NCBI GenBank assembly: GCA_965215185.1
Contig: OZ244034.1
Location: forward strand, 1,792,001-1,856,000
Direction: 5' to 3'
DNA length: 64,000 nt
DNA from: Acidimicrobiia bacterium
GTDB lineage: Bacteria; Actinomycetota; Acidimicrobiia; Spongiisociales; ZC4RG35
Below are positions 1 through 64,000 of the stretch, piece after piece. The translations under genes were made by a program, and so were the position numbers. A model generated the notes under the pieces. The model saw only the letters and a list, made by a program, of their open reading frames with translations, was not told where the DNA came from and did no database searches. Position 1 is the stretch's first letter; each line of letters starts with the position of its first letter.

Positions 1-535
1 TGACCGGGTGGATCCCCTGTCGGGCGGAATGAAACGACGGCTGATCATCGCCCGCGGCCTGATCAACCAGCCCGAGTTGCTAATACTCGACGAGCCCACC
101 ACCGGTCTCGATCCCCAGGCTCGTCATGTGGTCTGGGATCGTCTCTATCAACTCAAGCAGAAAGGTGTCACGCTCATCATCACCACCCATTACATGGACG
201 AAGCCGAGCAACTCTGCGACCGGCTGGTAGTGATGGACAAAGGACGGATCGTCGCCGAGGGATCCCCCCGGGATCTCATCAAGCGTTATTCCACCCGGGA
301 TGTGCTGGAGATGCGTTTCGAGGCCAATGCCCATCAGCGGGTCATGCCCATCATCGAGGAAGTGGCCGAACGAACCGAGAACCTGGCCGACAGGGTGATG
401 ATCTACACCCAAAACGCCGATGAAACCGCCGCCAGGTTAGGCCGACGGGGGGTTCACCCCATCTCAACCCTCATCCGTCGCTCCACTTTGGAAGATGTAT
501 TCCTGCGACTCACCGGCCGTCGACTCATCGAATGA
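1..535 (+). CDS. ABC transporter ATP-binding protein (NodI/DrrA-like), 5'-truncated by window
   Basis: LSGGMKRR signature, LILDEPTTGLD Walker B, TTHY H-loop. Confidence 0.9.
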   Translation, partial: DRVDPLSGGMKRRLIIARGLINQPELLILDEPTTGLDPQARHVVWDRLYQLKQKGVTLIITTHYMDEAEQLCDRLVVMDKGRIVAEGSPRDLIKRYSTRDVLEMRFEANAHQRVMPIIEEVAERTENLADRVMIYTQNADETAARLGRRGVHPISTLIRRSTLEDVFLRLTGRRLIE

Positions 536-1308
536 ACACCCCCCGGGCGCTGCTGGTGGTGGAAGCAGAATATCGCTTCTACCGGCGCACCTGGCGGGGA
601 ACGGTGCTGACCACTTGGTTGCGTCCCATTCTCTTTTTGTTGGCCATGGGAATGGGCCTGGGGACCCTGATCGACCGGAACGCCAATCAGGTCCTGGGAG
701 ACGGCGGCTACCTGACCTTCCTCGCTCCCGGGTTGATGGCCGCCTCCGCCATGCAGACCGCTATTACGGAATCGTCCTGGCCGGTGCGGACCGGGGTCAA
801 GTGGCGGAAGAACTACTGGGCTCAGATTTCCACTCCCATCACCCCCAACGACCTGCTGACCGGCTTGATGATCTGGGTTTTCATCAGGTTGGTGTTCGTC
901 TCCACCGCCTTTGCCGTGGTGATCTGGATATTCGGAGCAGCGCCCTTCGGTAAAAGCCTGGCCGCCGTTCCGGCCGCGGCGCTCACCGGCATGGCTTTTT
1001 CCTCCCCCATGGCTGCATTCGCGGCTTGGATCAAAGAGGACTCGACGATGATCGCCGTGTTCCGATTCAGCATCATCCCCCTGTTTTTGTTCTCGGGTGC
1101 CTTTTTCCCTATCGATCAACTCCCTGACTTCCTGGAGCCCTTGGTGATGATCAGTCCCGCCTGGCACGGCGTGGAGTTGTGTCGTTGGATCGTCATCGGG
1201 ACTCCCCTCACCCTCTCGGTATGGACGCAGGTGGGTTATCTGCTGGCGGCGACGACGGCAGGATGGTGGGCGGCGTCCCGCCAGCTCACCAGGAGGCTCA
1301 TCATATGA
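532..1308 (+). CDS. ABC-2 type transporter permease
   Basis: Multi-TM; YLTFLAPGLMAASAM and PLFLFSGAFFP motifs; ATGA overlap with the ATPase. Confidence 0.88.
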   Translation: MNTPRALLVVEAEYRFYRRTWRGTVLTTWLRPILFLLAMGMGLGTLIDRNANQVLGDGGYLTFLAPGLMAASAMQTAITESSWPVRTGVKWRKNYWAQISTPITPNDLLTGLMIWVFIRLVFVSTAFAVVIWIFGAAPFGKSLAAVPAAALTGMAFSSPMAAFAAWIKEDSTMIAVFRFSIIPLFLFSGAFFPIDQLPDFLEPLVMISPAWHGVELCRWIVIGTPLTLSVWTQVGYLLAATTAGWWAASRQLTRRLII

Positions 1309-2111
1309 GTCTGCTTCTGGCCAGGCTGTTTCCGCCCCAGTCCCGTCCCACCCGCCGCGCCAGTCGCCTTCTCCAGCGCAACCTCTTGGTTTACAAGCAC
1401 ATTTGGTTGGTGGTGGTCGCCGGGTTCGGCGAGCCGATCTTCTACCTGTTCGCGGTGGGAGTCGGTTTGGGAAGTTTCGTGGGAGACATCACCACTACCG
1501 ATGGGCAGACCCTTACCTACGCCGCGTTCGTGGCGCCCGGTCTTCTGGCCGCCTCCGCCATGAACGGGGCGGTCATTGAATCCACTTTCCCCATCTTCTT
1601 CAAACTCCACTACAACCGCACCTACGACGCCGTCCTGGCCACTCCCATGCGGGTGGCGGACATCACCGTGGGAGAGATTCTGTGGGCGCAGCTGCGAGCC
1701 GGTATCTACTCCCTCGGTTTCCTGGCGCTGATGTACATCACCGGATTGACCTCTTCGCCGTGGGCGCTGGGCGCGGTGCTCGGCGCTCTCCTGGTGGGTT
1801 TCACATTTTCGGCCGCCGGTTTCGCGGCGGTCACCTTCATGCGCACCTGGCACGACTTCGACATGATCCAGTTGGTGATCCTGCCCCTTTTCCTTTTTTC
1901 CGGCACCTTCTATCCTCTCAGTGTGTACCCGCCCTTTCTTCAACCAATAATGCAGATCTCTCCCCTCTATCACGGAACGGAACTGTTGAGGGCCTTCACC
2001 CTGGGTCAGTTCGACTGGACGCTGGTCGTGCACGTGGGCGTGTTGTTGCTCATGGGAGGGGTGGGCATCGCCATCGTCTCCCGCCGGCTGGTGGGAACAC
2101 TGCTGAAATGA
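1305..2111 (+). CDS. ABC-2 type transporter permease
   Basis: YAAFVAPGLLAASAMNGA, PLFLFSGTFYP; ATG 1305 overlaps upstream stop. Confidence 0.88.
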   Translation: MSLLLARLFPPQSRPTRRASRLLQRNLLVYKHIWLVVVAGFGEPIFYLFAVGVGLGSFVGDITTTDGQTLTYAAFVAPGLLAASAMNGAVIESTFPIFFKLHYNRTYDAVLATPMRVADITVGEILWAQLRAGIYSLGFLALMYITGLTSSPWALGAVLGALLVGFTFSAAGFAAVTFMRTWHDFDMIQLVILPLFLFSGTFYPLSVYPPFLQPIMQISPLYHGTELLRAFTLGQFDWTLVVHVGVLLLMGGVGIAIVSRRLVGTLLK

Positions 2112-3148
2112 ACTCCGACAACCTCAGCAGCAGAATCCACCAGGCGCTTTTCACCAAGGCCTCCGACGAAGAGGAAACCGAGTCGGGCGCCCTGCCCAAC
2201 AGTTTGCGCATCGACCTGTATCGGTGGATGCGCCTCACCCGCACTCTGGACGACACCATGGTGACAATGTGGAAACAGGGAAGGGGGCTGGGGGGCACTT
2301 TCAGCGGCAAAGGTCATGAAGCCATCAGCGTGGCGATGGGAATGGCCCTGGGTCCCGACGATGTCATCGCCCCCATGCACCGCGACGTCGGCGCCTATCT
2401 GGTCAGGGGCATGACCCCGGCCAGGGTGTTCGGCAACTTGCTGGGCAGGGAGATTGGTCCCAGCCGGGGAAGGGACGCCAATCTTCACGGCATGGGAGAC
2501 CTGAGCCTGGGGATCATCGGGTACGTCTCCCACATTCCCCAGCAACTGCCCCTCAGCCTGGGGGTGGCGATGGCCTTCAAATACCGCAACGAACCCCGGG
2601 TGGCGCTCACCGTGGTGGGCGACGGGGGGACCTGCACCGGCTCCTATCACGAGTCGCTGAACATGGCCGCTCTCTACCAAGCGCCCCTGGTGCTGATCAT
2701 CGAGAACAACCAATACGCCTATTCCACTCCCCTTGACCAGCAGATGGCCAACTTCGACATCACCGAGCGAGCCGCCGGCTATGGACTCCCCGCCCACCGG
2801 CAGGACGGAAACGACGTGGAAGCCATGTACGGCTCTATCAAAGCCGCCGTGGACCAGGCCCGCCAGGGCGGCGGACCCAGCGTCATCGAAGCGCGGACCA
2901 TGCGCATGCTGGGCCACGCCATCCACGACGGCGCCGAATACGTACCCCCGCAGCTTCTGGAAAAGTGGGCGGCCCGTGATCCGCTGATTCTGCACCGTCG
3001 GCAACTCACCGAAGAGAAAGTGGCCGATGAGACCCGCCTGGACGAGATAGACGCCTGGGCCGAGGCCGAGATCGAAGCGGCGGTGGCCGAGGCGGAGGCC
3101 GCGCCCTGGCCAGATCCGGGCACCGTCACAGAACGGGTCTATGCATGA
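2108..3148 (+). CDS. TPP-dependent 2-oxoacid dehydrogenase E1 alpha subunit
   Basis: GDGG...ENNQYA TPP motif, MRMLGHAIHD loop; ATG 2108 overlaps upstream stop. Confidence 0.9.
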   Translation: MNSDNLSSRIHQALFTKASDEEETESGALPNSLRIDLYRWMRLTRTLDDTMVTMWKQGRGLGGTFSGKGHEAISVAMGMALGPDDVIAPMHRDVGAYLVRGMTPARVFGNLLGREIGPSRGRDANLHGMGDLSLGIIGYVSHIPQQLPLSLGVAMAFKYRNEPRVALTVVGDGGTCTGSYHESLNMAALYQAPLVLIIENNQYAYSTPLDQQMANFDITERAAGYGLPAHRQDGNDVEAMYGSIKAAVDQARQGGGPSVIEARTMRMLGHAIHDGAEYVPPQLLEKWAARDPLILHRRQLTEEKVADETRLDEIDAWAEAEIEAAVAEAEAAPWPDPGTVTERVYA

Positions 3149-4122
3149 GAGAACTCACCTACCTGCAGGCCATCTCGGACGCCATCGCCCACGAAATGGA
3201 CAGAGACCCCGCCGTGCTGGTGCTCGGCGAGGATGTGGGGGGCGAATTCGGAGGAGCCTTCAAGGTCACCAAGGGGTTGGCCGCCCGTTTCGGAGACCGC
3301 CGGGTGATCAACACTCCCATCGCCGAGCTTTCGTTCATCGGCATGGCCAACGGTATGGCGCTGATGGGCCTGCGTCCCATCATTGAGGTGCAGTTCGCTG
3401 ATTTCATCTCCTCGGGATTCGATTCGATCGTCCAATCCGCCGCCACCATCCACTACCGCTTCGGAGGTGCGGTCCCCTGGGTGATCCGTGCTCCTTCCGA
3501 CGGCGGGATCCGCTCGGGTCCCTTTCACAGCCAGAATCCCGAAGCCTGGTTCGTCCACACCCCCGGCCTCAAAGTGGTGGCGCCCTCCAATCCCGCCGAC
3601 GCCAAGGGCCTTTTGTGTGCGGCGATTCGCGACCCCAACCCGGTGATCTATTTCGAGGCCAAGCCGCTGTACCGGTCGCTGCGGGGACCGGTGCCCACCG
3701 GTGAGCATCTGGTCCCCATCGGGAAAGCCAAGGTGGTCAGAGAGGGCATCCATCTCACCATCATTGCCTACGGCGCTCAGGTCCCCCAGGCGCTCTCGGC
3801 CGCCCAGACACTCAGCGCCGAGGGAATCGAGGCGGAGGTGGTGGATCTGCGCACCCTGAAGCCTCTTGACTTCTCCACGGTCGCCGACAGCGTCACCCGC
3901 ACCTCTAGAGCCTTGGTGGTCCACTCTGCCAATCGGCTGGCCGGAGTGGGCGCCGAGGTGGCCGCCCGCCTCGCCGAAGACTGTTTCGAGTGGTTGGACG
4001 CCCCGGTCACCCGACTGGGCGGCCTTGACACTCCCGTCCCGTTCAGCCCTCCCCTCGAGGACGCCTACCGGCCCAACGCCGCCAAGATCGTCACCGCCGC
4101 TCGCAAGCTGGCCGCCTACTAG
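3145..4122 (+). CDS. 2-oxoacid dehydrogenase E1 beta subunit
   Basis: LGEDVG, NTPIAE, EVQFADF, FHSQ, VVDLRTLKPLD. Confidence 0.92.
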   Translation: MRELTYLQAISDAIAHEMDRDPAVLVLGEDVGGEFGGAFKVTKGLAARFGDRRVINTPIAELSFIGMANGMALMGLRPIIEVQFADFISSGFDSIVQSAATIHYRFGGAVPWVIRAPSDGGIRSGPFHSQNPEAWFVHTPGLKVVAPSNPADAKGLLCAAIRDPNPVIYFEAKPLYRSLRGPVPTGEHLVPIGKAKVVREGIHLTIIAYGAQVPQALSAAQTLSAEGIEAEVVDLRTLKPLDFSTVADSVTRTSRALVVHSANRLAGVGAEVAARLAEDCFEWLDAPVTRLGGLDTPVPFSPPLEDAYRPNAAKIVTAARKLAAY

Positions 4123-4177
4123 AGCTCGTCCGCGCCTTCCACGGTCGGTGATTCTCGGGTCCCCTGCCAGGTCTACT

Positions 4178-6448
4178 ATGGGCGGGATGCAGAGTTCCAT
4201 TATCGGCGCGGCCGTCAAGCGTGTGGAGGACCCGCGGCTCATCACTGGACGGGGACGGTTCGTGGGCAACATCTCCCGACCCGACGCCCTGTGGATGAAA
4301 GTGGTGCGCTCCGACCTCCCCCACGGGATCATCACCGACATCGACATCGAGGAGGCCTTGGATTCTCCGGGGGTGGTGGCGGTCTTCACCGCGGCCGACC
4401 TGGGATTGCGGTCACTGCCGGTGGGATCACCAGGCGCCGACCCCGGCTTCAGCCAGCCGGTGCCCGCTTCTGACCGGGTGCGTTTCACCGGAGAGGCGGT
4501 GGCGGTGGTGATTGCCGAAACCAATCAGCAGGCCGCCGACGCCGCCAAGATGGTGTGGGTCGACATTGACCCCCTGCCCGCCGTGACCAGCCCCATCGAC
4601 GCCATGGCCGAGGGCGCCCCGCTGCTGTTCCCCGAGGTGGGAACCAACGTGGCACTCGACACCAGCATCACCGACCCCACCGAAGATCCCCTCGCCGAGG
4701 CGGAGGTAGTGATCCGCGCCCAGTTCTACAACCAAAGGGTGGCCGGGGTTCCCCTTGAGAACAGCAATACCCTGGCCGTCCCCGATGAGGAGCGCCTGGA
4801 TGTCTGGGCGGGTTCCCAAAACGCTTTCGTTCACCGCAACTCCATTGCCCGCAGTCTGGGAATCGACCGTGATCTGGTGCGGTTCAGGGTGCCTGACATG
4901 GGCGGGGGGTTCGGGGTGAAGATCGCCCCCATGCCCGAGCAGATCCTGTGTGCCGCCGCCGCCTACCGTCTGAGACGACCCGTGCGCTGGCAGGAAACCC
5001 GCGAGGAGAACTTGCTGAGCCTTCCTCACGGTCGTGGTCACCACCAAACCGTGGAACTGGGCGCCCGCCGGGACGGGACGCTCACCGGGCTTCGGGTGCA
5101 TGTGGTGGCCGAATCGGGCGCCTATGTGTATTTCGGCGCGTTTCTCCCCGAATTCAGCATCATGGTGGCCAACGGCGCCTACCACATTCCCCGGGTGCAG
5201 TTCACCTATCAATCGGTGGTGTCCAACACCTGCCCCATCAACGCCTACCGGGGAGCGGGCCGGCCCGAGGCGACCGCCCTTCTGGAACGGTGCATGGACC
5301 TGCTGGCCGACCAACTGGGCATGGACCCCGCCGAGATCCGTCGGCGCAACTTCCTGCAGCCCGATCAGTTCCCCTACCGGACCCCCACCAATCAGCTATA
5401 CGACTCGGGTAACTATGAGAAAGCGCTGGATCGGGCCCTGGAGATGGTCGGTTACCAGGCTCTGCGCCGACAACAAGCCGAGCGGGTGGCGCGGGGCGAC
5501 CAATGGCGGCTGGGAGTGGGAATCAGCAGTTATGTGGAGATCACCGCCCCCGTGGGGAGAAGCGAGTGGGGTTCGGTCACTGTCCGCGAGGACAACATCA
5601 TTGAGTTGGCCACCGGCCTCTCCTCCCACGGGCAGGGTCACGAAACCTCCCTCACCCAGATCGTGGCCGAAGTGATGCAGGTCCCCATGGATCGGATCAT
5701 CTACATCCAGGGCGACACGGGCCGGGTGGCCCAAGGGGGCGGCACCATGGGATCCCGTTCTTTGCAGCTGGGCGGGTCGGCGATCCTGGAAGCCGGTCAG
5801 CAGGTGGTGGAAAAGGCGAGGAAGCTCTTTGCAGAGTTGCAGGAGGCCGCGCTGGAGGACGTGGTGATCACCAAGGAGGGGACGGTGGCGGTGGCCGGTT
5901 CGCCCGACACCGCGATGACCTGGGGAGAGTTGGCGCGGGTCAGCAACGAGGGGCTGTCTTCGCAGCTATCCCTCGACCAGCCGGAGGCGACCTTTCCTTT
6001 CGGAACCCACATTGCGGTGGTAGAGGTGGACATTGAGACCGGCGACGTGCATTATTTGCGCCACGTGGCGGTGGACGACTGCGGAAGGATCATCAACCGC
6101 CGGATGGTGGACGGGCAAGTGCACGGTGGAGTGGCCCAGGCCGCCGGGCAGGCGCTGTTGGAGCAGGTCCTCTACGATTCGGAGGCCAATCCGCTCACCA
6201 GCAACCTCACCACCTATCTGGTGCCCACCGCCGCCAATCTGCCATCCATCGAGATCGACCACACCATCACCCCCACCACCCAGAACGCCATGGGGGTCAA
6301 AGGCATCGGAGAGGCGGGAACCATCGGCGCCACCCCCGCCATCCAAAACGCCGTCCTCGATGCCCTGCGGCCCTTGGGAGTAACCCACCTCGACATGCCC
6401 CTCACTCCCTCCCGGGTATGGCAGGCTATCGACGAAGCAACCCGGTAG
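4178..6448 (+). CDS. Xanthine dehydrogenase-family molybdopterin subunit (form II CoxL-like, AYRGAGR)
   Basis: RVEDPRLITGRG, DMGGGFG, AYRGAGRPE, HGQGHET, KGIGEAG; start 4178 or 4187. Confidence 0.88.
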   Translation: MGGMQSSIIGAAVKRVEDPRLITGRGRFVGNISRPDALWMKVVRSDLPHGIITDIDIEEALDSPGVVAVFTAADLGLRSLPVGSPGADPGFSQPVPASDRVRFTGEAVAVVIAETNQQAADAAKMVWVDIDPLPAVTSPIDAMAEGAPLLFPEVGTNVALDTSITDPTEDPLAEAEVVIRAQFYNQRVAGVPLENSNTLAVPDEERLDVWAGSQNAFVHRNSIARSLGIDRDLVRFRVPDMGGGFGVKIAPMPEQILCAAAAYRLRRPVRWQETREENLLSLPHGRGHHQTVELGARRDGTLTGLRVHVVAESGAYVYFGAFLPEFSIMVANGAYHIPRVQFTYQSVVSNTCPINAYRGAGRPEATALLERCMDLLADQLGMDPAEIRRRNFLQPDQFPYRTPTNQLYDSGNYEKALDRALEMVGYQALRRQQAERVARGDQWRLGVGISSYVEITAPVGRSEWGSVTVREDNIIELATGLSSHGQGHETSLTQIVAEVMQVPMDRIIYIQGDTGRVAQGGGTMGSRSLQLGGSAILEAGQQVVEKARKLFAELQEAALEDVVITKEGTVAVAGSPDTAMTWGELARVSNEGLSSQLSLDQPEATFPFGTHIAVVEVDIETGDVHYLRHVAVDDCGRIINRRMVDGQVHGGVAQAAGQALLEQVLYDSEANPLTSNLTTYLVPTAANLPSIEIDHTITPTTQNAMGVKGIGEAGTIGATPAIQNAVLDALRPLGVTHLDMPLTPSRVWQAIDEATR

Positions 6449-6511
6449 CCACCCTCGGCCAGGTAAGACGGCCCACAACCGGCGGGCGGCTTGCACCGCT
6501 TCACAAAAAGC

Positions 6512-6586
6512 CGCGAAATTTCTCCGGGACGGGAAGGTTCCCGTTTGGGCCCTCCCCCGCCACCACCGACCATATTGAAGTCGCGA
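6512..6586 (+). repeat. ~74-bp dispersed intergenic repeat, copy 1
   Basis: CGCGAAATT-N26-GGGCCCTCCCCCGCCACC-N12-GAAGTCGCG; same layout at 12984-13057 (-) and 58530-58601 (+). Confidence 0.7.
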
Positions 6587-6873
6587 AAAACTGCCTTGAT
6601 GGATTGTCGTCGACCTGACCTCAAGCGGTTCGAGGGAGCTCCGGAGCCCCGAACGGGACGGGTTTGTAGCTTCTGGCAGTATGTGCCAGGAACGGGCCGG
6701 CCTTCAAGACCTGGCCGGCGGTTTTCTTGCCAATCTTTAAAGAAGGGCGGCGAGGCGGGCCTACCAAGGGTGAACTCTCGCGAATGGAGACGAGGGTTCG
6801 CGAGAGGTAGGTTTCCCCCAAAGCAGTGAGCCCGCCTTCCGCCGGTCTAAATTTTTGACAAGGGCCTAGTCGG

Positions 6874-7953
6874 TTACACCTCCACGTTGCCCACAATGAA
6901 AGCCTCCAATGCGTCACGTGCTTGTTCATCTCGCATCTGCTGGGGAGGCGACTTCATGAAATAGGCGCTGGCCTCATGGAGCGGACCGGACACTCCCCGG
7001 TCCAGACCCAACTTGGCGCAACGAAGCGCATCGATCACCACCCCCGCCGAGTTGGGGCTGTCCCAAACTTCCAGTTTCACCTCGGCGTTGAGGGGAGTAT
7101 CACCGAAGGCGGTTCCCTCCAGGCGAATGTGCGCCCACTTGCGGTCGGTCAACCAGGGAACATGATCCGAAGGACCGATATGGACATCTTCCACCGGTGT
7201 TCGGGTCTGCAACTGGCTGGTGACCGCTTTGGTCTTGGATTCTTTCTTCGACACCAGCCGACTTCTTTCCAGCATGTTCAAAAAGTCGGTGTTGCCGCCG
7301 AAATTGAGTTGATAGGTGCGGTCCACCTTCACCCCCCGGTCCTGGAAGAGGTTCACCAGGGTGCGGTGCAAGATGGTGGCGCCCACCTGTGATTTGATGT
7401 CGTCGCCCACGATGGGAACTCCCGCCGCGCGGAACCGGTCGGCCCATTCGGGGGTGCGGGCGATGAACACGGGAATGCAATTGACGAAGGCACAACCTGC
7501 CGCCATAGCCTGTTCCGCATAGAATTCGGTGGCCTTCTGCGATCCGACCGGCAGATAGGAGACCACGACGTCGACCCGGGCCTTCCGAAGCTCCTCTGCG
7601 ACATCCACCTCGGGAATCGCCGATTCCTCCACCAGGTCGGCCAGATAGGACCCGATCCCATCCAGGGTGGGGCCTCGCTGCACGGTGACATCCAGGTGCG
7701 ATACATCAGCAAAGGTGATGGTGTTGTTCTGTCCCCCGGCGATTGCCTTGGACAGGTCTTGGCCTACTTTGGTGGCGTCCACGTCGAAAGCAGCCACAAA
7801 CCGAATGTCGCTGATGTGGTATCCGCCCAGTGTGGCGTGCATGAGCCCGGGAATCATTTGATCGACCGGAGCGTCCTGGTAGAACTCGACTCCCTGCACC
7901 AGGGACGAGGCACAGTTGCCCACCCCGACGATCGCAACCCTTATTTCTTTCAC
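6874..7953 (-). CDS. ino1: Inositol-3-phosphate synthase
   Basis: [42 protein letters not shown]. Confidence 0.95.
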
Positions 7954-8047
7954 TGTGAAATGCCCTTCATGTTTGACTGACGTAGTTTGCCAGAATCATT
8001 TCGATTAGTCAAATAGATGGTTACATTACTATTGATAGAATATATTT
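7954..8047. promoter_or_regulatory. Divergent ino1/LysR promoter region with inverted repeat
   Basis: AT-rich; TTTGACTGA (7972-7980) vs TTAGTCAAA (8005-8013). Confidence 0.4.
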
Positions 8048-8890
8048 ATGGATATCCCCTCTCTCAACCTCAGAAGCCTGCGATACCTCCTAGAGGTAGA
8101 ACAACGCGGCTCCTTCACCGAGGCGGCGTTGGAGCTGCGGATCAGCCAACCCGCTCTCTCCCATTCCCTGGCTGAGCTGTCCAAACGTCTGGGAGCCCCC
8201 CTGTTCAGGAAACAGGGACGGCAACGGGTGCTCACCGAAGCGGGAGAGCGGGCGGCGCGTTACGCCGACCATGTACTCGGACAGACCATCGACCTGCTCC
8301 GGTGGCTCGAAAGTTGGGAACGAGGGCAAGTGGGCACCTTACGGGTGGGGATGATCGACACCGCCGGGCTCTACACGCTGCCCGCCGGTCTATCGCAATT
8401 GCGTGAAGAGCACGCCACCATCGATCTACAACTGGTAGTGGCTGACTCAGCAGCGTTGCTGTCGATGCTGGACAGCTATCAGATCGACCTGGCCTTCGTG
8501 GTGGGACCAGCCGGGCCCCGATACAACTGCGTGCCCATCACCGCTGAGCGGATGCATATCTACTCCCCGATAGGATCCGACTCCGAGCCGGAGGGCTGGG
8601 CGCTTTTTCCTCCCGGCTCCCGCACCCGCCTGTTGGTCGACCAGGGCTTGGCGCAACTGGGCATCAGACCCCAGGTCGCCTTGGAATCCACCAATCCGAG
8701 GATGCTTCGCCAGATGGCGGTGTTGGGTTACGCTCGCACGGTCCTCCCCCAGGAGGTGGCGGCTTCGGGAAGTGACGCCCTCCCCTTGGCGGAAGGCCCA
8801 CTGGTGGCGCTTCGCAGGATTGAGGGCGTGTGGAGGAAAGACTCCGAACTCGACCCCCGAGCTCAAAGACTGCTCAGGCTGGTGAGGTGA
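8048..8890 (+). CDS. LysR family transcriptional regulator
   Basis: GSFTEAALELRISQPALSHSLAEL HTH, GTLRVG. Confidence 0.92.
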   Translation: MDIPSLNLRSLRYLLEVEQRGSFTEAALELRISQPALSHSLAELSKRLGAPLFRKQGRQRVLTEAGERAARYADHVLGQTIDLLRWLESWERGQVGTLRVGMIDTAGLYTLPAGLSQLREEHATIDLQLVVADSAALLSMLDSYQIDLAFVVGPAGPRYNCVPITAERMHIYSPIGSDSEPEGWALFPPGSRTRLLVDQGLAQLGIRPQVALESTNPRMLRQMAVLGYARTVLPQEVAASGSDALPLAEGPLVALRRIEGVWRKDSELDPRAQRLLRLVR

Positions 8891-9655
8891 TCACACCCGG
8901 CGGACGCCCGCCAGGTATTGGGTCATTGCGTCTTTGAGGAAACCGTCCATGCCGGTGGCGATATACCGGGCGCCCTTGCCGATCCACTCCTCGGCGGCCT
9001 CCACAGTGCCGGCGTAGATCCCAAAAACCTTATCCGAACCGGCCACAGCCGCGGCCACCCTGTCGATGGCCTCCACCAGCCGGGGATGGTTCCCTTGGCC
9101 GGCCAGCCCCATCGACTGGGAGAGGTCGGTGGGTCCCACGAACAACACATCAAGATCGTCGACCTCCAGGTACTCATCGATAGCCTCAACCGCCTCTAGG
9201 GTCTCGATATGAATAATGGTCAGCGTCTCCCGGTTGGACCGGGCGATGTATTCATCGAGGGGATCGGTGATGCCGTACCCGCCCCTACGGTTGCCGGCCA
9301 GCCCCCGCACCCCCCGGGGGTGGTATTTGACCGAACGCACCGCCTGCTCGGCCTCGGACCCGCTGTTCACCCACGGGACATGCACCCCGTGAGCCCCGGC
9401 ATCCAGAAAACGCAGGATGGAATGGGGAACATTGGCGGGCACCCTGGCGATGGGAGTGACGCCGTGCAACTCCACAGCGCGGGAAAGGTCGGAGATGTCC
9501 GTCGCTTCCACCGGACCGTGCTCGCCGTCGAAAATCACGAAATCCCAGCCCAACAGCGCCAGGTATTCCGCCAAATCGGGGACGGCATGCCTCAGAAAAC
9601 ACCCCACCACCGTCTCGCCGGCAGCCAGTTTGGCCTTGGTGAGGTTGCGAATCAT
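8891..9655 (-). CDS. HpcH/HpaI aldolase family protein
   Basis: FDGEHG, LDAGAHG, HIET, FVGPTDLS. Confidence 0.9.
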   Translation of the reverse strand: MIRNLTKAKLAAGETVVGCFLRHAVPDLAEYLALLGWDFVIFDGEHGPVEATDISDLSRAVELHGVTPIARVPANVPHSILRFLDAGAHGVHVPWVNSGSEAEQAVRSVKYHPRGVRGLAGNRRGGYGITDPLDEYIARSNRETLTIIHIETLEAVEAIDEYLEVDDLDVLFVGPTDLSQSMGLAGQGNHPRLVEAIDRVAAAVAGSDKVFGIYAGTVEAAEEWIGKGARYIATGMDGFLKDAMTQYLAGVRRV

Positions 9656-10542
9656 CCCGCGAAAGTCGGCTCAGGAAGACCTGAGCATCCCGGATCAAAG
9701 GCAAACAATCCGCCGTCGAGGCCCGGTTGGGCCTCCTCCGGGGAGACCGCTCCGGCGCCCAGGCAGGTAACGAACATGGTGCCCAGACCCGACCCCCCGA
9801 AGGCCGGCATGGTGGGGACGCTCACCGGGAACCGAATCAACCGGTCGAGTTCTCCCCGAGGATTCAGACGGGCCAGTTGCCCTCCCCGCACCAGCGCCAC
9901 CCAGTAGCACCCCGACGCATCCACCGTCGCCCCGTCGGGACGGCCGGCCACATCGAAAAACTCCGCGAACACCCGCCGGTTGGTGGGCACGCCTTCGTCG
10001 GGGTCATAGTCAAAGGCCCACACCGTCTCCGCCCAGGTGTCGGCGTGATACATGGTGCGCCCATCGGGCGAGAACGCCAGCCCGTTGGAGACCCCCAGGC
10101 CGGTCAAAAAGGTGCTTACCCTCAAATCCGCATCGAGCCGGTGGAGTCGGCCCGCCGCGATCTTGTCGGAGGTCGGATCGTGCATGCTCCCCGCCCAGAA
10201 TCGCCCCTGCCGATCACAGCGCGAGTCGTTTAGTCGATTGCGAGGCAGATCCGGCTCGGGATCCGGTGCCAGCGGGTTGAGTTCCTCAGAGTCGGGACAG
10301 AACCCATGAAAGCCGTCGTCGGTGGCCACCACCAACCCCCCGTCCCGGCGCACCGCCAAGGCGGCGGGTTTGCGAGGCACCGGGCTGGAATGGTCTTGGT
10401 TGGCGACCGGGTCATAACAATGGATGGCCCGGCCGTTGATGTCCACCCACCACAGCACTTCCCGGTCAACATCCCAAACCGGGCTTTCCCCCAGTTGGGC
10501 ATCGGCGGGAACTACACAGTCGAATTGAGGTATTTGGCTCAT
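9652..10542 (-). CDS. SMP-30/gluconolactonase family protein
   Basis: LGESPVW, RLNDSRCD, SNGLAFSPDG, PDGATVD. Confidence 0.92.
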   Translation of the reverse strand: MSQIPQFDCVVPADAQLGESPVWDVDREVLWWVDINGRAIHCYDPVANQDHSSPVPRKPAALAVRRDGGLVVATDDGFHGFCPDSEELNPLAPDPEPDLPRNRLNDSRCDRQGRFWAGSMHDPTSDKIAAGRLHRLDADLRVSTFLTGLGVSNGLAFSPDGRTMYHADTWAETVWAFDYDPDEGVPTNRRVFAEFFDVAGRPDGATVDASGCYWVALVRGGQLARLNPRGELDRLIRFPVSVPTMPAFGGSGLGTMFVTCLGAGAVSPEEAQPGLDGGLFAFDPGCSGLPEPTFAG

Positions 10543-10701
10543 CCCACCGACATTTTACCCGCAGCAAATCGGTTCGCTGGCAGCGCCGCCGGAACCAATC
10601 CTGAGGAGCCTGGACAGCCGCGGCGCCATATATCACAAGGAGAGATCCGGACACCATAGGATTATCGGGCCATCGCCGAGGATTACCCCCTTCATCGTCT
10701 C

Positions 10702-12168
10702 TTGGTTTACGGAGAGTCGAGGTGGTCGGTTACGGAGAGAAACTCCCCATGCGGCGAGCGGATCGGAGTTATCGGCGCCGTGACCCCCTGGCTGGGGAAC
10801 ATCTCGAGTCCTCGCAATGTCGTAGTTTCCGCAGTGCTGCCGGCGGTGGCCGCGGAGGCCGCCAAACTGACCGCCGACGGAGTAAACAAGATCATCTTGG
10901 TCAGCCATCTCCAGGACGTGGAGGAAGAGGTGGCGTTGGTCGCAGACCTCACCGACGTGGACGTGGTGATAGCCGGTGGCGGGGACGACCTGCTGCGCAA
11001 CGAGGGCGACAGTTGCATGCCGGACGAGGAGCCGTATGACGTCTATCCGATGAGGATCACCGACGCGTCGGGCACCGAGGTGCCAGTGATAACCGCTCCC
11101 GGCGGGTACCGGTGCATCGGCGAACTGTCGGTGACCTTCGACGCCGACGGCAACATCACCAGCTCCTCGGGACGTTCGATCGGAGTGGGCTTCGATGTTG
11201 TCCCCGACCCCGGAGTGCAGGCCAGCGTGATCGACCCCCTGACGGCGGCGGTAGCCGAGATAGACGCCGATGTGATCGGCGTGAGCCAGGTGGACTTGGA
11301 CGGTCGCAGGTCGATGGTGCGCACCACCGACACCAACGTGGGGAACCTGTTGGCGGACGCCATTCGCGCAACAGCCACTCATTTGTCGGCTGGCTTCGGC
11401 ATTTCAGCGCCCCAGGTGGCGGTGACCAACGGCGGCGGCATTCGCAACGACTCGCTAATCCCCGCCGGCGACGTCACCACCGGAATAACCTGGGATATCG
11501 CCCCCTTCAACAACTTTGTGGTGGTGGGTGAAGTGCCCCGCGAGACCCTTCGCGCCCTCTTGGAGCAAGCGGTGAGCAGCGTGCCCGGCGCTGGCGGGCA
11601 GTTTGCCCAAGTCTCGGGTTTCACTTTCGACTACGATCCGACCGCCGCGGCTCGGGAGGTCGACCGGTCGGGCGACTGCTCGGTGATCGGATCACCCGGC
11701 GGACGGGTGCGCAACGTCACCCTTGACGACGGGACTGTGATCGTCAGCGACGGTTCGGTGGTCCCCGGCGCTTCGGTGATGCTGGCCATCGTCGACTTTT
11801 TGGCCAACGGCGGAGACTGCTATCCCCTGACGGAAGTGGAGACCACCCGGCTGGGAGTCACCTACCAGCAGGCCCTCGCCAACTACATAGCAGGAGATCT
11901 GGGCGGCGTGATCGGCGCCGACGACTATCCCACCGACGGCGGCGGCAGGATCACCGCCCTGGAGGCGACGGAGGCCGCCGGCACCCGCTCCTACACGGTT
12001 CGCCCCGGCGACTCTCTGCGCAAGATCGCCCAATCCCTGCTGGGATCAGAACTCCGCTGGCCAGAGATATTCGCCCTTAACCAAGGCAATACCCAAGCCG
12101 ACGGACGCACCCTGACCAACCCCAACCTGATCCACATCGGTTGGATTCTGGAAATCCCCGCCGCCTGA
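10702..12168 (+). CDS. 5'-nucleotidase C-terminal domain + LysM protein, apparently N-terminally truncated
   Basis: IILVSH, DVVIAGG, NGGGIR, APFNN, QVSG; C-terminal YTVRPGDSL...NPNLIHIGWILEIP; no N-terminal DxH/GD/GNHE motifs or signal peptide. Confidence 0.75.
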   Translation: MVYGESRWSVTERNSPCGERIGVIGAVTPWLGNISSPRNVVVSAVLPAVAAEAAKLTADGVNKIILVSHLQDVEEEVALVADLTDVDVVIAGGGDDLLRNEGDSCMPDEEPYDVYPMRITDASGTEVPVITAPGGYRCIGELSVTFDADGNITSSSGRSIGVGFDVVPDPGVQASVIDPLTAAVAEIDADVIGVSQVDLDGRRSMVRTTDTNVGNLLADAIRATATHLSAGFGISAPQVAVTNGGGIRNDSLIPAGDVTTGITWDIAPFNNFVVVGEVPRETLRALLEQAVSSVPGAGGQFAQVSGFTFDYDPTAAAREVDRSGDCSVIGSPGGRVRNVTLDDGTVIVSDGSVVPGASVMLAIVDFLANGGDCYPLTEVETTRLGVTYQQALANYIAGDLGGVIGADDYPTDGGGRITALEATEAAGTRSYTVRPGDSLRKIAQSLLGSELRWPEIFALNQGNTQADGRTLTNPNLIHIGWILEIPAA

Positions 12169-12245
12169 CTTAACCAAACCCGCCGTCTTACCCGCCCCCC
12201 GCGCCACCGTGGGGGGCGGGTCGGACCCTCACCCTGAAGGATCTA

Positions 12246-12536
12246 TTGCGTTCCGTGCAGTCCGGACTCAAGAGCTTTATCACCACCGGAGCGTCGGCCG
12301 ACAGGTTGCTCTGGGGATCAGACAACATTGTCTTAGAATCCGGGCGCGCCGAACGCCGTCGGCGACTACTCTCCTGCACCAAGCAAACAGAGTCAATCTC
12401 GCGAAGGGAGGCCGCACAATTGTGTGAGATCGACCCACACCAGGCCAGTCGCCTGCTCCGAGAATCGCGAGACGACGGCGAACTGGTAATGGTCGGTAAA
12501 CGGCGCGGCGCCCGATATGTCCTCCCCGCGGGGTAA
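12246..12536 (+). pseudogene. Remnant C-terminal winged helix of an ATP-binding/regulatory protein
   Basis: ISRREAAQLCEIDPHQASRLL...GKRRGARY; no convincing 5' part. Confidence 0.45.
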
Positions 12537-12747
12537 CCCCCTCGCCACCCCCACTCTGGTGGTGGGCATCGCGTCACTGGCAGTGTATCCGCTGGACTCC
12601 ATCCGGTTGAGCTTTGCCCTGGGCGCCCTCGCCTCGGTGATGGGGTCGGTGGCCGTACGGCGGGATCACAAGCTGAAACGAGCGGGGATCGGAATGGTGT
12701 TGGGACTCATCGCATTCATAACCAGCGGATTACCCATCCGCTTCTAG
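12517..12747 (+). CDS. Small membrane protein
   Basis: Two to three hydrophobic segments. Confidence 0.5.
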   Translation: MSSPRGNPLATPTLVVGIASLAVYPLDSIRLSFALGALASVMGSVAVRRDHKLKRAGIGMVLGLIAFITSGLPIRF

Positions 12748-12983
12748 GTCGAACCCGCCACGAAACCAGCAAACGTTGACGACCCGGAAGGGCCGGCGCA
12801 GAGTTGGGCAACTCCCACAGAATCACCCGAAGCTGGGAAAAATACCCCCGGTCAGAGGTTGACCCCGGCCAGTTAACCAACTCATACTGGCCACAGCCGC
12901 AAAACAAATGGCGGTCCTGGTCCCGAGCTCACCAGACCGCGGTTACAAGACACGAAATCTGGTTCCCTACTGATATGGGTCAA

Positions 12984-13057
12984 CGCGATTTCACAACGGA
13001 ACGGAGGTGGCGGGGGAGGGTACCCGACAGGGGGGAAATAGGCCCGCGAATTTCGCG
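12984..13057 (-). repeat. ~74-bp dispersed intergenic repeat, copy 2
   Basis: Reverse strand CGCGAAATT...GGGTACCCTCCCCCGCCACC...GAAATCGCG. Confidence 0.7.
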
Positions 13058-13119
13058 ACTTAACAAAGACATGAACTGTGGCAGCGCCGAGGCGGCGCCT
13101 TATCGGTCACATGGCGTGG

Positions 13120-15509
13120 TTATGACGCCGATCCCACCATTTCGCCCAGCTTCATAAGGTAGCCAACGCGAGCCTCGGTGGAAATGTACTTTGGATTGCT
13201 TGCGTCGTCACCCAGCTTTTGCCGGAGGCTCCTTACCACCGTCCGCATAGGCCGCAAGTCACCGCTGTTACCCGGACCCCACACCTCGCGCAACAGATGT
13301 CGGTAGGGGAGCACCTGCCCCGCGTGGACTGAAAGCTCATACAGCATCCGGTACTCGATGCCGGTCAGATGCACGGAACGTCCGTCCATAGTCACTTCAC
13401 GTTTTGCAAAGTGGATGTGAAGATCACCAAGAACATACTCTTCGGCGTTTTTGGCGGGGCGGGGCGCTTCTCGCCTTCTCAGGCCGGCCTCGATCCTGGC
13501 CCCCAGTTCCGTCGGCGAGAAGGGCTTGACAATGTAATCGACGGCCCCCAGGGCCAGGGCCCGGGCAATAATCTCATCCTGGCCGTAGACCGACAGGAAG
13601 ATAACCGGCACGTCTAAGGGGCGGAAGAAGTTCTCCATCAGTTCCAGACCGTCGGTCCCTGGGAGCATCAAGTCGAGCAGCACCAGATGGGGCTTTTCTT
13701 CCTCCATCAAGCGGCCAATCTCCTCCGCATCGCCGGTCAGAATGGGTATGTAGCCCGCTTTCGTCAGGGCATCCCGAACGTACTTGAGAGCATGGGGGTC
13801 GTCGTCCACCGCCAGTATCCGTTTCCGGTCGGATGCGGTGTGGTTTCCGAGCGCGGGGTGCAGGTCGGGTAGGAGCGTTTCCTTAACTGCCGGAATATTG
13901 AATAGGAACCGGCTTCCCAGGCCCGGGCCGTCGCTCTCGGCCCAGATACGACCCCCGTGGGCCTCCACTATCCCCCTGCCAATGGCCAGGCCCAAACCCG
14001 TTCCCTCCAGGTTCCTATCCCCATCCCTGCCGCGGAGCCGAGAAAACTTCCTGAACAGGTGGGGCAGGCGTTCGGCCGGCAAACCTGCACCGTCGTCGGC
14101 GACCGACACCGATACAAAGACCCCCTCCAGCATGGCGGTCACCCGGATGGGCGAAGAGTCGGCCGAGTGCCTGGCAGCGTTGGAGAGCAGGTTGTCCAGC
14201 ACTTGGACGATGCGGCGGCGGTCGGCCATCACCGACGGCAGATCGGAGGGTAGATCGATGTGGAGGTTGTGCCGGCCCCCTCCGCTGAGAAAGCAGGTCC
14301 TGGCCTGGTCGACTAGTACCGCCACGCTGGTGGGTTCGGTGGCCAAGGGCAGTGCACCGGTCTCGATCAGAGCAACATCCAACAGGTCGCGGATCAAGAA
14401 CCGCATTTGGTTGGACTGATCAAGAATGATGCGGTGGAATTGGGCCGTCTCGGCGGGGTGAAGATCAGAGGACTCTTGGAGCAGCGTCTCGGCGGAACCC
14501 TTGATAGTGCTCAACGGAGTGCGCAACTCGTGGCTCACCATGCCCAGGAACTCGGCTCGCAGCCGCTGGATTTCCCTCATGGGGGCCAGATCCTGCAGGG
14601 TCATGACGAAGGATTCCACCGTGCCATCATCGGACCGCACCGGGGTGGCGTTCAGGAGAGCGCTGACGCTGCGGCCGTCGGGAACCTGGATGGTGATCTC
14701 CTCGGCCCGCACTGTCTGCCCGGAAAGGAGCATCTTGGTCGCAAAGCACTTGGAAGGGGGGCAATTCCCCCCTTCCGCACGCCGGACCGTTATAACGTCT
14801 AGGAGTTCCTTGGCCGGCCGTCCCGGTTCCTGCAGATTGCTGATCATCCTTTCGGCCTCCCGATTGACCGACACCAGGTCCCCGGTCCTTACGTCGAACA
14901 CCAAGACACCCACCGGAGAAGTGTTGATCAAAGTCTCCAGATCGGTTCTGGCCCGTTGTTCATCCCGGTGTCGGCGGGCATTGGCGATGACCATCCCCGC
15001 CTGGGATGCGAACATCACCAGGGTCTCCTCGTCTTCAGGGGTGAACTCCCCGCCAGGGTTCTTTATGGCCAGGAAGATGAAGCCAACGCCCTTGCCCCGG
15101 CGTCGGATTGGCGCCACCAGAAAAGGCAACGCGCCACTGAATTTGCCCGGCGGGGAGAACTCTGGCAACCCCAGCCCCCGTGTGAAGCTATGGAAGTCCG
15201 GCAACCGCAGCGGTTGTTCCATATCTACCAGGGCCTGGTAATACAGCAGGCCATCGGGCAGGATTTCAAGGTCCCGGTGTTCCTGCGGGGTCATTCCCGA
15301 GGTGACAAAGAACTTCGCATGCCCCGCTTCATCTACCAGAGCGATGCCGCCATAGCGGGCCTCGGTCAGCGTCCGGGCGCTGTATACACCTCATCAAGGA
15401 CATTGTCCAAATCCAGGCTCTCGTTGATCCGGAGGCTGGCTTGACTCAGTCTGGTTAGCCGGTCCCGTAACGCCTGGTTCTCCCGAGCCACATCGTCGTT
15501 GTCTCTCAT
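13120..15509 (-). CDS. Soluble hybrid sensor kinase/response regulator (GAF-PAS-HisKA-HATPase-REC-winged helix), frameshift near 15385
   Basis: VSHELRTPL, NLLSNA, GTGLGL, LLDLMLPG, KPF, OmpR-type tail; N-terminus MRDNDDVARENQ... from 15509 is in another frame. Confidence 0.85.
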
Positions 15510-15601
15510 TTCAACCACCGGAATTGTAACCTGAACCAGGGCTTATGCCCTGTTGAACCGCCTGCCGGGAAACTAGGTCGATCAGCAACTGAGCAAGGTG
15601 A

Positions 15602-16396
15602 TCAGGTCCTCCCCGAGGGAGGACGGCCCGGGCCGGGGGGGCCGGCATAGGCTTGGGCGATCTGCATCCAGCGGGCGGCGAGATTGCCTTCTATGACCAG
15701 ACGGGTGTCGTCGGGATGGCGGCGCTGGGTCACCACCAGGCAGAAGTCCAGAAGCGGGCCGGTGACACAAGCTTGCGCGGTGTCGTTCCAGACCCGGGTA
15801 CGCCCCGACGAGCCCCGTAGCGCCACCCGCACCCGCTTTTCGGGCACCGGCAAGCCCCGGTTGCGAAAGCTCCAGGAAAAGGTCTTGATGCCCAACTCCG
15901 CCACGTGATAGATGCGATCGGTCAGCGGGTACGGCACACCCAACGCCTCGGCCACGTCCTGGCCGTGCGCCCAGTTCTCCATCAGCCGGGCCTGCGCCGA
16001 GGAATGCGCCTTCATCGGTGGCCCGTACCAGGGAAGCCGCTGATCGGGATCAGCCCCACCCATGGCGGCATGCAACTGGGCCCGCGCCCTTCTCCACCAG
16101 TCCAGGAGTTCGGACCCTTCCATCCCCCGACCCGTAGCCATGATCTCGTCCTCAACGCCCCACGGATCCTCGGACGCCATCAACTCGGCCACCATTGCCA
16201 CGAACCCCTCGGGATCGGTCACCGTCTGTGCCGCCTTCTCGTCGAAATAGGCCAGATGGCTGATCTGATCGGTCACATTCCACCCTTCCGATGGAGTTGC
16301 GGTCGCCCAACCGGACTCGTCCAGATCCGCCACCAAGCTGTCGAGTGCTTCCTGCTCACCGGCCAGATCGGCCAGCACCGACTGCATACCCGCCAC
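15602..16396 (-). CDS. TIGR03084-like mycothiol-dependent maleylpyruvate isomerase family metal-binding protein
   Basis: GWNVTDQISHLAYFD, ARLMENWAHGQD, VTQRRH, AQAYAGPPG. Confidence 0.85.
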   Translation of the reverse strand: MAGMQSVLADLAGEQEALDSLVADLDESGWATATPSEGWNVTDQISHLAYFDEKAAQTVTDPEGFVAMVAELMASEDPWGVEDEIMATGRGMEGSELLDWWRRARAQLHAAMGGADPDQRLPWYGPPMKAHSSAQARLMENWAHGQDVAEALGVPYPLTDRIYHVAELGIKTFSWSFRNRGLPVPEKRVRVALRGSSGRTRVWNDTAQACVTGPLLDFCLVVTQRRHPDDTRLVIEGNLAARWMQIAQAYAGPPGPGRPPSGRT

Positions 16397-17291
16397 TACA
16401 GCGGAGCCTTCCCCACCTTTTCGCCGACCATGTGCTCCAGGGCCTTCACCAGACCATGGTTGCCCTCCGCTCCCAGGCCCCTGTGTTGCAACGCCCGATA
16501 AAGCTGGAACACCAATGCGGTTCCCGGCAGGGGAACCCCCAATTCGTCAGCCGCCTCCAGCACCAACCGCAGATCCTTTTGCTGCAGATCGATGGTGAAA
16601 CCGGGACGCCAATCCCGCACGATCATCTGCGGGCCCCGGTTGGCCAACATCCAAGAAGTCGCCGCGCCGGCGGTCACCGCCGACAGAGTCGACTCCAACT
16701 CCAGCCCGCCGATCTCGGCAAACAACAATGCCTCCGACGCCGCCAACTGGTTCACCGCCACCAGCACCTGGTTGACCAGTTTCACCATCTGCCCCGAGCC
16801 CACCGGACCGGTGTGGGTGATGTTCTTTCCCATCACCTCCAGATACGGGCGCACCCGATCGAGGTCCGAAGCCTCACCTCCCACCATGATCGACAGGGTT
16901 CCAAGCTCTGCTCCCTCGTTTCCCCCGCTCACCGGACCGTCCAGCCACGAAGACCCCGCCTCTTCGGCCAGGCTCGCCAGTCGCCGGGTCTCCGACGGGC
17001 TGATGGTGGAGTGATCAACCACCACCGAACCGGGCGACAACCCGGCCAGGATTCCGTCGGGTCCCTCGGTGACCGCCACCACGTCGGGAGTGTCGGAAAC
17101 GCAAATCAACACCACCGTGGACCGCTCCGCCACCTCCCGGGCCGATCCTGCCGCCGAGGCGCCCAGGTCGATGACCGGCGCCATCCGGGAGGCAGTGCGG
17201 TTCCACACCACCACGTCATAGCCGGCCCGCACCAGGTTGGCGGCCATTCCTCCTCCCATTATCCCCAACCCTATAAATCCAAGCTTCTCAC

Positions 17292-17295
<4 letters not shown>
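16396..17295 (-). CDS. NAD(P)-dependent 3-hydroxyisobutyrate dehydrogenase/tartronate semialdehyde reductase family
   Basis: GFIGLGIMG, DGPVSGG, KLVNQ, QKDL. Confidence 0.9.
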
Positions 17296-19260
<1,965 letters not shown>

Positions 19261-19264
<4 letters not shown>

Positions 19265-20046
19265 AACGACGGCGCCTCGATCCCCAGCCGGGCCTGCAAC
19301 CGACTCATCCCCGCCAGCCAACGGTCGTAGTCGGTGGCCTTGCCTGCAAAGTACTCACTCACTTCCGGATGGGGAAGGATCAAAAAGCTCTCGGCCCGCA
19401 GGCCTTCCACCACCGCCTCGGCCACCTGATCAGCCGACAATCCCACCTGGTGCGCCATAGCCATCATTCCCGCCGGCAGCAGATCATCCAAAAGCCCCGT
19501 GAACACGAACTGCGGGCACAGCGTCGAGACCTTCAAACCCTGGTCGGCGTAGGTGATCTGCAGCCACTCGGCCAACGCCACCACCGCGTGCTTGGTCACC
19601 GAATAGGCCGCTGCTCCGAAGTTGGTCAAAAGCCCCGCCGCCGAGGCGGTGTGCAACAGATACCCCTCGCCGCGCGCCAGCATCCCGGGCAGCACCGCCC
19701 GCGCCGCGTAAACATGGGACATGAAGTTGATTTCCCAGATGCGCTGCCAGTCCTCATCAGACGTCTCCACTCCCCCCTCCATCCCGATCCCGGCGTTGGC
19801 GCAATACAGGTCGATGGGACCCAACCGATCCTCCACTTCGGTAACAACGCTCTGCGTATCGGATTCGTTGGCCACATTGGCCCCGAACCACAACCCGCCG
19901 ATCTCTTCTCCCACCCGGCCAGCGGCGTCTCCGTCCAGGTCCACCACCGCCACCCGGGCGCCCTCGGAAGAAAACCGACGGCACAAACCCTCTCCGATCC
20001 CGTTCCCCCCGCCGGTCACCACTACCACCCGATCAGCCAATTCCAT
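19261..20046 (-). CDS. SDR family oxidoreductase
   Basis: TGGGNGIG, NAG, YSVTK. Confidence 0.92.
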
Positions 20047-20189
20047 GTTCGGTTCGCTCCTTGATAGTTTCTAGGCTCCCCATTTTGGCAGATCCGCCAC
20101 CGCACCGGACCGCCCACAGACTCAAACCTCCACTCCCATCCCGAGTGGGCGAATCTAGGATAGGCGTCAACTGCCAGAAGGGGAGCGAC

Positions 20190-20372
20190 ATGGCACAGAT
20201 CAAAAAGCCAATCGATGAGAGCACTTCCGCAAACAGCGATGGCCAAGACCAACAGGGGAGGGACTTTCCGCCGTTGCGGGAGACAATCCATTCTTCGGAA
20301 AAGCGCTGGGACCTCATACAAACGGAGATAGCCCGTCACCAGGATGTTCTGGCTGAACTCGCCGACTCTTGA
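20190..20372 (+). CDS. Putative antitoxin of Doc toxin
   Basis: 60 aa with RBS, overlaps doc start; C-terminal RHQDVLAELADS helix. Confidence 0.55.
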   Translation: MAQIKKPIDESTSANSDGQDQQGRDFPPLRETIHSSEKRWDLIQTEIARHQDVLAELADS

Positions 20373-20755
20373 AAGAGCCGAACTGGGTATCTGAGAACGA
20401 GGCAATAGCCTTGCATGACGAGGCTCTCCTCAATCACGGCGGATCGCCGGGGATACGAGACCGGCGACTGCTGGAATCGGCACTGGCGCGGCCTCGTCAG
20501 ATACTGGCCTATGCCAGCAACCCGAACATCGTGGAATTAGCCGCCGCTTACACAACTGGAATTGTCAAAAACCACCCTTTCGTGGACGGCAACAAACGGA
20601 CCGGATATTCTGTAGCGGTCGCCTTCCTGATTCTGAACGGTTATCGCATCGCTGCCACCGGCGGAATGAAAGAGGCTGTGGTCAACCTGGTGGAGGGATC
20701 GTTGAGCGAAGCGGATTTCGCCGCCTTCCTGGGATCGGCCGTCGAGCCCTCGTAG
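20369..20755 (+). CDS. doc: Death-on-curing (Doc/Fic) toxin
   Basis: GIRDRRLLESALARP, HPFVDGNKRTG. Confidence 0.92.
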   Translation: MKEPNWVSENEAIALHDEALLNHGGSPGIRDRRLLESALARPRQILAYASNPNIVELAAAYTTGIVKNHPFVDGNKRTGYSVAVAFLILNGYRIAATGGMKEAVVNLVEGSLSEADFAAFLGSAVEPS

Positions 20756-20843
20756 TCCCCGGCCCGAATCTTTCACCACAACCCAGAACCCTGTTCCTCC
20801 AACGAGTTCGGAAAGAACGTCCCGGGCTATAGGGAAAACGGGT

Positions 20844-21818
20844 TCAACCGCGCCGAAAGTGCGGAATCACCTCCGCCGCGAACAGTTCCAGCAACTCCTC
20901 GAAGCGGTCGAAATCCGAACGCAGATCAACCATGAAGTGATCCACGCCCCGGGCGTCGAAGTCGCCCACCCGCTCCACGATCTCGGGGATGTCCCCCGCC
21001 ACCAAGATCCCGCGCAGATCATCGAAGCTGCGATATCCCCCCGGCGGGGCTATCCAGAACCTGCTCCCTTCCGACGAACTGGAAAGCGCCGAAATATCCA
21101 GCCCGGCCAGCGCCTCGGCCTTGGTGCGGGCGATGCGCAGGCGAGGGATCACCCCCACCACGCAGGGCGGGCGTCCCCACTCGGCTTCCTTCTCCCGCAG
21201 ATAAGCCAGCCGGTCGTCGAAGGTGGGAAAGGGCATTCCCCCCGGCAGCCACCCGTCACACCACTGTGCGGCCCGGCGCACCGCCGCGCGGGTGGTGCCC
21301 CCGTACCAGATGGGCAGACCTCCCGCCGGACGGGGATGCATGGTCACCGCCTCCACTTGGAACATCCCGCCCGAGAAGTCCACCTGCTCCTGCGTGAAGG
21401 CCTCTCGCCAGATGCGGATGGTCTCGGTGACGATCTCCACCTTGCGATCCGGATCGAGCCCGGCCGCTTCGATCTCGGCCTCGAAGTGGCCGGCGCCGAT
21501 CCCGGCCACCACCCGGTCCCCTCCGGCCAGAAAGTCAAGCGACATCAGTTCTTTGGCGCTCTTGAGGGGCCAGCGGATGGGAATCAACACCGCGGTCCCC
21601 AGCTTGATCCGCTGGGTGACCCCCGCCGCCGCCGCCAGAGTGAGGGTGGCGTCCAAGAAAGTTAGATCGGCGGCCTCGTGGCGGTGAGGCGTCCAGATCA
21701 GGTGATCGCGCACCCACAGCGCGTCGTAATCCAGCCGCTCGGCCAACCGGGCGCCGCGAAGCAAAAGCTCCCGAGACGCCTCCCGTCCGAAATGGGGAAG
21801 CATCACCCCAAAAGTCAT
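20844..21818 (-). CDS. LLM class flavin/F420-dependent oxidoreductase
   Basis: LWVRDH, LGTAVLI, PIWYGG, DGWLP. Confidence 0.88.
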   Translation of the reverse strand: MTFGVMLPHFGREASRELLLRGARLAERLDYDALWVRDHLIWTPHRHEAADLTFLDATLTLAAAAGVTQRIKLGTAVLIPIRWPLKSAKELMSLDFLAGGDRVVAGIGAGHFEAEIEAAGLDPDRKVEIVTETIRIWREAFTQEQVDFSGGMFQVEAVTMHPRPAGGLPIWYGGTTRAAVRRAAQWCDGWLPGGMPFPTFDDRLAYLREKEAEWGRPPCVVGVIPRLRIARTKAEALAGLDISALSSSSEGSRFWIAPPGGYRSFDDLRGILVAGDIPEIVERVGDFDARGVDHFMVDLRSDFDRFEELLELFAAEVIPHFRRG

Positions 21819-21853
21819 TCCTCGTTCGGTCCGCCGCAGCGCGTCGTAGCGCC

Positions 21854-22651
21854 TCACTCGTCTTGGACTTCCCAACGCCGGAAGAAGGTCTGGAAGCGGT
21901 TCATCCCGGCGGTGATCGCCACCGCCAGAAGCGTTATGAAGATGATGGGGACGAACATGTTGGCCATCTGGAATTTGTTGGCGTATCGGATCACCAACCC
22001 GCCCAGTCCGGTGATCACCACGATGATCTCCGCTCCGATCACTCCCACCAGCGCGTGGGAGAGCCCGATCCGCAAACCGGCGAAGATCAGCGGCAGCGCC
22101 CCGGGGATCACCACGGAGGTGGCGATCTTGCGTCGGGTGGCGCAGAAGGAGCGGCCCACTTCCACCAACTCCTCGTCGACGTTCTTCACTCCGGTGGCGG
22201 TGTTGTAGATGATGGGAAACACCGAGGCCAGGATCACCAGCACCACCCGGATCCGGTCGTTGATGCCGAACCAGATGACCAGCACCGGGATCAGCGCGAT
22301 GGACGGCAGGGCGTACATCAGGGTCACGTAGGGTTCCAGCACGTACTCGGCCAGCCGGGAGCGGCCCATCACCATCCCCACCAGCAGCCCGATCACAATC
22401 GCTGCTCCAAAACCCAGGAAGAACGCCCGGGCGGTCACCAGGGCCTCAGCAAAGATCACCCCTTCCACGAAGGTGAGCTCCCAAAAGGCTCTCAGTATCT
22501 CCGAGGGGGGCGCGGCCAGCGCGCGGCTCTGGGCGCGGGTGGATATCTCCCAGAAGCCGAACAGCACCACCGCGAACCCGATCCGCACCATCCAGTCGAC
22601 CAGCGTCCGCCGGCCGGTCAAGTCCAGGACGGGAGTTTTCATTCTTGCCAT
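21854..22651 (-). CDS. NitT/TauT-type ABC permease
   Basis: PSIALIP, EAA-like loop, GLGGL. Confidence 0.88.
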   Translation of the reverse strand: MARMKTPVLDLTGRRTLVDWMVRIGFAVVLFGFWEISTRAQSRALAAPPSEILRAFWELTFVEGVIFAEALVTARAFFLGFGAAIVIGLLVGMVMGRSRLAEYVLEPYVTLMYALPSIALIPVLVIWFGINDRIRVVLVILASVFPIIYNTATGVKNVDEELVEVGRSFCATRRKIATSVVIPGALPLIFAGLRIGLSHALVGVIGAEIIVVITGLGGLVIRYANKFQMANMFVPIIFITLLAVAITAGMNRFQTFFRRWEVQDE

Positions 22652-23415
22652 GGGGTGAGCTTTCTCTCCGCGTACAGCAGCGACCGGGTGAGGATGATGC
22701 TCACCAGCCCCAACAGCAATACCGGGCCGAACAGCTTCTCAGACTGAAAGAAGCGCCCGAACGTCAAGAGCAGAGCGCCCACCCCCGCCGCTCCGGCGGT
22801 CATCTCCGCCACGATCACTCCCACCAGCGCCCTGATGATGCCCACTCTCATCCCCACGAAGATGCCGGGGATGGAGCCGGGAACCAGCACGGTGCGGGTG
22901 ATGTCCCACCGACTGGCGGTGAATGAGCGGGCCGTCTCCTCCAGTTCGGCCGAGACCGTGTTGACCGCCGCGTAGGTGTTGATGATGATGGGAAAGATGG
23001 AGGCGAGCACACTCATCATCACCCGCAGGTTGAAGCCGATCCCGATCAGCAATATGACCAGGGGGATCAGGGTGATCCGGGGAGTGGAGTAAAGGGCTGC
23101 CACATAGGGATCCAAGGCCACCTTGACCACCCGAATCCGCGCCATCCCGAACCCGACCAGGATGCCGCCGATCACCGAGATGGCATATCCCACTCCCACC
23201 GCTTTGAAGGTCTCCACAAAAGCGGGGATGATCCGATCAAGATTGTCAATGAAGGCCGCTCCTATCTCCCACGGATAGGACGCCCAGCGGGGCGCCGCCC
23301 GGCCCGCCAGTTCCCAGGCGCCCACTACCAACACCACCGAGGCCACTCTCACCAATCTGGGCTGAACCCGCCATCCTCCGATCGACAGGCGGACTTCACT
23401 AGCCAGGGTGGTCAT
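22639..23415 (-). CDS. NitT/TauT-type ABC permease
   Basis: YSTPRITLIP, ETARSFTA, GVIVAEM. Confidence 0.88.
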   Translation of the reverse strand: MTTLASEVRLSIGGWRVQPRLVRVASVVLVVGAWELAGRAAPRWASYPWEIGAAFIDNLDRIIPAFVETFKAVGVGYAISVIGGILVGFGMARIRVVKVALDPYVAALYSTPRITLIPLVILLIGIGFNLRVMMSVLASIFPIIINTYAAVNTVSAELEETARSFTASRWDITRTVLVPGSIPGIFVGMRVGIIRALVGVIVAEMTAGAAGVGALLLTFGRFFQSEKLFGPVLLLGLVSIILTRSLLYAERKLTPWQE

Positions 23416-24170
23416 CGCTTACCGATCTCTTCCTCCAAAAGCAGCCACACCTGGTTGCGCAGTTCCGCAAAGCGCGGGTCGGCCCGCACTACGGTGGTCG
23501 AGCGGGGACGCTCGAACGGCACCTGGTATTCCACCAGCACGCGGCCCGGGTTATTTCCCATCACCACGATCCGGTCCGACAGGTAGATCGCCTCGTCAAT
23601 GGAGTGGGTGACGAACAGCACGGTTAGGTCCTGAGAGGCGGCGATCCGAGCCAACTCGTCCTGGAGGTACTCCCGGGTGAGGGCGTCCAGGGATCCGAAC
23701 GGCTCGTCCATCAGCATCAGCCGGGGCTCGGTGGCCAAGGCCCGGGCCAGCCCCACCCGCTGCTTCATCCCTCCCGAGATCTGCGACGGATAATGGTTTT
23801 CGTATCCATCCAGGTCCAACAGCCGCAAGAAATGGGCAGCCTTTTCCAGGCGCTCGGCCTTGGAAACCCCCTGCACCTCCAGCCCGTAGGCCACGTTGTT
23901 GATGGCGGTTCGCCAGGGAAGCAGGTTGAAATGCTGGAACACCATCGCCTTTTCGCGGGAAGGACCCGTGCTTTCCTTGCCTTCCAGCCACACATTCCCG
24001 CCGGTTTGCGGCAAGAGGCCCGCCACGATCTTGAGGAGGGTGGTCTTCCCGCATCCGCTGGGGCCAAGCAAGGATACGAACTCGCCCTGGCCCACCCGCA
24101 GGTCCAACTTCTCCAGCACCCAGGGGCCTTCGGCTGTAAACCGCTTATCTACCGACTGTACTGATAACAC
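23412..24170 (-). CDS. NitT/TauT-type ABC ATP-binding protein
   Basis: GPSGCGKTT, ISGGMKQR, MDEPFGSLD. Confidence 0.92.
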   Translation of the reverse strand: MLSVQSVDKRFTAEGPWVLEKLDLRVGQGEFVSLLGPSGCGKTTLLKIVAGLLPQTGGNVWLEGKESTGPSREKAMVFQHFNLLPWRTAINNVAYGLEVQGVSKAERLEKAAHFLRLLDLDGYENHYPSQISGGMKQRVGLARALATEPRLMLMDEPFGSLDALTREYLQDELARIAASQDLTVLFVTHSIDEAIYLSDRIVVMGNNPGRVLVEYQVPFERPRSTTVVRADPRFAELRNQVWLLLEEEIGKR

Positions 24171-24358
24171 TGATACCTCGATTCAGCGTGAGGATGGAAC
24201 GCAAACTCTACTTTGCTAGGCATCCCAGGAGCACCCACAAGGGAAAACGCTCATAAAGACCGCGCGCCCTCTCCCCCATCCAGAAGTGCTCCAAACCTGA
24301 GAATATCCCTCCTAAGTCGCGAAACCGCCGGTCGCCGTCTGCCGCCCCTGTTCACAGG

Positions 24359-25609
24359 TCAGCCACCGCCGTTGAACACCACCGGGTAGCTGAGCCAGCG
24401 GGTCCACCGCTTGGTCTTGGTATCGGGCACGGGAGGCTTGTCGGGGTGGGGCCCCACGCCGCGCTCGAACACCGCTTGCAAAGCGATCGGCACCATCCCG
24501 TAAAGGTGGCTGTCACCGGGCGGCGTTCCCCGACGCTGCGGCAGGCCCACCGCCAAGGTCCGTCCGATGCAAAAGTGCATGCCCGCCCCGAAGCTGAGCC
24601 CATAGGGAGGAATCCCGTCGGGAACTTCCCGGTTGGGGTTGAAAAGCGCCGCGTCGGGTCCGTAGGCGACCGGGTCGGTGTTGGCCGAGATGGTGTCGAG
24701 CACGCACACCACTCCCTTGGGCACCTGCCTGCCCGCCACCTCGGTGTCGACCAGCGCCCGGCGCAGGATACCCGGGTTGGTGGGACGGACCCGAAGCGCC
24801 TCGTGGACGCACCGCTGGGCAAAAGCCGGATCGTCAACCACCCGCTCCCGATCCTCGGGGTGATCGCGGCACCAGGCAAAGATCAGATGGGAGGTGTTGG
24901 TGAGCGTCTGCGTGCTGGTGTGGGCGCCGGCGGAGAAAAACAGAGTGGATTCCCGCTCGATGAGGTCGGTGTCCATCCCCGAGGTGGGCTGGTTGACCAA
25001 CAAGGTGGTCAAAAGGTCATATAAGAGGTCCACATCCTCCCCCGCTGCCCGGCGCTCCACCTGCGACGCCCGGTCCTCTCGCGACTCGGTCATGAACTCC
25101 GAGCGGAACTCGGCGAAGACTTTGCGCATCTGCGCCTTGATCACCTCGGGGTCTTCTTTGGCCGCGTCGATGGCGCCTCCCAGCGCGAACTGGTGAAGAA
25201 AGTAGCGAAGGCGCTGGCGATCGTTGATCGAATCCCAGTTGAAGTCGATCCCGGCGGTGCGGCAAGCCAACACCACATTGAAGAGCCCCCCGATCTCCAT
25301 CAGATCAGACTCGAGCGGATCTACGAACTTTTCCAGCGTGTGCGCCACGATGCCGGGAAACATCTCGTTCTCGTAAAGCTCGAACATATCCCGGCGGAAC
25401 AGCCGGTTCTCCATGCGGCGACGTTCCCGATGCTCGGCGCCGTGCAACACCGATAAGGTGCCCTCTTTCAGATTGCCCGTCTCGAAGCGTTCCCGGTCGA
25501 GGCTGCGCGACAGGTCGTTGTTGGTAAGCGCTCCTCGGACCGCTTCGTAGCCGGTCAGGGTGATGCTCTCAAAACCTGCCGGTCCTTCCATGCCTTGGGC
25601 GCCTTCCAT
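24359..25609 (-). CDS. Cytochrome P450
   Basis: FGAGMHFCIG heme motif, EALR ExxR, I-helix AGAHTS. Confidence 0.9.
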   Translation of the reverse strand: MEGAQGMEGPAGFESITLTGYEAVRGALTNNDLSRSLDRERFETGNLKEGTLSVLHGAEHRERRRMENRLFRRDMFELYENEMFPGIVAHTLEKFVDPLESDLMEIGGLFNVVLACRTAGIDFNWDSINDRQRLRYFLHQFALGGAIDAAKEDPEVIKAQMRKVFAEFRSEFMTESREDRASQVERRAAGEDVDLLYDLLTTLLVNQPTSGMDTDLIERESTLFFSAGAHTSTQTLTNTSHLIFAWCRDHPEDRERVVDDPAFAQRCVHEALRVRPTNPGILRRALVDTEVAGRQVPKGVVCVLDTISANTDPVAYGPDAALFNPNREVPDGIPPYGLSFGAGMHFCIGRTLAVGLPQRRGTPPGDSHLYGMVPIALQAVFERGVGPHPDKPPVPDTKTKRWTRWLSYPVVFNGGG

Positions 25610-25845
25610 CAGCAGCCACCCACCCCGTTCGAGCCGTTCGAGCCGGAGGTCAAGGTAATCGCCCCCGACGGGCAGTTCTCCACCGTCCCGGCCAGCATGG
25701 CGGTTGCGGCGTTCTCGACTCCCCCCTCCACCAATGTCGGTTGCCCCTCATCGTCGAACTCGTACACATCAGGAGCGAAAAGCACACACTCGCCGCTCTG
25801 ATAGCAATAGTTGTGGTCGATCTCTATTCGGTCACCCGCGGCCAT
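25609..25845 (-). CDS. Ferredoxin ([3Fe-4S]-type)
   Basis: CYQSGEC...CPSGAI; coupled to the P450. Confidence 0.88.
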   Translation of the reverse strand: MAAGDRIEIDHNYCYQSGECVLFAPDVYEFDDEGQPTLVEGGVENAATAMLAGTVENCPSGAITLTSGSNGSNGVGGC

Positions 25846-26035
25846 CCATTTTCCTTTCTGGGATAACTCACCGATGGCTCACGGCCACCGGAGAGCTTCC
25901 AACCTCCGGGACCCTAAGGGCCCAATTCCAATCGGAGGGCGGTGTCCTCCCCGCTTTGGAGAAGGACACCGCTCCCCGGATTGCGGCTTTTCCTCCCAGC
26001 CGTAAACCGACCGGGAGAACAAACGCCGTTAGTCG

Positions 26036-27043
26036 TTACTGCCTACCGTTGCGCTCCAGGTAGTCGTCCACGTAGTCGGTCACCACCCAGTTGGCCGGAT
26101 CTTCCACCGTGGGAGGCAGGTTGCCCACCTCTTGCTCGATGGAAATGGTGGCGTTCATAAGCGATGGCTCCAGACCGCCGTTCACCGCGAACAGCCCGAT
26201 CCGAATGAACTCGTCATAGGCGCGGCTCTTGGCCGCATCGGACAGTCCCTCGGTCACTTCGGCAGCAGCTGCAATGTACTCGGCCTTGTTGCCGTTCGCC
26301 CAGCGCACCGAGTCGATGAACCCGTCGATGGCCAGTTGCGCCAGGTTGGGATTCTCCTCCAGCCAGGCCCGGTCGACCCACACTCCGTGGAACAGGTAGG
26401 CGCCCACCGCGTCAGCTATCACATAGAGCGGGTAAAGACCCTGCTCCACCGCGTTGAAGCCTTCGGCAAAGTGTGCCGCGCCAGCTGCGGTCTGCCCAGA
26501 GACCAAAGCGGCCATCCGTGCGCCGGTGCCACCCACCTCGACAAACTCGAGGTCGTCGATGTTGATGCCTTCCCTGGTGAGGGCGGCCACCGACAGCGAG
26601 GTGCTAACCGATCCCGGTCCGGCGGTGCCGATCTGGCGGCCGTACAACTGTTCCAACTCGGTCACATCCGGTGAGGACACCAACAGGTAGTCCGACTGTT
26701 GGACATCGCCGGCGATCATCACCACGTCGGCGCCGGTCTCTTCACGCAGGAAAATGCCCGGAGGCACCTGTCCCACCACCATGTCGACATCTCCGGAAAC
26801 CAAGGCCCGGAAGGGCGGGGAGGTTCCTTCGAAGATAATCGCCTCGGCGTCTATGCCGTGGTCCGTATTGAGGTCATCTAACCAAGTGAAGTTCATAATC
26901 TGAGTGAAGTCGGGCTGCCCGGAAAAACCGACCTTGAGGGAACTGGCTTCTGGATCATCGGATCCACAAGCCGCCGCCACCAAGGCCAAAGCGGCGAACA
27001 GCACCGCCGCCTTTACTACAGAACGCTTCCTACTGCCAATCAT
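26036..27043 (-). CDS. ABC substrate-binding lipoprotein (SsuA/THI5-like)
   Basis: Lipobox VAAAC, GGTGARMAALVSG. Confidence 0.85.
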   Translation of the reverse strand: MIGSRKRSVVKAAVLFAALALVAAACGSDDPEASSLKVGFSGQPDFTQIMNFTWLDDLNTDHGIDAEAIIFEGTSPPFRALVSGDVDMVVGQVPPGIFLREETGADVVMIAGDVQQSDYLLVSSPDVTELEQLYGRQIGTAGPGSVSTSLSVAALTREGINIDDLEFVEVGGTGARMAALVSGQTAAGAAHFAEGFNAVEQGLYPLYVIADAVGAYLFHGVWVDRAWLEENPNLAQLAIDGFIDSVRWANGNKAEYIAAAAEVTEGLSDAAKSRAYDEFIRIGLFAVNGGLEPSLMNATISIEQEVGNLPPTVEDPANWVVTDYVDDYLERNGRQ

Positions 27044-27191
27044 TGTTGTTTTCTCCTGAATCTCTATACACCAAGAGAGCGGACTTTCCAGCCGCCATCT
27101 TCTTGTTCACGGTACTAGAAAACACCCGCCCCCACGCTGGAAAGGCGGGAAGTTTTTGGACCTGCCTCCCATGATACGCCGGTGCCTTCTC

Positions 27192-27364
27192 AGCCCAGCA
27201 TGCCCATCAAAGCGATCAAGGCGCCGAGGCCTCATCTCCAACCCACCAACCTGACTCACCATCTCGGTGCGCACCTTCTCGACCTCCAAGCGGACCCCAT
27301 GGATCTGCTCCCTCAGGTCGCCTTGGGCCTCGTCCTTTTGTTCCTGCAACTCGATTGCCGTCAT
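27192..27364 (-). pseudogene. Small coiled-coil + C-terminal TM protein (DUF1640-like), frameshifted
   Basis: QGDLREQIHGVRLEVEKVRTEM, then GLGALIALMGMLG* in another frame. Confidence 0.4.
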
Positions 27365-27478
27365 GCTGTATCCTCCCGTGTCCGACTGTTACCTCCCGGG
27401 GTTGACCACCAACGCCTGTTCCCTCACATCATAAGGACGCCCGAGTCGAAATCTAGCCCCTGGTACCCTTCTCCTCCT

Positions 27479-28240
27479 ATGAAAATGTTCGACCTGACCG
27501 GCAAAGTGGCCGTGGTCACCGGGGGCAACCGGGGGATCGGATTGGGGATGGCCCGCGGGCTGGCCAAGGCGGGCGCGGCAGTGGCGATATGGGGACGTAA
27601 TGAGGAATACAACCAGGCCGCCGTCCAACAATTAAAGGATCTGGGCGCCGAGGCTCTCCCGGTGCCTTGCGACGTCGCCTCCGAAGAGCAGGTCGAGGCG
27701 GCCGCGGCGGCCACCTTCGACCACTTCGGACAAGTCGACTCGATCTTCGCCAACGCCGGCATCGGCCGAAGTGCCCTCTTTCCCGACCTGCACCTAAAAG
27801 CCTGGGAGAAGGTGATGGCCGTCAACGCCACCGGAACCATGCTGGCCATCCGCTCGGTGACCCCCGCCATGATCGAACAGGGCGACGGAGGAACAATCGT
27901 GGTCACCTCCTCCATCTCCGCCCACTTCGGGATCCCCTATCTCCCCCACTACGCGGCCAGCAAAGCCGCTCAACTGGGACTGGTCCGCACCCTGGCGGTG
28001 TCACTGGCCCCCCACCACATCCGAGTCAACGCGGTGAGCCCGGGATGGATCGCCACCGAAATGACCGGACCCGAACAAAACCGCGGCGACTTCACCCAAT
28101 ATATTAACGACAGGGTCCCCTTGGCCCGGTGGGGAACCATCGAAGAGTTCGAAGGCATCGCCGTCTACCTGGCCTCCGACGCCTCCGCTTTCACCACCGG
28201 CGCCGAAATCCGCATCGACGGGGGCTTCTCGGTCTATTAA
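27479..28240 (+). CDS. SDR family oxidoreductase
   Basis: TGGNRGIG, NAG, YAASK, IDGG. Confidence 0.92.
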   Translation: MKMFDLTGKVAVVTGGNRGIGLGMARGLAKAGAAVAIWGRNEEYNQAAVQQLKDLGAEALPVPCDVASEEQVEAAAAATFDHFGQVDSIFANAGIGRSALFPDLHLKAWEKVMAVNATGTMLAIRSVTPAMIEQGDGGTIVVTSSISAHFGIPYLPHYAASKAAQLGLVRTLAVSLAPHHIRVNAVSPGWIATEMTGPEQNRGDFTQYINDRVPLARWGTIEEFEGIAVYLASDASAFTTGAEIRIDGGFSVY

Positions 28241-28587
28241 CCCCCGGTAAGGTCTTGATACTTGTCGGGGGCAGTGTGTGTGACGTTTGTTGAGTTGCCC
28301 GCCTCCCGATGGTAAATGCAAGCTTGCTATAAGGAGGTAAGTGAACCGCACCTCTCCCGAGATGCGGGCTAACAACCTGAACCGGCTGGCTGGTCGAGCT
28401 TCATAAGCCCGCGTTGGGCCAGTCCGAAAATGCCCCGGCTTACCCCCGAGTCGAGCACCGAGTCCTCGGCCAGCAACGCCGTGATCTTCGGCTTGGCCGC
28501 CGGGTGTGGCAAGGCTCGTGACCGCGCTAGTTGGGCTGTCTGGTGTCCCGCCAGAGCCGGACAGGAAGAACCGTTTGCGTTGCTATG

Positions 28588-28941
28588 TCACGATTGGCAA
28601 GGGCACACCGGCGCCTCATAGCCCTCTTTTGTCCAAGGCTTTGAGCAGTTCCTCGGTTTTGTCTTCCAAGCGTTGCACGTCCTCGACGTCCGGCCCGAAC
28701 CTCGGCTCGCGAACATGGGGAGGGTCTCGGTGAGACACGGGTTCTCTAGTGCCGAACCGGCGTCGTCGAGTTCGTAAAACTCGATTGTCCACTGGCACGG
28801 TTGGGAAAAACTTCCCGGCATGAACGCCTTGACTAGATAGCCGGCCTCTTCGAACGAGCCGTACAAAACGAGCGGTTCTGCCCCCGGCGTTGAATCTGAC
28901 GTCACGCCTTCGACGATAACACTTCCGAGAGGTTTGTCCAC
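28588..28941 (-). CDS. Hypothetical protein
   Basis: ORF track; no recognisable motif. Confidence 0.4.
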   Translation of the reverse strand: MDKPLGSVIVEGVTSDSTPGAEPLVLYGSFEEAGYLVKAFMPGSFSQPCQWTIEFYELDDAGSALENPCLTETLPMFASRGSGRTSRTCNAWKTKPRNCSKPWTKEGYEAPVCPCQS

Positions 28942-28968
28942 TCGTGTCGTCTAATAGCCAAGCCCTTT

Positions 28969-28982
28969 CTGTCCGGTAACTT
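28969..28982 (+). repeat. TGTCCGGTAA half-site, copy 1
   Basis: CTGTCCGGTAACTT, intergenic, within AGCCCT/AGGGCT inverted repeat. Confidence 0.75.
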
Positions 28983-29011
28983 GCAGGGCTCGTCGGTAGC
29001 CTCCTCTTTTA

Positions 29012-29392
29012 ATGGCAACCCCGAGTCCCGATCTCCTGCCTTCGATCGGCACCACCGTCGAGTGGCTGCAGCAACTGGACAACTACGAACTCAGTTACGG
29101 TGTCATGCCTCCAGAGCTGCTGTGCGGCCGCCAGAGCCCGGCATACCTGGCACTGGCCTATGCCCGCTCCCTGGGGGGGGTTTCCGGTCTTTGTGGCCAC
29201 GACGAATGGTCCGAGTGGACTTCGGAGGAGATGGAACAGGCGATCTGGTGGCTAATCGGGTTCTTCGAGGATCCCGGGTTCTTCCGGTTCTTGGAAGCCA
29301 ACGGCTGGCCCGACGGGTGGGCTCCCCCGCCGATTCCCCAGATTTCGGGAGTGGAAGCCGAGCAGCACCCCGAGTGCCGCTGCTCGGGGTAG
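29012..29392 (+). CDS. Hypothetical protein
   Basis: 126-aa ORF between two half-sites. Confidence 0.55.
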   Translation: MATPSPDLLPSIGTTVEWLQQLDNYELSYGVMPPELLCGRQSPAYLALAYARSLGGVSGLCGHDEWSEWTSEEMEQAIWWLIGFFEDPGFFRFLEANGWPDGWAPPPIPQISGVEAEQHPECRCSG

Positions 29393-29420
29393 CGGCCCTT
29401 TCGGGCCAGGGTCGCTCCAA

Positions 29421-29435
29421 CTGTCCGGTAACTGC
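29421..29435 (+). repeat. TGTCCGGTAA half-site, copy 2
   Basis: CTGTCCGGTAACTGC, intergenic. Confidence 0.75.
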
Positions 29436-29497
29436 TCGGCCCCTGCCAATGCGGATGTTTTCTTACTTGGGTTCCTACTTTTAATAGGGTTAGCGGT

Positions 29498-29710
29498 ATG
29501 AAGATCAGTATCAGTCTGTCCAGCGAAGATCTCGAGTTTCTCGACAGATACAAGCGTGTTCACCAGGCGTCCCGGTCGGCTGCTGTACGGCGGGCTGTAA
29601 GGCTTCTCCGCCTGTCCGAGTTGTCATCGGACTACGCGGCGGCGTTTGATGAGTGGGCCGATCATGGCCACAACGAGGCGTGGGATGCCACCGTTGCCGA
29701 CGGGGTTTAG
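29498..29710 (+). CDS. mazE: Ribbon-helix-helix antitoxin (MazE-like)
   Basis: MKISISLS...SRSAAVRRAV...WDATVADG; precedes PemK toxin. Confidence 0.85.
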   Translation: MKISISLSSEDLEFLDRYKRVHQASRSAAVRRAVRLLRLSELSSDYAAAFDEWADHGHNEAWDATVADGV

Positions 29711-30060
29711 TTGATGCGTCGCGGAGACATCCGCGTCGTGAATCTCGGTAACGTCGTCGGTGTCGAGTCAGCCCGGATCCGGCCGGCTGTGATCGTCAGC
29801 AATGACGGCGCCAACACGATTGCGGCACGGCTTGGACGTGGGGTTGTCACAGTCGTTCCTGTCACGTCGAACACGAAACGGGTTTACCCGTTCCAGGTTC
29901 TGTTAGACGCCGCCGAGACGGGACTAGACCGCGATTCCAAGGCACAAGCCGAACAGGTGAGATCGGTCGCTGTCGAAAGGGTCGGCAACCTGATCGGTCA
30001 CATGCCTGGGGATATCTGGGCCAACTCGACGACGCGCTCCGGCTCCACCTGGCCATCTGA
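29711..30060 (+). CDS. mazF: PemK/MazF endoribonuclease toxin, frameshift near 30015
   Basis: RPAVIVSND, VVPVTSN, SKAQAEQVRSV; expected end GQLDDALRLHLAI* (stop 30060) in shifted frame. Confidence 0.88.
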
Positions 30061-30077
30061 GTCGGAAACACGGCTTC

Positions 30078-30092
30078 GTGTCCGGTAACTGC
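30078..30092 (+). repeat. TGTCCGGTAA half-site, copy 3
   Basis: GTGTCCGGTAACTGC between mazF and the recombinase. Confidence 0.75.
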
Positions 30093-30159
30093 CAGGGGAT
30101 AGCCCGAGAAGAAAAACAGCCGACTTGTCTCTGCCGTCGGGTAGGTTTCGGGAGAGTTT

Positions 30160-31140
30160 ATGCGCCTGGCTCAACCCCCATCCGAACCCCGCGCTGTCGC
30201 AGTGGTGTCGGTGGAGACGGCTGCCAATTTGGCGGGGTCTCGTGCGGTTGAGACTCGTCGTGCTTATCGGCGGATGGTCGCCCGGTGGGCCGCTTGGGCT
30301 ACCAGTCGGGGTGCTTGGCCGAAGACGTGGGAGCCGCCTCCGTCGGATGGTTGGCGGGCTGCCACCGCCGGGGACATGGCTGATTGGCTTTCTTTTCTGG
30401 CTTCCGAGGGTCTAGGGATCTCTGCGGTGCGTATAGCCCGTGCTGCAGTGTCGGCCGCGCATCGGGAGGGTGCCAGCCTCCAGGTGCTGGCCGGCGGGGA
30501 GGGCTTGGCTGATCCGGCGCAGGATTGGTTGGTGTCCGCCACGATCGGCGGGATCGCCCGCCGATCGGACCCACCGTCCCAGGCGCCCGGGCTTCGCGTT
30601 CATGGGTTCGCTCGGATCCTGGCAGTGGTGGAACTTGAGGCCACCCCGGCCACTCCCCGGGGACGCCGTGCCATCCGCGACGCGGCGCTTCTGTGGATAA
30701 TGCGCGACGGGCTGTTACGCCGAGGAGAAGCCGCAGCACTGCAGTGGGACGACCTGGCTGTCGAGGAAGACGGCTCAGGCAGGCTCACCGTGCGGCGTTC
30801 CAAGACCGACCAGACCGGCGAAGGAGCAGTGCTGTGGATCAGCCCCCCCGCCACCGAAGCCTTGCAACGCTGGCGAGAAATAGCCGCCAGGCCCTCGATG
30901 TTCGATCTGACCGGCCGTTCAGTAGGACGGGTGGTCACCCGCCGCGCCGAGGCGGTGGGCCTTTCGGCCTCAGGCCATTCGCTGCGGGTGGGCATGGCCC
31001 AGGACCTGGCCGCCGCCGGCGCCAACTTCCCCGAGCTCTGCCAGGCGGGACGGTGGCAATCACCCACAACGGCCATTCGATATATCCGTTCCCAGACAGC
31101 CGACCGGGGAGCGGTGGCCCGCTACTACCGCCGCCCCTAA
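30160..31140 (+). CDS. Cre-like tyrosine recombinase (intact)
   Basis: Catalytic R (GLLRRGE), K (RSKTDQ), HxxR (SGHSLRVG), W (AGRW), Y (AIRYIR). Confidence 0.92.
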   Translation: MRLAQPPSEPRAVAVVSVETAANLAGSRAVETRRAYRRMVARWAAWATSRGAWPKTWEPPPSDGWRAATAGDMADWLSFLASEGLGISAVRIARAAVSAAHREGASLQVLAGGEGLADPAQDWLVSATIGGIARRSDPPSQAPGLRVHGFARILAVVELEATPATPRGRRAIRDAALLWIMRDGLLRRGEAAALQWDDLAVEEDGSGRLTVRRSKTDQTGEGAVLWISPPATEALQRWREIAARPSMFDLTGRSVGRVVTRRAEAVGLSASGHSLRVGMAQDLAAAGANFPELCQAGRWQSPTTAIRYIRSQTADRGAVARYYRRP

Positions 31141-31151
31141 AGAAATCCCTC

Positions 31152-31179
31152 GTGTCCTCAAAAGAAAATTACCGGACAC
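31152..31179 (-). repeat. 11-6-11 candidate recombination site containing inverted half-site copy 4
   Basis: GTGTCCTCAAA-AGAAAA-TTACCGGACAC; variant TTATCCGGACAC at 31276-31287. Confidence 0.65.
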
Positions 31180-31324
31180 AAAATCGCTCTCGAGGCCGGG
31201 GGTCCGAGGGGGTCCAAATGGGTTCGCCTCGTGTTAGCAAGCCGAGGCATTTACCCGAGCTGCCCAGCCCTGCCATTATCCGGACACAATTTCTCGGGGT
31301 CCGAAAGGATCCCTTTGGGGTTCG

Positions 31325-31547
31325 TATAATTAGGGTTGCCTCAAACTAGCAAGCTTGCGGCACCGCGGTTGGGGGTTCGCCGGTTTGTTTCGGCGGCCCC
31401 TGACCCTTTTTTATCACAGGCGGGTAACACCCGGGTGGGGGTGGCGTCTTGAAGGGTGTCGAGGGAACAGGCGCCGGCGTTTGTTTTTGCTGGTGGAGTT
31501 CCCCTCCGACTGCAATTGCAATCTATTTTTGAGAGGAAAAAAGCTTT
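31325..31547 (+). promoter_or_regulatory. -10 box and long structured 5' leader of the S-layer gene
   Basis: TATAAT at 31325-31330; GC hairpins such as GGGGTTCGCCG/CGGCGGCCCC; about 210 nt to ATG. Confidence 0.5.
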
Positions 31548-34122
31548 ATGTTTGCTTTTTTTAACCGTTCTCGGCGGCACGTAGCGGTGCTGGCAGCTCT
31601 GGCCATGTTGGCCAGTGTGCTGGTCGCAGCGCCGGCTGTTGCTGCTGAGGACCCGGAACCGGACTACGAGGCTACTTTGATGCGTGCGGTGGATGCGCCG
31701 TCTGCGGGGTTCACTGATGTTCCCTCCGGTCACGCAACGCTGGTGACATTGACTGTATCGCCTATTACGGGATCACCAAGGGCACTTCGGCGACCACCTA
31801 TGCGCCGTTGATGTCAGTGACCCGTGAGCACATGGCGCTGTTCCTGATTCGCCTGGCCGGCCTGGTGGGGATCGACGTCCCCGACGCTGGTGACACCGGC
31901 TTCACCGACACCGGTGAGCTGTCGGGCAAGTCGCAGGCTGCGATCAGCCAGTTGCGCCAGTTGGAGATCACCTCCGGCACTTCGACCACCACCTATTCGC
32001 CTGCCGATTCGGTTAAACGCGGTAATATGGCGTTGTTCATCGCACGGTTGATGAACAAGATGACACCGTTGACCGATGGTGACCCGAGCTTGGACGACAC
32101 CGTGTTCTATGGTTACACGCCTGATCGGATGTGCGAACGAGAAGGTGACGGTCAAGAACGAGGACGATGAAGAGGAAGGCCAAGCATCGGTTCGCCGTTC
32201 ACCGACTTGGGTTCGGTGAGCAAGAACCAGTATGACGCTATTACCCAGTTGTACGAGTTGGGTGTTGCTTCGGGTATCTCCGACACCGCTTATGCTCCGT
32301 CGGCTTTGATCACCCGTGCGGCGATGGCCGAGTTCATGGCTGCGGTGTTGGATCACTCCAACGCTCGCCCCGCTGGTGTGAGCATCCAGGCTGACAAGAC
32401 CTTCGGGCTTCGGCGAATATGTGTCCACTGTGATGGTCTCTGTCCGGGATGACGATTTCGGCCCTATGTCCGATCAGTTGGTGGACATCTTCCAGAACAA
32501 CTGCGAGGACCTGCGACGAGCCGCTGCATTTCATGACTTCCGGTGACGACGCCGGAAGTGCAACGGCAAGCAGTCGAGGGTGACTGTACGTGGAACACCG
32601 ATGATGCATCAGACCGACGGCAACGGCAACATCTTCTTCGGTGCTGACATCGGTCCCACCGACACTGATGACCCTCGGGTCTTACCCACACCCTGTTTAT
32701 GCGTGGATCGGTGACGAGGAAACCGGTGACGAGTTCAACGTGGACGAGACGACTACAACGTCGGTCTGGATCTTGAGTTACACACCCGCCGAGGAAAACG
32801 TTGAAGTCAGCACTTCGATCAACGAGGAAGCCACTATCCAACCCTCTCCGTGACACGAAGAGGGTGGACTCCTGGCCAACTGGCTGGCCAGCACGGTGAA
32901 CTTGGCCTCCACGAAGTTCCGTGTCACCGTCAACTCCGGCCAACTGTGAAGACACAGACGGTGACGGTGGACAACTGCGCTGATGTGGAGCGTCGGCGTC
33001 GAAGTGACGGCTGGACCCGGGAGGTCACTTTGACCGCGACGGACCGACGACCGATGATGGTCAACCCACCGTGTCAACCCGGCCGCCGTCCGACGAAGGG
33101 CATTGTTCGACCCGAGAACACAGCGATGAGGCTGACCAGGACCACCAACGACGACGGTACGGTCACGTTTGTTGTTGATGCTCCCAGGAACATCAAGAGC
33201 GACGAGTACCAGGATGTGGTCGACTGGTCACGTTCACGGTCCGAGCCGACGGCGAAGACGGCGACGGTGAGACACCATGGGCCCTTCACGATCAACTGGG
33301 TTGAGGACACACCAGTGCTCACCAGACACGACCATCGTTTCGGCTACCGACTATGTGATAGTCGACGGGACGGTGATAACCACGATGTCAACATCAGCGT
33401 CTCTCTCCGCCTCTACGACCAGTACGGCAACGGTATCCGCCAGAACCGAGAACGGCAACGCCTACCATCGTCACGATGAGATTGACCAGACGGTCACGGC
33501 ACCGACTACGTGACAGACATCGAAGGTGATGGCGACGAATGTCAGAGTCGGTGGCAATCTCGACAAGACCCGAGCGTCAGTTCCAGCAGCAGCCGCCGCG
33601 GCCGCGGCATGGCCAGAGCACTGGTCGCTGGACAACATCGTCAACAACGGGCACAACTGACGTGACCTTACGCGGTCGCTGAGCAGCCCGGTAAGGACGC
33701 TGAACGGCGACTCGACTAGACGAGGATGACACCAGGGCCGTGATGCCAACGGTGTTCAGATCACCTACGTCGACGGTGACGACACTGCCGGTGCACAGAC
33801 CGAGGCAGAACATCACCGTTTACTGTGGCTGCCGAGAAAGGACGGCGACGACACCCAAGTCGACAGTCGCTGCGACTCGGCTGACGATGACTCGCCGGCG
33901 ACAGCACTTCGGACCGCTATGGCGTGACGATGACGTTCTTCATGGTGAGTTGTACGCCATGGACGACAACGACACGTACATCGAACGACGACTGTTGCCC
34001 CAGATTGCGAGGTGTTCCGACCCGAACTCTCCGTCGACGACGGATTTAGAGTCGTCATCTACTACGCCAAGACGAGTCCACAATCTGTCCAGCATCTTCG
34101 ACACGACTGCCCGGAGGCCTAG
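31548..34122 (+). pseudogene. SLH-domain S-layer-type protein, broken by many frameshifts (end approximate)
   Basis: Signal peptide; SLH motifs GFTDV, VTREHMALFL, VKRGNMALFIARL, ITRAAMAEFMA spread over different frames; Thr/Asp/Val-rich tail. Confidence 0.75.
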
Positions 34123-34164
34123 GCCCACCGACAAAAACGAAAAGCAACCGCTCTACAACCCCGA

Positions 34165-34195
34165 AAGGAGGCTCCCCCCGGGGAGCCTCCTTCTC
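34165..34195 (+). terminator. Rho-independent terminator
   Basis: AAGGAGGCTCCCC/GGGGAGCCTCCTT hairpin after the S-layer gene. Confidence 0.75.
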
Positions 34196-34209
34196 TATGC
34201 CAAATAGGG

Positions 34210-34223
34210 GTGTTCGGTAACTT
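34210..34223 (+). repeat. Half-site copy 5 (one mismatch)
   Basis: GTGTTCGGTAACTT immediately after the terminator. Confidence 0.6.
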
Positions 34224-34476
34224 TCGGTTCAGAAACGCCGGTAATAGTCAGCACCGCCCCGGTCGTCCGATGGGAACGGGTCGTCCCAGCCTGAGGCTTC
34301 TCCCCGGACGGCAGCAGCCCGTCCGTCCTCCGCATCACCGACAGAAGCGCCGCCGTCAGACCCAAACGCCTCGTCCCCGAGGGGGTGTGCGGGTCCGGCC
34401 TGAGGCTACCCACCACGGTGGGGCAACTTCCCCAGGCCATCTAAAGCCCCCATTTCCCCACTCGTCCGAGGGAAAA

Positions 34477-34508
34477 TTTTGCGCGATAAATGCCGTTAAC
34501 GCGCAAAA
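34477..34508. other. lox/dif-like palindromic site (13-6-13)
   Basis: TTTTGCGCGATAA-ATGCCG-TTAACGCGCAAAA; arms 12/13 complementary. Confidence 0.6.
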
Positions 34509-34659
34509 CCGCATACGCATGATCCGCTAGGTTGGTGCGTATGGATTCCAGCCTCGCCCGACCCGATTCCGGCACCTCCCTCCAACGACCGAAGCCCTAG
34601 GCCCGGCCGCCGGTCTCGGGCAGCCGCCCGGCAGAGAGCCTATAGGAACCGCTTAGCCG

Positions 34660-34815
34660 TCGTGCACCCTCCCGATGGGCGGCCGACACTGCAGCGCGGC
34701 CCATCCGCCTGATAGGCACGGCGGGTCTCCATCGAGCGGGAACTGGCCAGGTTGTACCGACCCCGGGTTCCGGGAGCTGAAGTTGCATGACTCCGAGCCG
34801 TTTACCCGACGCCTG
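34660..34815 (-). pseudogene. Internally deleted 5' fragment of the 30160 recombinase
   Basis: NLASSRSMETRRAY vs NLAGSRAVETRRAY; RAAVSAAHREGA identical; upstream CGTCGGGTA shared. Confidence 0.75.
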
Positions 34816-35027
34816 GGACACCGGGGCACCGCAATTCCAAAGAAAAGGGGGGTTATATCGGATGGTGCCCAACCCTAGAGAAGGGGGTTAGCGGCCCATG
34901 AGCGTGGCGGCTAGTTCCTCGGGGGTCGCCTCGACGGCGATGGGTTCGTTGAGTTCGTCTTCGGTGGGTTGGTGGTGGGGGTCGTCCCAGCCGTCCCACC
35001 GGTCCGGTTTGCGGCGCTTCGGTGCGG

Positions 35028-35213
35028 TCATCTAATCGCCATGAGCGAGATGTAGAGGCGCCCGCCGCCCGTGTCGTCAATCAAGATGCGCGCTTCGGGA
35101 TGATTCCGAACGAACTCTCTAACCTTCTCCTCCACGCTCGCCCAGGCAGCGTCGAAGTCATCGAACTCGTCCTGCAGTTCGATCCGAGTCTGTGTCACCA
35201 CCTGCATGCTCAT
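35028..35213 (-). CDS. Small hypothetical protein
   Basis: 61 aa, GGAGG RBS, ATGA coupling to upstream ORF. Confidence 0.5.
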   Translation of the reverse strand: MSMQVVTQTRIELQDEFDDFDAAWASVEEKVREFVRNHPEARILIDDTGGGRLYISLMAIR

Positions 35214-35431
35214 TGTGCCTCCTGCATTTGAACCATGTCCATTAGCACGTCATGGAACGCACCGATCCACTTGCGAAGTTCATCGACTTGTGCTTCGACT
35301 TCTTCCAGCCGTGCACTGGTCGCGTCGCCCGTTGTCGCCATGTCACGCTTGTCGCCGATTGCCTTCATGGTGGGGCCGTCGGGAGCGGTAGCCATGGTCG
35401 GGTTTGCCTTTCGGTGCTGTGAGGTTGTCAA
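35210..35431 (-). CDS. Small hypothetical coiled-coil protein
   Basis: RLEEVEAQVDELRKW. Confidence 0.45.
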   Translation of the reverse strand: MTTSQHRKANPTMATAPDGPTMKAIGDKRDMATTGDATSARLEEVEAQVDELRKWIGAFHDVLMDMVQMQEAQ

Positions 35432-35534
35432 CCACGGTAGAGCCTAGGCGGCGGGTCTGCCACCACGGTGGCAAGCGGGGTTTAGAAGCCGTAGTCGGTG
35501 ACGCGGATGATGTTGCAGTCGAGGCCCATGTCGG

Positions 35535-35626
35535 CCCATGAGGATCGTGCCCGTGCGAGTCGAGAACCGCGACCGGCAGCCCCGACACCGGAACCGCTGC
35601 GACGGATGCCGCGCCCCGTCCTGCAC
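35535..35626 (-). pseudogene. IS1595-family transposase zinc-ribbon fragment
   Basis: HPSQRFRCRGCRSRFSTRTGTIL resembles the IS1595 CxxC..FS..TGT motif; no DDE domain. Confidence 0.6.
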
Positions 35627-36061
35627 GTTAACGAGCCTTTTCAGGAGTGGCGTTAGTAGCGGGCCACCGCTCCCCGATCGGCCGCCTGGGAACGAGTGTT
35701 ACGGATGATCATCGCCGGGGCCCGCCATCGTCCGGCCACACAAAATTCGGGCAGGCCGGTGCCCGAAGCGGCCAGATCCTGGGCCATGCCTACTAGTAGG
35801 GAGTGGCCGGAAGCCTCCAATCCCACCGCCTCTGCTCGGAGGGTGATCACCCGTCCTACCGAATCCCGAACATAATAGGGAGTTAGTCCCAAGGCACCGT
35901 CTGGGATTAGGGACTCTTTTGATCTTGTCCCCGAGGTCGGTCGGCGTCAAACGTCAACTCGAGTTTTGTGATGAGCATTCATCGCTCAGTCACTCTTTGC
36001 AGCCACATTGCCCACCGACACCGTGGCCTCTTCATCAGGGGTGTTTTCCCGTCGTCCCCAC
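35626..36061 (-). repeat. ~440-bp module (about 200 bp conserved DNA + recombinase 3' fragment), inverted copy of 43759-44214
   Basis: Shared GGGGACGAC..., CTCGAGTTGAC, GGGGACAAGATCAAAAGAGTC, GHSL..GMAQ.LAASG...SQAADRGAVARY, CCTGAAAAGGCTCGTTAACG. Confidence 0.85.
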
Positions 36062-36093
36062 CAAGACAATCCCTACCCGCCGCCCTGTTTCGT

Positions 36094-36867
36094 TCAAGCA
36101 CCCGGCAGTGGGTGTATGTCAGCCGCGTTGAAGGTGTAGTTGAAACGTCGGCACCAGATGGCCACTGTTTGGTAGTCCTCCAGGTTCACGTCGGCGGGTA
36201 CCTCGTAGTTCTGGTTGCCTTTGTTGCCCTTCAGGTCACCCAAAGAGAGGTACTCCACCGCCGAATACGCGTTTTGGTCGTTCACCAGGGACGAGGCGGA
36301 GAGGATTACCAGAAGATCAGGTCCGTTAGACACAGCCAAGTCCTCAAACCGAATGACATGCGAGCCGTCAGGTTGACGGTACACCAGCACCGTGCCCGTG
36401 CCGGGATGTCCCAGGCTGATCCACTCCGAGGAGGACAGCAACACCGGCCCCTCGGGCACCGCTTCGGTGGTGGTTGTGATCTCAGGCGCCACGGTCGTGG
36501 TAGGAACTGCCGTAGTAGTAGTGGGGATGTCCTCAGCAGCAGCCATGGTGGTGGTTGGTGATTCATCTTGGTCGTCTTGAACCTCGGGCTCTATGGCCAT
36601 GGTGGTAGTGGTCACAGAATCGGTAGGAGCAGCGGTTGTCGGAGGCAAAGTGATGGCGGGTACCTCGGTAACCACCGTTGCGGCGGTGGTGGTTGTTGTG
36701 GCAACCGCCACCGGCGCTGGGAAGTCTTCGTTCACTTCCTCATCGATAAACAGTTTGTGAGGTTCGAAGTAGGCGATGGCGAAGATCCCCGTCGCTACCA
36801 CCAACAGGGCCAGCGTGATCTTTGCCCGAGTGCTGAGTCCCAACAGAAAACGAAAGAAACGCATCAA
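36094..36867 (-). CDS. DM13 domain protein with Thr-rich linker
   Basis: NGPDL, LGDLKGNKGNQNY, VAIWCRRF. Confidence 0.85.
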   Translation of the reverse strand: MMRFFRFLLGLSTRAKITLALLVVATGIFAIAYFEPHKLFIDEEVNEDFPAPVAVATTTTTAATVVTEVPAITLPPTTAAPTDSVTTTTMAIEPEVQDDQDESPTTTMAAAEDIPTTTTAVPTTTVAPEITTTTEAVPEGPVLLSSSEWISLGHPGTGTVLVYRQPDGSHVIRFEDLAVSNGPDLLVILSASSLVNDQNAYSAVEYLSLGDLKGNKGNQNYEVPADVNLEDYQTVAIWCRRFNYTFNAADIHPLPGA

Positions 36868-36886
36868 AGGTCAACCTCGCTTCAGT

Positions 36887-38395
36887 TCAACGGGACAGGT
36901 CGGGGTCATCTTGGATCATCCGGGTGCGGATGGTGAAAACCGAATCTCCCGAGAGGACTGCTCCCCGCCCGAAGAGCCGGCCCTGCTCCCAGTTGGAGAG
37001 TCCCAGTTCGGGACGGCCCAGGGCGAACTGGCCGTCCACCCAGCGGGTGAAGCCGTTGCCTACGAAGGGAGAGTCCACGGTTCCGTAGAAACGCTCCTGA
37101 GCAGCGGGATCGTCATCAATCAGGCTGGCCACCAGCTTGGGACTGTGGGTGTTGAAAAGCTCCACCGCCTGTTCCACGCTGTCCACCACCGTCAAGGTCA
37201 CCTCGGGGCTCTCCTCCCACTCCCATTCGATGCCCAGGCGATCGTGAGGAAGAGTGTCAGTTATCGGCTCGGTCACCTCACCTTCGGCTCTCGTGACCGC
37301 ACCCGAGCGGAACCAGTGATCCGGAAGCAATTCTTCGTCCCCTTCTGTGACCCACAGCTTGGGATTGACCCCTCGCCGCTTCGCGGCGCTCGTCAAAGCG
37401 TCGAGGAACACCGGCGCCAACTCTTCCGACCGCGAACGCACAATGGCGCACACGTTAAGGGTGTTGCAAACTTTGCGGTCCAACGAGTTGCGAACCGCCG
37501 CCGCGAACCGCGACGGATCGGCGTTGGTACCCGCCACCATCCAAGAGCCACCGGTGCCGTGCAGGCTCACCGCGATGCCACTTTGGCGAGCCACCGCACC
37601 CAGTTGGCCAACCGCTTTGCCTGACCCGCGGGCTACAGCCAGAGAGAGCTTGGGTTGAGAAAAAAGCGCCCATCCCGCCGCATGTGACGGACTGTCCACC
37701 AAGCTGACCGCCCCCTCGGGAAGGCCCGCTTCTGCCAAGGCCGGATCCAAGGCATGTTCAACGATCGCCCGGGCGGTGCCCAACGCTGCGGAGCCGATCC
37801 GAAACACCACTGTGTTGCCGGAACGAAGCACTCCGGTGGCGTCGGCGAACACGTTGGGACGGCCCTCGAACACGAACCCCACAACTCCCAGACCCGATCG
37901 CACCAACTGCGCTTCCCAGCCGGGATGGGGAACTCTTTCAATGATCTCCCCCCGGCCCGACGTAGCGTCTCGCCAGGTAAGAAGCCCATCCAACATGTTG
38001 GAACGCATCTTCTCCGACAAGACCAGCCGGGTAGTGGTCCTCCCTTGAGCCTGAGCCTTCTCCAAATCGGCGCGGTTGGCCTCGGCGATGGGAGCAAATG
38101 CGGCGTCGTCTGCCAATAGCCGGGCAAATGCCTCGTAAAAAGCAGTTATTTGCTGATCGGTGACCTCCCCCATCACAGAAAACGCCCGATGAGCCCGACT
38201 AACCGCCCGAGCCGCGATACCCCAATCGGAAGAAGGAATGCGCAGAATATCCCCCGTGGACTGCACCACCACCAACCGGTCCCCAGGCGCAAAAACCGAA
38301 GCCAACTCCTCACTGACCACCGTCACCCGGTCTCCCCCAAAGGGAATGGCCATTCCGGGCATCAAACTCGTCAACTGATCTTTCATCTGGCTCAA
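36887..38395 (-). CDS. proA: Gamma-glutamyl phosphate reductase (ProA)-like aldehyde dehydrogenase
   Basis: LGVVGFVFEGRPNV, RSGN, ARGS, VCNTLN, TRWVDG, ELGLS. Confidence 0.7.
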   Translation of the reverse strand: MSQMKDQLTSLMPGMAIPFGGDRVTVVSEELASVFAPGDRLVVVQSTGDILRIPSSDWGIAARAVSRAHRAFSVMGEVTDQQITAFYEAFARLLADDAAFAPIAEANRADLEKAQAQGRTTTRLVLSEKMRSNMLDGLLTWRDATSGRGEIIERVPHPGWEAQLVRSGLGVVGFVFEGRPNVFADATGVLRSGNTVVFRIGSAALGTARAIVEHALDPALAEAGLPEGAVSLVDSPSHAAGWALFSQPKLSLAVARGSGKAVGQLGAVARQSGIAVSLHGTGGSWMVAGTNADPSRFAAAVRNSLDRKVCNTLNVCAIVRSRSEELAPVFLDALTSAAKRRGVNPKLWVTEGDEELLPDHWFRSGAVTRAEGEVTEPITDTLPHDRLGIEWEWEESPEVTLTVVDSVEQAVELFNTHSPKLVASLIDDDPAAQERFYGTVDSPFVGNGFTRWVDGQFALGRPELGLSNWEQGRLFGRGAVLSGDSVFTIRTRMIQDDPDLSR

Positions 38396-38434
38396 AAGGA
38401 TACCGGAGCGAAAAGAAAACCCGGGACGCTGTTT

Positions 38435-38903
38435 CTAAAGAGACCGCAACAAGATCCACCGCACTTTCAATGGCCCGAACACCATCCAAAGCGTTCGCCT
38501 GGTGCTTCGGTACATCTCGTCGACTTCAGTGCGGAGGCCGGGCCAGTCCTGATCGATGTTCGTGTCCAATCGGTCCAACTTCCCTTCTGACCCGGCTCTT
38601 GATGTCTCCTCCCCTGCTACCTCTTGGTCAGCATCGAATACCTCCACTGTCAGCCACTCTCCTTCTAGAAGAACCTCAACAGAATCCCCACCGCCCCCAT
38701 CGCGCCCGCCGCAATCCAGATCATCCGTATCACCCCTACTGCACACCCTTCATCTGCACTTGCAAGTCGGCTTTGACCTGGTCGATCTTGCCGTCCAGCC
38801 GGTCGATCTTTCTCTCTAGGTCGTATTTGGCCGACATCAAGTCGCCTCGGGTAGCGGACGCCGACCAATCACTCTCTGCGATTGGGACACTTGCAGACTT
38901 CAT
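38435..38903 (-). pseudogene. Tandem small coiled-coil + TM genes (DUF1640-like), frameshifted/degenerate
   Basis: IAESDWSASATRGDLM...KIDRLDGKIDQVKADL, then IRMIWIAAGAMGAVGILLRFF* in another frame; second decayed copy GKLDRLDTNIDQ...LWMVFG. Confidence 0.55.
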
Positions 38904-39022
38904 TTCCCCTCTTTCACCATCGTCTTATCCCCTAGGATATTTCACCCTAACACTTGGCCCTCGCCGTCTTCAGAGGTCAAGCAGAATCCGCCTCTAACGG
39001 GTGGGTATACTTTTCAACGGGT

Positions 39023-39424
39023 ATGGAACTGGTCGACTATTTACCGGTGGCGGTGATGCTGGTGCTGGCCACCGTGTTCGTGGGAGTGTCTATGGTTGTC
39101 TCACGGCTGATGTCGCCCCATCGCCCCACTCCCGAAAAACTTGCTCCCTACGAGTGCGGAATCATCGCCGAGGGAGAGCCCAGCACCCGCTTTCCCATCA
39201 AGTTTTACCTGGTGGCCATGCTGTTTGTGGTTTTCGATGTGGAGATCATCTTCCTCTTTGCCTGGGCCTCTCGCTTCAACAGCCTGGGATGGTTCGGGAT
39301 CGGAGCAATGGCCATTTTCACCTTCTTTGTGATAGAGACACTGATTTATGTTTGGAAGCGCGGCGCCCTGGACTGGAACACCCCCGGACGCAGGCGCTAC
39401 CTTCCCACCGGGGGGATGAACTAG
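39023..39424 (+). CDS. nuoA: NADH-quinone oxidoreductase subunit A
   Basis: [27 protein letters not shown]. Confidence 0.95.
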
Positions 39425-39426
39425 CC

Positions 39427-39900
39427 ATGGCCCGCAGGTCGTCTCCGGGAAATATCGTCACCACCACCATCGACTGGGCGGCCCGTTGGGCGCAGACCCA
39501 GTCGATGTGGCCGGCCACTTTCGGGCTGGCCTGTTGCGCCATCGAGATGATGGCCACCGGAACCGCCCATCACGACCTGGCTCGTTTCGGGATGGAAGTG
39601 TTCCGCGCTTCGCCCCGCCAGGCCGACCTGATGATCGTGGCGGGAAGGGTGAGCCAGAAGATGGCGCCGGTGCTCCGCCAGGTGTACGACCAGATGCCCG
39701 AACCCAAGTGGGTGATCTCGATGGGCGCCTGCGCATCCACGGGGGGAATGTTCAACAATTACGCGCTGGTGCAGGGAGTCGATCAGGTGGTGCCGGTTGA
39801 CATGTACGTCCCGGGATGCCCCCCGGGTCCCCAAAGCCTCATGCACGGGATTCTCACCCTGCAACGGCAGATCATGGCTGGCTCAAAGGCCCTGGCTTAA
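39427..39900 (+). CDS. nuoB: NADH-quinone oxidoreductase subunit B
   Basis: [30 protein letters not shown]. Confidence 0.96.
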
Positions 39901-40379
39901 TGTCTGAGAACTCGGTTCTCGACCCGGTGATGGCGCGGTTCTCCGAAGCCCGCTGGGAGATATCAGAGAGCCAGTGGCTGGTGGATGTGGACCGGCCCCA
40001 ACTCGCCGACTTGGCCGCGGCCTGCAAGGAAGCCGGGTTCGAGGTGTGCGTTGACATCACCGCGGTGGACTGGTACCGACTGCGTCGCACCCGTTTCCAA
40101 GTGGTGGTGAACCTGCTATCTCATCAACACCGGCGGAGGTTGCGGATCACCACCGGTGTGCCCCGCAATGACCCGACGGTCCCCTCGCTGTGTTCGGTGT
40201 ACCCCGGGGCGGGCTTTCCCGAACGGGAGGTCTACGACCTGTTCGGGATCATCTTCGAAGGCCATCCCGACCTGACCCGGATTATGATGCCCGACGACTG
40301 GGAGGGCCATCCCCTCCGCAAGGACTACTCGGTGGGCTCGGTCCCGGTTCGTTTCAAGGCCTCTCACCAGGTGATCTGA
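39900..40379 (+). CDS. nuoC: NADH-quinone oxidoreductase subunit C
   Basis: EREVYDLFGIIFEGHPDLTRI, GHPLRKDY. Confidence 0.95.
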   Translation: MSENSVLDPVMARFSEARWEISESQWLVDVDRPQLADLAAACKEAGFEVCVDITAVDWYRLRRTRFQVVVNLLSHQHRRRLRITTGVPRNDPTVPSLCSVYPGAGFPEREVYDLFGIIFEGHPDLTRIMMPDDWEGHPLRKDYSVGSVPVRFKASHQVI

Positions 40380-40380
40380 G

Positions 40381-41724
40381 ATGGTCGACCAGGACACGAC
40401 CTATGTGGAGACCTGGGTGTCGGGCACCGAACAGCCCGACGCGGCGGCCACCGGCGAGGGCGCCCAGGAGATGGCCGTCAACGAAAGCGAATACCGGTTC
40501 CGCGAACAACTGGGAGCGGTGGTAACCAACGACTACCTGTACGAAGAACACGTCGCCGAAGACGAGCGGATGATCATCAACATGGGGCCCCAGCATCCCT
40601 CCACCCACGGGGTGTTGCGTCTGCAACTGGAGTTGGAGGGGGAGATGATCAAGCGGTGCCGTCCGGTGATCGGATACCTGCACACCGGCATGGAGAAGAC
40701 TGCGGAGACTCTCACCTTCATGCAGGGTCCCACCAACGTGACCCGCATGGACTACCTGGCACCCCTTCACAATGAACTGGTCTTTTCGCTGGCGACAGAA
40801 CAACTTCTGGAGGTGGAGGTCCCGCCCCGGGCGGCTGCCATCCGGGTGCTGATGACCGAACTCAACCGGGTGTCTTCGCACCTGGTGGCGCTGGCCACCA
40901 ACGGGATGGATATCGGGGCGATCTCCATGATGATGTACGGGTTCCGGGAGCGGGAGTCGATCCTGGCTTTCTTCGAGAAGACCACCGGGCTTCGGATGAA
41001 CCACAACTACATCCGCCCCGGCGGGGTCGCCGCCGATCTGGCGCCGGGATGGCGCAAGGATGTGGCCGCGATCCTCAAAGACATTCCCAAGCGACTGGTC
41101 CAGTACGACGATCTTCTGCGACACAACCCCATCTGGTTGGCTCGCACCAAGGGTGTGGGGGTGATCAACGCCGAAGAATGTCGGGCCTACGGAATCACCG
41201 GACCCATCCTGAGAGCCACCGGAGTGGATTGGGATCTGCGCAAGGTGTTTCCCTATTCGGGCATCGAGCAATACGACTTCGATGTGCCGGTAAGGACTGC
41301 GGGAGATGTCTACGACCGCTACCGGGTAAGGGTGGAAGAGATCACCCAGTCGCTTCGCATCGTGGAGCAGGTTGCCGAGATGATGCCGCTGGGCGATTAC
41401 CGGGTCAACGACCGGAAGGTGACGCCTCCGCCTCGGGCGCGGATCGACGAGTCCATGGAGGCGCTCATCCACCACTTCAAGATCTTCACCGAGGGCTTCC
41501 GGGCGCCGGCGGGCGAAACCTATGCCGCAGTGGAGTCGCCCCGCGGAGAGCTGGGATGTTATCTGGTCTCCGACGGGGGCGGAAAGCCCTGGCGGTGTCA
41601 CATCCGGGCGCCGTCCTTCTATAACCTGCAGGCGTTGCCGGTGATGCTGGCCGACTCGATGGTGGCCGACACCATCGCCACCATCGCCTCGCTGGATCCG
41701 GTGATGGGAGACGTGGACCGCTAG
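40381..41724 (+). CDS. nuoD: NADH-quinone oxidoreductase subunit D
   Basis: NMGPQHPSTHGVLR, GYLHTGMEK, ESPRGELG, DPVMGDVDR. Confidence 0.96.
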   Translation: MVDQDTTYVETWVSGTEQPDAAATGEGAQEMAVNESEYRFREQLGAVVTNDYLYEEHVAEDERMIINMGPQHPSTHGVLRLQLELEGEMIKRCRPVIGYLHTGMEKTAETLTFMQGPTNVTRMDYLAPLHNELVFSLATEQLLEVEVPPRAAAIRVLMTELNRVSSHLVALATNGMDIGAISMMMYGFRERESILAFFEKTTGLRMNHNYIRPGGVAADLAPGWRKDVAAILKDIPKRLVQYDDLLRHNPIWLARTKGVGVINAEECRAYGITGPILRATGVDWDLRKVFPYSGIEQYDFDVPVRTAGDVYDRYRVRVEEITQSLRIVEQVAEMMPLGDYRVNDRKVTPPPRARIDESMEALIHHFKIFTEGFRAPAGETYAAVESPRGELGCYLVSDGGGKPWRCHIRAPSFYNLQALPVMLADSMVADTIATIASLDPVMGDVDR

Positions 41725-41726
41725 GC

Positions 41727-42566
41727 ATGGAACGGCGGCGGATCTGGCTGGAGGGGTCGGCCGTTTCGGTTTCCGTGGAGGGCTCTGAGTTGCTTGCCGA
41801 TGACGGGCGTCGGGTACCCGAGTCGGAAGCCGTCTACCTTCCGCCGGTGACACCGCAGAAGATCGTCTGCATTCACCTCAACTACCGAAGCCGGGTGGCT
41901 GAATACCAGTTGCCGACACCCTCAACGCCCACCTACTTCCACAAGCCGGTCAGTTCACTCAACAGCCACCGGGGAAAGGTCATCCGTCCCAAAGGATGTC
42001 GCTTCCTCAACTACGAGGGAGAGATCGCCATCGTGATGGGACACAAGTGCCGGGGCGCGAGCCGGGAGCAGGCTTTCGATTACATCGGCGGCTACACCAT
42101 CGCCAACGACTTCGGCATCCACGACTTCCGGGATACCGACGCGGGGTCAATGCTGCGGGTCAAAGGTTCGGACAGCCTATGCCCCGTGGGCCCGGGGGTG
42201 GTAACCGACTGGGATCCGGTCGGCAAGTCGATTCGTACATACGTGAACAACGAGTTGCGCCAGGAGGGCAACACCGCAGAGATGATCTGGGACTTCTCCT
42301 ACCTGGTCGCTGACTTGGCCCGGACCATCACGCTAATGCCCGGCGACCTGATCCTTTCGGGCACACCCGCCTACTCCCGACCGGTAGAGCCCGGCGATGT
42401 GGTAACAGTGGAGGTGGAAGGCCTGGGAGCCCTCATCAACACCGTGGCTGAAGGCGGAGGAATCGACCCGACTGTGGGCGCCCAGCCCACCCGCTCTGAA
42501 GAAGTGGTTTCCACCGCCTTGGGAGGCGATTGGGAATTCCGGGGTATTCGTCGCCCTCGTCGCTGA
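41727..42566 (+). CDS. Fumarylacetoacetate hydrolase family protein
   Basis: KIVCIHLNY, NYEGE, IAND, PGDLILSGTP. Confidence 0.92.
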   Translation: MERRRIWLEGSAVSVSVEGSELLADDGRRVPESEAVYLPPVTPQKIVCIHLNYRSRVAEYQLPTPSTPTYFHKPVSSLNSHRGKVIRPKGCRFLNYEGEIAIVMGHKCRGASREQAFDYIGGYTIANDFGIHDFRDTDAGSMLRVKGSDSLCPVGPGVVTDWDPVGKSIRTYVNNELRQEGNTAEMIWDFSYLVADLARTITLMPGDLILSGTPAYSRPVEPGDVVTVEVEGLGALINTVAEGGGIDPTVGAQPTRSEEVVSTALGGDWEFRGIRRPRR

Positions 42567-42704
42567 AGGTTTGCTGAGTTGTTCCATGTATCGCTAAGAA
42601 TATTCAAGGTGTGTTATCGTTGACGACAGGGTGAAGTTACGGCTATGCTAGACCTTGCAGGGTCCTCAAGAGGACAAGGCGATAAGACCCGAAGGAGGGA
42701 TGTG

Positions 42705-42946
42705 ATGTCAGTGGGGACGGTGATTGCCGAGAACGATTGGGCGGGGAGACCGGCTACCAAGCAGACTTGATGCTGGTTCAAGGTGATCTGAAAGGGATGA
42801 TCAAGGATGTGGAGGGGATCGCCAAGGACCTTCGGGTTGAACTCAGCAGTGAGATCGCCAAGCTGCACGTCTCCATGGCGTGGATGACCTTAGGCGTAGC
42901 CACTGGCTTGGCGAGTTTGATGACCCTATTCCAATTCCTTTCATAA
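42705..42946 (+). pseudogene. Small coiled-coil + TM protein (DUF1640-like), frameshift near 42760
   Basis: MSVGTVIAENDWAGRPATK, then ADLMLVQGDLKG...WMTLGVATGLASLMTLF in another frame; homologous to the 38903 copy. Confidence 0.6.
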
Positions 42947-43145
42947 ACAAAGTGCGAAGCCAGACACCCCCTGGCTGATCTGGAATCGACCCCTGCGGAC
43001 AGGCAGCAGGCACAAACGTCGGCAACACGAAAACGGTGTCCAAACATTTGGGTAGAGTGCATGGAGAGCCTTGGTAGCAAATAGTCGACACGATCTTTCT
43101 TGTTCCTTCGAGCAGCCTTGGACAAGTCTGGCATGTGGAGGTTTG

Positions 43146-43784
43146 ATGTTTACGCCCGGAAGGAAGTACTCACGGTCCGATGTGAGTAATCTGCTAGGTC
43201 TCGGACGGAAAGCCAAGGGTGGGATCTGGGTTTCGGGGATTCGAGAGCACAAAAACGAGTTTTTCATCTTCACAAATGTGGGAACGTCAGGCACCATCGG
43301 TGAAGACTTTGGTAACCGGTGGGAGGGTAGGGTCCTGCGGTGGTACCACAAGAAAGTCTCCCATCTCGGCTGGCCTAGTGTCCAGAGGCTCCTTGATACC
43401 GGACGGGCGCATGTGTTTTGGCGTTCGTCCACCCGGAACCTGTTCGAATACGCAGGTTACGGTAGGAAAGTACAGGTTGTTGGGACTTCTCCGGTTGAGA
43501 TTCTTTGGTCGTTCGAAGACTCGACTCCTGAGCCCGCGCTCCATGAGGGACAGGGAGCAGTTGACCAAGAAACGCAAAACACTGGCCTTCCATCCGCGTT
43601 CACAGTAGGCAGTCGGGCCCGTCATCCAAGGTTGGGAGTGGGTCGGGTTCTTGAAATCTCGGGTATTGGTTTGGGGGCCTCAGCCCTTTTGTTTGTGGCC
43701 GGTTTGGGGGAGAAGCATGAAGTGCCGCTGTCTGAGTTGGAAAGGGTGGCAGGATTCTGTGGGGACGACAGGAAGACACCCTGA
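43146..43784 (+). CDS. DUF3427/SRA-like domain fused to a PcrA/UvrD C-terminal Tudor-like domain (inferred)
   Basis: GRKYSRSDV...GGIWVSG...NRWEG..LRWY...HVFWR...FEYAG; C-terminal VGSRARHPRLGVGRVLEISG. Confidence 0.55.
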   Translation: MFTPGRKYSRSDVSNLLGLGRKAKGGIWVSGIREHKNEFFIFTNVGTSGTIGEDFGNRWEGRVLRWYHKKVSHLGWPSVQRLLDTGRAHVFWRSSTRNLFEYAGYGRKVQVVGTSPVEILWSFEDSTPEPALHEGQGAVDQETQNTGLPSAFTVGSRARHPRLGVGRVLEISGIGLGASALLFVAGLGEKHEVPLSELERVAGFCGDDRKTP

Positions 43785-44214
43785 TGGAGAGACGGCCGTG
43801 TCGGTGGGCACTGTGCTGCAATAGATCGACTTACAGAGGAATGCTCGTTACAAACTCGAGTTGACTTTTGACGCCAACCGACCTTGGGGGACAAGATCAA
43901 AAGAGTCTCTCATCCAAAAACGTGCCGTGGGGCTAACTCCCTTCTAGGTTTGGGGTGACTCCCCGTTCGGTGGAGCGCGTGATCTCCCAACGAGCAGAGG
44001 CGGCGGGTTTGAAGTTCCGGCCACTCACTACGAACGAGTAGGCATGGCCCAGGAACTGGCCGCTTCGGGCGCAGACTTTCCGGAATTATGTCAGGCTGGC
44101 CGGTGGCAATTCCCAACAATGGCCATCCGCTACACACGCTCCCAGGCGGCCGACCGGGGAGCAGTGGCCCGCTACTACCGCCACTCCTGAAAACCCTGAA
44201 AAGGCTCGTTAACG
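43759..44214 (+). repeat. ~450-bp module, inverted copy of 35626-36061, including decayed recombinase 3' fragment
   Basis: GMAQELAASGADFPELCQAGRWQFPTMAIRYTRSQAADRGAVARYY. Confidence 0.85.
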
Positions 44215-44229
44215 GCATTTATGATAAAA
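44202..44229. other. dif-like 11-6-11 site sharing a 16-bp core with 34486-34501
   Basis: AGGCTCGTTAA-CGGCAT-TTATGATAAAA. Confidence 0.55.
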
Positions 44230-44262
44230 TATAAGCACTATATTTCCCGATCGTCTGTCTGC

Positions 44263-44540
44263 ATGCACAAGACCTCAGCAGACATTCTTCTTCCAGTTCA
44301 TGGCTGGAAACGGTTACTGGAAGCCCTTCCGAAGAAGCCGCGTTCTCAGCACCACCTAGACATATCGAACCAACCTTTCCGCCCGGGCCACGCACACGCC
44401 AATGAGAGTGGCGCGGCAGTCCGGCCCGCACATCGCAAGACCGACCTGGAAGACCCCGCTACCACCGAATTTGTGCGCCGGGGTGCTGTCAAAGTCTGGG
44501 CCGAGAATCCACCAGGAAGGGAACCCTCCCAAAAGGTGTC
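44263..44540 (+). pseudogene. Decayed, internally deleted 5' copy of the 44587 recombinase
   Basis: DILLPVHGWKRLLEA vs DIHIPIKGWERVLDA; AVRPAH joined to RKTDLEDPATTEFVRR. Confidence 0.75.
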
Positions 44541-44586
44541 ATACCCCCCGTCATCAGATTCTTATGAAGGTGGTTGAAAGGAACAC

Positions 44587-45676
44587 ATGACCGCCACCCC
44601 TCCTGATCACCTCCCTGCGAACAGGAAACCGTTGGACATCCACATACCCATCAAGGGCTGGGAACGGGTGTTAGATGCAGCTCAGAAGAGCCGCGCTCAC
44701 AGCACTACGAAGACATATCGCACCTACCTTTCCGCTTGGGCCGAACATGCCAAAAAGCGAGGGGTGGCGGTCCGCCCCGCTCATCCCGCCGCGGTGGCCG
44801 AGTGGCTCACCACCATGGCCGACGAAGGCAAAGCGATGAGCACCCTGCAGGTGGCGAGAGCCGCGTTGGCGGCCGCCCATCGAGAGGCAGGCCTGGAAGA
44901 TCCCACCACCAGCGAACTGGTCCGGCGGGTGCTGTCGGGCCTGGCCAGAGAAGCCGCCCGAATGGGAAAGCGCCCCACTCAAGTGAAAGGGCTGACCGCC
45001 GACGACTTACGGCGCGTCCTCGCCCATTTCAATGCTCCGGGAACTCCCCTACCCACGCGGGCTGTTGTGAGAGACATCGCTTTGATCCAGGTGATGAGAG
45101 ACGCCTTGTTGAGACGCGGCGAAGCCGCCGAACTGGTTTGGGGCGACGTCTCCCGCGCCTCTGACGGGTCGGGGCGGCTGGTGATCCGTCACAGCAAGAC
45201 CGACCAGGAGGGAAAAGGGAGCCGTCATGTACCTGGGACATGACACGATGGCGGCTTTGGACCGGATCCGTCCCGCCGACGATTCGCCGCAGGCGTCGGT
45301 GTTCCAGATCACCGGACCATACATGTCCATTCGAATCGCGGCACTGGCCAAAAAGGCAGGTCTGGGTCCGGGATACAGCGGCCACAGCTGCCGGATCGGA
45401 ATGGCTCAGGACCTGGCCGCGGAGGGTTACAGCCTGGCGCAGTTGATGACCGCCGGGCGGTGGACCAATCCCGCCATGCCCGCTCGCTACACCCGCAACC
45501 AGACCGCCGCTCGAAACGCCGTCGCCCAGTACTACCGGCAACTCGGCCTGTTCAACAAAGATGCCCCGGTGAACGAAGGTGGGACCAAGCAGCAATGGTT
45601 CACGGACCACCCGAATCCTGTTCAGCCAACTGCCGGTTCTGCGAAACCCGCCTCTGAACAAAGATATGCTGGTTGA
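44587..45676 (+). CDS. Second Cre-like tyrosine recombinase, frameshift near 45222
   Basis: DALLRRGE, HSKTDQEG in frame 1; SGHSCRIG, AGRW, ARYTR in frame 2. Confidence 0.85.
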
Positions 45677-45762
45677 CCTCTAAATTGCTATCTGGTCGGC
45701 TAGGGTAAAGATCACGCTAAATCACTTGACAAAAGACCCTTAGTGAGGAGGTAGAGACAAGT

Positions 45763-46629
45763 ATGTATCCACCGGTATTTGAGTACCAGGCGCCCGACAC
45801 CTTGGAAGGTGCCCTGGCGGCATTGGCCGAGTTGGGAGACGACGGAAGAGTGCTGGCCGGAGGGCAGAGTCTCATCCCCATGATGAAGCTTCGCCTGGCC
45901 GCGCCCGCCCATCTGGTTGATATCAACCGGATCGGGAGCCTCTCCTATGTGAACCGTGACAACGGGACCCTTCGCATTGGCGCTCTGGCCCGCCACAACG
46001 ACATGGTCCGATCCGCTGACGCCGGATCGGTGGGGGTGGTGGCGTCGGCCGCTCCCTGGATCTCCGATCCGCTGGTGCGCAACCGCGGCACGGTGTGCGG
46101 CTCGGTGGCCCACTGCGATCCGGAAGGAGACTGGAATTCGGTGATGCTGGCCGCCCGCGCGCAAGTCGTCGCCCAGAGTTCCTCGGGAAGCCGCACCATT
46201 CCCATCGACGAATTCATCGTGACCTACTTCACCAACGCTCTTCAGCCCGGTGAGATGGTCACCGAAGTGCGGGTACCGGTGCCCTCTGGCGCCTCGGGTG
46301 GGGCGTATCTGAAACTGGAGCGCAAGGTCGGCGACTACGCCACCGTGGGAGTCGCCGTGCAGTTGGAGTTGGGAAGCGATGGGCGCATCGCCCAGGCCGG
46401 GATCGGCCTCACCGCCGTCAACTACCAGAACACCCGAGCCTCGGCCGCCGAGGACATGCTGCGAGACCAGATGCCGTCCGACGAGTTGTTCGCCGAGGCC
46501 GCTGAGGCCACTGCCGCCGCATCGGATCCCGACACCGACGTTCGGGGAGCCGCCGATTGGAAGCGCAACGTGGTGGCGGTCTACACCCGCCGGGGATTGG
46601 CCCAGGCCCTTGCGTCGGCCGGAAGTTGA
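45763..46629 (+). CDS. coxM: Aerobic CO dehydrogenase FAD subunit
   Basis: AGGQSLIPMMKLR, RNRGTVCGS, KLERKVGDYA. Confidence 0.9.
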   Translation: MYPPVFEYQAPDTLEGALAALAELGDDGRVLAGGQSLIPMMKLRLAAPAHLVDINRIGSLSYVNRDNGTLRIGALARHNDMVRSADAGSVGVVASAAPWISDPLVRNRGTVCGSVAHCDPEGDWNSVMLAARAQVVAQSSSGSRTIPIDEFIVTYFTNALQPGEMVTEVRVPVPSGASGGAYLKLERKVGDYATVGVAVQLELGSDGRIAQAGIGLTAVNYQNTRASAAEDMLRDQMPSDELFAEAAEATAAASDPDTDVRGAADWKRNVVAVYTRRGLAQALASAGS

Positions 46630-46642
46630 GGAGTAAATAACC

Positions 46643-47122
46643 ATGCAAATCACCATCAACGTCAACGGAACCGACCACACCGTGGATGTGGAACCCCGAC
46701 GGCTCCTGGTCGACGCCATCCGCTCGGATCTGGGCCTGACCGGAACCCACATCGGCTGCGACACCACCAGTTGCGGCGCCTGCACGGTGCTGGTGGACGG
46801 GGTGCCCGTCAAGTCTTGCACCATGTTCGCGGTGCAGGCCGACGGTTCGTCTGTCACCACCGTGGAAGGGCTCAAGCAGGGCGCCGAATTGAGCAACGTC
46901 CAGAAGGGTTTCCACACCGAGCACGGTCTGCAGTGCGGATTCTGCACGCCCGGGATGATGCTGGTCTCCACCGCTTTGCTGGAGGACAATCCCAGCCCCA
47001 CCGAGGATGAGATACGCTGGGCGCTTTCGGGCAACCTCTGCCGATGCACCGGATATGTAAACATCGTCAAAGCCGTGCAATGGGCGGCGGCCGCCGGCCA
47101 AAACGGCGGGGAGGAAGGCTAG
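46643..47122 (+). CDS. coxS: Aerobic CO dehydrogenase 2Fe-2S subunit
   Basis: [27 protein letters not shown]. Confidence 0.92.
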
Positions 47123-47124
47123 AC

Positions 47125-49488
47125 ATGCAGACCACAACCCATCATCAACCCGCCACTTCAGCTGCGATCGGGGGAGTTGGACACTCCGTCCCTCGGATGG
47201 AGGACGCCCGCTTCCTGCAGGGGCGGGGCAACTATCTGGACGACATCAACCTGCCCGGGATGCTCCACATGGCCATCCTGCGCAGCCCCGTGGCCCACGC
47301 CAACCTGGTCAGCATCGACTCGTCGGCGGCCATGGAGGTGCCCGGGGTGCTGGCGGTGGTGACCGGCGAACTGATGGCCGCCCACAACCTGGCGTGGATG
47401 CCCACCCTGTCGGGCGACACCCAGGCGGTGCTCGCCACCGACAAGGTGCGCTATCAGGGCCAGGAGGTGGCGGCGGTGATCGCCACCGACCGCTACATCG
47501 CCGAGGACGCGCTGCGTCTGATCGACGTGGACTATGAGGAACTGGAGCCGATTACCAGCCCACAGCGGGCCATGGAGGCCGACGCTCCGATAATCCGCAC
47601 CGACAAGGAAGGCAAGACCGACAACGAGTCGTTCACCTGGGAGACAGGCGACCAGGCCGCCACCGAAGCGGCGTTCGCCCGAGCGGCGAAGGTGGTCTCC
47701 TTGGAGACGCATTATCCGCGTTCGCACCCCTCTCCTTTGGAGACGTGCGGGATCGTGGCGGATGTCAACCCGGCCACCGGCAAAGTCATCATCTACATGA
47801 CGTCGCAGGCGCCCCATGCTCACCGGACGCTGTTCGCTTTGGTGGCGGGCTTGCCTGAGCAGAACATTCGGATCATCTCCCCCGACATCGGGGGTGGCTT
47901 CGGCAACAAGGTGCCCATCTATCCCGGATATGTGGTTGCCACCGCCGCCTCGCTTCTGATCGGACTGCCGGTCAAGTGGGTGGAGAGCCGCACCGAGAAC
48001 CTGATCTCGACCGGGTTCGGCCGCGACTACTACATGAAGGGGTCATTGGCTCTGGACGAGAACGGCAGGATCCTGGGTCTGAAGACCGATCTTCTGGCCG
48101 ACCAGGGAGCGTTCTACTCCGACGCGCAGCCCACCAAATTCCGGGCGGGCCTGTTCCATATCGTCACCGGATCCTACGACTTTGGCGCCGCACACGTGAC
48201 GGCCAAGGGAGCGTACACCAACAAGGCGCCGGGAGGAGTGGCCTATCGCTGCTCGTTCCGGGTGACCGAGGCCTCCTATCTGATCGAACGGCTGGTGCAG
48301 AACGCCGCCTATGAGATCGGGATGGACCCGGCCGAGTTCCGGCGGATGAACTTCATCCAGCCCGAGCAGTTTCCCTACACCTCCCCCACCGGGTTCGTCT
48401 ACGACTCCGGTGACTACGAGACGGCCATGCAGATGGCCATGGACATGATCGGTTACGACGAGCTTCGCGCCGAGCAGGCCGCGGCGCGCGCCGAAGGGCG
48501 GCTGGTCGGGATCGGGATGGCCAGCTTCACCGAGGTGGTGGGGGCCGGTCCGGCTCACACCTACGACATTGCGGGGCTGAAGATGTTCGACTCGGCCGAG
48601 TTGCGGGTGCATCCCACCGGCAAGGCCATTCTGAAACTGGGCGTGAAGACCCAGGGGCAGGGACACGAGACCAGCTTCGCCCAGATCGTCGCCGAGGAGT
48701 TGGGGATTCCCGCCACCGACATCGCCGTCATGCACGGCGACACCGACAACACGCCCTATGGGTTGGGCACCTACGCCTCCCGTTCCATACCGGTGGGGGG
48801 CGCGGCCACCGCCATGGTCTCCCGAAAGCTGCGGGACAAGGCGCGCAAGATCGCCGCTCATCTCCTGGAAGCCTCACCCGAGGACCTGGAATGGGAACCG
48901 GGGAAATTCTCGGTGAAGGGATCGCCCGATTCGAGCGTCACCATCCAGGACATCGCGTTCGCGGCCTACACCAACCATCCCGAGGACGAGGAAGCCGGTC
49001 TGGAAGGCGTTCACTACTACAACCCGCCCAACATGACCTATCCGTTCGGGACCTACATCGTGGTGGTGGACCTGGATCCCGAAACGGGAGTGTGGAAAGT
49101 GCGGCGGATGGTGGCGGTGGACGACTGCGGCGTGCGGATCAATCCCATGATCGTGGACGGCCAGATCCACGGCGGGCTCACCGAGGGCTTCGCCAAGGCC
49201 AACATGCAGTGGATCACTTTCGACGACGACGGCAACTGCATCGGGTCCAACTTCATGGACTACCTGGTACCCACCTCCTGGGAGACTCCGCGCTTCGAGC
49301 TGGGTGAGACGGTGACCCCTTCTCCCCATCACCCGATCGGCGCCAAGGGCGTGGGAGAGTCGGCCACGGTCGGCTCGCCGGCCGCCTTCGTCAACGCGGT
49401 GATCGACGCGGTGGCGCATCTGGGAATCAGCAACATCGACATGCCGGTGCTTCCCGACCGTGTCTGGAAGGCCATCAAAAACGCCTGA
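47125..49488 (+). CDS. coxL: Aerobic CO dehydrogenase large subunit, form I
   Basis: AYRCSFR active-site motif; coxMSL order. Confidence 0.95.
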   Translation: MQTTTHHQPATSAAIGGVGHSVPRMEDARFLQGRGNYLDDINLPGMLHMAILRSPVAHANLVSIDSSAAMEVPGVLAVVTGELMAAHNLAWMPTLSGDTQAVLATDKVRYQGQEVAAVIATDRYIAEDALRLIDVDYEELEPITSPQRAMEADAPIIRTDKEGKTDNESFTWETGDQAATEAAFARAAKVVSLETHYPRSHPSPLETCGIVADVNPATGKVIIYMTSQAPHAHRTLFALVAGLPEQNIRIISPDIGGGFGNKVPIYPGYVVATAASLLIGLPVKWVESRTENLISTGFGRDYYMKGSLALDENGRILGLKTDLLADQGAFYSDAQPTKFRAGLFHIVTGSYDFGAAHVTAKGAYTNKAPGGVAYRCSFRVTEASYLIERLVQNAAYEIGMDPAEFRRMNFIQPEQFPYTSPTGFVYDSGDYETAMQMAMDMIGYDELRAEQAAARAEGRLVGIGMASFTEVVGAGPAHTYDIAGLKMFDSAELRVHPTGKAILKLGVKTQGQGHETSFAQIVAEELGIPATDIAVMHGDTDNTPYGLGTYASRSIPVGGAATAMVSRKLRDKARKIAAHLLEASPEDLEWEPGKFSVKGSPDSSVTIQDIAFAAYTNHPEDEEAGLEGVHYYNPPNMTYPFGTYIVVVDLDPETGVWKVRRMVAVDDCGVRINPMIVDGQIHGGLTEGFAKANMQWITFDDDGNCIGSNFMDYLVPTSWETPRFELGETVTPSPHHPIGAKGVGESATVGSPAAFVNAVIDAVAHLGISNIDMPVLPDRVWKAIKNA

Positions 49489-49522
49489 GTGCATTGGTCC
49501 AGCATCTCGTCCATATCCTGCC

Positions 49523-50569
49523 ATGATGGACGAGATGCTGGACCAAGCCGTGGGGTTGCGCTCCCGGGGGGAACCGTTCGTGCTGGCCACCGTGGTGTGG
49601 AGCTCAGGGCTGTCATCGGGCAAACAGGGGTCTCGGGCGATCATCGCCGCGGACGGACGGATGCGAGGATGGCTGGGCGGCGCCTGCGCGGCGCCCACCT
49701 TGACCCGGGTGGCCCGAGACGTGCTGTCCGAAGGTCGGGCGCGTCTGGTGGTGCTGGGCCCCGACCACGGACTGGCCGGAGGCCAACGGGAGGGAGTGGA
49801 GACAGTGCCCATGGCCTGTGACAGCGAGGGGACCATGGAGGTGTACCTGGAGCCGGTGTTCCCCGCTCCACATCTGGTGGTGATGGGCAACTCTCCGGCG
49901 GTGCGGACGCTGACCGCCATGGCCCGCTCACTGGGGTGGCGCACCTGCGTGGTGGACGACGGAGGTGCAAAGGACGACCATGAACCTTCCGATCGGGTGG
50001 TTCTTTCCCTGGATTTGGAGGAGGTGGGGGTCGATCGCCAGACCATGGTGGTGGTGGCCACTCAGGGTCACTACGACGAGGAGGCCCTGGCCACGGCTCT
50101 GGCCACTCCGGCTCGCTATGTGGGTTTGGTGGCGTCTCGGAAACGTTGCGCGGCGGTGGTGTCCTATCTGCGTGATAGAGGGGTGGGCGAGGCGGACCTG
50201 GCCCGGGTGAGGGCGCCGGCCGGATTGGATTTGGGCAGCATCGGACATCGGGAGATGGCGGTGAGCATCCTGGCCGAACTGGTGGCCTTGCGGGCGTCTG
50301 CGCCGCGGGTCACCCAAGCGCCGGCCTCGGGGAGCGCCGGCGAGTCGACTTCGACTGCAAAGGGCTCTCATGCCTCCTGCTCGGGCGGCTCGCAGATGGA
50401 GGGAGCAGCGGAAAAGGAAGTGACCGATCCGGTGTGCGCGATGATGGTGATCCCCTCGCGGGCTCGCTTTTCGGCCGACCATGGCGGCCAGCGCTATTGG
50501 TTCTGCGCGGCGGGTTGTGAAACGGCCTTCCGCAAAGACCCCGACCGTTATCTGAGCTCTGGGACGTGA
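49523..50569 (+). CDS. XdhC/CoxF accessory protein with C-terminal YHS domain
   Basis: GWLGGAC, MACDSEG, YVGLVASRKR, APAGLDLG; DPVCAM...YWFCAAGC. Confidence 0.85.
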   Translation: MMDEMLDQAVGLRSRGEPFVLATVVWSSGLSSGKQGSRAIIAADGRMRGWLGGACAAPTLTRVARDVLSEGRARLVVLGPDHGLAGGQREGVETVPMACDSEGTMEVYLEPVFPAPHLVVMGNSPAVRTLTAMARSLGWRTCVVDDGGAKDDHEPSDRVVLSLDLEEVGVDRQTMVVVATQGHYDEEALATALATPARYVGLVASRKRCAAVVSYLRDRGVGEADLARVRAPAGLDLGSIGHREMAVSILAELVALRASAPRVTQAPASGSAGESTSTAKGSHASCSGGSQMEGAAEKEVTDPVCAMMVIPSRARFSADHGGQRYWFCAAGCETAFRKDPDRYLSSGT

Positions 50570-51354
50570 ATGAGCCGTCTTCTCTGATTTCCCGAGCGGC
50601 CGATGCGTTGGCCGACTCCTCTCAGATCATGGTGTTCACGGGAGCGGGGGTCTCCACCGAGTCGGGGATTCCCGATTTTCGGGGTCCGGACGGGCTGTGG
50701 ACCAAGTTGGATCCCGAGGACTTCCACATCGATCGTTACATGTCGAGCGCCCGGGTGCGGGTGATGCGCTGGCGGCTGCACCAACAGGGCGAGCTGTTGG
50801 GCTCGGGCACCCAGGTGAAACCCAACTCCGCCCATCTGGCCATTGTGGATTTGTGGAAGGCGGGCCGGATTTCGGGGTGCGTGACCCAGAACATCGACGG
50901 GCTTCATCAGGAGGCCGGCCTCCCCGACGACCTGGTCTCCGAGCTGCATGGCAATGTCCGCAAGACCCGTTGCATGAGTTGTCCGGCCCACTGGCCGACC
51001 GCCGAGGTGATCGGGTGGGTGGACGCCGGGCAAGAGGAACCCCGGTGTACCCAATGCGGGGGCATAGTGAAAACCGCCACCGTCTCGTTCGGGCAGATGC
51101 TGCCGGAAAAAGAAATACAAAAGGCCCGGTTCTTTTCGGCGCTGGCCGACGGGGTGCTGGTGATCGGCTCGACTCTGTCGGTCTATCCGGCGGCGGAGTT
51201 CCCCGCTTCGGCGGCCCGCAGCGGCATACCGATGGTGATCGTCAACCTGGGCCCCACCGACCACGACCGCCTGGCGGCTGTGAAGATCTCACTGCCCGCC
51301 GGCGAGGCGGTACCCGCTCTGGTGGCCGCTTTGAGCGCCGGGGCCGTTGGATAG
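50566..51354 (+). CDS. cobB: Sir2 family NAD-dependent deacylase
   Basis: GAGVSTESGIPDFRG, TQNIDGLH, ELHG, CxxC pairs. Confidence 0.9.
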   Translation: MNEPSSLISRAADALADSSQIMVFTGAGVSTESGIPDFRGPDGLWTKLDPEDFHIDRYMSSARVRVMRWRLHQQGELLGSGTQVKPNSAHLAIVDLWKAGRISGCVTQNIDGLHQEAGLPDDLVSELHGNVRKTRCMSCPAHWPTAEVIGWVDAGQEEPRCTQCGGIVKTATVSFGQMLPEKEIQKARFFSALADGVLVIGSTLSVYPAAEFPASAARSGIPMVIVNLGPTDHDRLAAVKISLPAGEAVPALVAALSAGAVG

Positions 51355-51476
51355 AGGCTCGATCCAGCCTGCGTTGGCACAGCCCCGACACTGGGCGAGC
51401 GGACCCGGGGATGTACATACACTTCTAGATCAACGGACTTCCGGCAGGCAACCGCAGAAAATAGGAGGTAACCCCA

Positions 51477-51986
51477 ATGGATACCGATATGTGGATCACC
51501 GTGGCCGGCATGGGGATCGGGATGGTCGTTTTACTCATCGTGGCGATTATCGCCTTTATGGCTTACCGGAATATGCGGCGGCAGCGAGACCAGGTGCTAA
51601 GGAAACTGGGCGAGGCGCATACCGAGACGAACCAAGCGCGTCGAGAAAGAGACGAGGCCCGCAAGCATTTGGATGAAGCGCGAGCCGAGTTGGCGGAGGC
51701 TCGCAGGGAGTTGGAGGATTCACACCGAGACTGGCATGGAGCCACCCGGCAACTCACCGCCCGACTGAAAGAACACGGAACGAAGATGTCAGAACTCCTC
51801 AAAGTGATGAAGATCAGGAACGAAGACCGCCAGACCCATCAAGAGATGGTGGCGGGATACCGGAAAATGGCTGATCAGGGGTTCGGCGTGCTAAAACGTC
51901 TGGTTGAACGCCAGCGGAATCGAATCACTGGGGACGCCGAGGAGCAGGAAGAGGAAGAGGAAGAGGAAACCCTTCCAGCCGAGTAA
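51477..51986 (+). CDS. N-terminal TM + coiled-coil protein (paralog of 57905-58462)
   Basis: AGGAGG RBS; AYRNMRRQRD, RDWH motifs. Confidence 0.75.
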   Translation: MDTDMWITVAGMGIGMVVLLIVAIIAFMAYRNMRRQRDQVLRKLGEAHTETNQARRERDEARKHLDEARAELAEARRELEDSHRDWHGATRQLTARLKEHGTKMSELLKVMKIRNEDRQTHQEMVAGYRKMADQGFGVLKRLVERQRNRITGDAEEQEEEEEEETLPAE

Positions 51987-51989
51987 CCG

Positions 51990-52300
51990 CTACCGGCGCC
52001 GGTCCAGAGCGCCGGTCGACAGCGCCGAGCAGTGACGTATGGAGTCTCTCTTGTAGCGGTCCCAGATCCAAGAAGGCATGTTCAAATCCGCCCGGCCGCC
52101 CAGAATCCGCCCGATGTCGTACTCGAGTTCGACCATGTCCCGCACTTGGCGCCTGCGATGCAGATTCGGATTCATCTCGACCAGGAAATCAGTCTTGCTG
52201 CGCAGACCTTGGGCTCCGGGTTCCATGGCCTCGATGGCGACCTCTACTGCAAGCCGGCGCAGATTGTCGCCGGTACCGGAGTCCGCCGTGCCCGGTCGGA
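51990..52300 (-). pseudogene. Degenerate minimal nucleotidyltransferase-like remnant
   Basis: TDFLVEM...MVELEYDIGRILGGRADL; no GS..DxD motif. Confidence 0.4.
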
Positions 52301-52401
52301 CCCATCATGTGTCCCGCTGGCTCCGAGTCCCCTTGGATTGTTTAGGGACTTATATACCTGGGTAGACAAAGGTGTCACACCCGTTCGGTATTCTGGTTTG
52401 T

Positions 52402-53772
52402 GTGTATTTGGTGCAGACTTTTAGGTTTCCCGCTAAGTGTTCCCCGTCCGCTCATCGTCGGTTGACCGAGGTGTTTTCCATGTCCGCGGAGTTGTATAAC
52501 GCGGCGTTGGAGTCTTGGAGGGGAACATACGCGTGGTGGAGGGAACGCCATCCCGGAGAGGACGACAAGTTCCCCTCGGAGTTGCGGCGTTCGAAGTACG
52601 ACTTGATGAAAGAGTTCACGGGGGTTCGTTCGGATATTCCCGAGTGGGAGCGGCTGGCCGTCCAGGTGGGAAGGGGCGTTGTGTGTCGTTTCGACCGGAC
52701 GGTGAGTTCCTTCTACAAACGCTGCAAAGAAGGGGGCAAGCCGGGGTTTCCCCGCTTCAAGGCGTCCCGCCGGTGGAGGACCATAGAGATCCCGGACGCG
52801 TCGAGTTCCATGGTGGTTCCCCCCAGCACCTCCAAGAACGGTTCTGCTGTGTGGTGGAGACTCGCAGTGAAAGGCGTTCCGCGTCTTCGTTTCCGAGACA
52901 AAGGCCGTAGGTTGGCCGATGCCCTCGGTGGGGGCGCCCGGGTGGTGGAACTACGCGTGGTGAGAACGCCCCTCCGCACAGAGGTACACGTCGTGGTCCG
53001 CCACCCGGAGAGGAACATATCCAGGGTGGAGCCCGCCAATCCCGTGGGGATAGATGTCGGTTTGACGCACCGTTTGACCCTTTCGGGCGGGCAGGTCGTC
53101 CCCCCGCGGAAAGTGGACGCGTCCCGTGTCAAGAGGGCGCAGAGAAAACTGTCCCGTGCCAAGAAAGGCTCCCGCACCAGGGGCAAGAAAGCCCACGCGC
53201 TGGCCAGACTCCACCGCAGAGAAAAAGAGAAAGCCGTCCAGGCTGACTTCCGTCTCGCCCACCACCTCGTCCGCTCCTACGACGGGATAGCCACCGAGGA
53301 CCTCAACGTGACGGGGATGCTCAAATCGAAAAGGTTCTCCAAGAAAATGTCCGAACAACGATGGTCGTCCCTCGGGAACATCCTGGAATACAAAGCCGAG
53401 AAAGCTGGCATTCCATATGAAAGGGTGAATCCCCGCCACACCACCACAGACTGTTCGGCCTGCGGGCACCGACAGGCAATGCCTCTCCGGCAGAGGGTGT
53501 TTCACTGCGGGTCGTGTGGAATGTGCGTGGGTAGGGACGTCAACGCCGCAATCAACATACGCGCCCGGGCTTTTGGCCCGGCGTGGGTAGGGACGTCAAC
53601 GCCGCAATCAACATACGCGCCCGGGCTTTTGTGGTCGGGAGGGACCATCCCCGACGCGATGCGCGTAACAAACTTCGGCTGTAAGACAGGCACGCCCTCC
53701 GGGGAATGCTCTGCGGGTCGACATCGCAGAACAGTATCACCCACGGCGACATCCGTCTACCCAAGTATATAA
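52402..53772 (+). CDS. tnpB: RNA-guided endonuclease TnpB
   Basis: LYNAALE, KPGFPRFK, RuvC-I GIDVG, RuvC-II TEDLN, Zn finger CSACG/CGSCG, RuvC-III RDVNAAINI; likely leaderless GTG 52402 after TATTCT (52389-52394). Confidence 0.93.
   Translation: MYLVQTFRFPAKCSPSAHRRLTEVFSMSAELYNAALESWRGTYAWWRERHPGEDDKFPSELRRSKYDLMKEFTGVRSDIPEWERLAVQVGRGVVCRFDRTVSSFYKRCKEGGKPGFPRFKASRRWRTIEIPDASSSMVVPPSTSKNGSAVWWRLAVKGVPRLRFRDKGRRLADALGGGARVVELRVVRTPLRTEVHVVVRHPERNISRVEPANPVGIDVGLTHRLTLSGGQVVPPRKVDASRVKRAQRKLSRAKKGSRTRGKKAHALARLHRREKEKAVQADFRLAHHLVRSYDGIATEDLNVTGMLKSKRFSKKMSEQRWSSLGNILEYKAEKAGIPYERVNPRHTTTDCSACGHRQAMPLRQRVFHCGSCGMCVGRDVNAAINIRARAFGPAWVGTSTPQSTYAPGLLWSGGTIPDAMRVTNFGCKTGTPSGECSAGRHRRTVSPTATSVYPSI
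53525..53631 (+). repeat. 51-bp perfect tandem duplication in the tnpB 3' region
   Basis: 53525-53575 identical to 53581-53631. Confidence 0.95.
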
Positions 53773-53777
53773 GTCCC
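53632..53777 (+). ncRNA. Candidate TnpB omega/reRNA scaffold
   Basis: Position at tnpB 3' end; hairpins GTCGGG/CCCGAC, ACGCG/CGCGT, TCTGCG/CGCAGA, ACGG/CCGT. Confidence 0.5.
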
Positions 53778-53827
53778 ATTGTTTAGTCAAACTCTGCCGG
53801 TTGGTTCCATCCCCGTCATCCCAGCGG

Positions 53828-55492
53828 TTAGCGTCGCTCCCTGGTGAACGCGATACGGCTGCTATCCGGCAACCACACCGGCCACCGGGCGATGTACGGG
53901 CTGTCAGTAAGCTGCAACAGGTTTCCGCCATCGGCATCCATGACAAATATCGCCCAGTTGCGATTGGTGTCGTTGCTATTGAAAGCGATTCGCGCACCAT
54001 CTGGAGACCACACCGGCCAGGCGTTGTTCAACCATTCTTCTCGACCGCCGCTCCTGTGGGTAAGACGTCGAACATTGTCACCGTCGGCGTCCATTACAAA
54101 GATCTCCCGTCTGCCATCCCGGCTGTCAGCTGCGTAGACAATCCGGGTTCCATCCGGTGACCACTCCGGTTCCCAGTCTTGGGCGTGGACATTGTCGGTG
54201 AGCTGCCGAACAAGGCCGCTGTCGGCCTCCACCACAAAAACCTCGGCATCTCTACCATCTTTTCCGGGGCTTGTGAAGGCAATATGGTCGCCATGGGGCG
54301 ACCAAGCCAGATCCCTCATGAAGGGGTAGCTTCTGTGGGTGGTCAATTGCTTCTGAGCACTGCCATCCTCATCCACGACATAGAGATACCACTCGTTTCC
54401 CATTCCGCCAGCGAAGGCGATCCGCTCGCCATCAGGTGACCAGACAGGATCTGCGCCCTGGTAGGGGTTATAGGTGATCCGTCGTGCTTTCCCGGTATCC
54501 ACATCCACTACAGAAACCTGGCCCAGATGCGCTGCACTGCTCTTGTCGATGTAGGCAAGGCGACTGCTATCAGGCGACCACACGGGGCCGAAGTCCTCCC
54601 AAACCGGATTTGAGGCAAGAAGCCCACCGATCACCCGGATGTTTTCACCACTGGCGTCCATAACGAACAGCTCATCATGGCGGCTGACAAAAGCGACACG
54701 GGCGCCATCGGGCGACCAGGCCGGGTCCCTTCCTTTCACGAGAATCTGTCGCCCACTTCCGTCGGCGTTCACCACAACAATCTCGGATGAATACTCCAAA
54801 TCGTGAGAAGTGATCCGTCCCGGGGCATCGACGGCCGGGGGTAGCCGGACCAGACCCAATGCGCGGGCGAGGAAAGTTGCCATCTGGCCCCGCGTCACCA
54901 AAGCCTCAGGACAGAACCGAGCGGGATTGACAGCACACCCCTGAGTGATCTTTGCCGCCGCCAAGGCATTGATGTGTGACTGGAAGCGACTGTCCTGCAA
55001 GTCGACAAATCCTACTTCTGCCGCAGGCTCAAGTGAGAAGGCGCGGCTGAGGAAGGCCGCCATGTGTTCCCTGGTCACCGGCTCATCAGGACAAAACCTT
55101 TTCGGCTCCACTGCACACCCTTTGGTCACTTTCAGTTCCGCCAATCGCTCCACGTAAGGCGCCCACCACTCCTCAGCATCCACATCCTCGAACCGAGGGA
55201 GACCCTCGGCAGCCGGCTCCCCGCCTTCCAGCGCCCGGACCAGCCACACTGCCACTACCCATCGCTTGATCTCTTCTTCAGGGCAAATCAGATCCTCTCC
55301 ACACTCCGTGCCGTCCAGAATCCCCTCTGCAGCCAATGCATCAAACGCCGATTCGTAATTCCGCCAATTGTCATCTTCAAACCCTTGTGCCTCCACCGGA
55401 CCTGACATCCCCAGCACCAGCACTAAGACGAGCAAGACCGCTCTTCCTCCCGGACCGAGCAACCACACCCCGATCCCCCCAAATCCCCTCAT
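53828..55492 (-). CDS. SLH-domain protein with TolB-like PD40 beta-propeller
   Basis: Signal peptide, FCPDEPVTREHMAAFL, repeated WSPDG. Confidence 0.88.
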   Translation of the reverse strand: MRGFGGIGVWLLGPGGRAVLLVLVLVLGMSGPVEAQGFEDDNWRNYESAFDALAAEGILDGTECGEDLICPEEEIKRWVVAVWLVRALEGGEPAAEGLPRFEDVDAEEWWAPYVERLAELKVTKGCAVEPKRFCPDEPVTREHMAAFLSRAFSLEPAAEVGFVDLQDSRFQSHINALAAAKITQGCAVNPARFCPEALVTRGQMATFLARALGLVRLPPAVDAPGRITSHDLEYSSEIVVVNADGSGRQILVKGRDPAWSPDGARVAFVSRHDELFVMDASGENIRVIGGLLASNPVWEDFGPVWSPDSSRLAYIDKSSAAHLGQVSVVDVDTGKARRITYNPYQGADPVWSPDGERIAFAGGMGNEWYLYVVDEDGSAQKQLTTHRSYPFMRDLAWSPHGDHIAFTSPGKDGRDAEVFVVEADSGLVRQLTDNVHAQDWEPEWSPDGTRIVYAADSRDGRREIFVMDADGDNVRRLTHRSGGREEWLNNAWPVWSPDGARIAFNSNDTNRNWAIFVMDADGGNLLQLTDSPYIARWPVWLPDSSRIAFTRERR

Positions 55493-57288
55493 GATTCGCC
55501 GCCACGAATCATCGGCAACCATCTCGGACTCCAGTCTTCATGTTGGTTGTCGGTGATTTGCGCCACATTTCCATCATCCACCTTCACTACTGCTATCTCC
55601 CAACTCTCCTGACTCCCTGCGCTGTCTTCGCCAGCCGGGATATGCCCGAAAGCGATGTAACCGCTGTCGGGTGACCAAACCGGGTCTGTTACCGCTCGAT
55701 GCTTGTTGTGAGTCAGTCGCCGGACGTCGGCTTCGTCCACAACCACCATGAAGATTTCCCATCCACCCTCCGTTACTGATCTGAAAGCAATCTTGGAGCC
55801 ATCTGGAGACCATGTAAGGCCGTATACGCCAACGCTGGCGTTCGTGAGTCGTCGAAGGTTTCTTCCGATGGCATCGCTTACGAATAGGTCACCCAGGCCG
55901 CCGGGCTCATACTGGGTGAAGGCGATTTGAGAACCGTCAGGAGACCAAACAGGGTATAGACCCCCACGGGCGTTCGTGAGTCGCTGCAGATCACCGCCGA
56001 ACTTATCCACCACGAACGCCCCATCCCGCAAGACGCTCGAACCGTTTCTGAGCTCCTCGCTTGTGCCATTAAAGGCGATCCGAGAACCGTCGGGAGACCA
56101 CATGAAATGCGGTTGGTCGCTGGCATTTTGAGTTGCTTGCCAGAACTGGGCGCTGCTTACATCTACAACGAATACCTGCCACCCGTGGTCCGCATAGTCG
56201 TTGAAGGCAATGTGGGAACCATCAGGAGACCACAGCAAAGTGTGCGGGTCGTGGTAGGGGGTTGCAAGAAGTTGCCGCAGATTGCTCCCATCCTTGTCCA
56301 CCACATACAAGAACCCACTGCCGTGGTGGGCGCTAGCAAAAGCGATTTGAGAACCGTCAGAAGACCACTCTGGATCCTGGATCCAGAGATTCTCCACAAT
56401 TTGTCTCCGGTTCTTGCCATCCGAATCTATTACGAAGAGCCCATAGCCATCGTTTCCGACGTAGGCGATCTGAGAACCGTCAGAAGACCAATCAGGATCC
56501 CTGCTGGACGTGATGGAGGTGAGCTGGCGCAGATTCCGACCATCGGCATCCACTAAAAGAACCTTGAACCCACCGTAGTAGCTGCCGCTGTAACTGCTGA
56601 AGGCCAGCCGCGGGACGGACCTGCTGACTCTCTGTGGCAGGGAGACGAGATTGAGAGCACGGGCGACAAATGCAGACATCTGCCCTCGGGTCATCAAAGC
56701 CTCAGGGCAGAATCGAGGCGGGTCAACATCGCACCCCAAGGTAATTCCCACAGCCGCAAGGGCATCAATGCTCTCTTCGTGGGTACTGCCCGCGGTGTCA
56801 ACGAACCCTGCCGTACCCGCTCTCCCGAGGAAAAACGCTCGGGTCAGAAACGTCGCCATCTGGGCGCGGGTCACTGACTGTTCAGGACAGAACCTGGCAG
56901 GTTCCACCGCACACCCTTTCGTCACCCCCAACTCGGCCAGCCGCTCCACAAAAGGCATCCACCACACTCCCGCATCGATATCCACGAACCGGGTGGAAAA
57001 CACCCCCTCAGGATCGGAGCCGTCCAACACCCGGACCAGCCATACCGCCATCACCCACCGCTCCATTACTTCATCGGGACACATCAAACCCTCCCCACAC
57101 TCCGTTCCGTCCAGAATGCCTCTCTCGGCCAAAGCATCCAGAGCCGACTCGTAAAACCCTCCATCATCATCGGTGAAAGAATCAGCGCTGACCGGACCCA
57201 ACACTCCCAATACCAACCCCAACGCGACAAGCATCGTCCAAAAACCGCTTCCCCGGAACCACTTCCCCCTTCTCACATTGCCATCCAT
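55489..57288 (-). CDS. SLH-domain protein with TolB-like PD40 beta-propeller (tandem paralog)
   Basis: FCPEQSVTRAQMATFL, repeated WSPDGSQIAF; start approximate. Confidence 0.88.
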   Translation of the reverse strand: MDGNVRRGKWFRGSGFWTMLVALGLVLGVLGPVSADSFTDDDGGFYESALDALAERGILDGTECGEGLMCPDEVMERWVMAVWLVRVLDGSDPEGVFSTRFVDIDAGVWWMPFVERLAELGVTKGCAVEPARFCPEQSVTRAQMATFLTRAFFLGRAGTAGFVDTAGSTHEESIDALAAVGITLGCDVDPPRFCPEALMTRGQMSAFVARALNLVSLPQRVSRSVPRLAFSSYSGSYYGGFKVLLVDADGRNLRQLTSITSSRDPDWSSDGSQIAYVGNDGYGLFVIDSDGKNRRQIVENLWIQDPEWSSDGSQIAFASAHHGSGFLYVVDKDGSNLRQLLATPYHDPHTLLWSPDGSHIAFNDYADHGWQVFVVDVSSAQFWQATQNASDQPHFMWSPDGSRIAFNGTSEELRNGSSVLRDGAFVVDKFGGDLQRLTNARGGLYPVWSPDGSQIAFTQYEPGGLGDLFVSDAIGRNLRRLTNASVGVYGLTWSPDGSKIAFRSVTEGGWEIFMVVVDEADVRRLTHNKHRAVTDPVWSPDSGYIAFGHIPAGEDSAGSQESWEIAVVKVDDGNVAQITDNQHEDWSPRWLPMIRGGES

Positions 57289-57904
57289 CACGACTCCTAC
57301 AACACGGCCGATCAGCCGGTACCTATACAGACTATGCCGGAGACGTCCCGAAGACCGCGCCGAGTCTGTCTGGGCCGGTTCGGCGTCATCCAGGATGCGG
57401 ACCAGACAGCCATTGCCCACCGCGGCATGGTTTGCACCGTAATCGCTACTGCGCCCACTACTTGACGGAGTCTCGCCTAGGTTCGGTCAGGCGCCTACGG
57501 TTAAGTCAGGGGATGCGGTCGAGGAGCGTCAAGCCGGCTCCGATGACTCCTGCCGGCGGGCCGCAGGTTCCCACCAGGATCGGAGTTTCCCGCGCCCGGT
57601 CGGACCACACCGACCGGCAGGGTACCTCTCCTATTCGCTCCAACGTCTGGATAAGGCCCTCCGGTCGAAAGCGCCGGAGTCCGCGGCCGGAGCCGAGACG
57701 GACCGGTCGGGCGGTGGTAACGCATCCGGGCAGCAGCCAATGCCCACCCTGGTCGAGGCTTCCCGCGCCGGTGCGAGTGGATAGCGTCTCGGGTCGGTTT
57801 CGCGGGGGCCGGAACTCGGAGCATTCGAGCAGGAAGGGGGCATACACTTCCCGTCACAGAGACGAGTCCGTCCTACACCGCCTACAAGGGGAGGTAGCTC
57901 CAAA

Positions 57905-58462
57905 ATGAGATTCGATTGGGACCTCGAGCCCGAATGGTGGCTCGCCGCGGCCTTCGCGGCGTTGCTGGTAGTCGTTCTACTGGTGCTGGCCATTGTCGCC
58001 TACGCGGCCTACAGGGGGATGCGGCAGCAGCGAGACGAGACGAACAAGAGATTGGAGCTGGCGCGTCAAGAACTCGCTGACAACCGAAGAGCACTGGAGG
58101 AGGCGCGGCGGGATCAGGAAAGGGTCCTCAAAGAACTGGACGAGGCGCGCAGGGATTGGCATGATGCCATCCGACGGCTCACCCCGAGACTCAGAGAGCA
58201 AGCAGGAAAGATCTCGGAAGTGCTCGAAGGGTTGGCGCGGTGGCAGGAGGACCGCAAGAAACTGGGCCTCGGCGGCGGGTGGGAGTTGCGGGCGGTAGCC
58301 GTGATGAAGGCCTCCCAGGAGGACCACGAGAAAGCGCAAGAAGCGATGGCAAACTTCCGCAAAATGGCCAACAACAGCTTCAGTGCGCTGAAACGCCTGA
58401 TCGAACGCCCGGGGATTAAAAGCGGCGACGATGCCAAAGAGGAAAACCCCCAGGCCGAATAG
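57905..58462 (+). CDS. N-terminal TM + coiled-coil protein (paralog of 51477-51986)
   Basis: GGAGG RBS; AYRGMRQQRD, RDWH. Confidence 0.75.
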   Translation: MRFDWDLEPEWWLAAAFAALLVVVLLVLAIVAYAAYRGMRQQRDETNKRLELARQELADNRRALEEARRDQERVLKELDEARRDWHDAIRRLTPRLREQAGKISEVLEGLARWQEDRKKLGLGGGWELRAVAVMKASQEDHEKAQEAMANFRKMANNSFSALKRLIERPGIKSGDDAKEENPQAE

Positions 58463-58529
58463 CCGCTGCCGGCTTCGGGAGGTGGACGTACCCCCAAACC
58501 AACAAAATCCGCGACATCCATCACTATTC

Positions 58530-58601
58530 CGCGAAATTCTGCCCCCGCCCTTTTCACCCGAGGGCCCATCCCCCGCCACCGCCACCATCTGCGAAATCGC
58601 G
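58530..58601 (+). repeat. ~74-bp dispersed intergenic repeat, copy 3
   Basis: CGCGAAATT...GGGCCCATCCCCCGCCACC...GAAATCGCG. Confidence 0.7.
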
Positions 58602-58813
58602 AGAACCCGCGACCCGGTAAGGCCGACACTCTATGACCTCTGGGATCTACAGCCCGGGAGAGCTCTGGTCCGGGCTGGAGGCTATTGTGCAGCCCTGACA
58701 GTATGAGGTGGTGGTGGGACAGAGTCGACCTTTTGTTGACGGAATTCTTGCCAACTTGGGGCTAGACAGCATCGATCCTCTCTGAGCAGACCGGGCGAGA
58801 TACGCTTTAGCGC

Positions 58814-59806
58814 ATGCAACCTCTTGCGGACGCTCGCTCCCCTCTGGCCGAGGCGGTGCTGGCCGCTGTCGAGTTCCAACCCGACGATGTGTTCTGTGCG
58901 ACGGTGGCGCGCTTTGCCGAATTGGCCGAGGCTTATGAGGACCTGGTGGAGAGAATGGGCGGAGCTCTGCCGGGTCGAGGAGTCAGCCCACTGCCCGTGT
59001 CCGAGCTGCCTTGGGAACCCGATCTCGGGGAGGCCGCTCGGCTGGCAAAGGCGGTGCGCTCCTCCCTGGGCTGGGGCGAGGGGCCGATCGCCGATCACCT
59101 GCTGGCGCTCACCGCCCACCACACGCTGGTGTTCCGGCTTCCCCTCGCAGATCCCCATTCCGGGTTCTTCTACAACCACCCCTCCATCGGGTTCAGTGTG
59201 GTGGTCAACTCCCGGATGAACCTGGGACGCCATCTGTTCGCACTGGCCACCCAGCTCTGCCACGCCTTCTGCCACTCCCACCTCCGGGACGCGTGGTTCT
59301 CCCTGCCGGAGGGAGAACACCAGCGTCTGGCCGACCGCTTCGCCGCGCAACTATTGGTGCCCGATAGCGCCTTGGTGCGAGAGGTGGGATCCCTGGGCAG
59401 AGGTGTCGATCCTTCCGATCCGGTGGTGGCGCTCCACATCCAACGCCTGTTCGGCGTGAGCTATGCCCTGGTGGCGGTGCGGCTTCGCCAGGCCGGCCTC
59501 ATCACAGAAGAACGGTATCACCGCATGGGAGAGGTCTCGCCCACCGGAATGGCGCCCGACCTTGGCTATGCGGTTCATCCGGTCGACCTCGGCCGCGGCT
59601 CGGACCCTCCCCCGCTGGCGACCGCTCCCCGGCCAATGCTGCAACTGGTCTGCGCCGCTCTGGCCAAGGGAGTGCTGAGCGAAGAACGGGCCGGCAAGGT
59701 GCTGGGGGTGTCTCCCCATGCCGTCTCGCAGCTTCGCTCCCGCCCTCCCACAGAGAAGCGGGAATCCGCGGTCTGGGCCGAAATGGACCGATTGGGGGGC
59801 TGGTAG
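58814..59806 (+). CDS. ImmA/IrrE-family protein lacking HTH, degenerate HExxH
   Basis: VVNS...RHLFALATQLCH, ADRFAAQLLVP, FGVSY. Confidence 0.7.
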   Translation: MQPLADARSPLAEAVLAAVEFQPDDVFCATVARFAELAEAYEDLVERMGGALPGRGVSPLPVSELPWEPDLGEAARLAKAVRSSLGWGEGPIADHLLALTAHHTLVFRLPLADPHSGFFYNHPSIGFSVVVNSRMNLGRHLFALATQLCHAFCHSHLRDAWFSLPEGEHQRLADRFAAQLLVPDSALVREVGSLGRGVDPSDPVVALHIQRLFGVSYALVAVRLRQAGLITEERYHRMGEVSPTGMAPDLGYAVHPVDLGRGSDPPPLATAPRPMLQLVCAALAKGVLSEERAGKVLGVSPHAVSQLRSRPPTEKRESAVWAEMDRLGGW

Positions 59807-59860
59807 GGCATCGGGGGCGATGTTGGGCCTCCGCATCCCTTAAGTGAAGAGGTCGTCCAG

Positions 59861-60196
59861 CTATAGGGAAAAAGCCAAGGCCATCAGAAACGGTATCGCC
59901 ACGACCACAACCCCCGTGATCACAAGACCGGCCAACGCCAGCTTGTAATTCTGCCGATCGATCCGGCTACGTTTGCTCACTGTGACCATGGACAGGACGC
60001 CCCCTACGAAAACAGCGATGAATCCCATCCCAAACAGGAATACGGGCGCATCTAAATCAGATGCTTCAAGTATCACAAGTGTGACCACCAACAGCAAGGA
60101 GAGGACGGAACACCCCAATCCGACCCGGGCGATACGGTTGGCGGCAACCGAGGTTTCTGCTGGGGTGAGGTCGGGTGGGGGGACAGCGCTGGACAT
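59861..60196 (-). CDS. Small membrane protein (DUF4190-like)
   Basis: Three TM segments, LALAGLVI. Confidence 0.55.
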   Translation of the reverse strand: MSSAVPPPDLTPAETSVAANRIARVGLGCSVLSLLLVVTLVILEASDLDAPVFLFGMGFIAVFVGGVLSMVTVSKRSRIDRQNYKLALAGLVITGVVVVAIPFLMALAFSL

Positions 60197-60400
60197 CGGT
60201 ACCTAACTGGGGGGTTTGCCGGGGGCGGATCATAGCTCTTCCCGCTCCCCCGCCGATGGCAGTGTCTACCCCCCGCAGTTACAATTCCAATGGTGATATA
60301 TGAAGGCTGCTCTCGGCCAGCGCGCACCATCCGATGAGCAACAAGCTCCTCCCGCTGGCAACTTCCTGCTTGTTCCCGGCCCTATCTCCCACCATATAGG

Positions 60401-61513
60401 ATGACCATGCAGATCGCTCCGCCGGGGTTAAAGGGATTGGCGGTAGCGGATACCGAACTCGGCTCGGTGCGAGGTGGGGAGGGATTTTTTCATTATCGGC
60501 AGTACGACGCGGTGGAACTGGCCCGCACCCACACGCTCGAAGAGGTGTGGACCCTGCAGGTCGACGGTGCACTGCCGCCCACCGTGCCCGCCATAGATCC
60601 CGGCCCAATGCGGGCAATACCCGAGGAAGCGGCCCGGGTGGTGGATGCGGCCAGCTTCCACATGGACGATCCCATGGCGGTGCTTCGGGTGGGTCTTCTC
60701 GCCGTGGCGTCGGTGGAAGGCCGGGGGCCGTTGCTCGACCGCTCGCCTGTTCAGCGCCGCGACGACGCGGTGCGACTGGCAGCCGTCGTGCCCACCGTCC
60801 TGGCTCGTCATCAACGCCGCCGAGCAGGACTTGATGCTCTGGATCCTGATCCTCAACTCTCCCATGCCGCCGACTATCTGCGGATGAGCACCGGCTCGTC
60901 GCCCAATCTCAAAGCGGCGCGGGCTGTGGAGCAATACCTGGTGACCACTCTCGATCACGGTTTCAACGTCTCCACCTTCGCCAGCCGGGTGGTGGCCAGC
61001 ACCGGCGCCGATATGGCCGGATCTCTGGTGGCCGGACTGGGCGCTTTGAGCGGACCGCTGCACGGCGGCGCGCCGAGCCGGGTGATGGAGATGATCGAGG
61101 AGATCGGCACGCCCGAAAGCGCTGCCTCCTGGGTGCGGGACCGGCTGGCGGCCAGGCAGAAGATCATGGGATTCGGACACGCCGTTTACCGGGTCAGCGA
61201 TCCCCGCGGCACGGTGCTGCGCGCCGCGGCGGAGACACTCGGTGGAGATCTCGTGGAGCGGGCCGCCGCCATCGAACAGGAGATCCTCGGCGTTCTGAGC
61301 GATTGGAGACCCAATCAGCGTATCCTCACCAACGTCGAATACTGGGCTTCGGTGGTGCTCGAACTGGCCGGTCTTCCCCGGTTGATGTTCACCCCCACCT
61401 TCGCAGTGAGCCGAGCGATCGGCTGGTCCTCCCATGTGCTCGAACAGGCCGAGCACGGCAAGATCCTCCGCCCCAGCGCCCGCTACATCGGCCCCGAGCC
61501 GACGCGCTCCTGA
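60401..61513 (+). CDS. Citrate/2-methylcitrate synthase
   Basis: DHGFNVST, GPLHGGA, MGFGHAVY, NVEY, RPSARY. Confidence 0.92.
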   Translation: MTMQIAPPGLKGLAVADTELGSVRGGEGFFHYRQYDAVELARTHTLEEVWTLQVDGALPPTVPAIDPGPMRAIPEEAARVVDAASFHMDDPMAVLRVGLLAVASVEGRGPLLDRSPVQRRDDAVRLAAVVPTVLARHQRRRAGLDALDPDPQLSHAADYLRMSTGSSPNLKAARAVEQYLVTTLDHGFNVSTFASRVVASTGADMAGSLVAGLGALSGPLHGGAPSRVMEMIEEIGTPESAASWVRDRLAARQKIMGFGHAVYRVSDPRGTVLRAAAETLGGDLVERAAAIEQEILGVLSDWRPNQRILTNVEYWASVVLELAGLPRLMFTPTFAVSRAIGWSSHVLEQAEHGKILRPSARYIGPEPTRS

Positions 61514-61597
61514 CTCCCGGTTCGGCCGTCCCTTCTGGCACGGCACTGTTTGCCTTGGAATCAATCAGGGGATCAGCCACGATGGGCCCTTGGGTCC

Positions 61598-62110
61598 CTA
61601 GCGGCTCCAATCAAAACGAGCGTCGAGTTCTTTCAACATTTCGAAGGTATCCATAGAAGTTACATCGAACCTCCGGCAGAGGTTAGGCAGCGGCACCCGT
61701 TTCTTGCTGTTGGGGTCGTACACTTCTTGGGTCACTACGACAGCATGGTTTGCCTTGGCAAATGCGGCGAGCCACCCGTCAGCTACCCTGCCAAACTCAT
61801 CTCCGGCAGCCTCGGTGAATTGGCGATTCCCCTTTACCCACCCCATCATCTGGCTGTAGTAACCGACGACAGACCTTGCTGCAGTAGTAGCTAACACACC
61901 ATCGGTGGCTCGGTGGACCCACCGCTTTAGTTCTAGTGGGTATTTGATCTCATCCCGCACCCTGTCTATAACCATCAGCCGTCCATTGCCAAGGTGATGT
62001 TCTAAACAATCCCAGAAGCCAGGGCAAACGTCAGGCGCGTAGTAAGTGCGATAGGCCGTTATCAGAACATTGGCATCTAAGGCGTATCGAACTTGAACAC
62101 GACTCGTCAC
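61598..62110 (-). CDS. DUF4411 family PIN-domain protein
   Basis: LDANVLI, YYAPDVCPGFW, ADGWL, VVTQE, LPNLC. Confidence 0.85.
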   Translation of the reverse strand: MTSRVQVRYALDANVLITAYRTYYAPDVCPGFWDCLEHHLGNGRLMVIDRVRDEIKYPLELKRWVHRATDGVLATTAARSVVGYYSQMMGWVKGNRQFTEAAGDEFGRVADGWLAAFAKANHAVVVTQEVYDPNSKKRVPLPNLCRRFDVTSMDTFEMLKELDARFDWSR

Positions 62111-63276
62111 ATTCGCACGTTCATCTTCACCGCCAGGTTCTCAAAGCTGGCGCCCGTCAACCCAGTCAGGGCATACGCCTCGCGATATGGCAAACGCCCC
62201 TTTTTAACAGCACGCACCACCGCCGCGCCAAACCGCCGACCTATGCGAGTGTTCTGGTTGTTCCAGAAGTTACCGCCGTCGTTTCCGGTCTCTTTCTTGT
62301 GGTGCTCCTCCGACAAATACGCCTGGTAGAAGGCAAAGAAGGAGGGTCGGCCGATCAGCCTCAGGTCCAATGCTCGGCGCGCCGCAACTATTGCGCTGAC
62401 TTTGAACCGCCGGGCCACCTCTTGAAAGGGATCGATGGTTTCAGCGATCTTCGGCCAATAGTCCCGGAGCACCTCACTTGGGATCAGAAACTCCGCAGCA
62501 ACTTTGTTACAGAAGATCTCGATTCCATGAGGTACGGGCTGCATCTGGTTGAAAGTTGAAACACCGTCTTCTCCGATCAAAACATGTGCCAGTTCATGAA
62601 CCAGGGTGAACATCTGCGCCGACTTGAAGTCCGCGTTGTTAACAAAGATCAACGGGGAGTATTCATCCACTAGGGCAAACCCGCGAAATTCGTCTCGGTC
62701 CAGAGGCCGGGAAGTGTTATTGCCCACGACTCCGTTTATAACTACCAGCACCCCCGCCTCTTCCAGGCGCTCTCGGAGGGAACGAAGCGCATTGGTCCAG
62801 TTCGCCTCACCCGCCGCCCAGTCGCCCTCCAATCCCAAGGCGTCTCGCAGCGCCTCAGCGACTGTCTCTGGGGAATCAGTAGTTGTGAACGTCCCAACGA
62901 AAGGGAGGGGTGGCACTTCATCTTCGATGAGTTCCCCGCGCATCCAAGCTTGGCGACGTTGCATTTGATACACCGTTTCCAGCAGATTGGGGCTTGGCCG
63001 GCGGAGAGGCTGGTCGCCTACCGTGCGGAAATCGGCTATCGGCAAAACATCTTTGGGTGGTTCGGTTAAGAACAAGAATCCCAAGGGGGTATGAGTAACG
63101 CGCGCCAGCTGGTCCGCCTGAGCAATGCTGATGGTGCCGGAGACTTCCCAGTCTTGTGCCCGCTCCGGTCTGACCTTGGTCTTCTTGGCCAGATCACCAA
63201 CGCTCAGCCCAGCCCGCTCCCGAGCCCACCGCAACACTTCCGGTTGCAAAGTTATCTTTAATCGCCGGGCGCTCAT
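62107..63276 (-). CDS. XRE-HTH + ImmA/IrrE Zn metallopeptidase
   Basis: LRWARERAGLS HTH, DFRT, FTLVHELAH, CNKVAAEFL. Confidence 0.9.
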   Translation of the reverse strand: MSARRLKITLQPEVLRWARERAGLSVGDLAKKTKVRPERAQDWEVSGTISIAQADQLARVTHTPLGFLFLTEPPKDVLPIADFRTVGDQPLRRPSPNLLETVYQMQRRQAWMRGELIEDEVPPLPFVGTFTTTDSPETVAEALRDALGLEGDWAAGEANWTNALRSLRERLEEAGVLVVINGVVGNNTSRPLDRDEFRGFALVDEYSPLIFVNNADFKSAQMFTLVHELAHVLIGEDGVSTFNQMQPVPHGIEIFCNKVAAEFLIPSEVLRDYWPKIAETIDPFQEVARRFKVSAIVAARRALDLRLIGRPSFFAFYQAYLSEEHHKKETGNDGGNFWNNQNTRIGRRFGAAVVRAVKKGRLPYREAYALTGLTGASFENLAVKMNVRM

Positions 63277-63348
63277 CGTTCGTATCTCCTCCCGCGATAT
63301 TTGTCGAACTTGTTTGATCCTATCAAAGTACCGCTAGCCGTCCATGAG

Positions 63349-63753
63349 TCAGCGTTCCACTCGATAGGGCACAGTGGCCTCGGCGAAGCCTTTGGGGGTG
63401 CGTTGGGGTTTTCCGGCCAGGTTGGTGAAGGCCGCCTTGATTTCCACCGTCGCCACCGGCTCGGATCCCACCCGAGCGATCTGAGACCAGCGGGTGGAGG
63501 CGCGGCGCACCTCCCTTACCTCGGTGGTGACTTGGATTGAGTCGCCCAAGCGTGCCGGCGTGAAGTATTTGATAATGGCCTCCACCAGAACGATCTGCAG
63601 ACCCATCTGGTGTAACTGATCCATGCTGAAGCCCATCTCGTCCAGCAGATCCACCCGGGCTGTCTCGAAAAAGCTCAGATACCGGGCGTGATTGACGTGG
63701 TTGTAGGGGTCGAGGTCGGCAAAGCGCACCCGTAGAGTGGTCTGATGAGCCAT
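63349..63753 (-). CDS. Acyl-CoA thioesterase (4HBT/YbgC-like)
   Basis: RFADLDPYNHVNHARYLSFFETAR. Confidence 0.9.
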   Translation of the reverse strand: MAHQTTLRVRFADLDPYNHVNHARYLSFFETARVDLLDEMGFSMDQLHQMGLQIVLVEAIIKYFTPARLGDSIQVTTEVREVRRASTRWSQIARVGSEPVATVEIKAAFTNLAGKPQRTPKGFAEATVPYRVER

Positions 63754-63827
63754 GTCAGAAGGCTAGTGAAACCTAAAAGCACTAATACTTTTTGAATAGG
63801 TTCCCGACTTCCGTAGCCTTTGGCTTT

Positions 63828-64000
63828 GTGGCAAAAGTAGCCCGATTCCCCTTGGTCCGCCTGATCTACTTCATCCTGGGTTTGGTCTGTTTGGGCTTTG
63901 TCTTCATAAGTTGGCTGCCGGGCATTCCCACCGCCGACTTTGTGATCCTGGCCCTGTTCTTCTTCGTCCGCTCTTCCCGGCGGTTTGAGATGTGGCTGCG
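63828..64000 (+). CDS. YbaN/DUF454 family membrane protein, 3'-truncated by window
   Basis: Manual translation: LPGIPTADFVILALFFFVRSSRRFEMWL. Confidence 0.7.
   Translation, partial: MAKVARFPLVRLIYFILGLVCLGFVFISWLPGIPTADFVILALFFFVRSSRRFEMWL

Follow-up and report, generated by a model that had tools for sequence, protein, structure and literature searches.

Introduction

The attC sites of integrons are 57–141 nt long and folded, with imperfect inverted repeats and a GTTRRRY core, and clusters of attC sites also occur without an integrase. A lox-type site has 13-bp arms around an 8-bp spacer, and canonical tyrosine recombination needs matching spacers. Surface proteins are switched by tyrosine recombinases at the vsa and vpma loci of Mycoplasma, and comparable switches occur in Clostridioides.

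The available part of one report describes such a switch at C. difficile cwpV, where the tyrosine recombinase is RecV (PMC2784873). In the available excerpts of another, shufflon sfx sites have a conserved core and one conserved arm, the other arm being variable, and the recombinase Rci carries an extra C-terminal domain that is absent from Cre (PMC11852207). The dif modules of Acinetobacter, as portrayed in the accessible sections of a third, are discrete small units, very often toxin-antitoxin pairs, bounded by short sites; their order and context vary, and inversions and deletions occur between the sites (PMC13141974).

Here, we describe a locus within 64,000 nt of DNA from an Acidimicrobiia bacterium (GCA_965215185.1 OZ244034.1:1792001-1856000; hereafter the window, with positions counted from its first letter). 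It is an S-layer (SLH) gene locus that holds a real site-specific module-shuffling array, akin to dif modules, shufflons and integrons. We consider it probable, though by no means assured, that recombination sites for a Cre-like enzyme built the mosaic arrays of toxin-antitoxin modules at this locus.

Results

A short motif clusters with recombinase genes

A pattern search of all 64 kb found only four exact copies of the 10-mer TGTCCGGTAA, at 28970(+), 29422(+), 30079(+) and 31169(-), just as the first-pass annotation had reported. The sole copy with one mismatch, TGTTCGGTAA, lies at 34211(+). Taken by itself, the window count at up to one mismatch is unremarkable (5 against a shuffle mean of 2.9, with at least 5 in 17 of 100 shuffles); what is remarkable is the clustering. 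The 3.12-Mb genome has 11 exact copies where about 4.8 are expected, four of them inside 2.2 kb at this locus and one beside a recombinase paralogue. This paralogue is 70% identical and, its frame being locally shifted, may be damaged. The motif also accompanies a 76%-identical orthologue in a related genome.

The same link was observed with the 15-mer, searched at up to one mismatch. Genome G000 has eight matches, five of which fall within about 2.6 kb of either full-length recombinase gene of this type. Among 17 genomes of the genus, the three whose recombinase reaches 70% identity or more had 8, 3 and 1 matches, and the remaining 14 had 2, 1 and twelve zeros; a reversed-pattern control gave 10 matches summed over the 17. 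There was no enrichment in 300 other genomes of the class, where any match was found in 22 and the maximum was 2 per genome. The worry that the motif might be scattered genome-wide and unrelated to the recombinase is answered by the 11 genomic copies and by this class-wide result.

One arm of the site is conserved

We compiled a base-count profile of 21 sites, which were chosen by the motif itself. Conservation falls steeply before position 0 and past position 17, leaving a unit of about 17 nt, namely the 11-nt arm GTGTCCGGTAA followed by CTGCCA, outside which the sequence is variable. The profile bears out the previously noted likeness to sfx sites with one conserved arm, as far as the available excerpts describe those. 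The overlap regions are heterogeneous (CTGCCA, CTGCTC, CTTGCA, TGGCAG, TTTTCT), which counts against canonical tyrosine recombination at them, and long and short forms of the site differ by a 10-nt block. Most sites are one-armed, and the two-armed ones are unlike in spacing, with 6 nt in the window (31152-31179) and 15 nt in genome G011. The latter site is a near-perfect palindrome of 35 bp that can be read as 14-7-14.

The recombinase resembles Cre

The gene at 30160-31140(+) encodes a tyrosine recombinase of 326 aa (PF00589; Cre E 3.8e-14), whose PF00589 catalytic domain was recognized with E 2e-10. All 17 matches among solved structures in the PDB were to Cre or Tre. The Cre alignment spans residues 56-322 and takes in the C-terminal block SGHSxRVG..AG.W..YIR; overall identity is low. 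R173, K215, H273, R276, W299 and Y308 are invariant in all eight aligned homologues, which means that the R-K-H-R-W-Y set is kept, with Trp where the second His is usual. The NCBIfam models returned only XerC (16.8 bits, cut-off 335) and XerA/integron integrase (16.1 bits, cut-off 220), both below cut-off. The enzyme resembles Cre rather than IntI, as had been proposed at first reading.

In all three intact recombinase genes of this type, a site directed into the gene starts 12 to 72 nt 3′ of the stop codon; a 3′ site is likewise present in one of the two remnants examined. The motif is linked in this way to the recombinase lineage, although recombinase genes from different loci are alike only across their coding part. 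A more distant homologue (36% identical, locus L084) lies between two full lox-like sites whose spacers are mutually inverted.

Layout of the S-layer locus

The array begins behind an orphan S-layer gene leader (version 1, 28250-28346, +) that has a Shine-Dalgarno sequence, AAGGAGG, and is truncated exactly where the sister species G002 has its start codon. In G002, positions 1514-1609 of locus L037 align with 28246-28346 of the window and then continue directly into an SLH gene. The leader is followed by a 3.2-kb island (28347-31545) of modules, recombinase and a second S-layer leader, which is missing between the corresponding flanks in G002, as judged by synteny. Its left junction is bridged by a contig that covers 28192-28981 with 0 differences, and in contigs from runs X5 and X8 position 28346 is joined to 31571/2. 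The earlier reading had listed the S-layer gene but missed this context and the island.

Inside the island, a remnant of a tacA/tacT module (28444-28507, -) has 88–96% identity to the tacAT modules of L022, L021, L036 and L127. A supposed palindromic relative of the motif at 28536-28564 shares only TGTCYGG with it and was backed by no comparison, and we do not retain it. An ORF of 117 aa (28588-28941, -) matches no family. Site 1, cTGTCCGGTAACTTGC (28969-28984, +), contains the exact motif from 28970 and precedes an ORF of 126 aa (29012-29392, +), again with no family match. Site 2, a long form, TGTCCGGTAACTGCTCGGCCCCTGCCA (29421-29448, +), is the left boundary of the mazEF module.

This module (29498-30088, +) consists of mazE at 29498-29710, an RHH antitoxin (PF01402, E 1.2e-6), and then the PemK/MazF toxin gene mazF from 29711 (PF02452, E 5.9e-20), and it has copies of 96–97% identity in G002. 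In the sequence as given, the mazF stop codon falls within the motif, but this is probably artificial, a 1-nt gap at 30016 having disturbed the frame. Contigs from four of four runs carry an extra A there; by our own reading, this restores a stop at 30058-30060, which is probably the true one. The right boundary is site 3, the consensus form GTGTCCGGTAACTGCCA (30078-30094, +). The stretch past it (30094-30131, +) is also found behind the mazEF copies of G002, G011 and G007, over 35–38 nt, and this junction lies off the motif.

The recombinase gene is enclosed by a perfect 11-nt inverted pair, as had been stated: GTGTCCGGTAA at 30078-30088, within site 3, and TTACCGGACAC at 31169-31179, within site 4. 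Site 4 (31152-31179, -; 28 nt) starts 12 nt beyond the recombinase stop codon and lacks CTGCCA. The earlier reading of it as an 11-6-11 site holds for the layout, in which 6 nt separate the conserved arm (31169-31179) from an inverted one; the symmetry is imperfect, with the arms agreeing at 8 of 11 positions.

Next to it, 31180-31259(+), read by eye against 31288-31360, appears to repeat the beginning of the S-layer promoter/leader region in decayed form. Site 5 (31260-31287, -) is a long form whose arm carries a 1-nt insertion, and it borders the S-layer block. The variant noted there at 31276(-), TGTCCGGATAA, is genuine, and the site is homologous to the 35-bp palindrome of G011. The upstream region of the S-layer gene (version 2, 31288-31547, +) is conserved with G011 and includes TATAAT at 31325-31330, about 35 nt from site 5, as a putative promoter. 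This assembly splits the SLH-domain S-layer gene itself (31548 to approximately 34121, +) among at least 7 frames. Site 6, a degenerate form, TGTTCGGTAACTTTC (34211-34225, +), is the other variant that had been pointed out, and corresponds to the one-mismatch copy. A decayed copy of the same recombinase type (34229-34850, -; internal deletions, with a further 3′ fragment at 35647-35862, -) has its stop codon 8 nt from this site, which follows it in the same relative position as a site does at an intact recombinase. In relatives, several S-layer genes are interspersed with homologous recombinases.

Homology between genomes breaks at the motif

Comparison of loci revealed that the motif marks the exact points where modules moved or were swapped between related Acidimicrobiia genomes: homology ends at the motif or within a few bases of it. 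The mazEF module occurs in at least five contexts and tacAT in four. Flanks are reassorted at the motif, with A|B at L021 16813, A|C at L022 9012 and D|C at L021 14877. Blocks that end at the motif include L021 15925-16817, which equals L022 6629-7519 (97%), and L021 16812-18221, which equals L022 9011-10382 (91%).

The left edge of mazEF is the motif in the window, G002, G011 and G006, and a degenerate motif in G009, and the left flanks are all different; homology to the mazEF copies of other genomes starts immediately past site 2. In G002 (L037), mazEF has the motif at both edges and 96.8% identity to the window, and homology ends inside ..AACTG. Elsewhere, the window genome and G002 are 91% identical in coxL and 81% in a neighbouring gene. 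For tacAT, the end lies at the motif in G000, G011 and two G002 loci; in 6 other genomes it does not. Some junctions lie off the motif: the tacAT block starts away from it at its 5′ edge (L021 15925 / L022 6629), four mazEF copies have 35–38 nt behind site 3 in common, and likeness between the recombinase genes is confined to the coding part.

Module content and order, which the first-pass annotation had advised comparing, are therefore not invariant. Of the cassette capture or shuffling system that it had envisaged, the shuffling is visible in these reassorted modules, and capture may have accompanied it. Among the assembled contigs shown (contigs, not raw reads), none held an inversion or circle junction.

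Candidate mechanism

In our model, the 10-mer TGTCCGGTAA would be the core of a short recombination site in which a binding arm of 11 nt (GTGTCCGGTAA) and, next to it, an overlap of about 6 nt (CTGCCA) are conserved, while the second arm beyond them is not. The recombinase at 30160-31140 and its close relatives would bind the conserved arm, and strand exchange would take place within or beside CTGCCA. Directly oriented sites would lead to insertion or excision of a module, and inverted sites to flipping of a segment. Over evolutionary time, this could have produced small mosaic arrays at the S-layer gene locus, whose self-contained modules, mostly toxin-antitoxin (mazEF, tacAT, higA-type), vary in order, orientation and place among related genomes. 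The sites may still recombine today.

We infer, rather than observe, the pairing of this enzyme with these sites, because G002 has sites and mazEF but no close recombinase.

Alternative explanations

Could another enzyme act on these sites? The sites would then be served by host Xer, as in the dif modules of Acinetobacter, or by a second type of recombinase in the genus (43–48% identical), and the gene at 30160-31140 would be one more bracketed module. That gene is indeed site-flanked like any module, G002, G006, G007 and G009 have motif-flanked mazEF without a close orthologue, and dif modules, in the available account, show site-flanked toxin-antitoxin movement with no dedicated adjacent enzyme. 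G002 contains at least 5 sites and three copies of mazEF, and its sole match to the recombinase is a homologue of 47% identity that lies 16 kb away from one of the modules. However, each intact recombinase gene of this type has a site just 3′ of it, at three loci whose flanks are otherwise unrelated, motif counts track the presence of the close orthologue, and genomes with only the second type are mostly free of the motif (0 matches in G003, G012 and G015). We regard the involvement of a different enzyme as unlikely. Slightly more doubtful is that the locus is primarily an S-layer phase or antigenic switch, in which the recombinase inverts itself or an S-layer segment, and toxin-antitoxin modules have collected as bystanders at what is a hot spot of recombination. 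This would suit five relatives in which homologous recombinases have 2–5 intact S-layer genes of either orientation around them, often with about 180 bp between the recombinase and an S-layer start codon. It would also suit the window, where the S-layer gene is enclosed by sites 5 and 6, which are inverted and each adjoin a recombinase copy, and the conserved TATAAT is close to site 5. In G011 the recombinase and S-layer gene point away from each other, in the window both run the same way, and in each case the S-layer block ends within a site; the L084 recombinase lies within a segment bounded by inverted full sites. Yet the site does not come between the putative promoter and the gene, and an inversion would move the promoter with it. 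Moreover, no alternative arrangement was seen inside one population, inspection of 6 second-type recombinase genes found no inverted repeats around them, the S-layer gene of the window is split into many frames, and L127 and L130, loci that have motif-bounded modules but no S-layer gene, would be left unexplained.

The many degenerate sites, the several fragmentary recombinase copies, the 10-nt block that separates long from short forms and the off-motif junctions would also fit a motif that is the relic of a longer repeat or mobile unit, rearranged by homologous or illegitimate recombination with no site-specific enzyme now at work. We find this improbable, as conservation extends over only about 17 nt between unrelated flanks, which is too short for homologous recombination. 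The recombinase also keeps all its catalytic residues, and a cassette identity of 97% between species that are 81–91% alike elsewhere argues for recent movement. A very remote prospect is that the motif is an operator or promoter element of downstream genes with no role in recombination: three copies do lie 42–81 nt upstream of same-strand start codons, but others are 3′ of genes and on the opposite strand, between-genome homology breaks at the motif, and it is not dispersed genome-wide. Site-specific recombination by the Cre-like enzyme is the reading that we favour.

Discussion

The array resembles dif modules in that mazEF and tacAT each recur, site-bounded, in different contexts. Dif modules, however, are plasmid-borne, with 28-bp two-armed XerC/XerD sites in obligatory alternating orientation and no dedicated enzyme alongside, whereas the arrays here are chromosomal, include a Cre-like recombinase and have sites with one conserved arm. 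The alternation rule does not apply either, as three neighbouring sites are direct repeats.

With shufflons, the locus shares asymmetric one-arm sites, several of them within a few kb adjoining a recombinase gene. A shufflon only inverts, shuffling the 3′ ends of pilV; the sites here bracket entire genes, are found in either orientation with direct repeats among them, and are not associated with a pilV. The enzyme, too, appears to differ from Rci, with a length of 326 aa and a Cre alignment that reaches residue 322.

Like an integron, the locus combines an array of small cassettes, including toxin-antitoxin ones, with an adjacent tyrosine recombinase, and the site-bearing genomes that are free of the recombinase resemble attC clusters without integrase. 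It is unlike an integron in its sites of about 17 nt with no conserved second half, in the reverse complement of the motif (GTTACCG), which does not fit GTTRRRY, in the lack of a match to any integron-integrase model at cut-off and in modules that each bring a promoter and do not all face the same way.

Among solved structures, Cre comes closest, and the L084 homologue has two-armed, lox-like sites. Cre/loxP uses one site for plasmid dimer resolution in phage P1, in contrast to the many one-armed chromosomal sites here. Finally, as in surface-protein switches, the recombinase lies beside surface-protein genes, with paralogues in both orientations and sites in 5′ regions; unlike in those switches, the sites also bracket toxin-antitoxin modules that are distant from S-layer genes.

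Distribution of the motif

A search of the window recovered the exact copies of TGTCCGGTAA reported in the first-pass annotation, at 28970(+), 29422(+), 30079(+) and 31169(-), with no other exact copy in the 64 kb and a single one-mismatch copy at 34211(+). With up to one mismatch, 5 matches were observed versus 2.9 expected, and 17 out of 100 shuffles also gave five. The number of copies in the window is unremarkable; it is their clustering that stands out. The whole source genome (G000; the window is G000:C1:1792001-1856000, within one 3.12-Mb contig, 60.7% G+C) carries 11 exact copies versus about 4.8 expected from base composition, 4 of them inside 2.2 kb. Several other G000 copies appear unrelated and were dropped: 2982271 sits within an Obg-like gene, 1095239 and 1111488 adjoin IS110-like transposase genes, 1110996 is near an IS fragment and 2582765 lies 3′ of an SLH-protein gene.

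Copies of the 10-mer can be extended to the 15-mer TGTCCGGTAACTGCC. With up to one mismatch, this pattern matched 8 times in G000, 3 times in G011, twice in G002, once each in G013 and G005, and 0 times in each of the remaining 12 genus genomes; a control with the reversed pattern gave 10 matches summed over all 17. Among 300 further genomes of the class a match was present in 22, never more than 2 per genome. The motif is rare in both the genus and the class, and is therefore not a genome-wide sequence unrelated to the recombinase. Its reading as an operator was rejected as the main one, and the palindrome at 28536-28564, previously listed as a relative, was removed from the motif family. Counting exact 10-mers in 17 loci mostly surfaced repeated S-layer gene segments and did not recover the known motif, because its copies differ.

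The recombinase and its neighboring sites

The open reading frame at 30160-31140(+) carries a phage-integrase domain. All 17 distinct PDB sequences matched were Cre or its derivative Tre (best E 3.8e-14), in two stretches covering residues 56-242 and 267-322, and NCBIfam gave only sub-threshold matches to XerC and XerA/integron integrases. This bears out the initial description of the enzyme as Cre-like rather than IntI. Residues R173, K215, H273, R276, W299 and Y308 are unchanged throughout an alignment of 8 homologues.

A tblastn search of G000 revealed a paralogue with 69.5% identity at 2,501,020-2,501,937, flanked by three motif copies (2,500,528, 2,502,015 and 2,503,552), all on the minus strand. 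Within the window, the same search found a decayed copy, two 3′ fragments and, at 44689-45541, a more distant copy whose frames are shifted. The paralogue shows a local frame shift in the 8-homologue alignment: about 35 residues are out of frame, after which the frame is restored (2,501,240-2,501,420, or 8240-8420 of L022, the extracted paralogue locus). This stretch reflects either a compensating pair of indels or assembly errors.

Among 41 related genomes, the protein was matched in 13 of the 16 other genus genomes and in 1 of 24 outside the genus. Close orthologues are confined to G011 (76%) and G013 (73%, partial), and the other matches, 43-48% identical, form a second type. In 3 out of 3 intact genes of the window type, a site starts 12-72 nt past the stop codon and is directed into the gene; next to the decayed copy at 34229-34850(-), the degenerate site 34211(+) lies just 8 nt past its stop. 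Between the recombinase genes of the window, L022 and L021 (the G011 locus), likeness is confined to the coding part. A second-type recombinase, split by a frameshift at about 45220, occupies 44587-45676 directly upstream of a coxM-like gene, and G012 has an intact copy at the equivalent position (L023 17381-18511).

Searching genome contigs with the single protein confirmed 0 relatives, and the alignment was used as the query instead; 527 out of 597 candidate stretches then encoded relatives. The 77 loci kept are titled as metagenome-assembled Acidimicrobiia, Dehalococcoidia, Acidobacteriota, Longimicrobiales and others.

Gene modules with edges at the motif

Module content and order had been expected to vary between genomes, and comparison of G011 with the paralogue locus of G000 showed that they do. 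Three blocks aligned by blastn: L021 13613-14891 with L022 7761-9026 (93%), L021 15925-16817 with L022 6629-7519 (97%) and L021 16812-18221 with L022 9011-10382 (91%). Their ends coincide with motif copies, except for the 5′ edge of the tacAT block (L021 15925, L022 6629). The flanks are reassorted, with left and right types A and B at L021 16813, A and C at L022 9012, and D and C at L021 14877. Pfam identifies the block that moved as a tacA/GNAT-toxin pair, accompanied in G011 by a higA-type gene; relative to the recombinase, its place is downstream in G011 and upstream in G000. The tacAT module is present in 13 of the 17 genus genomes. It ends at the motif in G000, G011 and two G002 loci, and no motif was found at its end in G012, G009, G014, G016, G005 and G013.

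The mazEF module (window 29498-30088) is present in 12 of the 17. The motif marks its left edge in the window, G002, G011 and G006, and in degenerate form in G009, and the left flanks of the motif-edged copies all differ; the site of the G011 copy is 0.8 Mb away from the recombinase locus of that genome. A motif also lies 3′ of mazF in the window, two G002 copies, G011, G007 (degenerate) and G009 (partial). The mazEF copies of G015, G016, G003, G005 and G012 showed no motif. The module in L037, a G002 locus, is 96.8% identical to that of the window over 650 nt, with homology that starts right past the site on the left and stops within ..GGTAACTG on the right; the background likeness of the two genomes is 91% for coxL and 81% for a neighboring 502-aa gene. 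Past site 3 (30078-30094), 35-38 nt are common to four mazEF copies whose downstream genes differ, which places that junction off the motif.

Contigs of 4 out of 4 sequencing runs have one more A at window position 30016 than the assembly; its depth is full in two runs and roughly half in the other two. With it, mazF ends in ..LDDALRLHLAI with a stop at 30058-30060. A reading in which the mazF stop codon is part of the site was rejected. The gene is frameshifted either in the assembly or in part of the population.

Elsewhere in G002 (L127 10600-18000), three large genes (293, 704 and 643 aa) adjoin motif-flanked tacAT and mazEF modules. Our guess is that they encode a DNA-methylase-like protein and nucleotide-binding proteins, and the region looks like a defence island.

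Anatomy of the site

The consensus of 21 motif-picked sites is gTGTCCGGTAACTGCCA; site 5 (31260-31287, with a 1-nt insertion) and degenerate copies in loci L036, L132 and L135 were omitted. Because the rows were selected by the core, only the fall-off of conservation is informative. Base counts level off before position 0 and past about position 17, and thus the site consists of one conserved 11-nt arm, about 6 conserved nucleotides and a variable side. Shufflon sfx sites are described as having 12-nt arms and a 7-nt core, of which the core and one arm alone are conserved (PMC11852207); the one-armed layout observed here matches the layout described there.

A long form, with an additional 10-nt block CTGCCCAGCC ahead of CTGCCA, was found at window 29422, L022 7525, window 31260-31287 and G011 13548-13582. 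The last of these, TGTCCGGTAATGGCAGGCTGGGCAGTTACCGGACA, has two arms; a 14-7-14 reading makes 12 of 14 positions symmetric. The copy at 31152-31179(-), proposed earlier as an 11-6-11 site, does have two arms around 6 nt, but these are symmetric at just 8 of 11 positions. The spacings of the two two-armed sites disagree.

A second short repeat, ATAAATGCCGTTAACG, occurs beside recombinase fragments that lack the main motif (34486-34504, 35626-35640 and 44204-44222), and a related CCGGTAACCGC..ATAAATGCGCG box lies between recombinase and S-layer gene in loci L033 and L034.

The distant homologue L084, from a Caldilineaceae assembly, encodes a recombinase with 36% identity between two full lox-like sites, GCTAAAGCGTGTATAA-GTGGAG-TTATACACGCTTTAGC upstream (5545-5582) and AAAGCGTGTATAA-CTCCAC-TTATACACG downstream (6865-6897), whose 6-nt spacers are mutually inverted. 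Judged from its sequence, this segment is a candidate for self-inversion, and its enzyme and sites may form a new Cre-like pair. In a strict test for paired palindromic sites on either side of the gene in 62 distant and 10 genus loci, L084 alone was positive; the generality of the two-sided architecture is therefore unsupported. Recurring 13-mers near the recombinase in 60 distant loci and the window were mostly G+C-rich chance matches, from which the window and L084 alone stood out.

The S-layer locus and the island

The gene following the recombinase (31548-34121) encodes SLH domains. Recombinase and S-layer gene are co-directional in the window and divergent in G011, and in both genomes the S-layer block ends within a site. 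The gene is spread over at least 7 reading frames in the window and its G011 counterpart (L021 10748-13311) over at least 5; neighboring genes (447-814 aa) and the S-layer genes of G003, G009 and G012 are intact. Two readings fit: a pseudogene in each of the two genomes, or a poor consensus built over a gene that varies between strains.

In G002, the short-chain dehydrogenase gene is followed without a break by a leader that carries a Shine-Dalgarno sequence, and then by the S-layer gene: L037 1514-1609 corresponds to window 28246-28346, and L037 from 1610 onward to the window from 31546 onward. With leader and gene contiguous in G002, window 28347-31545 makes up an island of 3.2 kb. Contigs from two studies (runs X5 and X8) likewise lead from 28346 to 31571/2, by way of 22-23 intervening letters of other sequence. 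The source sample may be among these runs, and they do not count as independent proof. One contig with 0 differences covers the left island junction. All run evidence consists of assembled Logan contigs, in which starts, ends, rare inversions and circles are not visible. Runs X2-X4 are from a sponge metagenome (shares 0.05-0.08), and no habitat was deduced from them. Very low contig cover (90% likeness) over 32976-34303 was not taken as a finding, and joints from 31007-31020 to 44089-45444 were rejected as rearrangements, being contigs of other recombinase genes that lie across two paralogues.

In relatives, second-type recombinases have 2-5 intact S-layer genes around them; these are paralogues of 700-850 aa with a common N-terminus and occur in both orientations. 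The recombinase is often about 180 bp from an S-layer start codon. At its right edge the locus shares synteny with the window, through a coxM-like gene. In L023, L026-L028, L031 and L037 (from G012, G009, G003, G015 and G002), S-layer paralogues are interleaved with 1-3 such recombinases and with IS elements, an arrangement suggestive of an S-layer variation locus. No site at which the second-type enzyme might recombine was found, inverted repeats around 6 second-type genes were not convincing, and 9 aligned recombinase/S-layer intergenic regions shared only a weak AAAGAA..CCGGTA box.

Recombinase 3′ fragments and their downstream sequence form a pair of inverted repeats at 35626-36061 and 43759-44214, about 430 nt in length and about 80% alike. 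They enclose a 7.7-kb segment with a DM13-domain gene, the 502-aa gene, putative nuoA-D-like genes (named by eye) and a hydrolase-like gene. Relative to coxL, the 502-aa gene is inverted in G011 and G006 versus G000 and G002.

Discussion

Most likely, modules were inserted, lost and flipped at a recombination site whose conserved half is the motif. The likeliest agent is the adjacent Cre-like recombinase, which would bind the conserved arm; on recombination, two motif copies would be joined inside GTAACTGCC. We infer the pairing of enzyme and site, the position of cleavage and present-day activity. The recurrent placement of a site just past the stop codon of window-type genes points to this enzyme. 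G002, with at least 5 sites, three mazEF copies and no close recombinase orthologue, fits less simply; another recombinase may act instead, or those sites may be relics, both of which are less probable than the preferred reading, in which the adjacent enzyme acts.

A wider and rather doubtful extension of the preferred reading is a lox-type counterpart of the integron. A Cre-like lineage, found in uncultured Acidimicrobiia and with relatives among metagenome-assembled genomes of several other phyla, would capture, excise and flip self-contained cassettes through one-armed double-stranded sites, the cargo being toxin-antitoxin genes, possibly defence genes, and S-layer leader or promoter segments. 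If true, a single enzyme would keep a small bank of cassettes supplied and at the same time rewire the cell surface. The array would also point to S-layer loci with resident recombinases as surface-variation hot spots in these bacteria.

In topic searches of a paper library, no description of such a system came up. Gene modules bounded by sites have good precedent in integrons and in Acinetobacter dif modules. If the array works as proposed, it would represent a third, independently evolved way in which toxin-antitoxin pairs and other small modules are packaged to move site-specifically, and would add another recombinase/site pair to the Cre-like tool set. It is worth stressing that the proposed driver is a Cre-like enzyme with shufflon-like one-armed sites, and that the actinobacterial class in which the array occurs is poorly known. 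The array has its logic in common with dif modules, with shufflons and with integrons, but lacks defining features of each.

What the first reader, a model, noticed from the sequence alone, without database searches (positions are those of the whole stretch)
52337..53785. Intact TnpB packaged in a TIR + 8-bp-TSD (DDE-type) transposon
Seen: tnpB with all three RuvC acidic residues and the Zn finger fills a 1433-bp unit. The unit has 23-bp terminal inverted repeats (one mismatch) and a perfect ATTGTTTA duplication on both sides, and no transposase is inside. Established: IS200/IS605 (HUH) and IS607 (serine) elements, the usual TnpB hosts, lack long TIRs and do not make such TSDs. GG-initiated TIRs with 8-bp DRs typify DDE families such as IS1595, IS1 and ISL3, and IS1595 is known to carry passenger genes. 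Inference: a non-autonomous DDE cassette has captured an RNA-guided nuclease, paralleling Fanzors in eukaryotic TIR transposons. Near-perfect ends suggest recent movement.
Basis: partly seen in the sequence, partly recalled or inferred. Interest (0 to 1): 0.9.

Follow-up and report, generated by a model that had tools for sequence, protein, structure and literature searches.

The report
TnpB riding an IS1595-type transposon
A gene for the RNA-guided nuclease TnpB, with its guide-RNA scaffold, sits alone inside a small jumping element whose ends and 8-bp target duplication are those of IS1595-family (DDE) transposons, so a transposase encoded elsewhere must move it.

Summary
Window 52345-53777 is a 1433-bp unit with 23-nt inverted ends (22 of 23 complementary) and a perfect 8-bp duplication, ATTGTTTA. 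It holds only tnpB and a structured 3' RNA region. Two related genomes have the same site empty, with one ATTGTTTA-like copy.

The same ends bound about 8 tnpB copies in this genome. They also bound IS1595-family transposase elements in same-genus genomes (one with 21 of 23 end bases identical) and distant TnpBs in Caldilineaceae. This genome has no Y1 TnpA and only two short IS1595 transposase fragments, so the element cannot move on its own.

The general idea is already published. Altae-Tran 2023 (PNAS) describes six DDE-associated TnpB branches with inverted ends, and solo TnpBs moved in trans. My searches found no paper linking TnpB to IS1595. This scan noted a similar case before in another genome (e1-5055290).

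One result looks new. In tnpB orientation, the base just 5' of the left duplication is G in 24 of 24 TnpB elements, against 8 of 26 transposase-bearing elements (Fisher p = 9e-8). That looks like a target-adjacent motif for cutting empty sites.

The 51-nt internal duplication is missing from contigs of three runs.

The parts
52336..52336 (+). G directly 5' of the left target duplication (candidate target-adjacent motif base)
   Evidence: G at this position in 24 of 24 TnpB elements with a duplication matching at 7 of 8 or better, against 8 of 26 transposase-bearing elements. Background frequency is 0.34. The G is also present in the empty site of G011.
52337..52344 (.). Left copy of the 8-bp target-site duplication ATTGTTTA
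   Evidence: A single copy stands at the empty sites of G011 and G002.
52345..52367 (+). Left terminal inverted repeat GGGACTTATATACCTGGGTAGAC
   Evidence: It belongs to the same end family as IS1595 transposase elements L022, L047, L147 and L117.
52372..53772 (+). tnpB open frame (466 aa). The true start is probably at 52402-52411. The stop codon TAA lies inside the right inverted repeat.
   Evidence: Pfam and NCBIfam hits, PDB relatives, motif positions and candidate start codons, tail frames.
53582..53632 (+). 51-nt insert (second copy of a direct repeat) that adds 17 aa and splits hairpins 1 and 2 of the RNA scaffold. It may be a minority allele or an assembly artefact.
   Evidence: Repeat found. 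Contigs of X1, X5 and X6 join 53581 to 53633. Sister copies lack it.
53564..53739 (+). Omega-RNA-like structured region that overlaps the 3' end of tnpB and ends in the conserved GCAGAACAGTATCA
   Evidence: 21 consensus pairs, 10 with compensatory changes, 91.7% of cells paired against 36-48% when partners are slid, 0 of 500 shuffles as high. The same nucleotides are read in different protein frames in different subfamilies.
53740..53754 (+). Variable 15-nt linker between the RNA scaffold and the right inverted repeat
   Evidence: Alignments.
53755..53777 (-). Right terminal inverted repeat (read on the - strand: GGGACTTATATACTTGGGTAGAC)
   Evidence: 21 of 23 bases equal the ends of the transposase-bearing element L047.
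53778..53785 (.). Right copy of the 8-bp duplication ATTGTTTA
53778..53797 (+). Inferred guide segment of the omega RNA (duplication plus right flank). This is not shown.
   Evidence: Inference from canonical TnpB logic and the G at 52336. An RNA-library contig of a related copy runs through the right end and 111 nt into its flank. That is weak evidence: contigs only, and DNA carry-over is possible.

Best explanation
Window 52345-53777 is a non-autonomous member of an IS1595-family (DDE transposase) group of transposons. It keeps the family's GGG-initiated inverted ends and inserted with the family's 8-bp target duplication. Its only cargo is tnpB plus the omega-RNA scaffold encoded over the gene's 3' end. 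It must be moved in trans by an IS1595-type transposase, and none is intact in this genome today. Inferred: the omega RNA reads out through the right inverted repeat, so its guide is the duplication plus the right flank. TnpB would then cut the matching empty site, which carries a G just 5' of the duplication. The occupied site carries C there (the end of the repeat), so it would be spared. This would favour retention or copying of the element, as TnpB does for IS605.
For: Shown: inverted repeats and duplication. Empty orthologous sites with one duplication copy in G011 and G002, plus a weak empty-site joint in run X5 (side 21). The same ends bound about 8 tnpB copies in G000, in 3 or more subfamilies only 53-59% identical in protein. 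All 7 strong PF07282 hits in G000 (E <= 1e-18, of 10 hits) lie in such units. Of 17 TnpB relatives, 13 have both ends. Transposase-bearing elements share the ends and 8-bp duplications: L022 (TTACGTTT), L047 (ATAACTAA, 21 of 23 end bases the same), L147 and L117. Another 26 of 37 show the same. G000 has no Y1 TnpA. It has only two IS1595 transposase fragments of 84-96 aa. The RNA scaffold covaries. Basis for the inferred part: G at -1 in 24 of 24 TnpB elements (13 Acidimicrobiia, 11 Caldilineaceae) against 8 of 26 transposase elements (6 of 26 in reverse orientation), Fisher p = 9.4e-8. Of 6 MITEs without the RNA motif, 3 have no G on either side. Background G frequency is 0.34. The right repeat always ends in CCC.
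Against: No intact cognate transposase is in G000 or G011, although both hold many copies, so trans-mobilisation is not observed. A one-base motif would be unusually short for TnpB. The scaffold is separated from the flank by 38 nt (linker plus repeat), so the guide position is not established. Elements that were dropped for lacking a clean duplication show G less often: 4 of 7 Acidimicrobiia and 3 of 8 Caldilineaceae. The transposase elements with ends closest to the TnpB type (L147, L117, L323, L212) also have G at -1, so a subfamily target preference is not excluded. The window copy carries a 51-nt insert in the scaffold that other data lack. Many sister copies are frameshifted.
Confidence: 0.85

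Rival explanations
1. The invariant G 5' of the left duplication is a target-site preference, specific to orientation, of the particular IS1595 transposase subfamily that moves these cassettes. It would then have nothing to do with TnpB.
For: Transposase-bearing elements whose ends are closest to the TnpB cassettes (L147, L117, L323, L212) have G at -1 in transposase orientation.
Against: Transposase-bearing elements overall show 8 of 26 G and a symmetric CC|N8|GG tendency. Of 6 MITEs with the same end type, 3 have no G on either side. E_952, which has TnpB-type ends but no tnpB, has C at -1 in the orientation of its RNA remnant. A two-fold symmetric DDE synaptic complex is not expected to read one side only (general knowledge).
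Confidence: 0.25
2. The cassettes are moved by something other than an IS1595 transposase. One candidate is the unknown 640-aa protein (P0001), which sits inside the same ends at G000:952908-956420.
For: G000 and G011 have many cassettes and no intact IS1595 transposase. P0001 has no Pfam, NCBIfam or PDB sequence match. It lies in a 3513-bp unit with these ends and the duplication ACAGAAAA.
Against: P0001 relatives were found in none of the 40 other genomes searched, including the six that carry the ends. Only 8 clusters exist in the large protein collection. The ends and 8-bp duplications match elements that do encode IS1595 transposases. The P0001 model is poor (mean pLDDT 54) and gave only generic helical matches.
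Confidence: 0.05
3. TnpB here uses a fixed internal guide (the linker and/or the inverted repeat that directly follows the scaffold). It would then act on transposon ends or serve another domesticated role, not on flanking DNA.
For: The conserved scaffold ends 38 nt before the element's end. In Caldilineaceae it abuts a 31-nt repeat. Canonical omega RNAs place the guide directly after the scaffold (recalled).
Against: It does not explain the flank-specific G at -1. The linker differs between subfamilies and does not match the left end. The RuvC motifs are intact and the elements remain mobile and multi-copy.
Confidence: 0.1
4. This is a one-off nested insertion of an ordinary IS605/IS1341-type tnpB element into an empty MITE.
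For: None beyond the prior that most solo tnpB genes are IS200/IS605-type.
Against: The same architecture recurs in 13 of 17 relatives and in a second phylum, always with tnpB filling the unit between the repeats. The short units L027, L029 and L030 are deletion derivatives that keep pieces of tnpB.
Confidence: 0.02

Closest known systems
DDE-transposase-associated TnpB branches (DDE-1 to DDE-6) and solo TnpBs mobilised in trans. Altae-Tran et al. 2023, PNAS (PMC10691335; section 9 read in full, other passages by search).
   Same: TnpB sits inside elements with inverted terminal repeats. The tnpB 3' end lies close to the transposon end. Solo tnpB units carry the same ends as units that also encode the transposase.
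   Different: The main text names only IS630 for DDE-6 and never mentions IS1595 (0 occurrences). A 2026 review (PMC13565253, passages) lists ISL2, IS630 and IS1031. Whether IS1595 is one of the six branches sits in supplements I could not open. I saw no flank asymmetry (G at -1) described in the passages I read.
IS1595-family insertion sequences with passenger genes ('transporter IS'). Siguier, Gagnevin and Chandler 2009, seen only as cited in PMC3129680 (passages).
   Same: GG-initiated inverted ends, 8-bp direct repeats, and a DDE_Tnp_IS1595 plus zinc-ribbon transposase in the autonomous relatives. Passenger genes are present (methyltransferase with Mrr or HNH in L022 and L047).
   Different: This unit has lost, or never had, the transposase, and its passenger is tnpB with an omega RNA. 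Placing it in the ISNwi1 subgroup (ends ggnnatTAT) is recalled, not tested.
IS200/IS605 family, IS1341 group (tnpB-only elements)
   Same: Size about 1.4 kb, a single tnpB gene, and an omega-RNA scaffold over the gene's 3' end.
   Different: IS200/IS605 elements have no inverted terminal repeats and make no target duplications (PMC13565253, passage). This unit has both, and the genome has no Y1 TnpA.
Fanzor1 nucleases inside eukaryotic TIR/TSD (DDE) transposons
   Same: A TnpB-family nuclease rides as a passenger in cut-and-paste-type elements that make target duplications (PMC13565253, passages).
   Different: This case is prokaryotic, with a compact TnpB of canonical architecture. The relation to Fanzor is by analogy only. 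No phylogeny was made here.

Membership tests
IS1595 family (DDE), non-autonomous derivative | Terminal inverted repeats of the family's type, shared with transposase-bearing members | tested here: met
   21 of 23 bases are identical to the ends of L047. The first 15 nt are identical or nearly so to L022, L147 and L117, all of which carry a PF12762 transposase.
IS1595 family (DDE), non-autonomous derivative | 8-bp target-site duplication | tested here: met
   ATTGTTTA stands on both sides, and a single copy stands at the empty sites. 24 TnpB units and 26 transposase units have duplications matching at 7 of 8 or better.
IS1595 family (DDE), non-autonomous derivative | Encodes a DDE_Tnp_IS1595 transposase | tested here: not met
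   There is none in the unit. The genome holds only two fragments of 84-96 aa. The unit can therefore only be a non-autonomous relative.
IS1595 family (DDE), non-autonomous derivative | Mobilised by an IS1595 transposase | not testable with these tools
   This needs a transposition assay. Caldilineaceae genomes hold both kinds of unit together. G000 and G011 do not.
IS200/IS605 family (IS1341 group) | No terminal inverted repeats and no target duplication; the ends are subterminal hairpins | tested here: not met
   The unit has 23-nt inverted repeats and an 8-bp duplication.
IS200/IS605 family (IS1341 group) | Y1 (HUH) TnpA available in the genome | tested here: not met
   PF01797 gives 0 matches in G000. 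The control search hits 6 of 14 known genomes. The genome is 95% complete.
TnpB / OMEGA RNA-guided nucleases | RuvC D-E-D motifs and a zinc finger | tested here: met
   Naming the catalytic residues rests on recalled motif knowledge.
TnpB / OMEGA RNA-guided nucleases | Structured omega-RNA scaffold over the 3' end of the gene | tested here: met
   Covarying consensus structure. There is no Rfam match.
TnpB / OMEGA RNA-guided nucleases | Flank-derived guide and a target-adjacent motif at the left flank | tested here: inconclusive
   G at -1 in 24 of 24 units, but only one base is conserved and the RNA 3' end is unknown.
DDE-associated TnpB branches of Altae-Tran 2023 | Belongs to one of the named branches DDE-1 to DDE-6 | not testable with these tools

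The most novel reading that the evidence does not exclude
A whole TnpB lineage has co-adapted to a duplication-making DDE transposon. It spans Acidimicrobiia and Caldilineaceae (record titles include sponge-linked names) and reaches 29-40 TnpB matches per genome. Its omega RNA would read through the inverted repeat and take the duplication plus flank as guide. A single G next to the duplication would serve as the target-adjacent motif, while the C that ends the repeat protects occupied sites. Only insertions that land next to a G would then persist. That would explain why 24 of 24 surviving TnpB cassettes have the G while transposase-bearing relatives do not.
Probability: 0.4. Interest if true: 0.75.

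Novelty: new member of a known kind. Interest (0 to 1): 0.55.

Why it matters
TnpB's known role, restoring a scarlessly excised IS605 or IS607 element, does not obviously carry over to DDE elements that leave double-strand breaks and duplications. A 2026 review treats the rarity of DDE-plus-OMEGA elements in prokaryotes as an open question (PMC13565253, passages). This family gives a concrete, abundant, natural test case. It offers defined ends, identified candidate transposases, a covarying RNA scaffold, real empty sites, and an invariant flank base that predicts a target-adjacent motif. If the prediction holds, TnpB-driven retention works with duplication-making transposons in bacteria. That would be the prokaryotic counterpart of Fanzor in eukaryotic TIR elements.

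Tried and rejected
- Rfam scan of 52200-53950 at E <= 1 gave no family.
- The promoter and terminator scan gave nothing above shuffles. One terminator-like hairpin at 52322-52337 abuts the duplication, but other insertion sites show no such pattern.
- P0001 (640 aa) gave no Pfam, NCBIfam, PDB-sequence or Atlas lead. Its AlphaFold model was poor (mean pLDDT 54). VIA-align gave only generic helical-bundle rows with Z under 8. No function is assigned.
- The exact 15-mer scan of genome contigs returned many chance hits in unrelated taxa. Only loci that also encode TnpB or an IS1595 transposase were used.
- The RNA-library run X20 covers only a related copy as contigs, so it does not show transcription or RNA ends.
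- The first HMM search with --max timed out. It was rerun with default filters.
- Two literature calls failed on a comma in a term and were rephrased.
- No paper linking TnpB with IS1595 turned up. 'TnpB'+'IS1595' gave 9 papers (listing seen, one checked by passage, no link). 'TnpB'+'IS1595-like' gave 0. 'ISNwi1'+'passenger' gave 0.
- A fixed TIR-derived guide was considered and set aside, because it does not explain the flank G.

Full report
**1. Observation**

The window has 23-nt arms at 52345-52367 and 53755-53777 (GGGACTTATATACCTGGGTAGAC / GTCTACCCAAGTATATAAGTCCC, one mismatch). ATTGTTTA stands directly outside both arms, at 52337-52344 and 53778-53785. The 23-mer occurs twice in the window against 0 expected in 100 shuffles.

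Between the arms there is one long frame, 52372-53772 (466 aa). It matches Pfam OrfB_IS605 and Cas12f1-like_TNB, NCBIfam guided_TnpB at 3.8e-56, and solved TnpB and Cas12f chains. The motifs GIDVG, TEDLN, RDVNAA, CSACG and CGSCG are all present. The likely start is at 52402-52411, judged from homologues. The stop codon TAA lies inside the right repeat.

A 51-nt direct repeat spaced 56 nt apart (53525-53575 / 53581-53631) adds 17 aa in frame after the RuvC-III motif.

**2. It is a real insertion**

I searched the two flanks separately in the 16 other genomes of the genus. In G011 and G002 the left-flank match ends, and the right-flank match starts, on the same 8 bases. Printed side by side, G011 reads ...CTCCTTGG ATTGTTTA GTCTGCCGG... 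and G002 reads ...CCCTCTGG TTGTCTA GTCAACCTCTGCCGG... Each has one duplication copy and no element.

One contig in public run X5 also joins 52336 to 53778. Only 21 letters lie on the shorter side, so this is weak support.

**3. It is a family**

The 15-nt terminus GGGACTTATATACCT occurs 26 times in the genome at 2 or fewer mismatches. tblastn finds tnpB copies at 8 bounded places plus small fragments. The copies fall into subfamilies only 53-59% identical in protein, yet they share the terminus.

- Duplications differ between copies: TAATCGAA, TAAAGGAG, and TTCAAGAG/TTCAAAAG.
- All 7 strong TNB-domain hits in the genome (of 10 hits) lie in such units.
- The nearest sister of the window copy is 94% identical. 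Two other copies are 98% identical to each other.
- Several copies are frameshifted or deleted.
- The terminus occurs (1 or fewer mismatches) in 7 of 41 genomes searched, counting G000, all in the same genus.
- Short units of 275-572 bp keep pieces of tnpB and are deletion derivatives.
- Of 17 TnpB relatives from genome contigs (49-81% identity, all titled Acidimicrobiia or Ca. Spongiisociaceae), 13 have both ends, 2 have one end and 2 have none at 4 or fewer mismatches.

**4. The ends are IS1595 ends**

In G007, a 2924-bp unit (L022) has ends GGGAATTATATACCTAAGTGGCG and the duplication TTACGTTT. It encodes a protein with Pfam DDE_Tnp_IS1595 (1.8e-37) and Zn_ribbon_IS1595, plus a methyltransferase/Mrr passenger.

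In G009, a 2746-bp unit (L047, duplication ATAACTAA) encodes a 57%-identical transposase and a methyltransferase-HNH passenger. Its ends, GGGAATTACATACTTGGGTAGAC, match the window's right repeat at 21 of 23 bases.

The exact 15-mer also bounds IS1595 transposase units in Rhodospirillales (L147, AAAAGAAA) and Thermoflexus (L117, TAAGGTTA). It bounds tnpB-only units in Caldilineaceae and Anaerolineales whose TnpB is only 25-31% identical to the window's.

Relatives of the transposase are very widespread. Of 600 scanned stretches, 597 encode one. The best 80 come from more than ten phyla of MAGs at 57-100% identity, all but the two closest at 57-66%. Five Caldilineaceae genomes hold 29-40 TnpB matches each and also hold IS1595 transposases. 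One of these is a 2351-bp unit, L323, with related ends and the duplication TATTGGAA.

**5. Non-autonomous here**

G000 has no Y1 TnpA (PF01797: 0 matches; the control hits 6 of 14 known genomes). A six-frame HMM search with a profile of eight of these transposases finds only two fragments, at 2082734-2083021 and at 1827447-1827698 (window 35447-35698). G011, which has 25 ends, has no match either. Trans-mobilisation is therefore inferred, not seen. The helper may have been lost, or may sit on DNA that was not assembled.

**6. The RNA**

From just after the RuvC-III motif to ...GCAGAACAGTATCA (53564-53739), 15 copies share a consensus fold of 21 pairs.

- 10 pairs show compensatory changes.
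- 91.7% of cells are paired, against 36-48% when the partners are slid.
- 0 of 500 shuffles reach the observed score.
- The same nucleotides are read in different protein frames in different subfamilies, so the conservation is at the RNA level.

This is the expected omega-RNA scaffold. No Rfam family matches it. It is followed by a variable 12-17-nt linker and then the 23-nt repeat. In Caldilineaceae the scaffold abuts a 31-nt repeat. Where the guide lies is therefore not settled.

The window's 51-nt insert sits between hairpins 1 and 2. Contigs in runs X1 (depth 42, the best holder), X5 and X6 carry the form without it. The insert may be a minority allele or an assembly artefact.

**7. A flank asymmetry**

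I oriented every unit by its gene and kept only units whose two 8-mers agree at 7 or more of 8 positions: 13 of 20 Acidimicrobiia TnpB units, 11 of 19 Caldilineaceae TnpB units, and 26 of 37 transposase units. Duplicates were removed.

| Group | G just 5' of the left duplication |
|---|---|
| TnpB units | 24 of 24 |
| Transposase units, gene orientation | 8 of 26 |
| Transposase units, reverse orientation | 6 of 26 |

Fisher p = 9.4e-8. The mirror position is not constrained: C after the right duplication occurs in 7 of 24 TnpB units. Transposase units instead lean towards CC|N8|GG.

The background frequency of G before AT-rich 8-mers in G000 is 0.34. Of 6 MITEs that lack the RNA motif, 3 have no G on either side. 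The units that keep the motif (L027, L030, L093) have the G on the expected side. E_952 has TnpB-type ends and an RNA remnant but no tnpB, and it has C there.

Units dropped for lacking a clean duplication show G in 4 of 7 and 3 of 8. Their flanks may not be original.

My reading is that the G is (part of) a target-adjacent motif. The empty site reads G + duplication + right flank. The occupied right junction reads ...CCC + duplication + flank, so it would be spared.

The main rival is a one-sided target preference of the cognate transposase subfamily. The four transposase units with the most similar ends also have the G.

**8. What is known**

IS200/IS605 and IS607 elements lack inverted ends and duplications (PMC13565253, passages). 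Altae-Tran et al. 2023 (PMC10691335, section 9 read) report the following:

- DDE transposases replace the Y1 or serine enzymes in six branches.
- All six DDE-associated branches have inverted terminal repeats.
- The tnpB 3' end lies within 250 bp of the transposon end.
- Solo TnpBs carry ends nearly identical to those of transposase-bearing units, which implies trans-mobilisation.

So the kind is known. IS1595 is not mentioned in that main text (0 occurrences) or in the review's list of ISL2, IS630 and IS1031. My searches found no paper linking the two. The supplements that would settle this are closed. IS1595 elements with passenger genes are established (Siguier 2009, as cited in PMC3129680).

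This scan noted a like case in another genome (e1-5055290). That is not independent evidence.

**9. Verdict**

This is a new member, possibly the first named IS1595 case, of a published kind. It comes with a new and testable flank signal.

Noticed in passing
L009:1001-4513 (G000:952908-956420); homologue at L010:4118-6088: A 3513-bp unit has TnpB-type ends, an omega-RNA 3' remnant and the duplication ACAGAAAA. Instead of tnpB it carries three ORFs on the opposite strand. One is a 640-aa protein (P0001) with no Pfam, NCBIfam or PDB-sequence match and only 8 clusters in the large protein collection. A second copy in the genome is 69-70% identical. Its function is unknown and the structure model was poor.
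   Followed up: partly
window 35447-35698 (- strand): An 84-aa open frame weakly matches the IS1595 transposase profile (E = 3e-5). It is one of only two such fragments in the genome.
   Followed up: partly
window 53525-53631: A 51-nt direct repeat lies inside tnpB and the RNA scaffold. Contigs of three public runs, including the best holder at depth 42, carry the form without it.
   Followed up: partly
G000:1861661-1884228 (just beyond the window's right end): Ends of this family cluster within about 23 kb: a deleted tnpB unit, two further tnpB units, and a pair of ends at 1865160/1870858. That pair's outward flanks are inverted rather than direct copies of one 8-mer, around 5.7 kb of ordinary-looking genes. 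This suggests an inversion between copies.
   Followed up: no
L023 (G007:C17), element 501-2402: A 1902-bp unit with the same ends and the duplication TTGCTTTA carries a longer, 627-aa TnpB-like protein (OrfB_IS605 plus TNB domains).
   Followed up: no
L212-L291: IS1595 transposases 57-66% identical to the query occur in MAGs titled as more than ten phyla (Dehalococcoidia, Binatia, Acidobacteriota, Poribacteria, Rhodothermales, Alphaproteobacteria and others). Most carry 1-3 kb of passenger DNA. Many insertions sit between CCCC and GGGG, which suggests hairpin-loop targets and wide horizontal spread.
   Followed up: partly
L025 (G003:C1:3037690-3047733): Two partial tnpB units in opposite orientation bracket about 7 kb of transporter and other genes between matching ends. 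This may be a composite or a recombination product.
   Followed up: no
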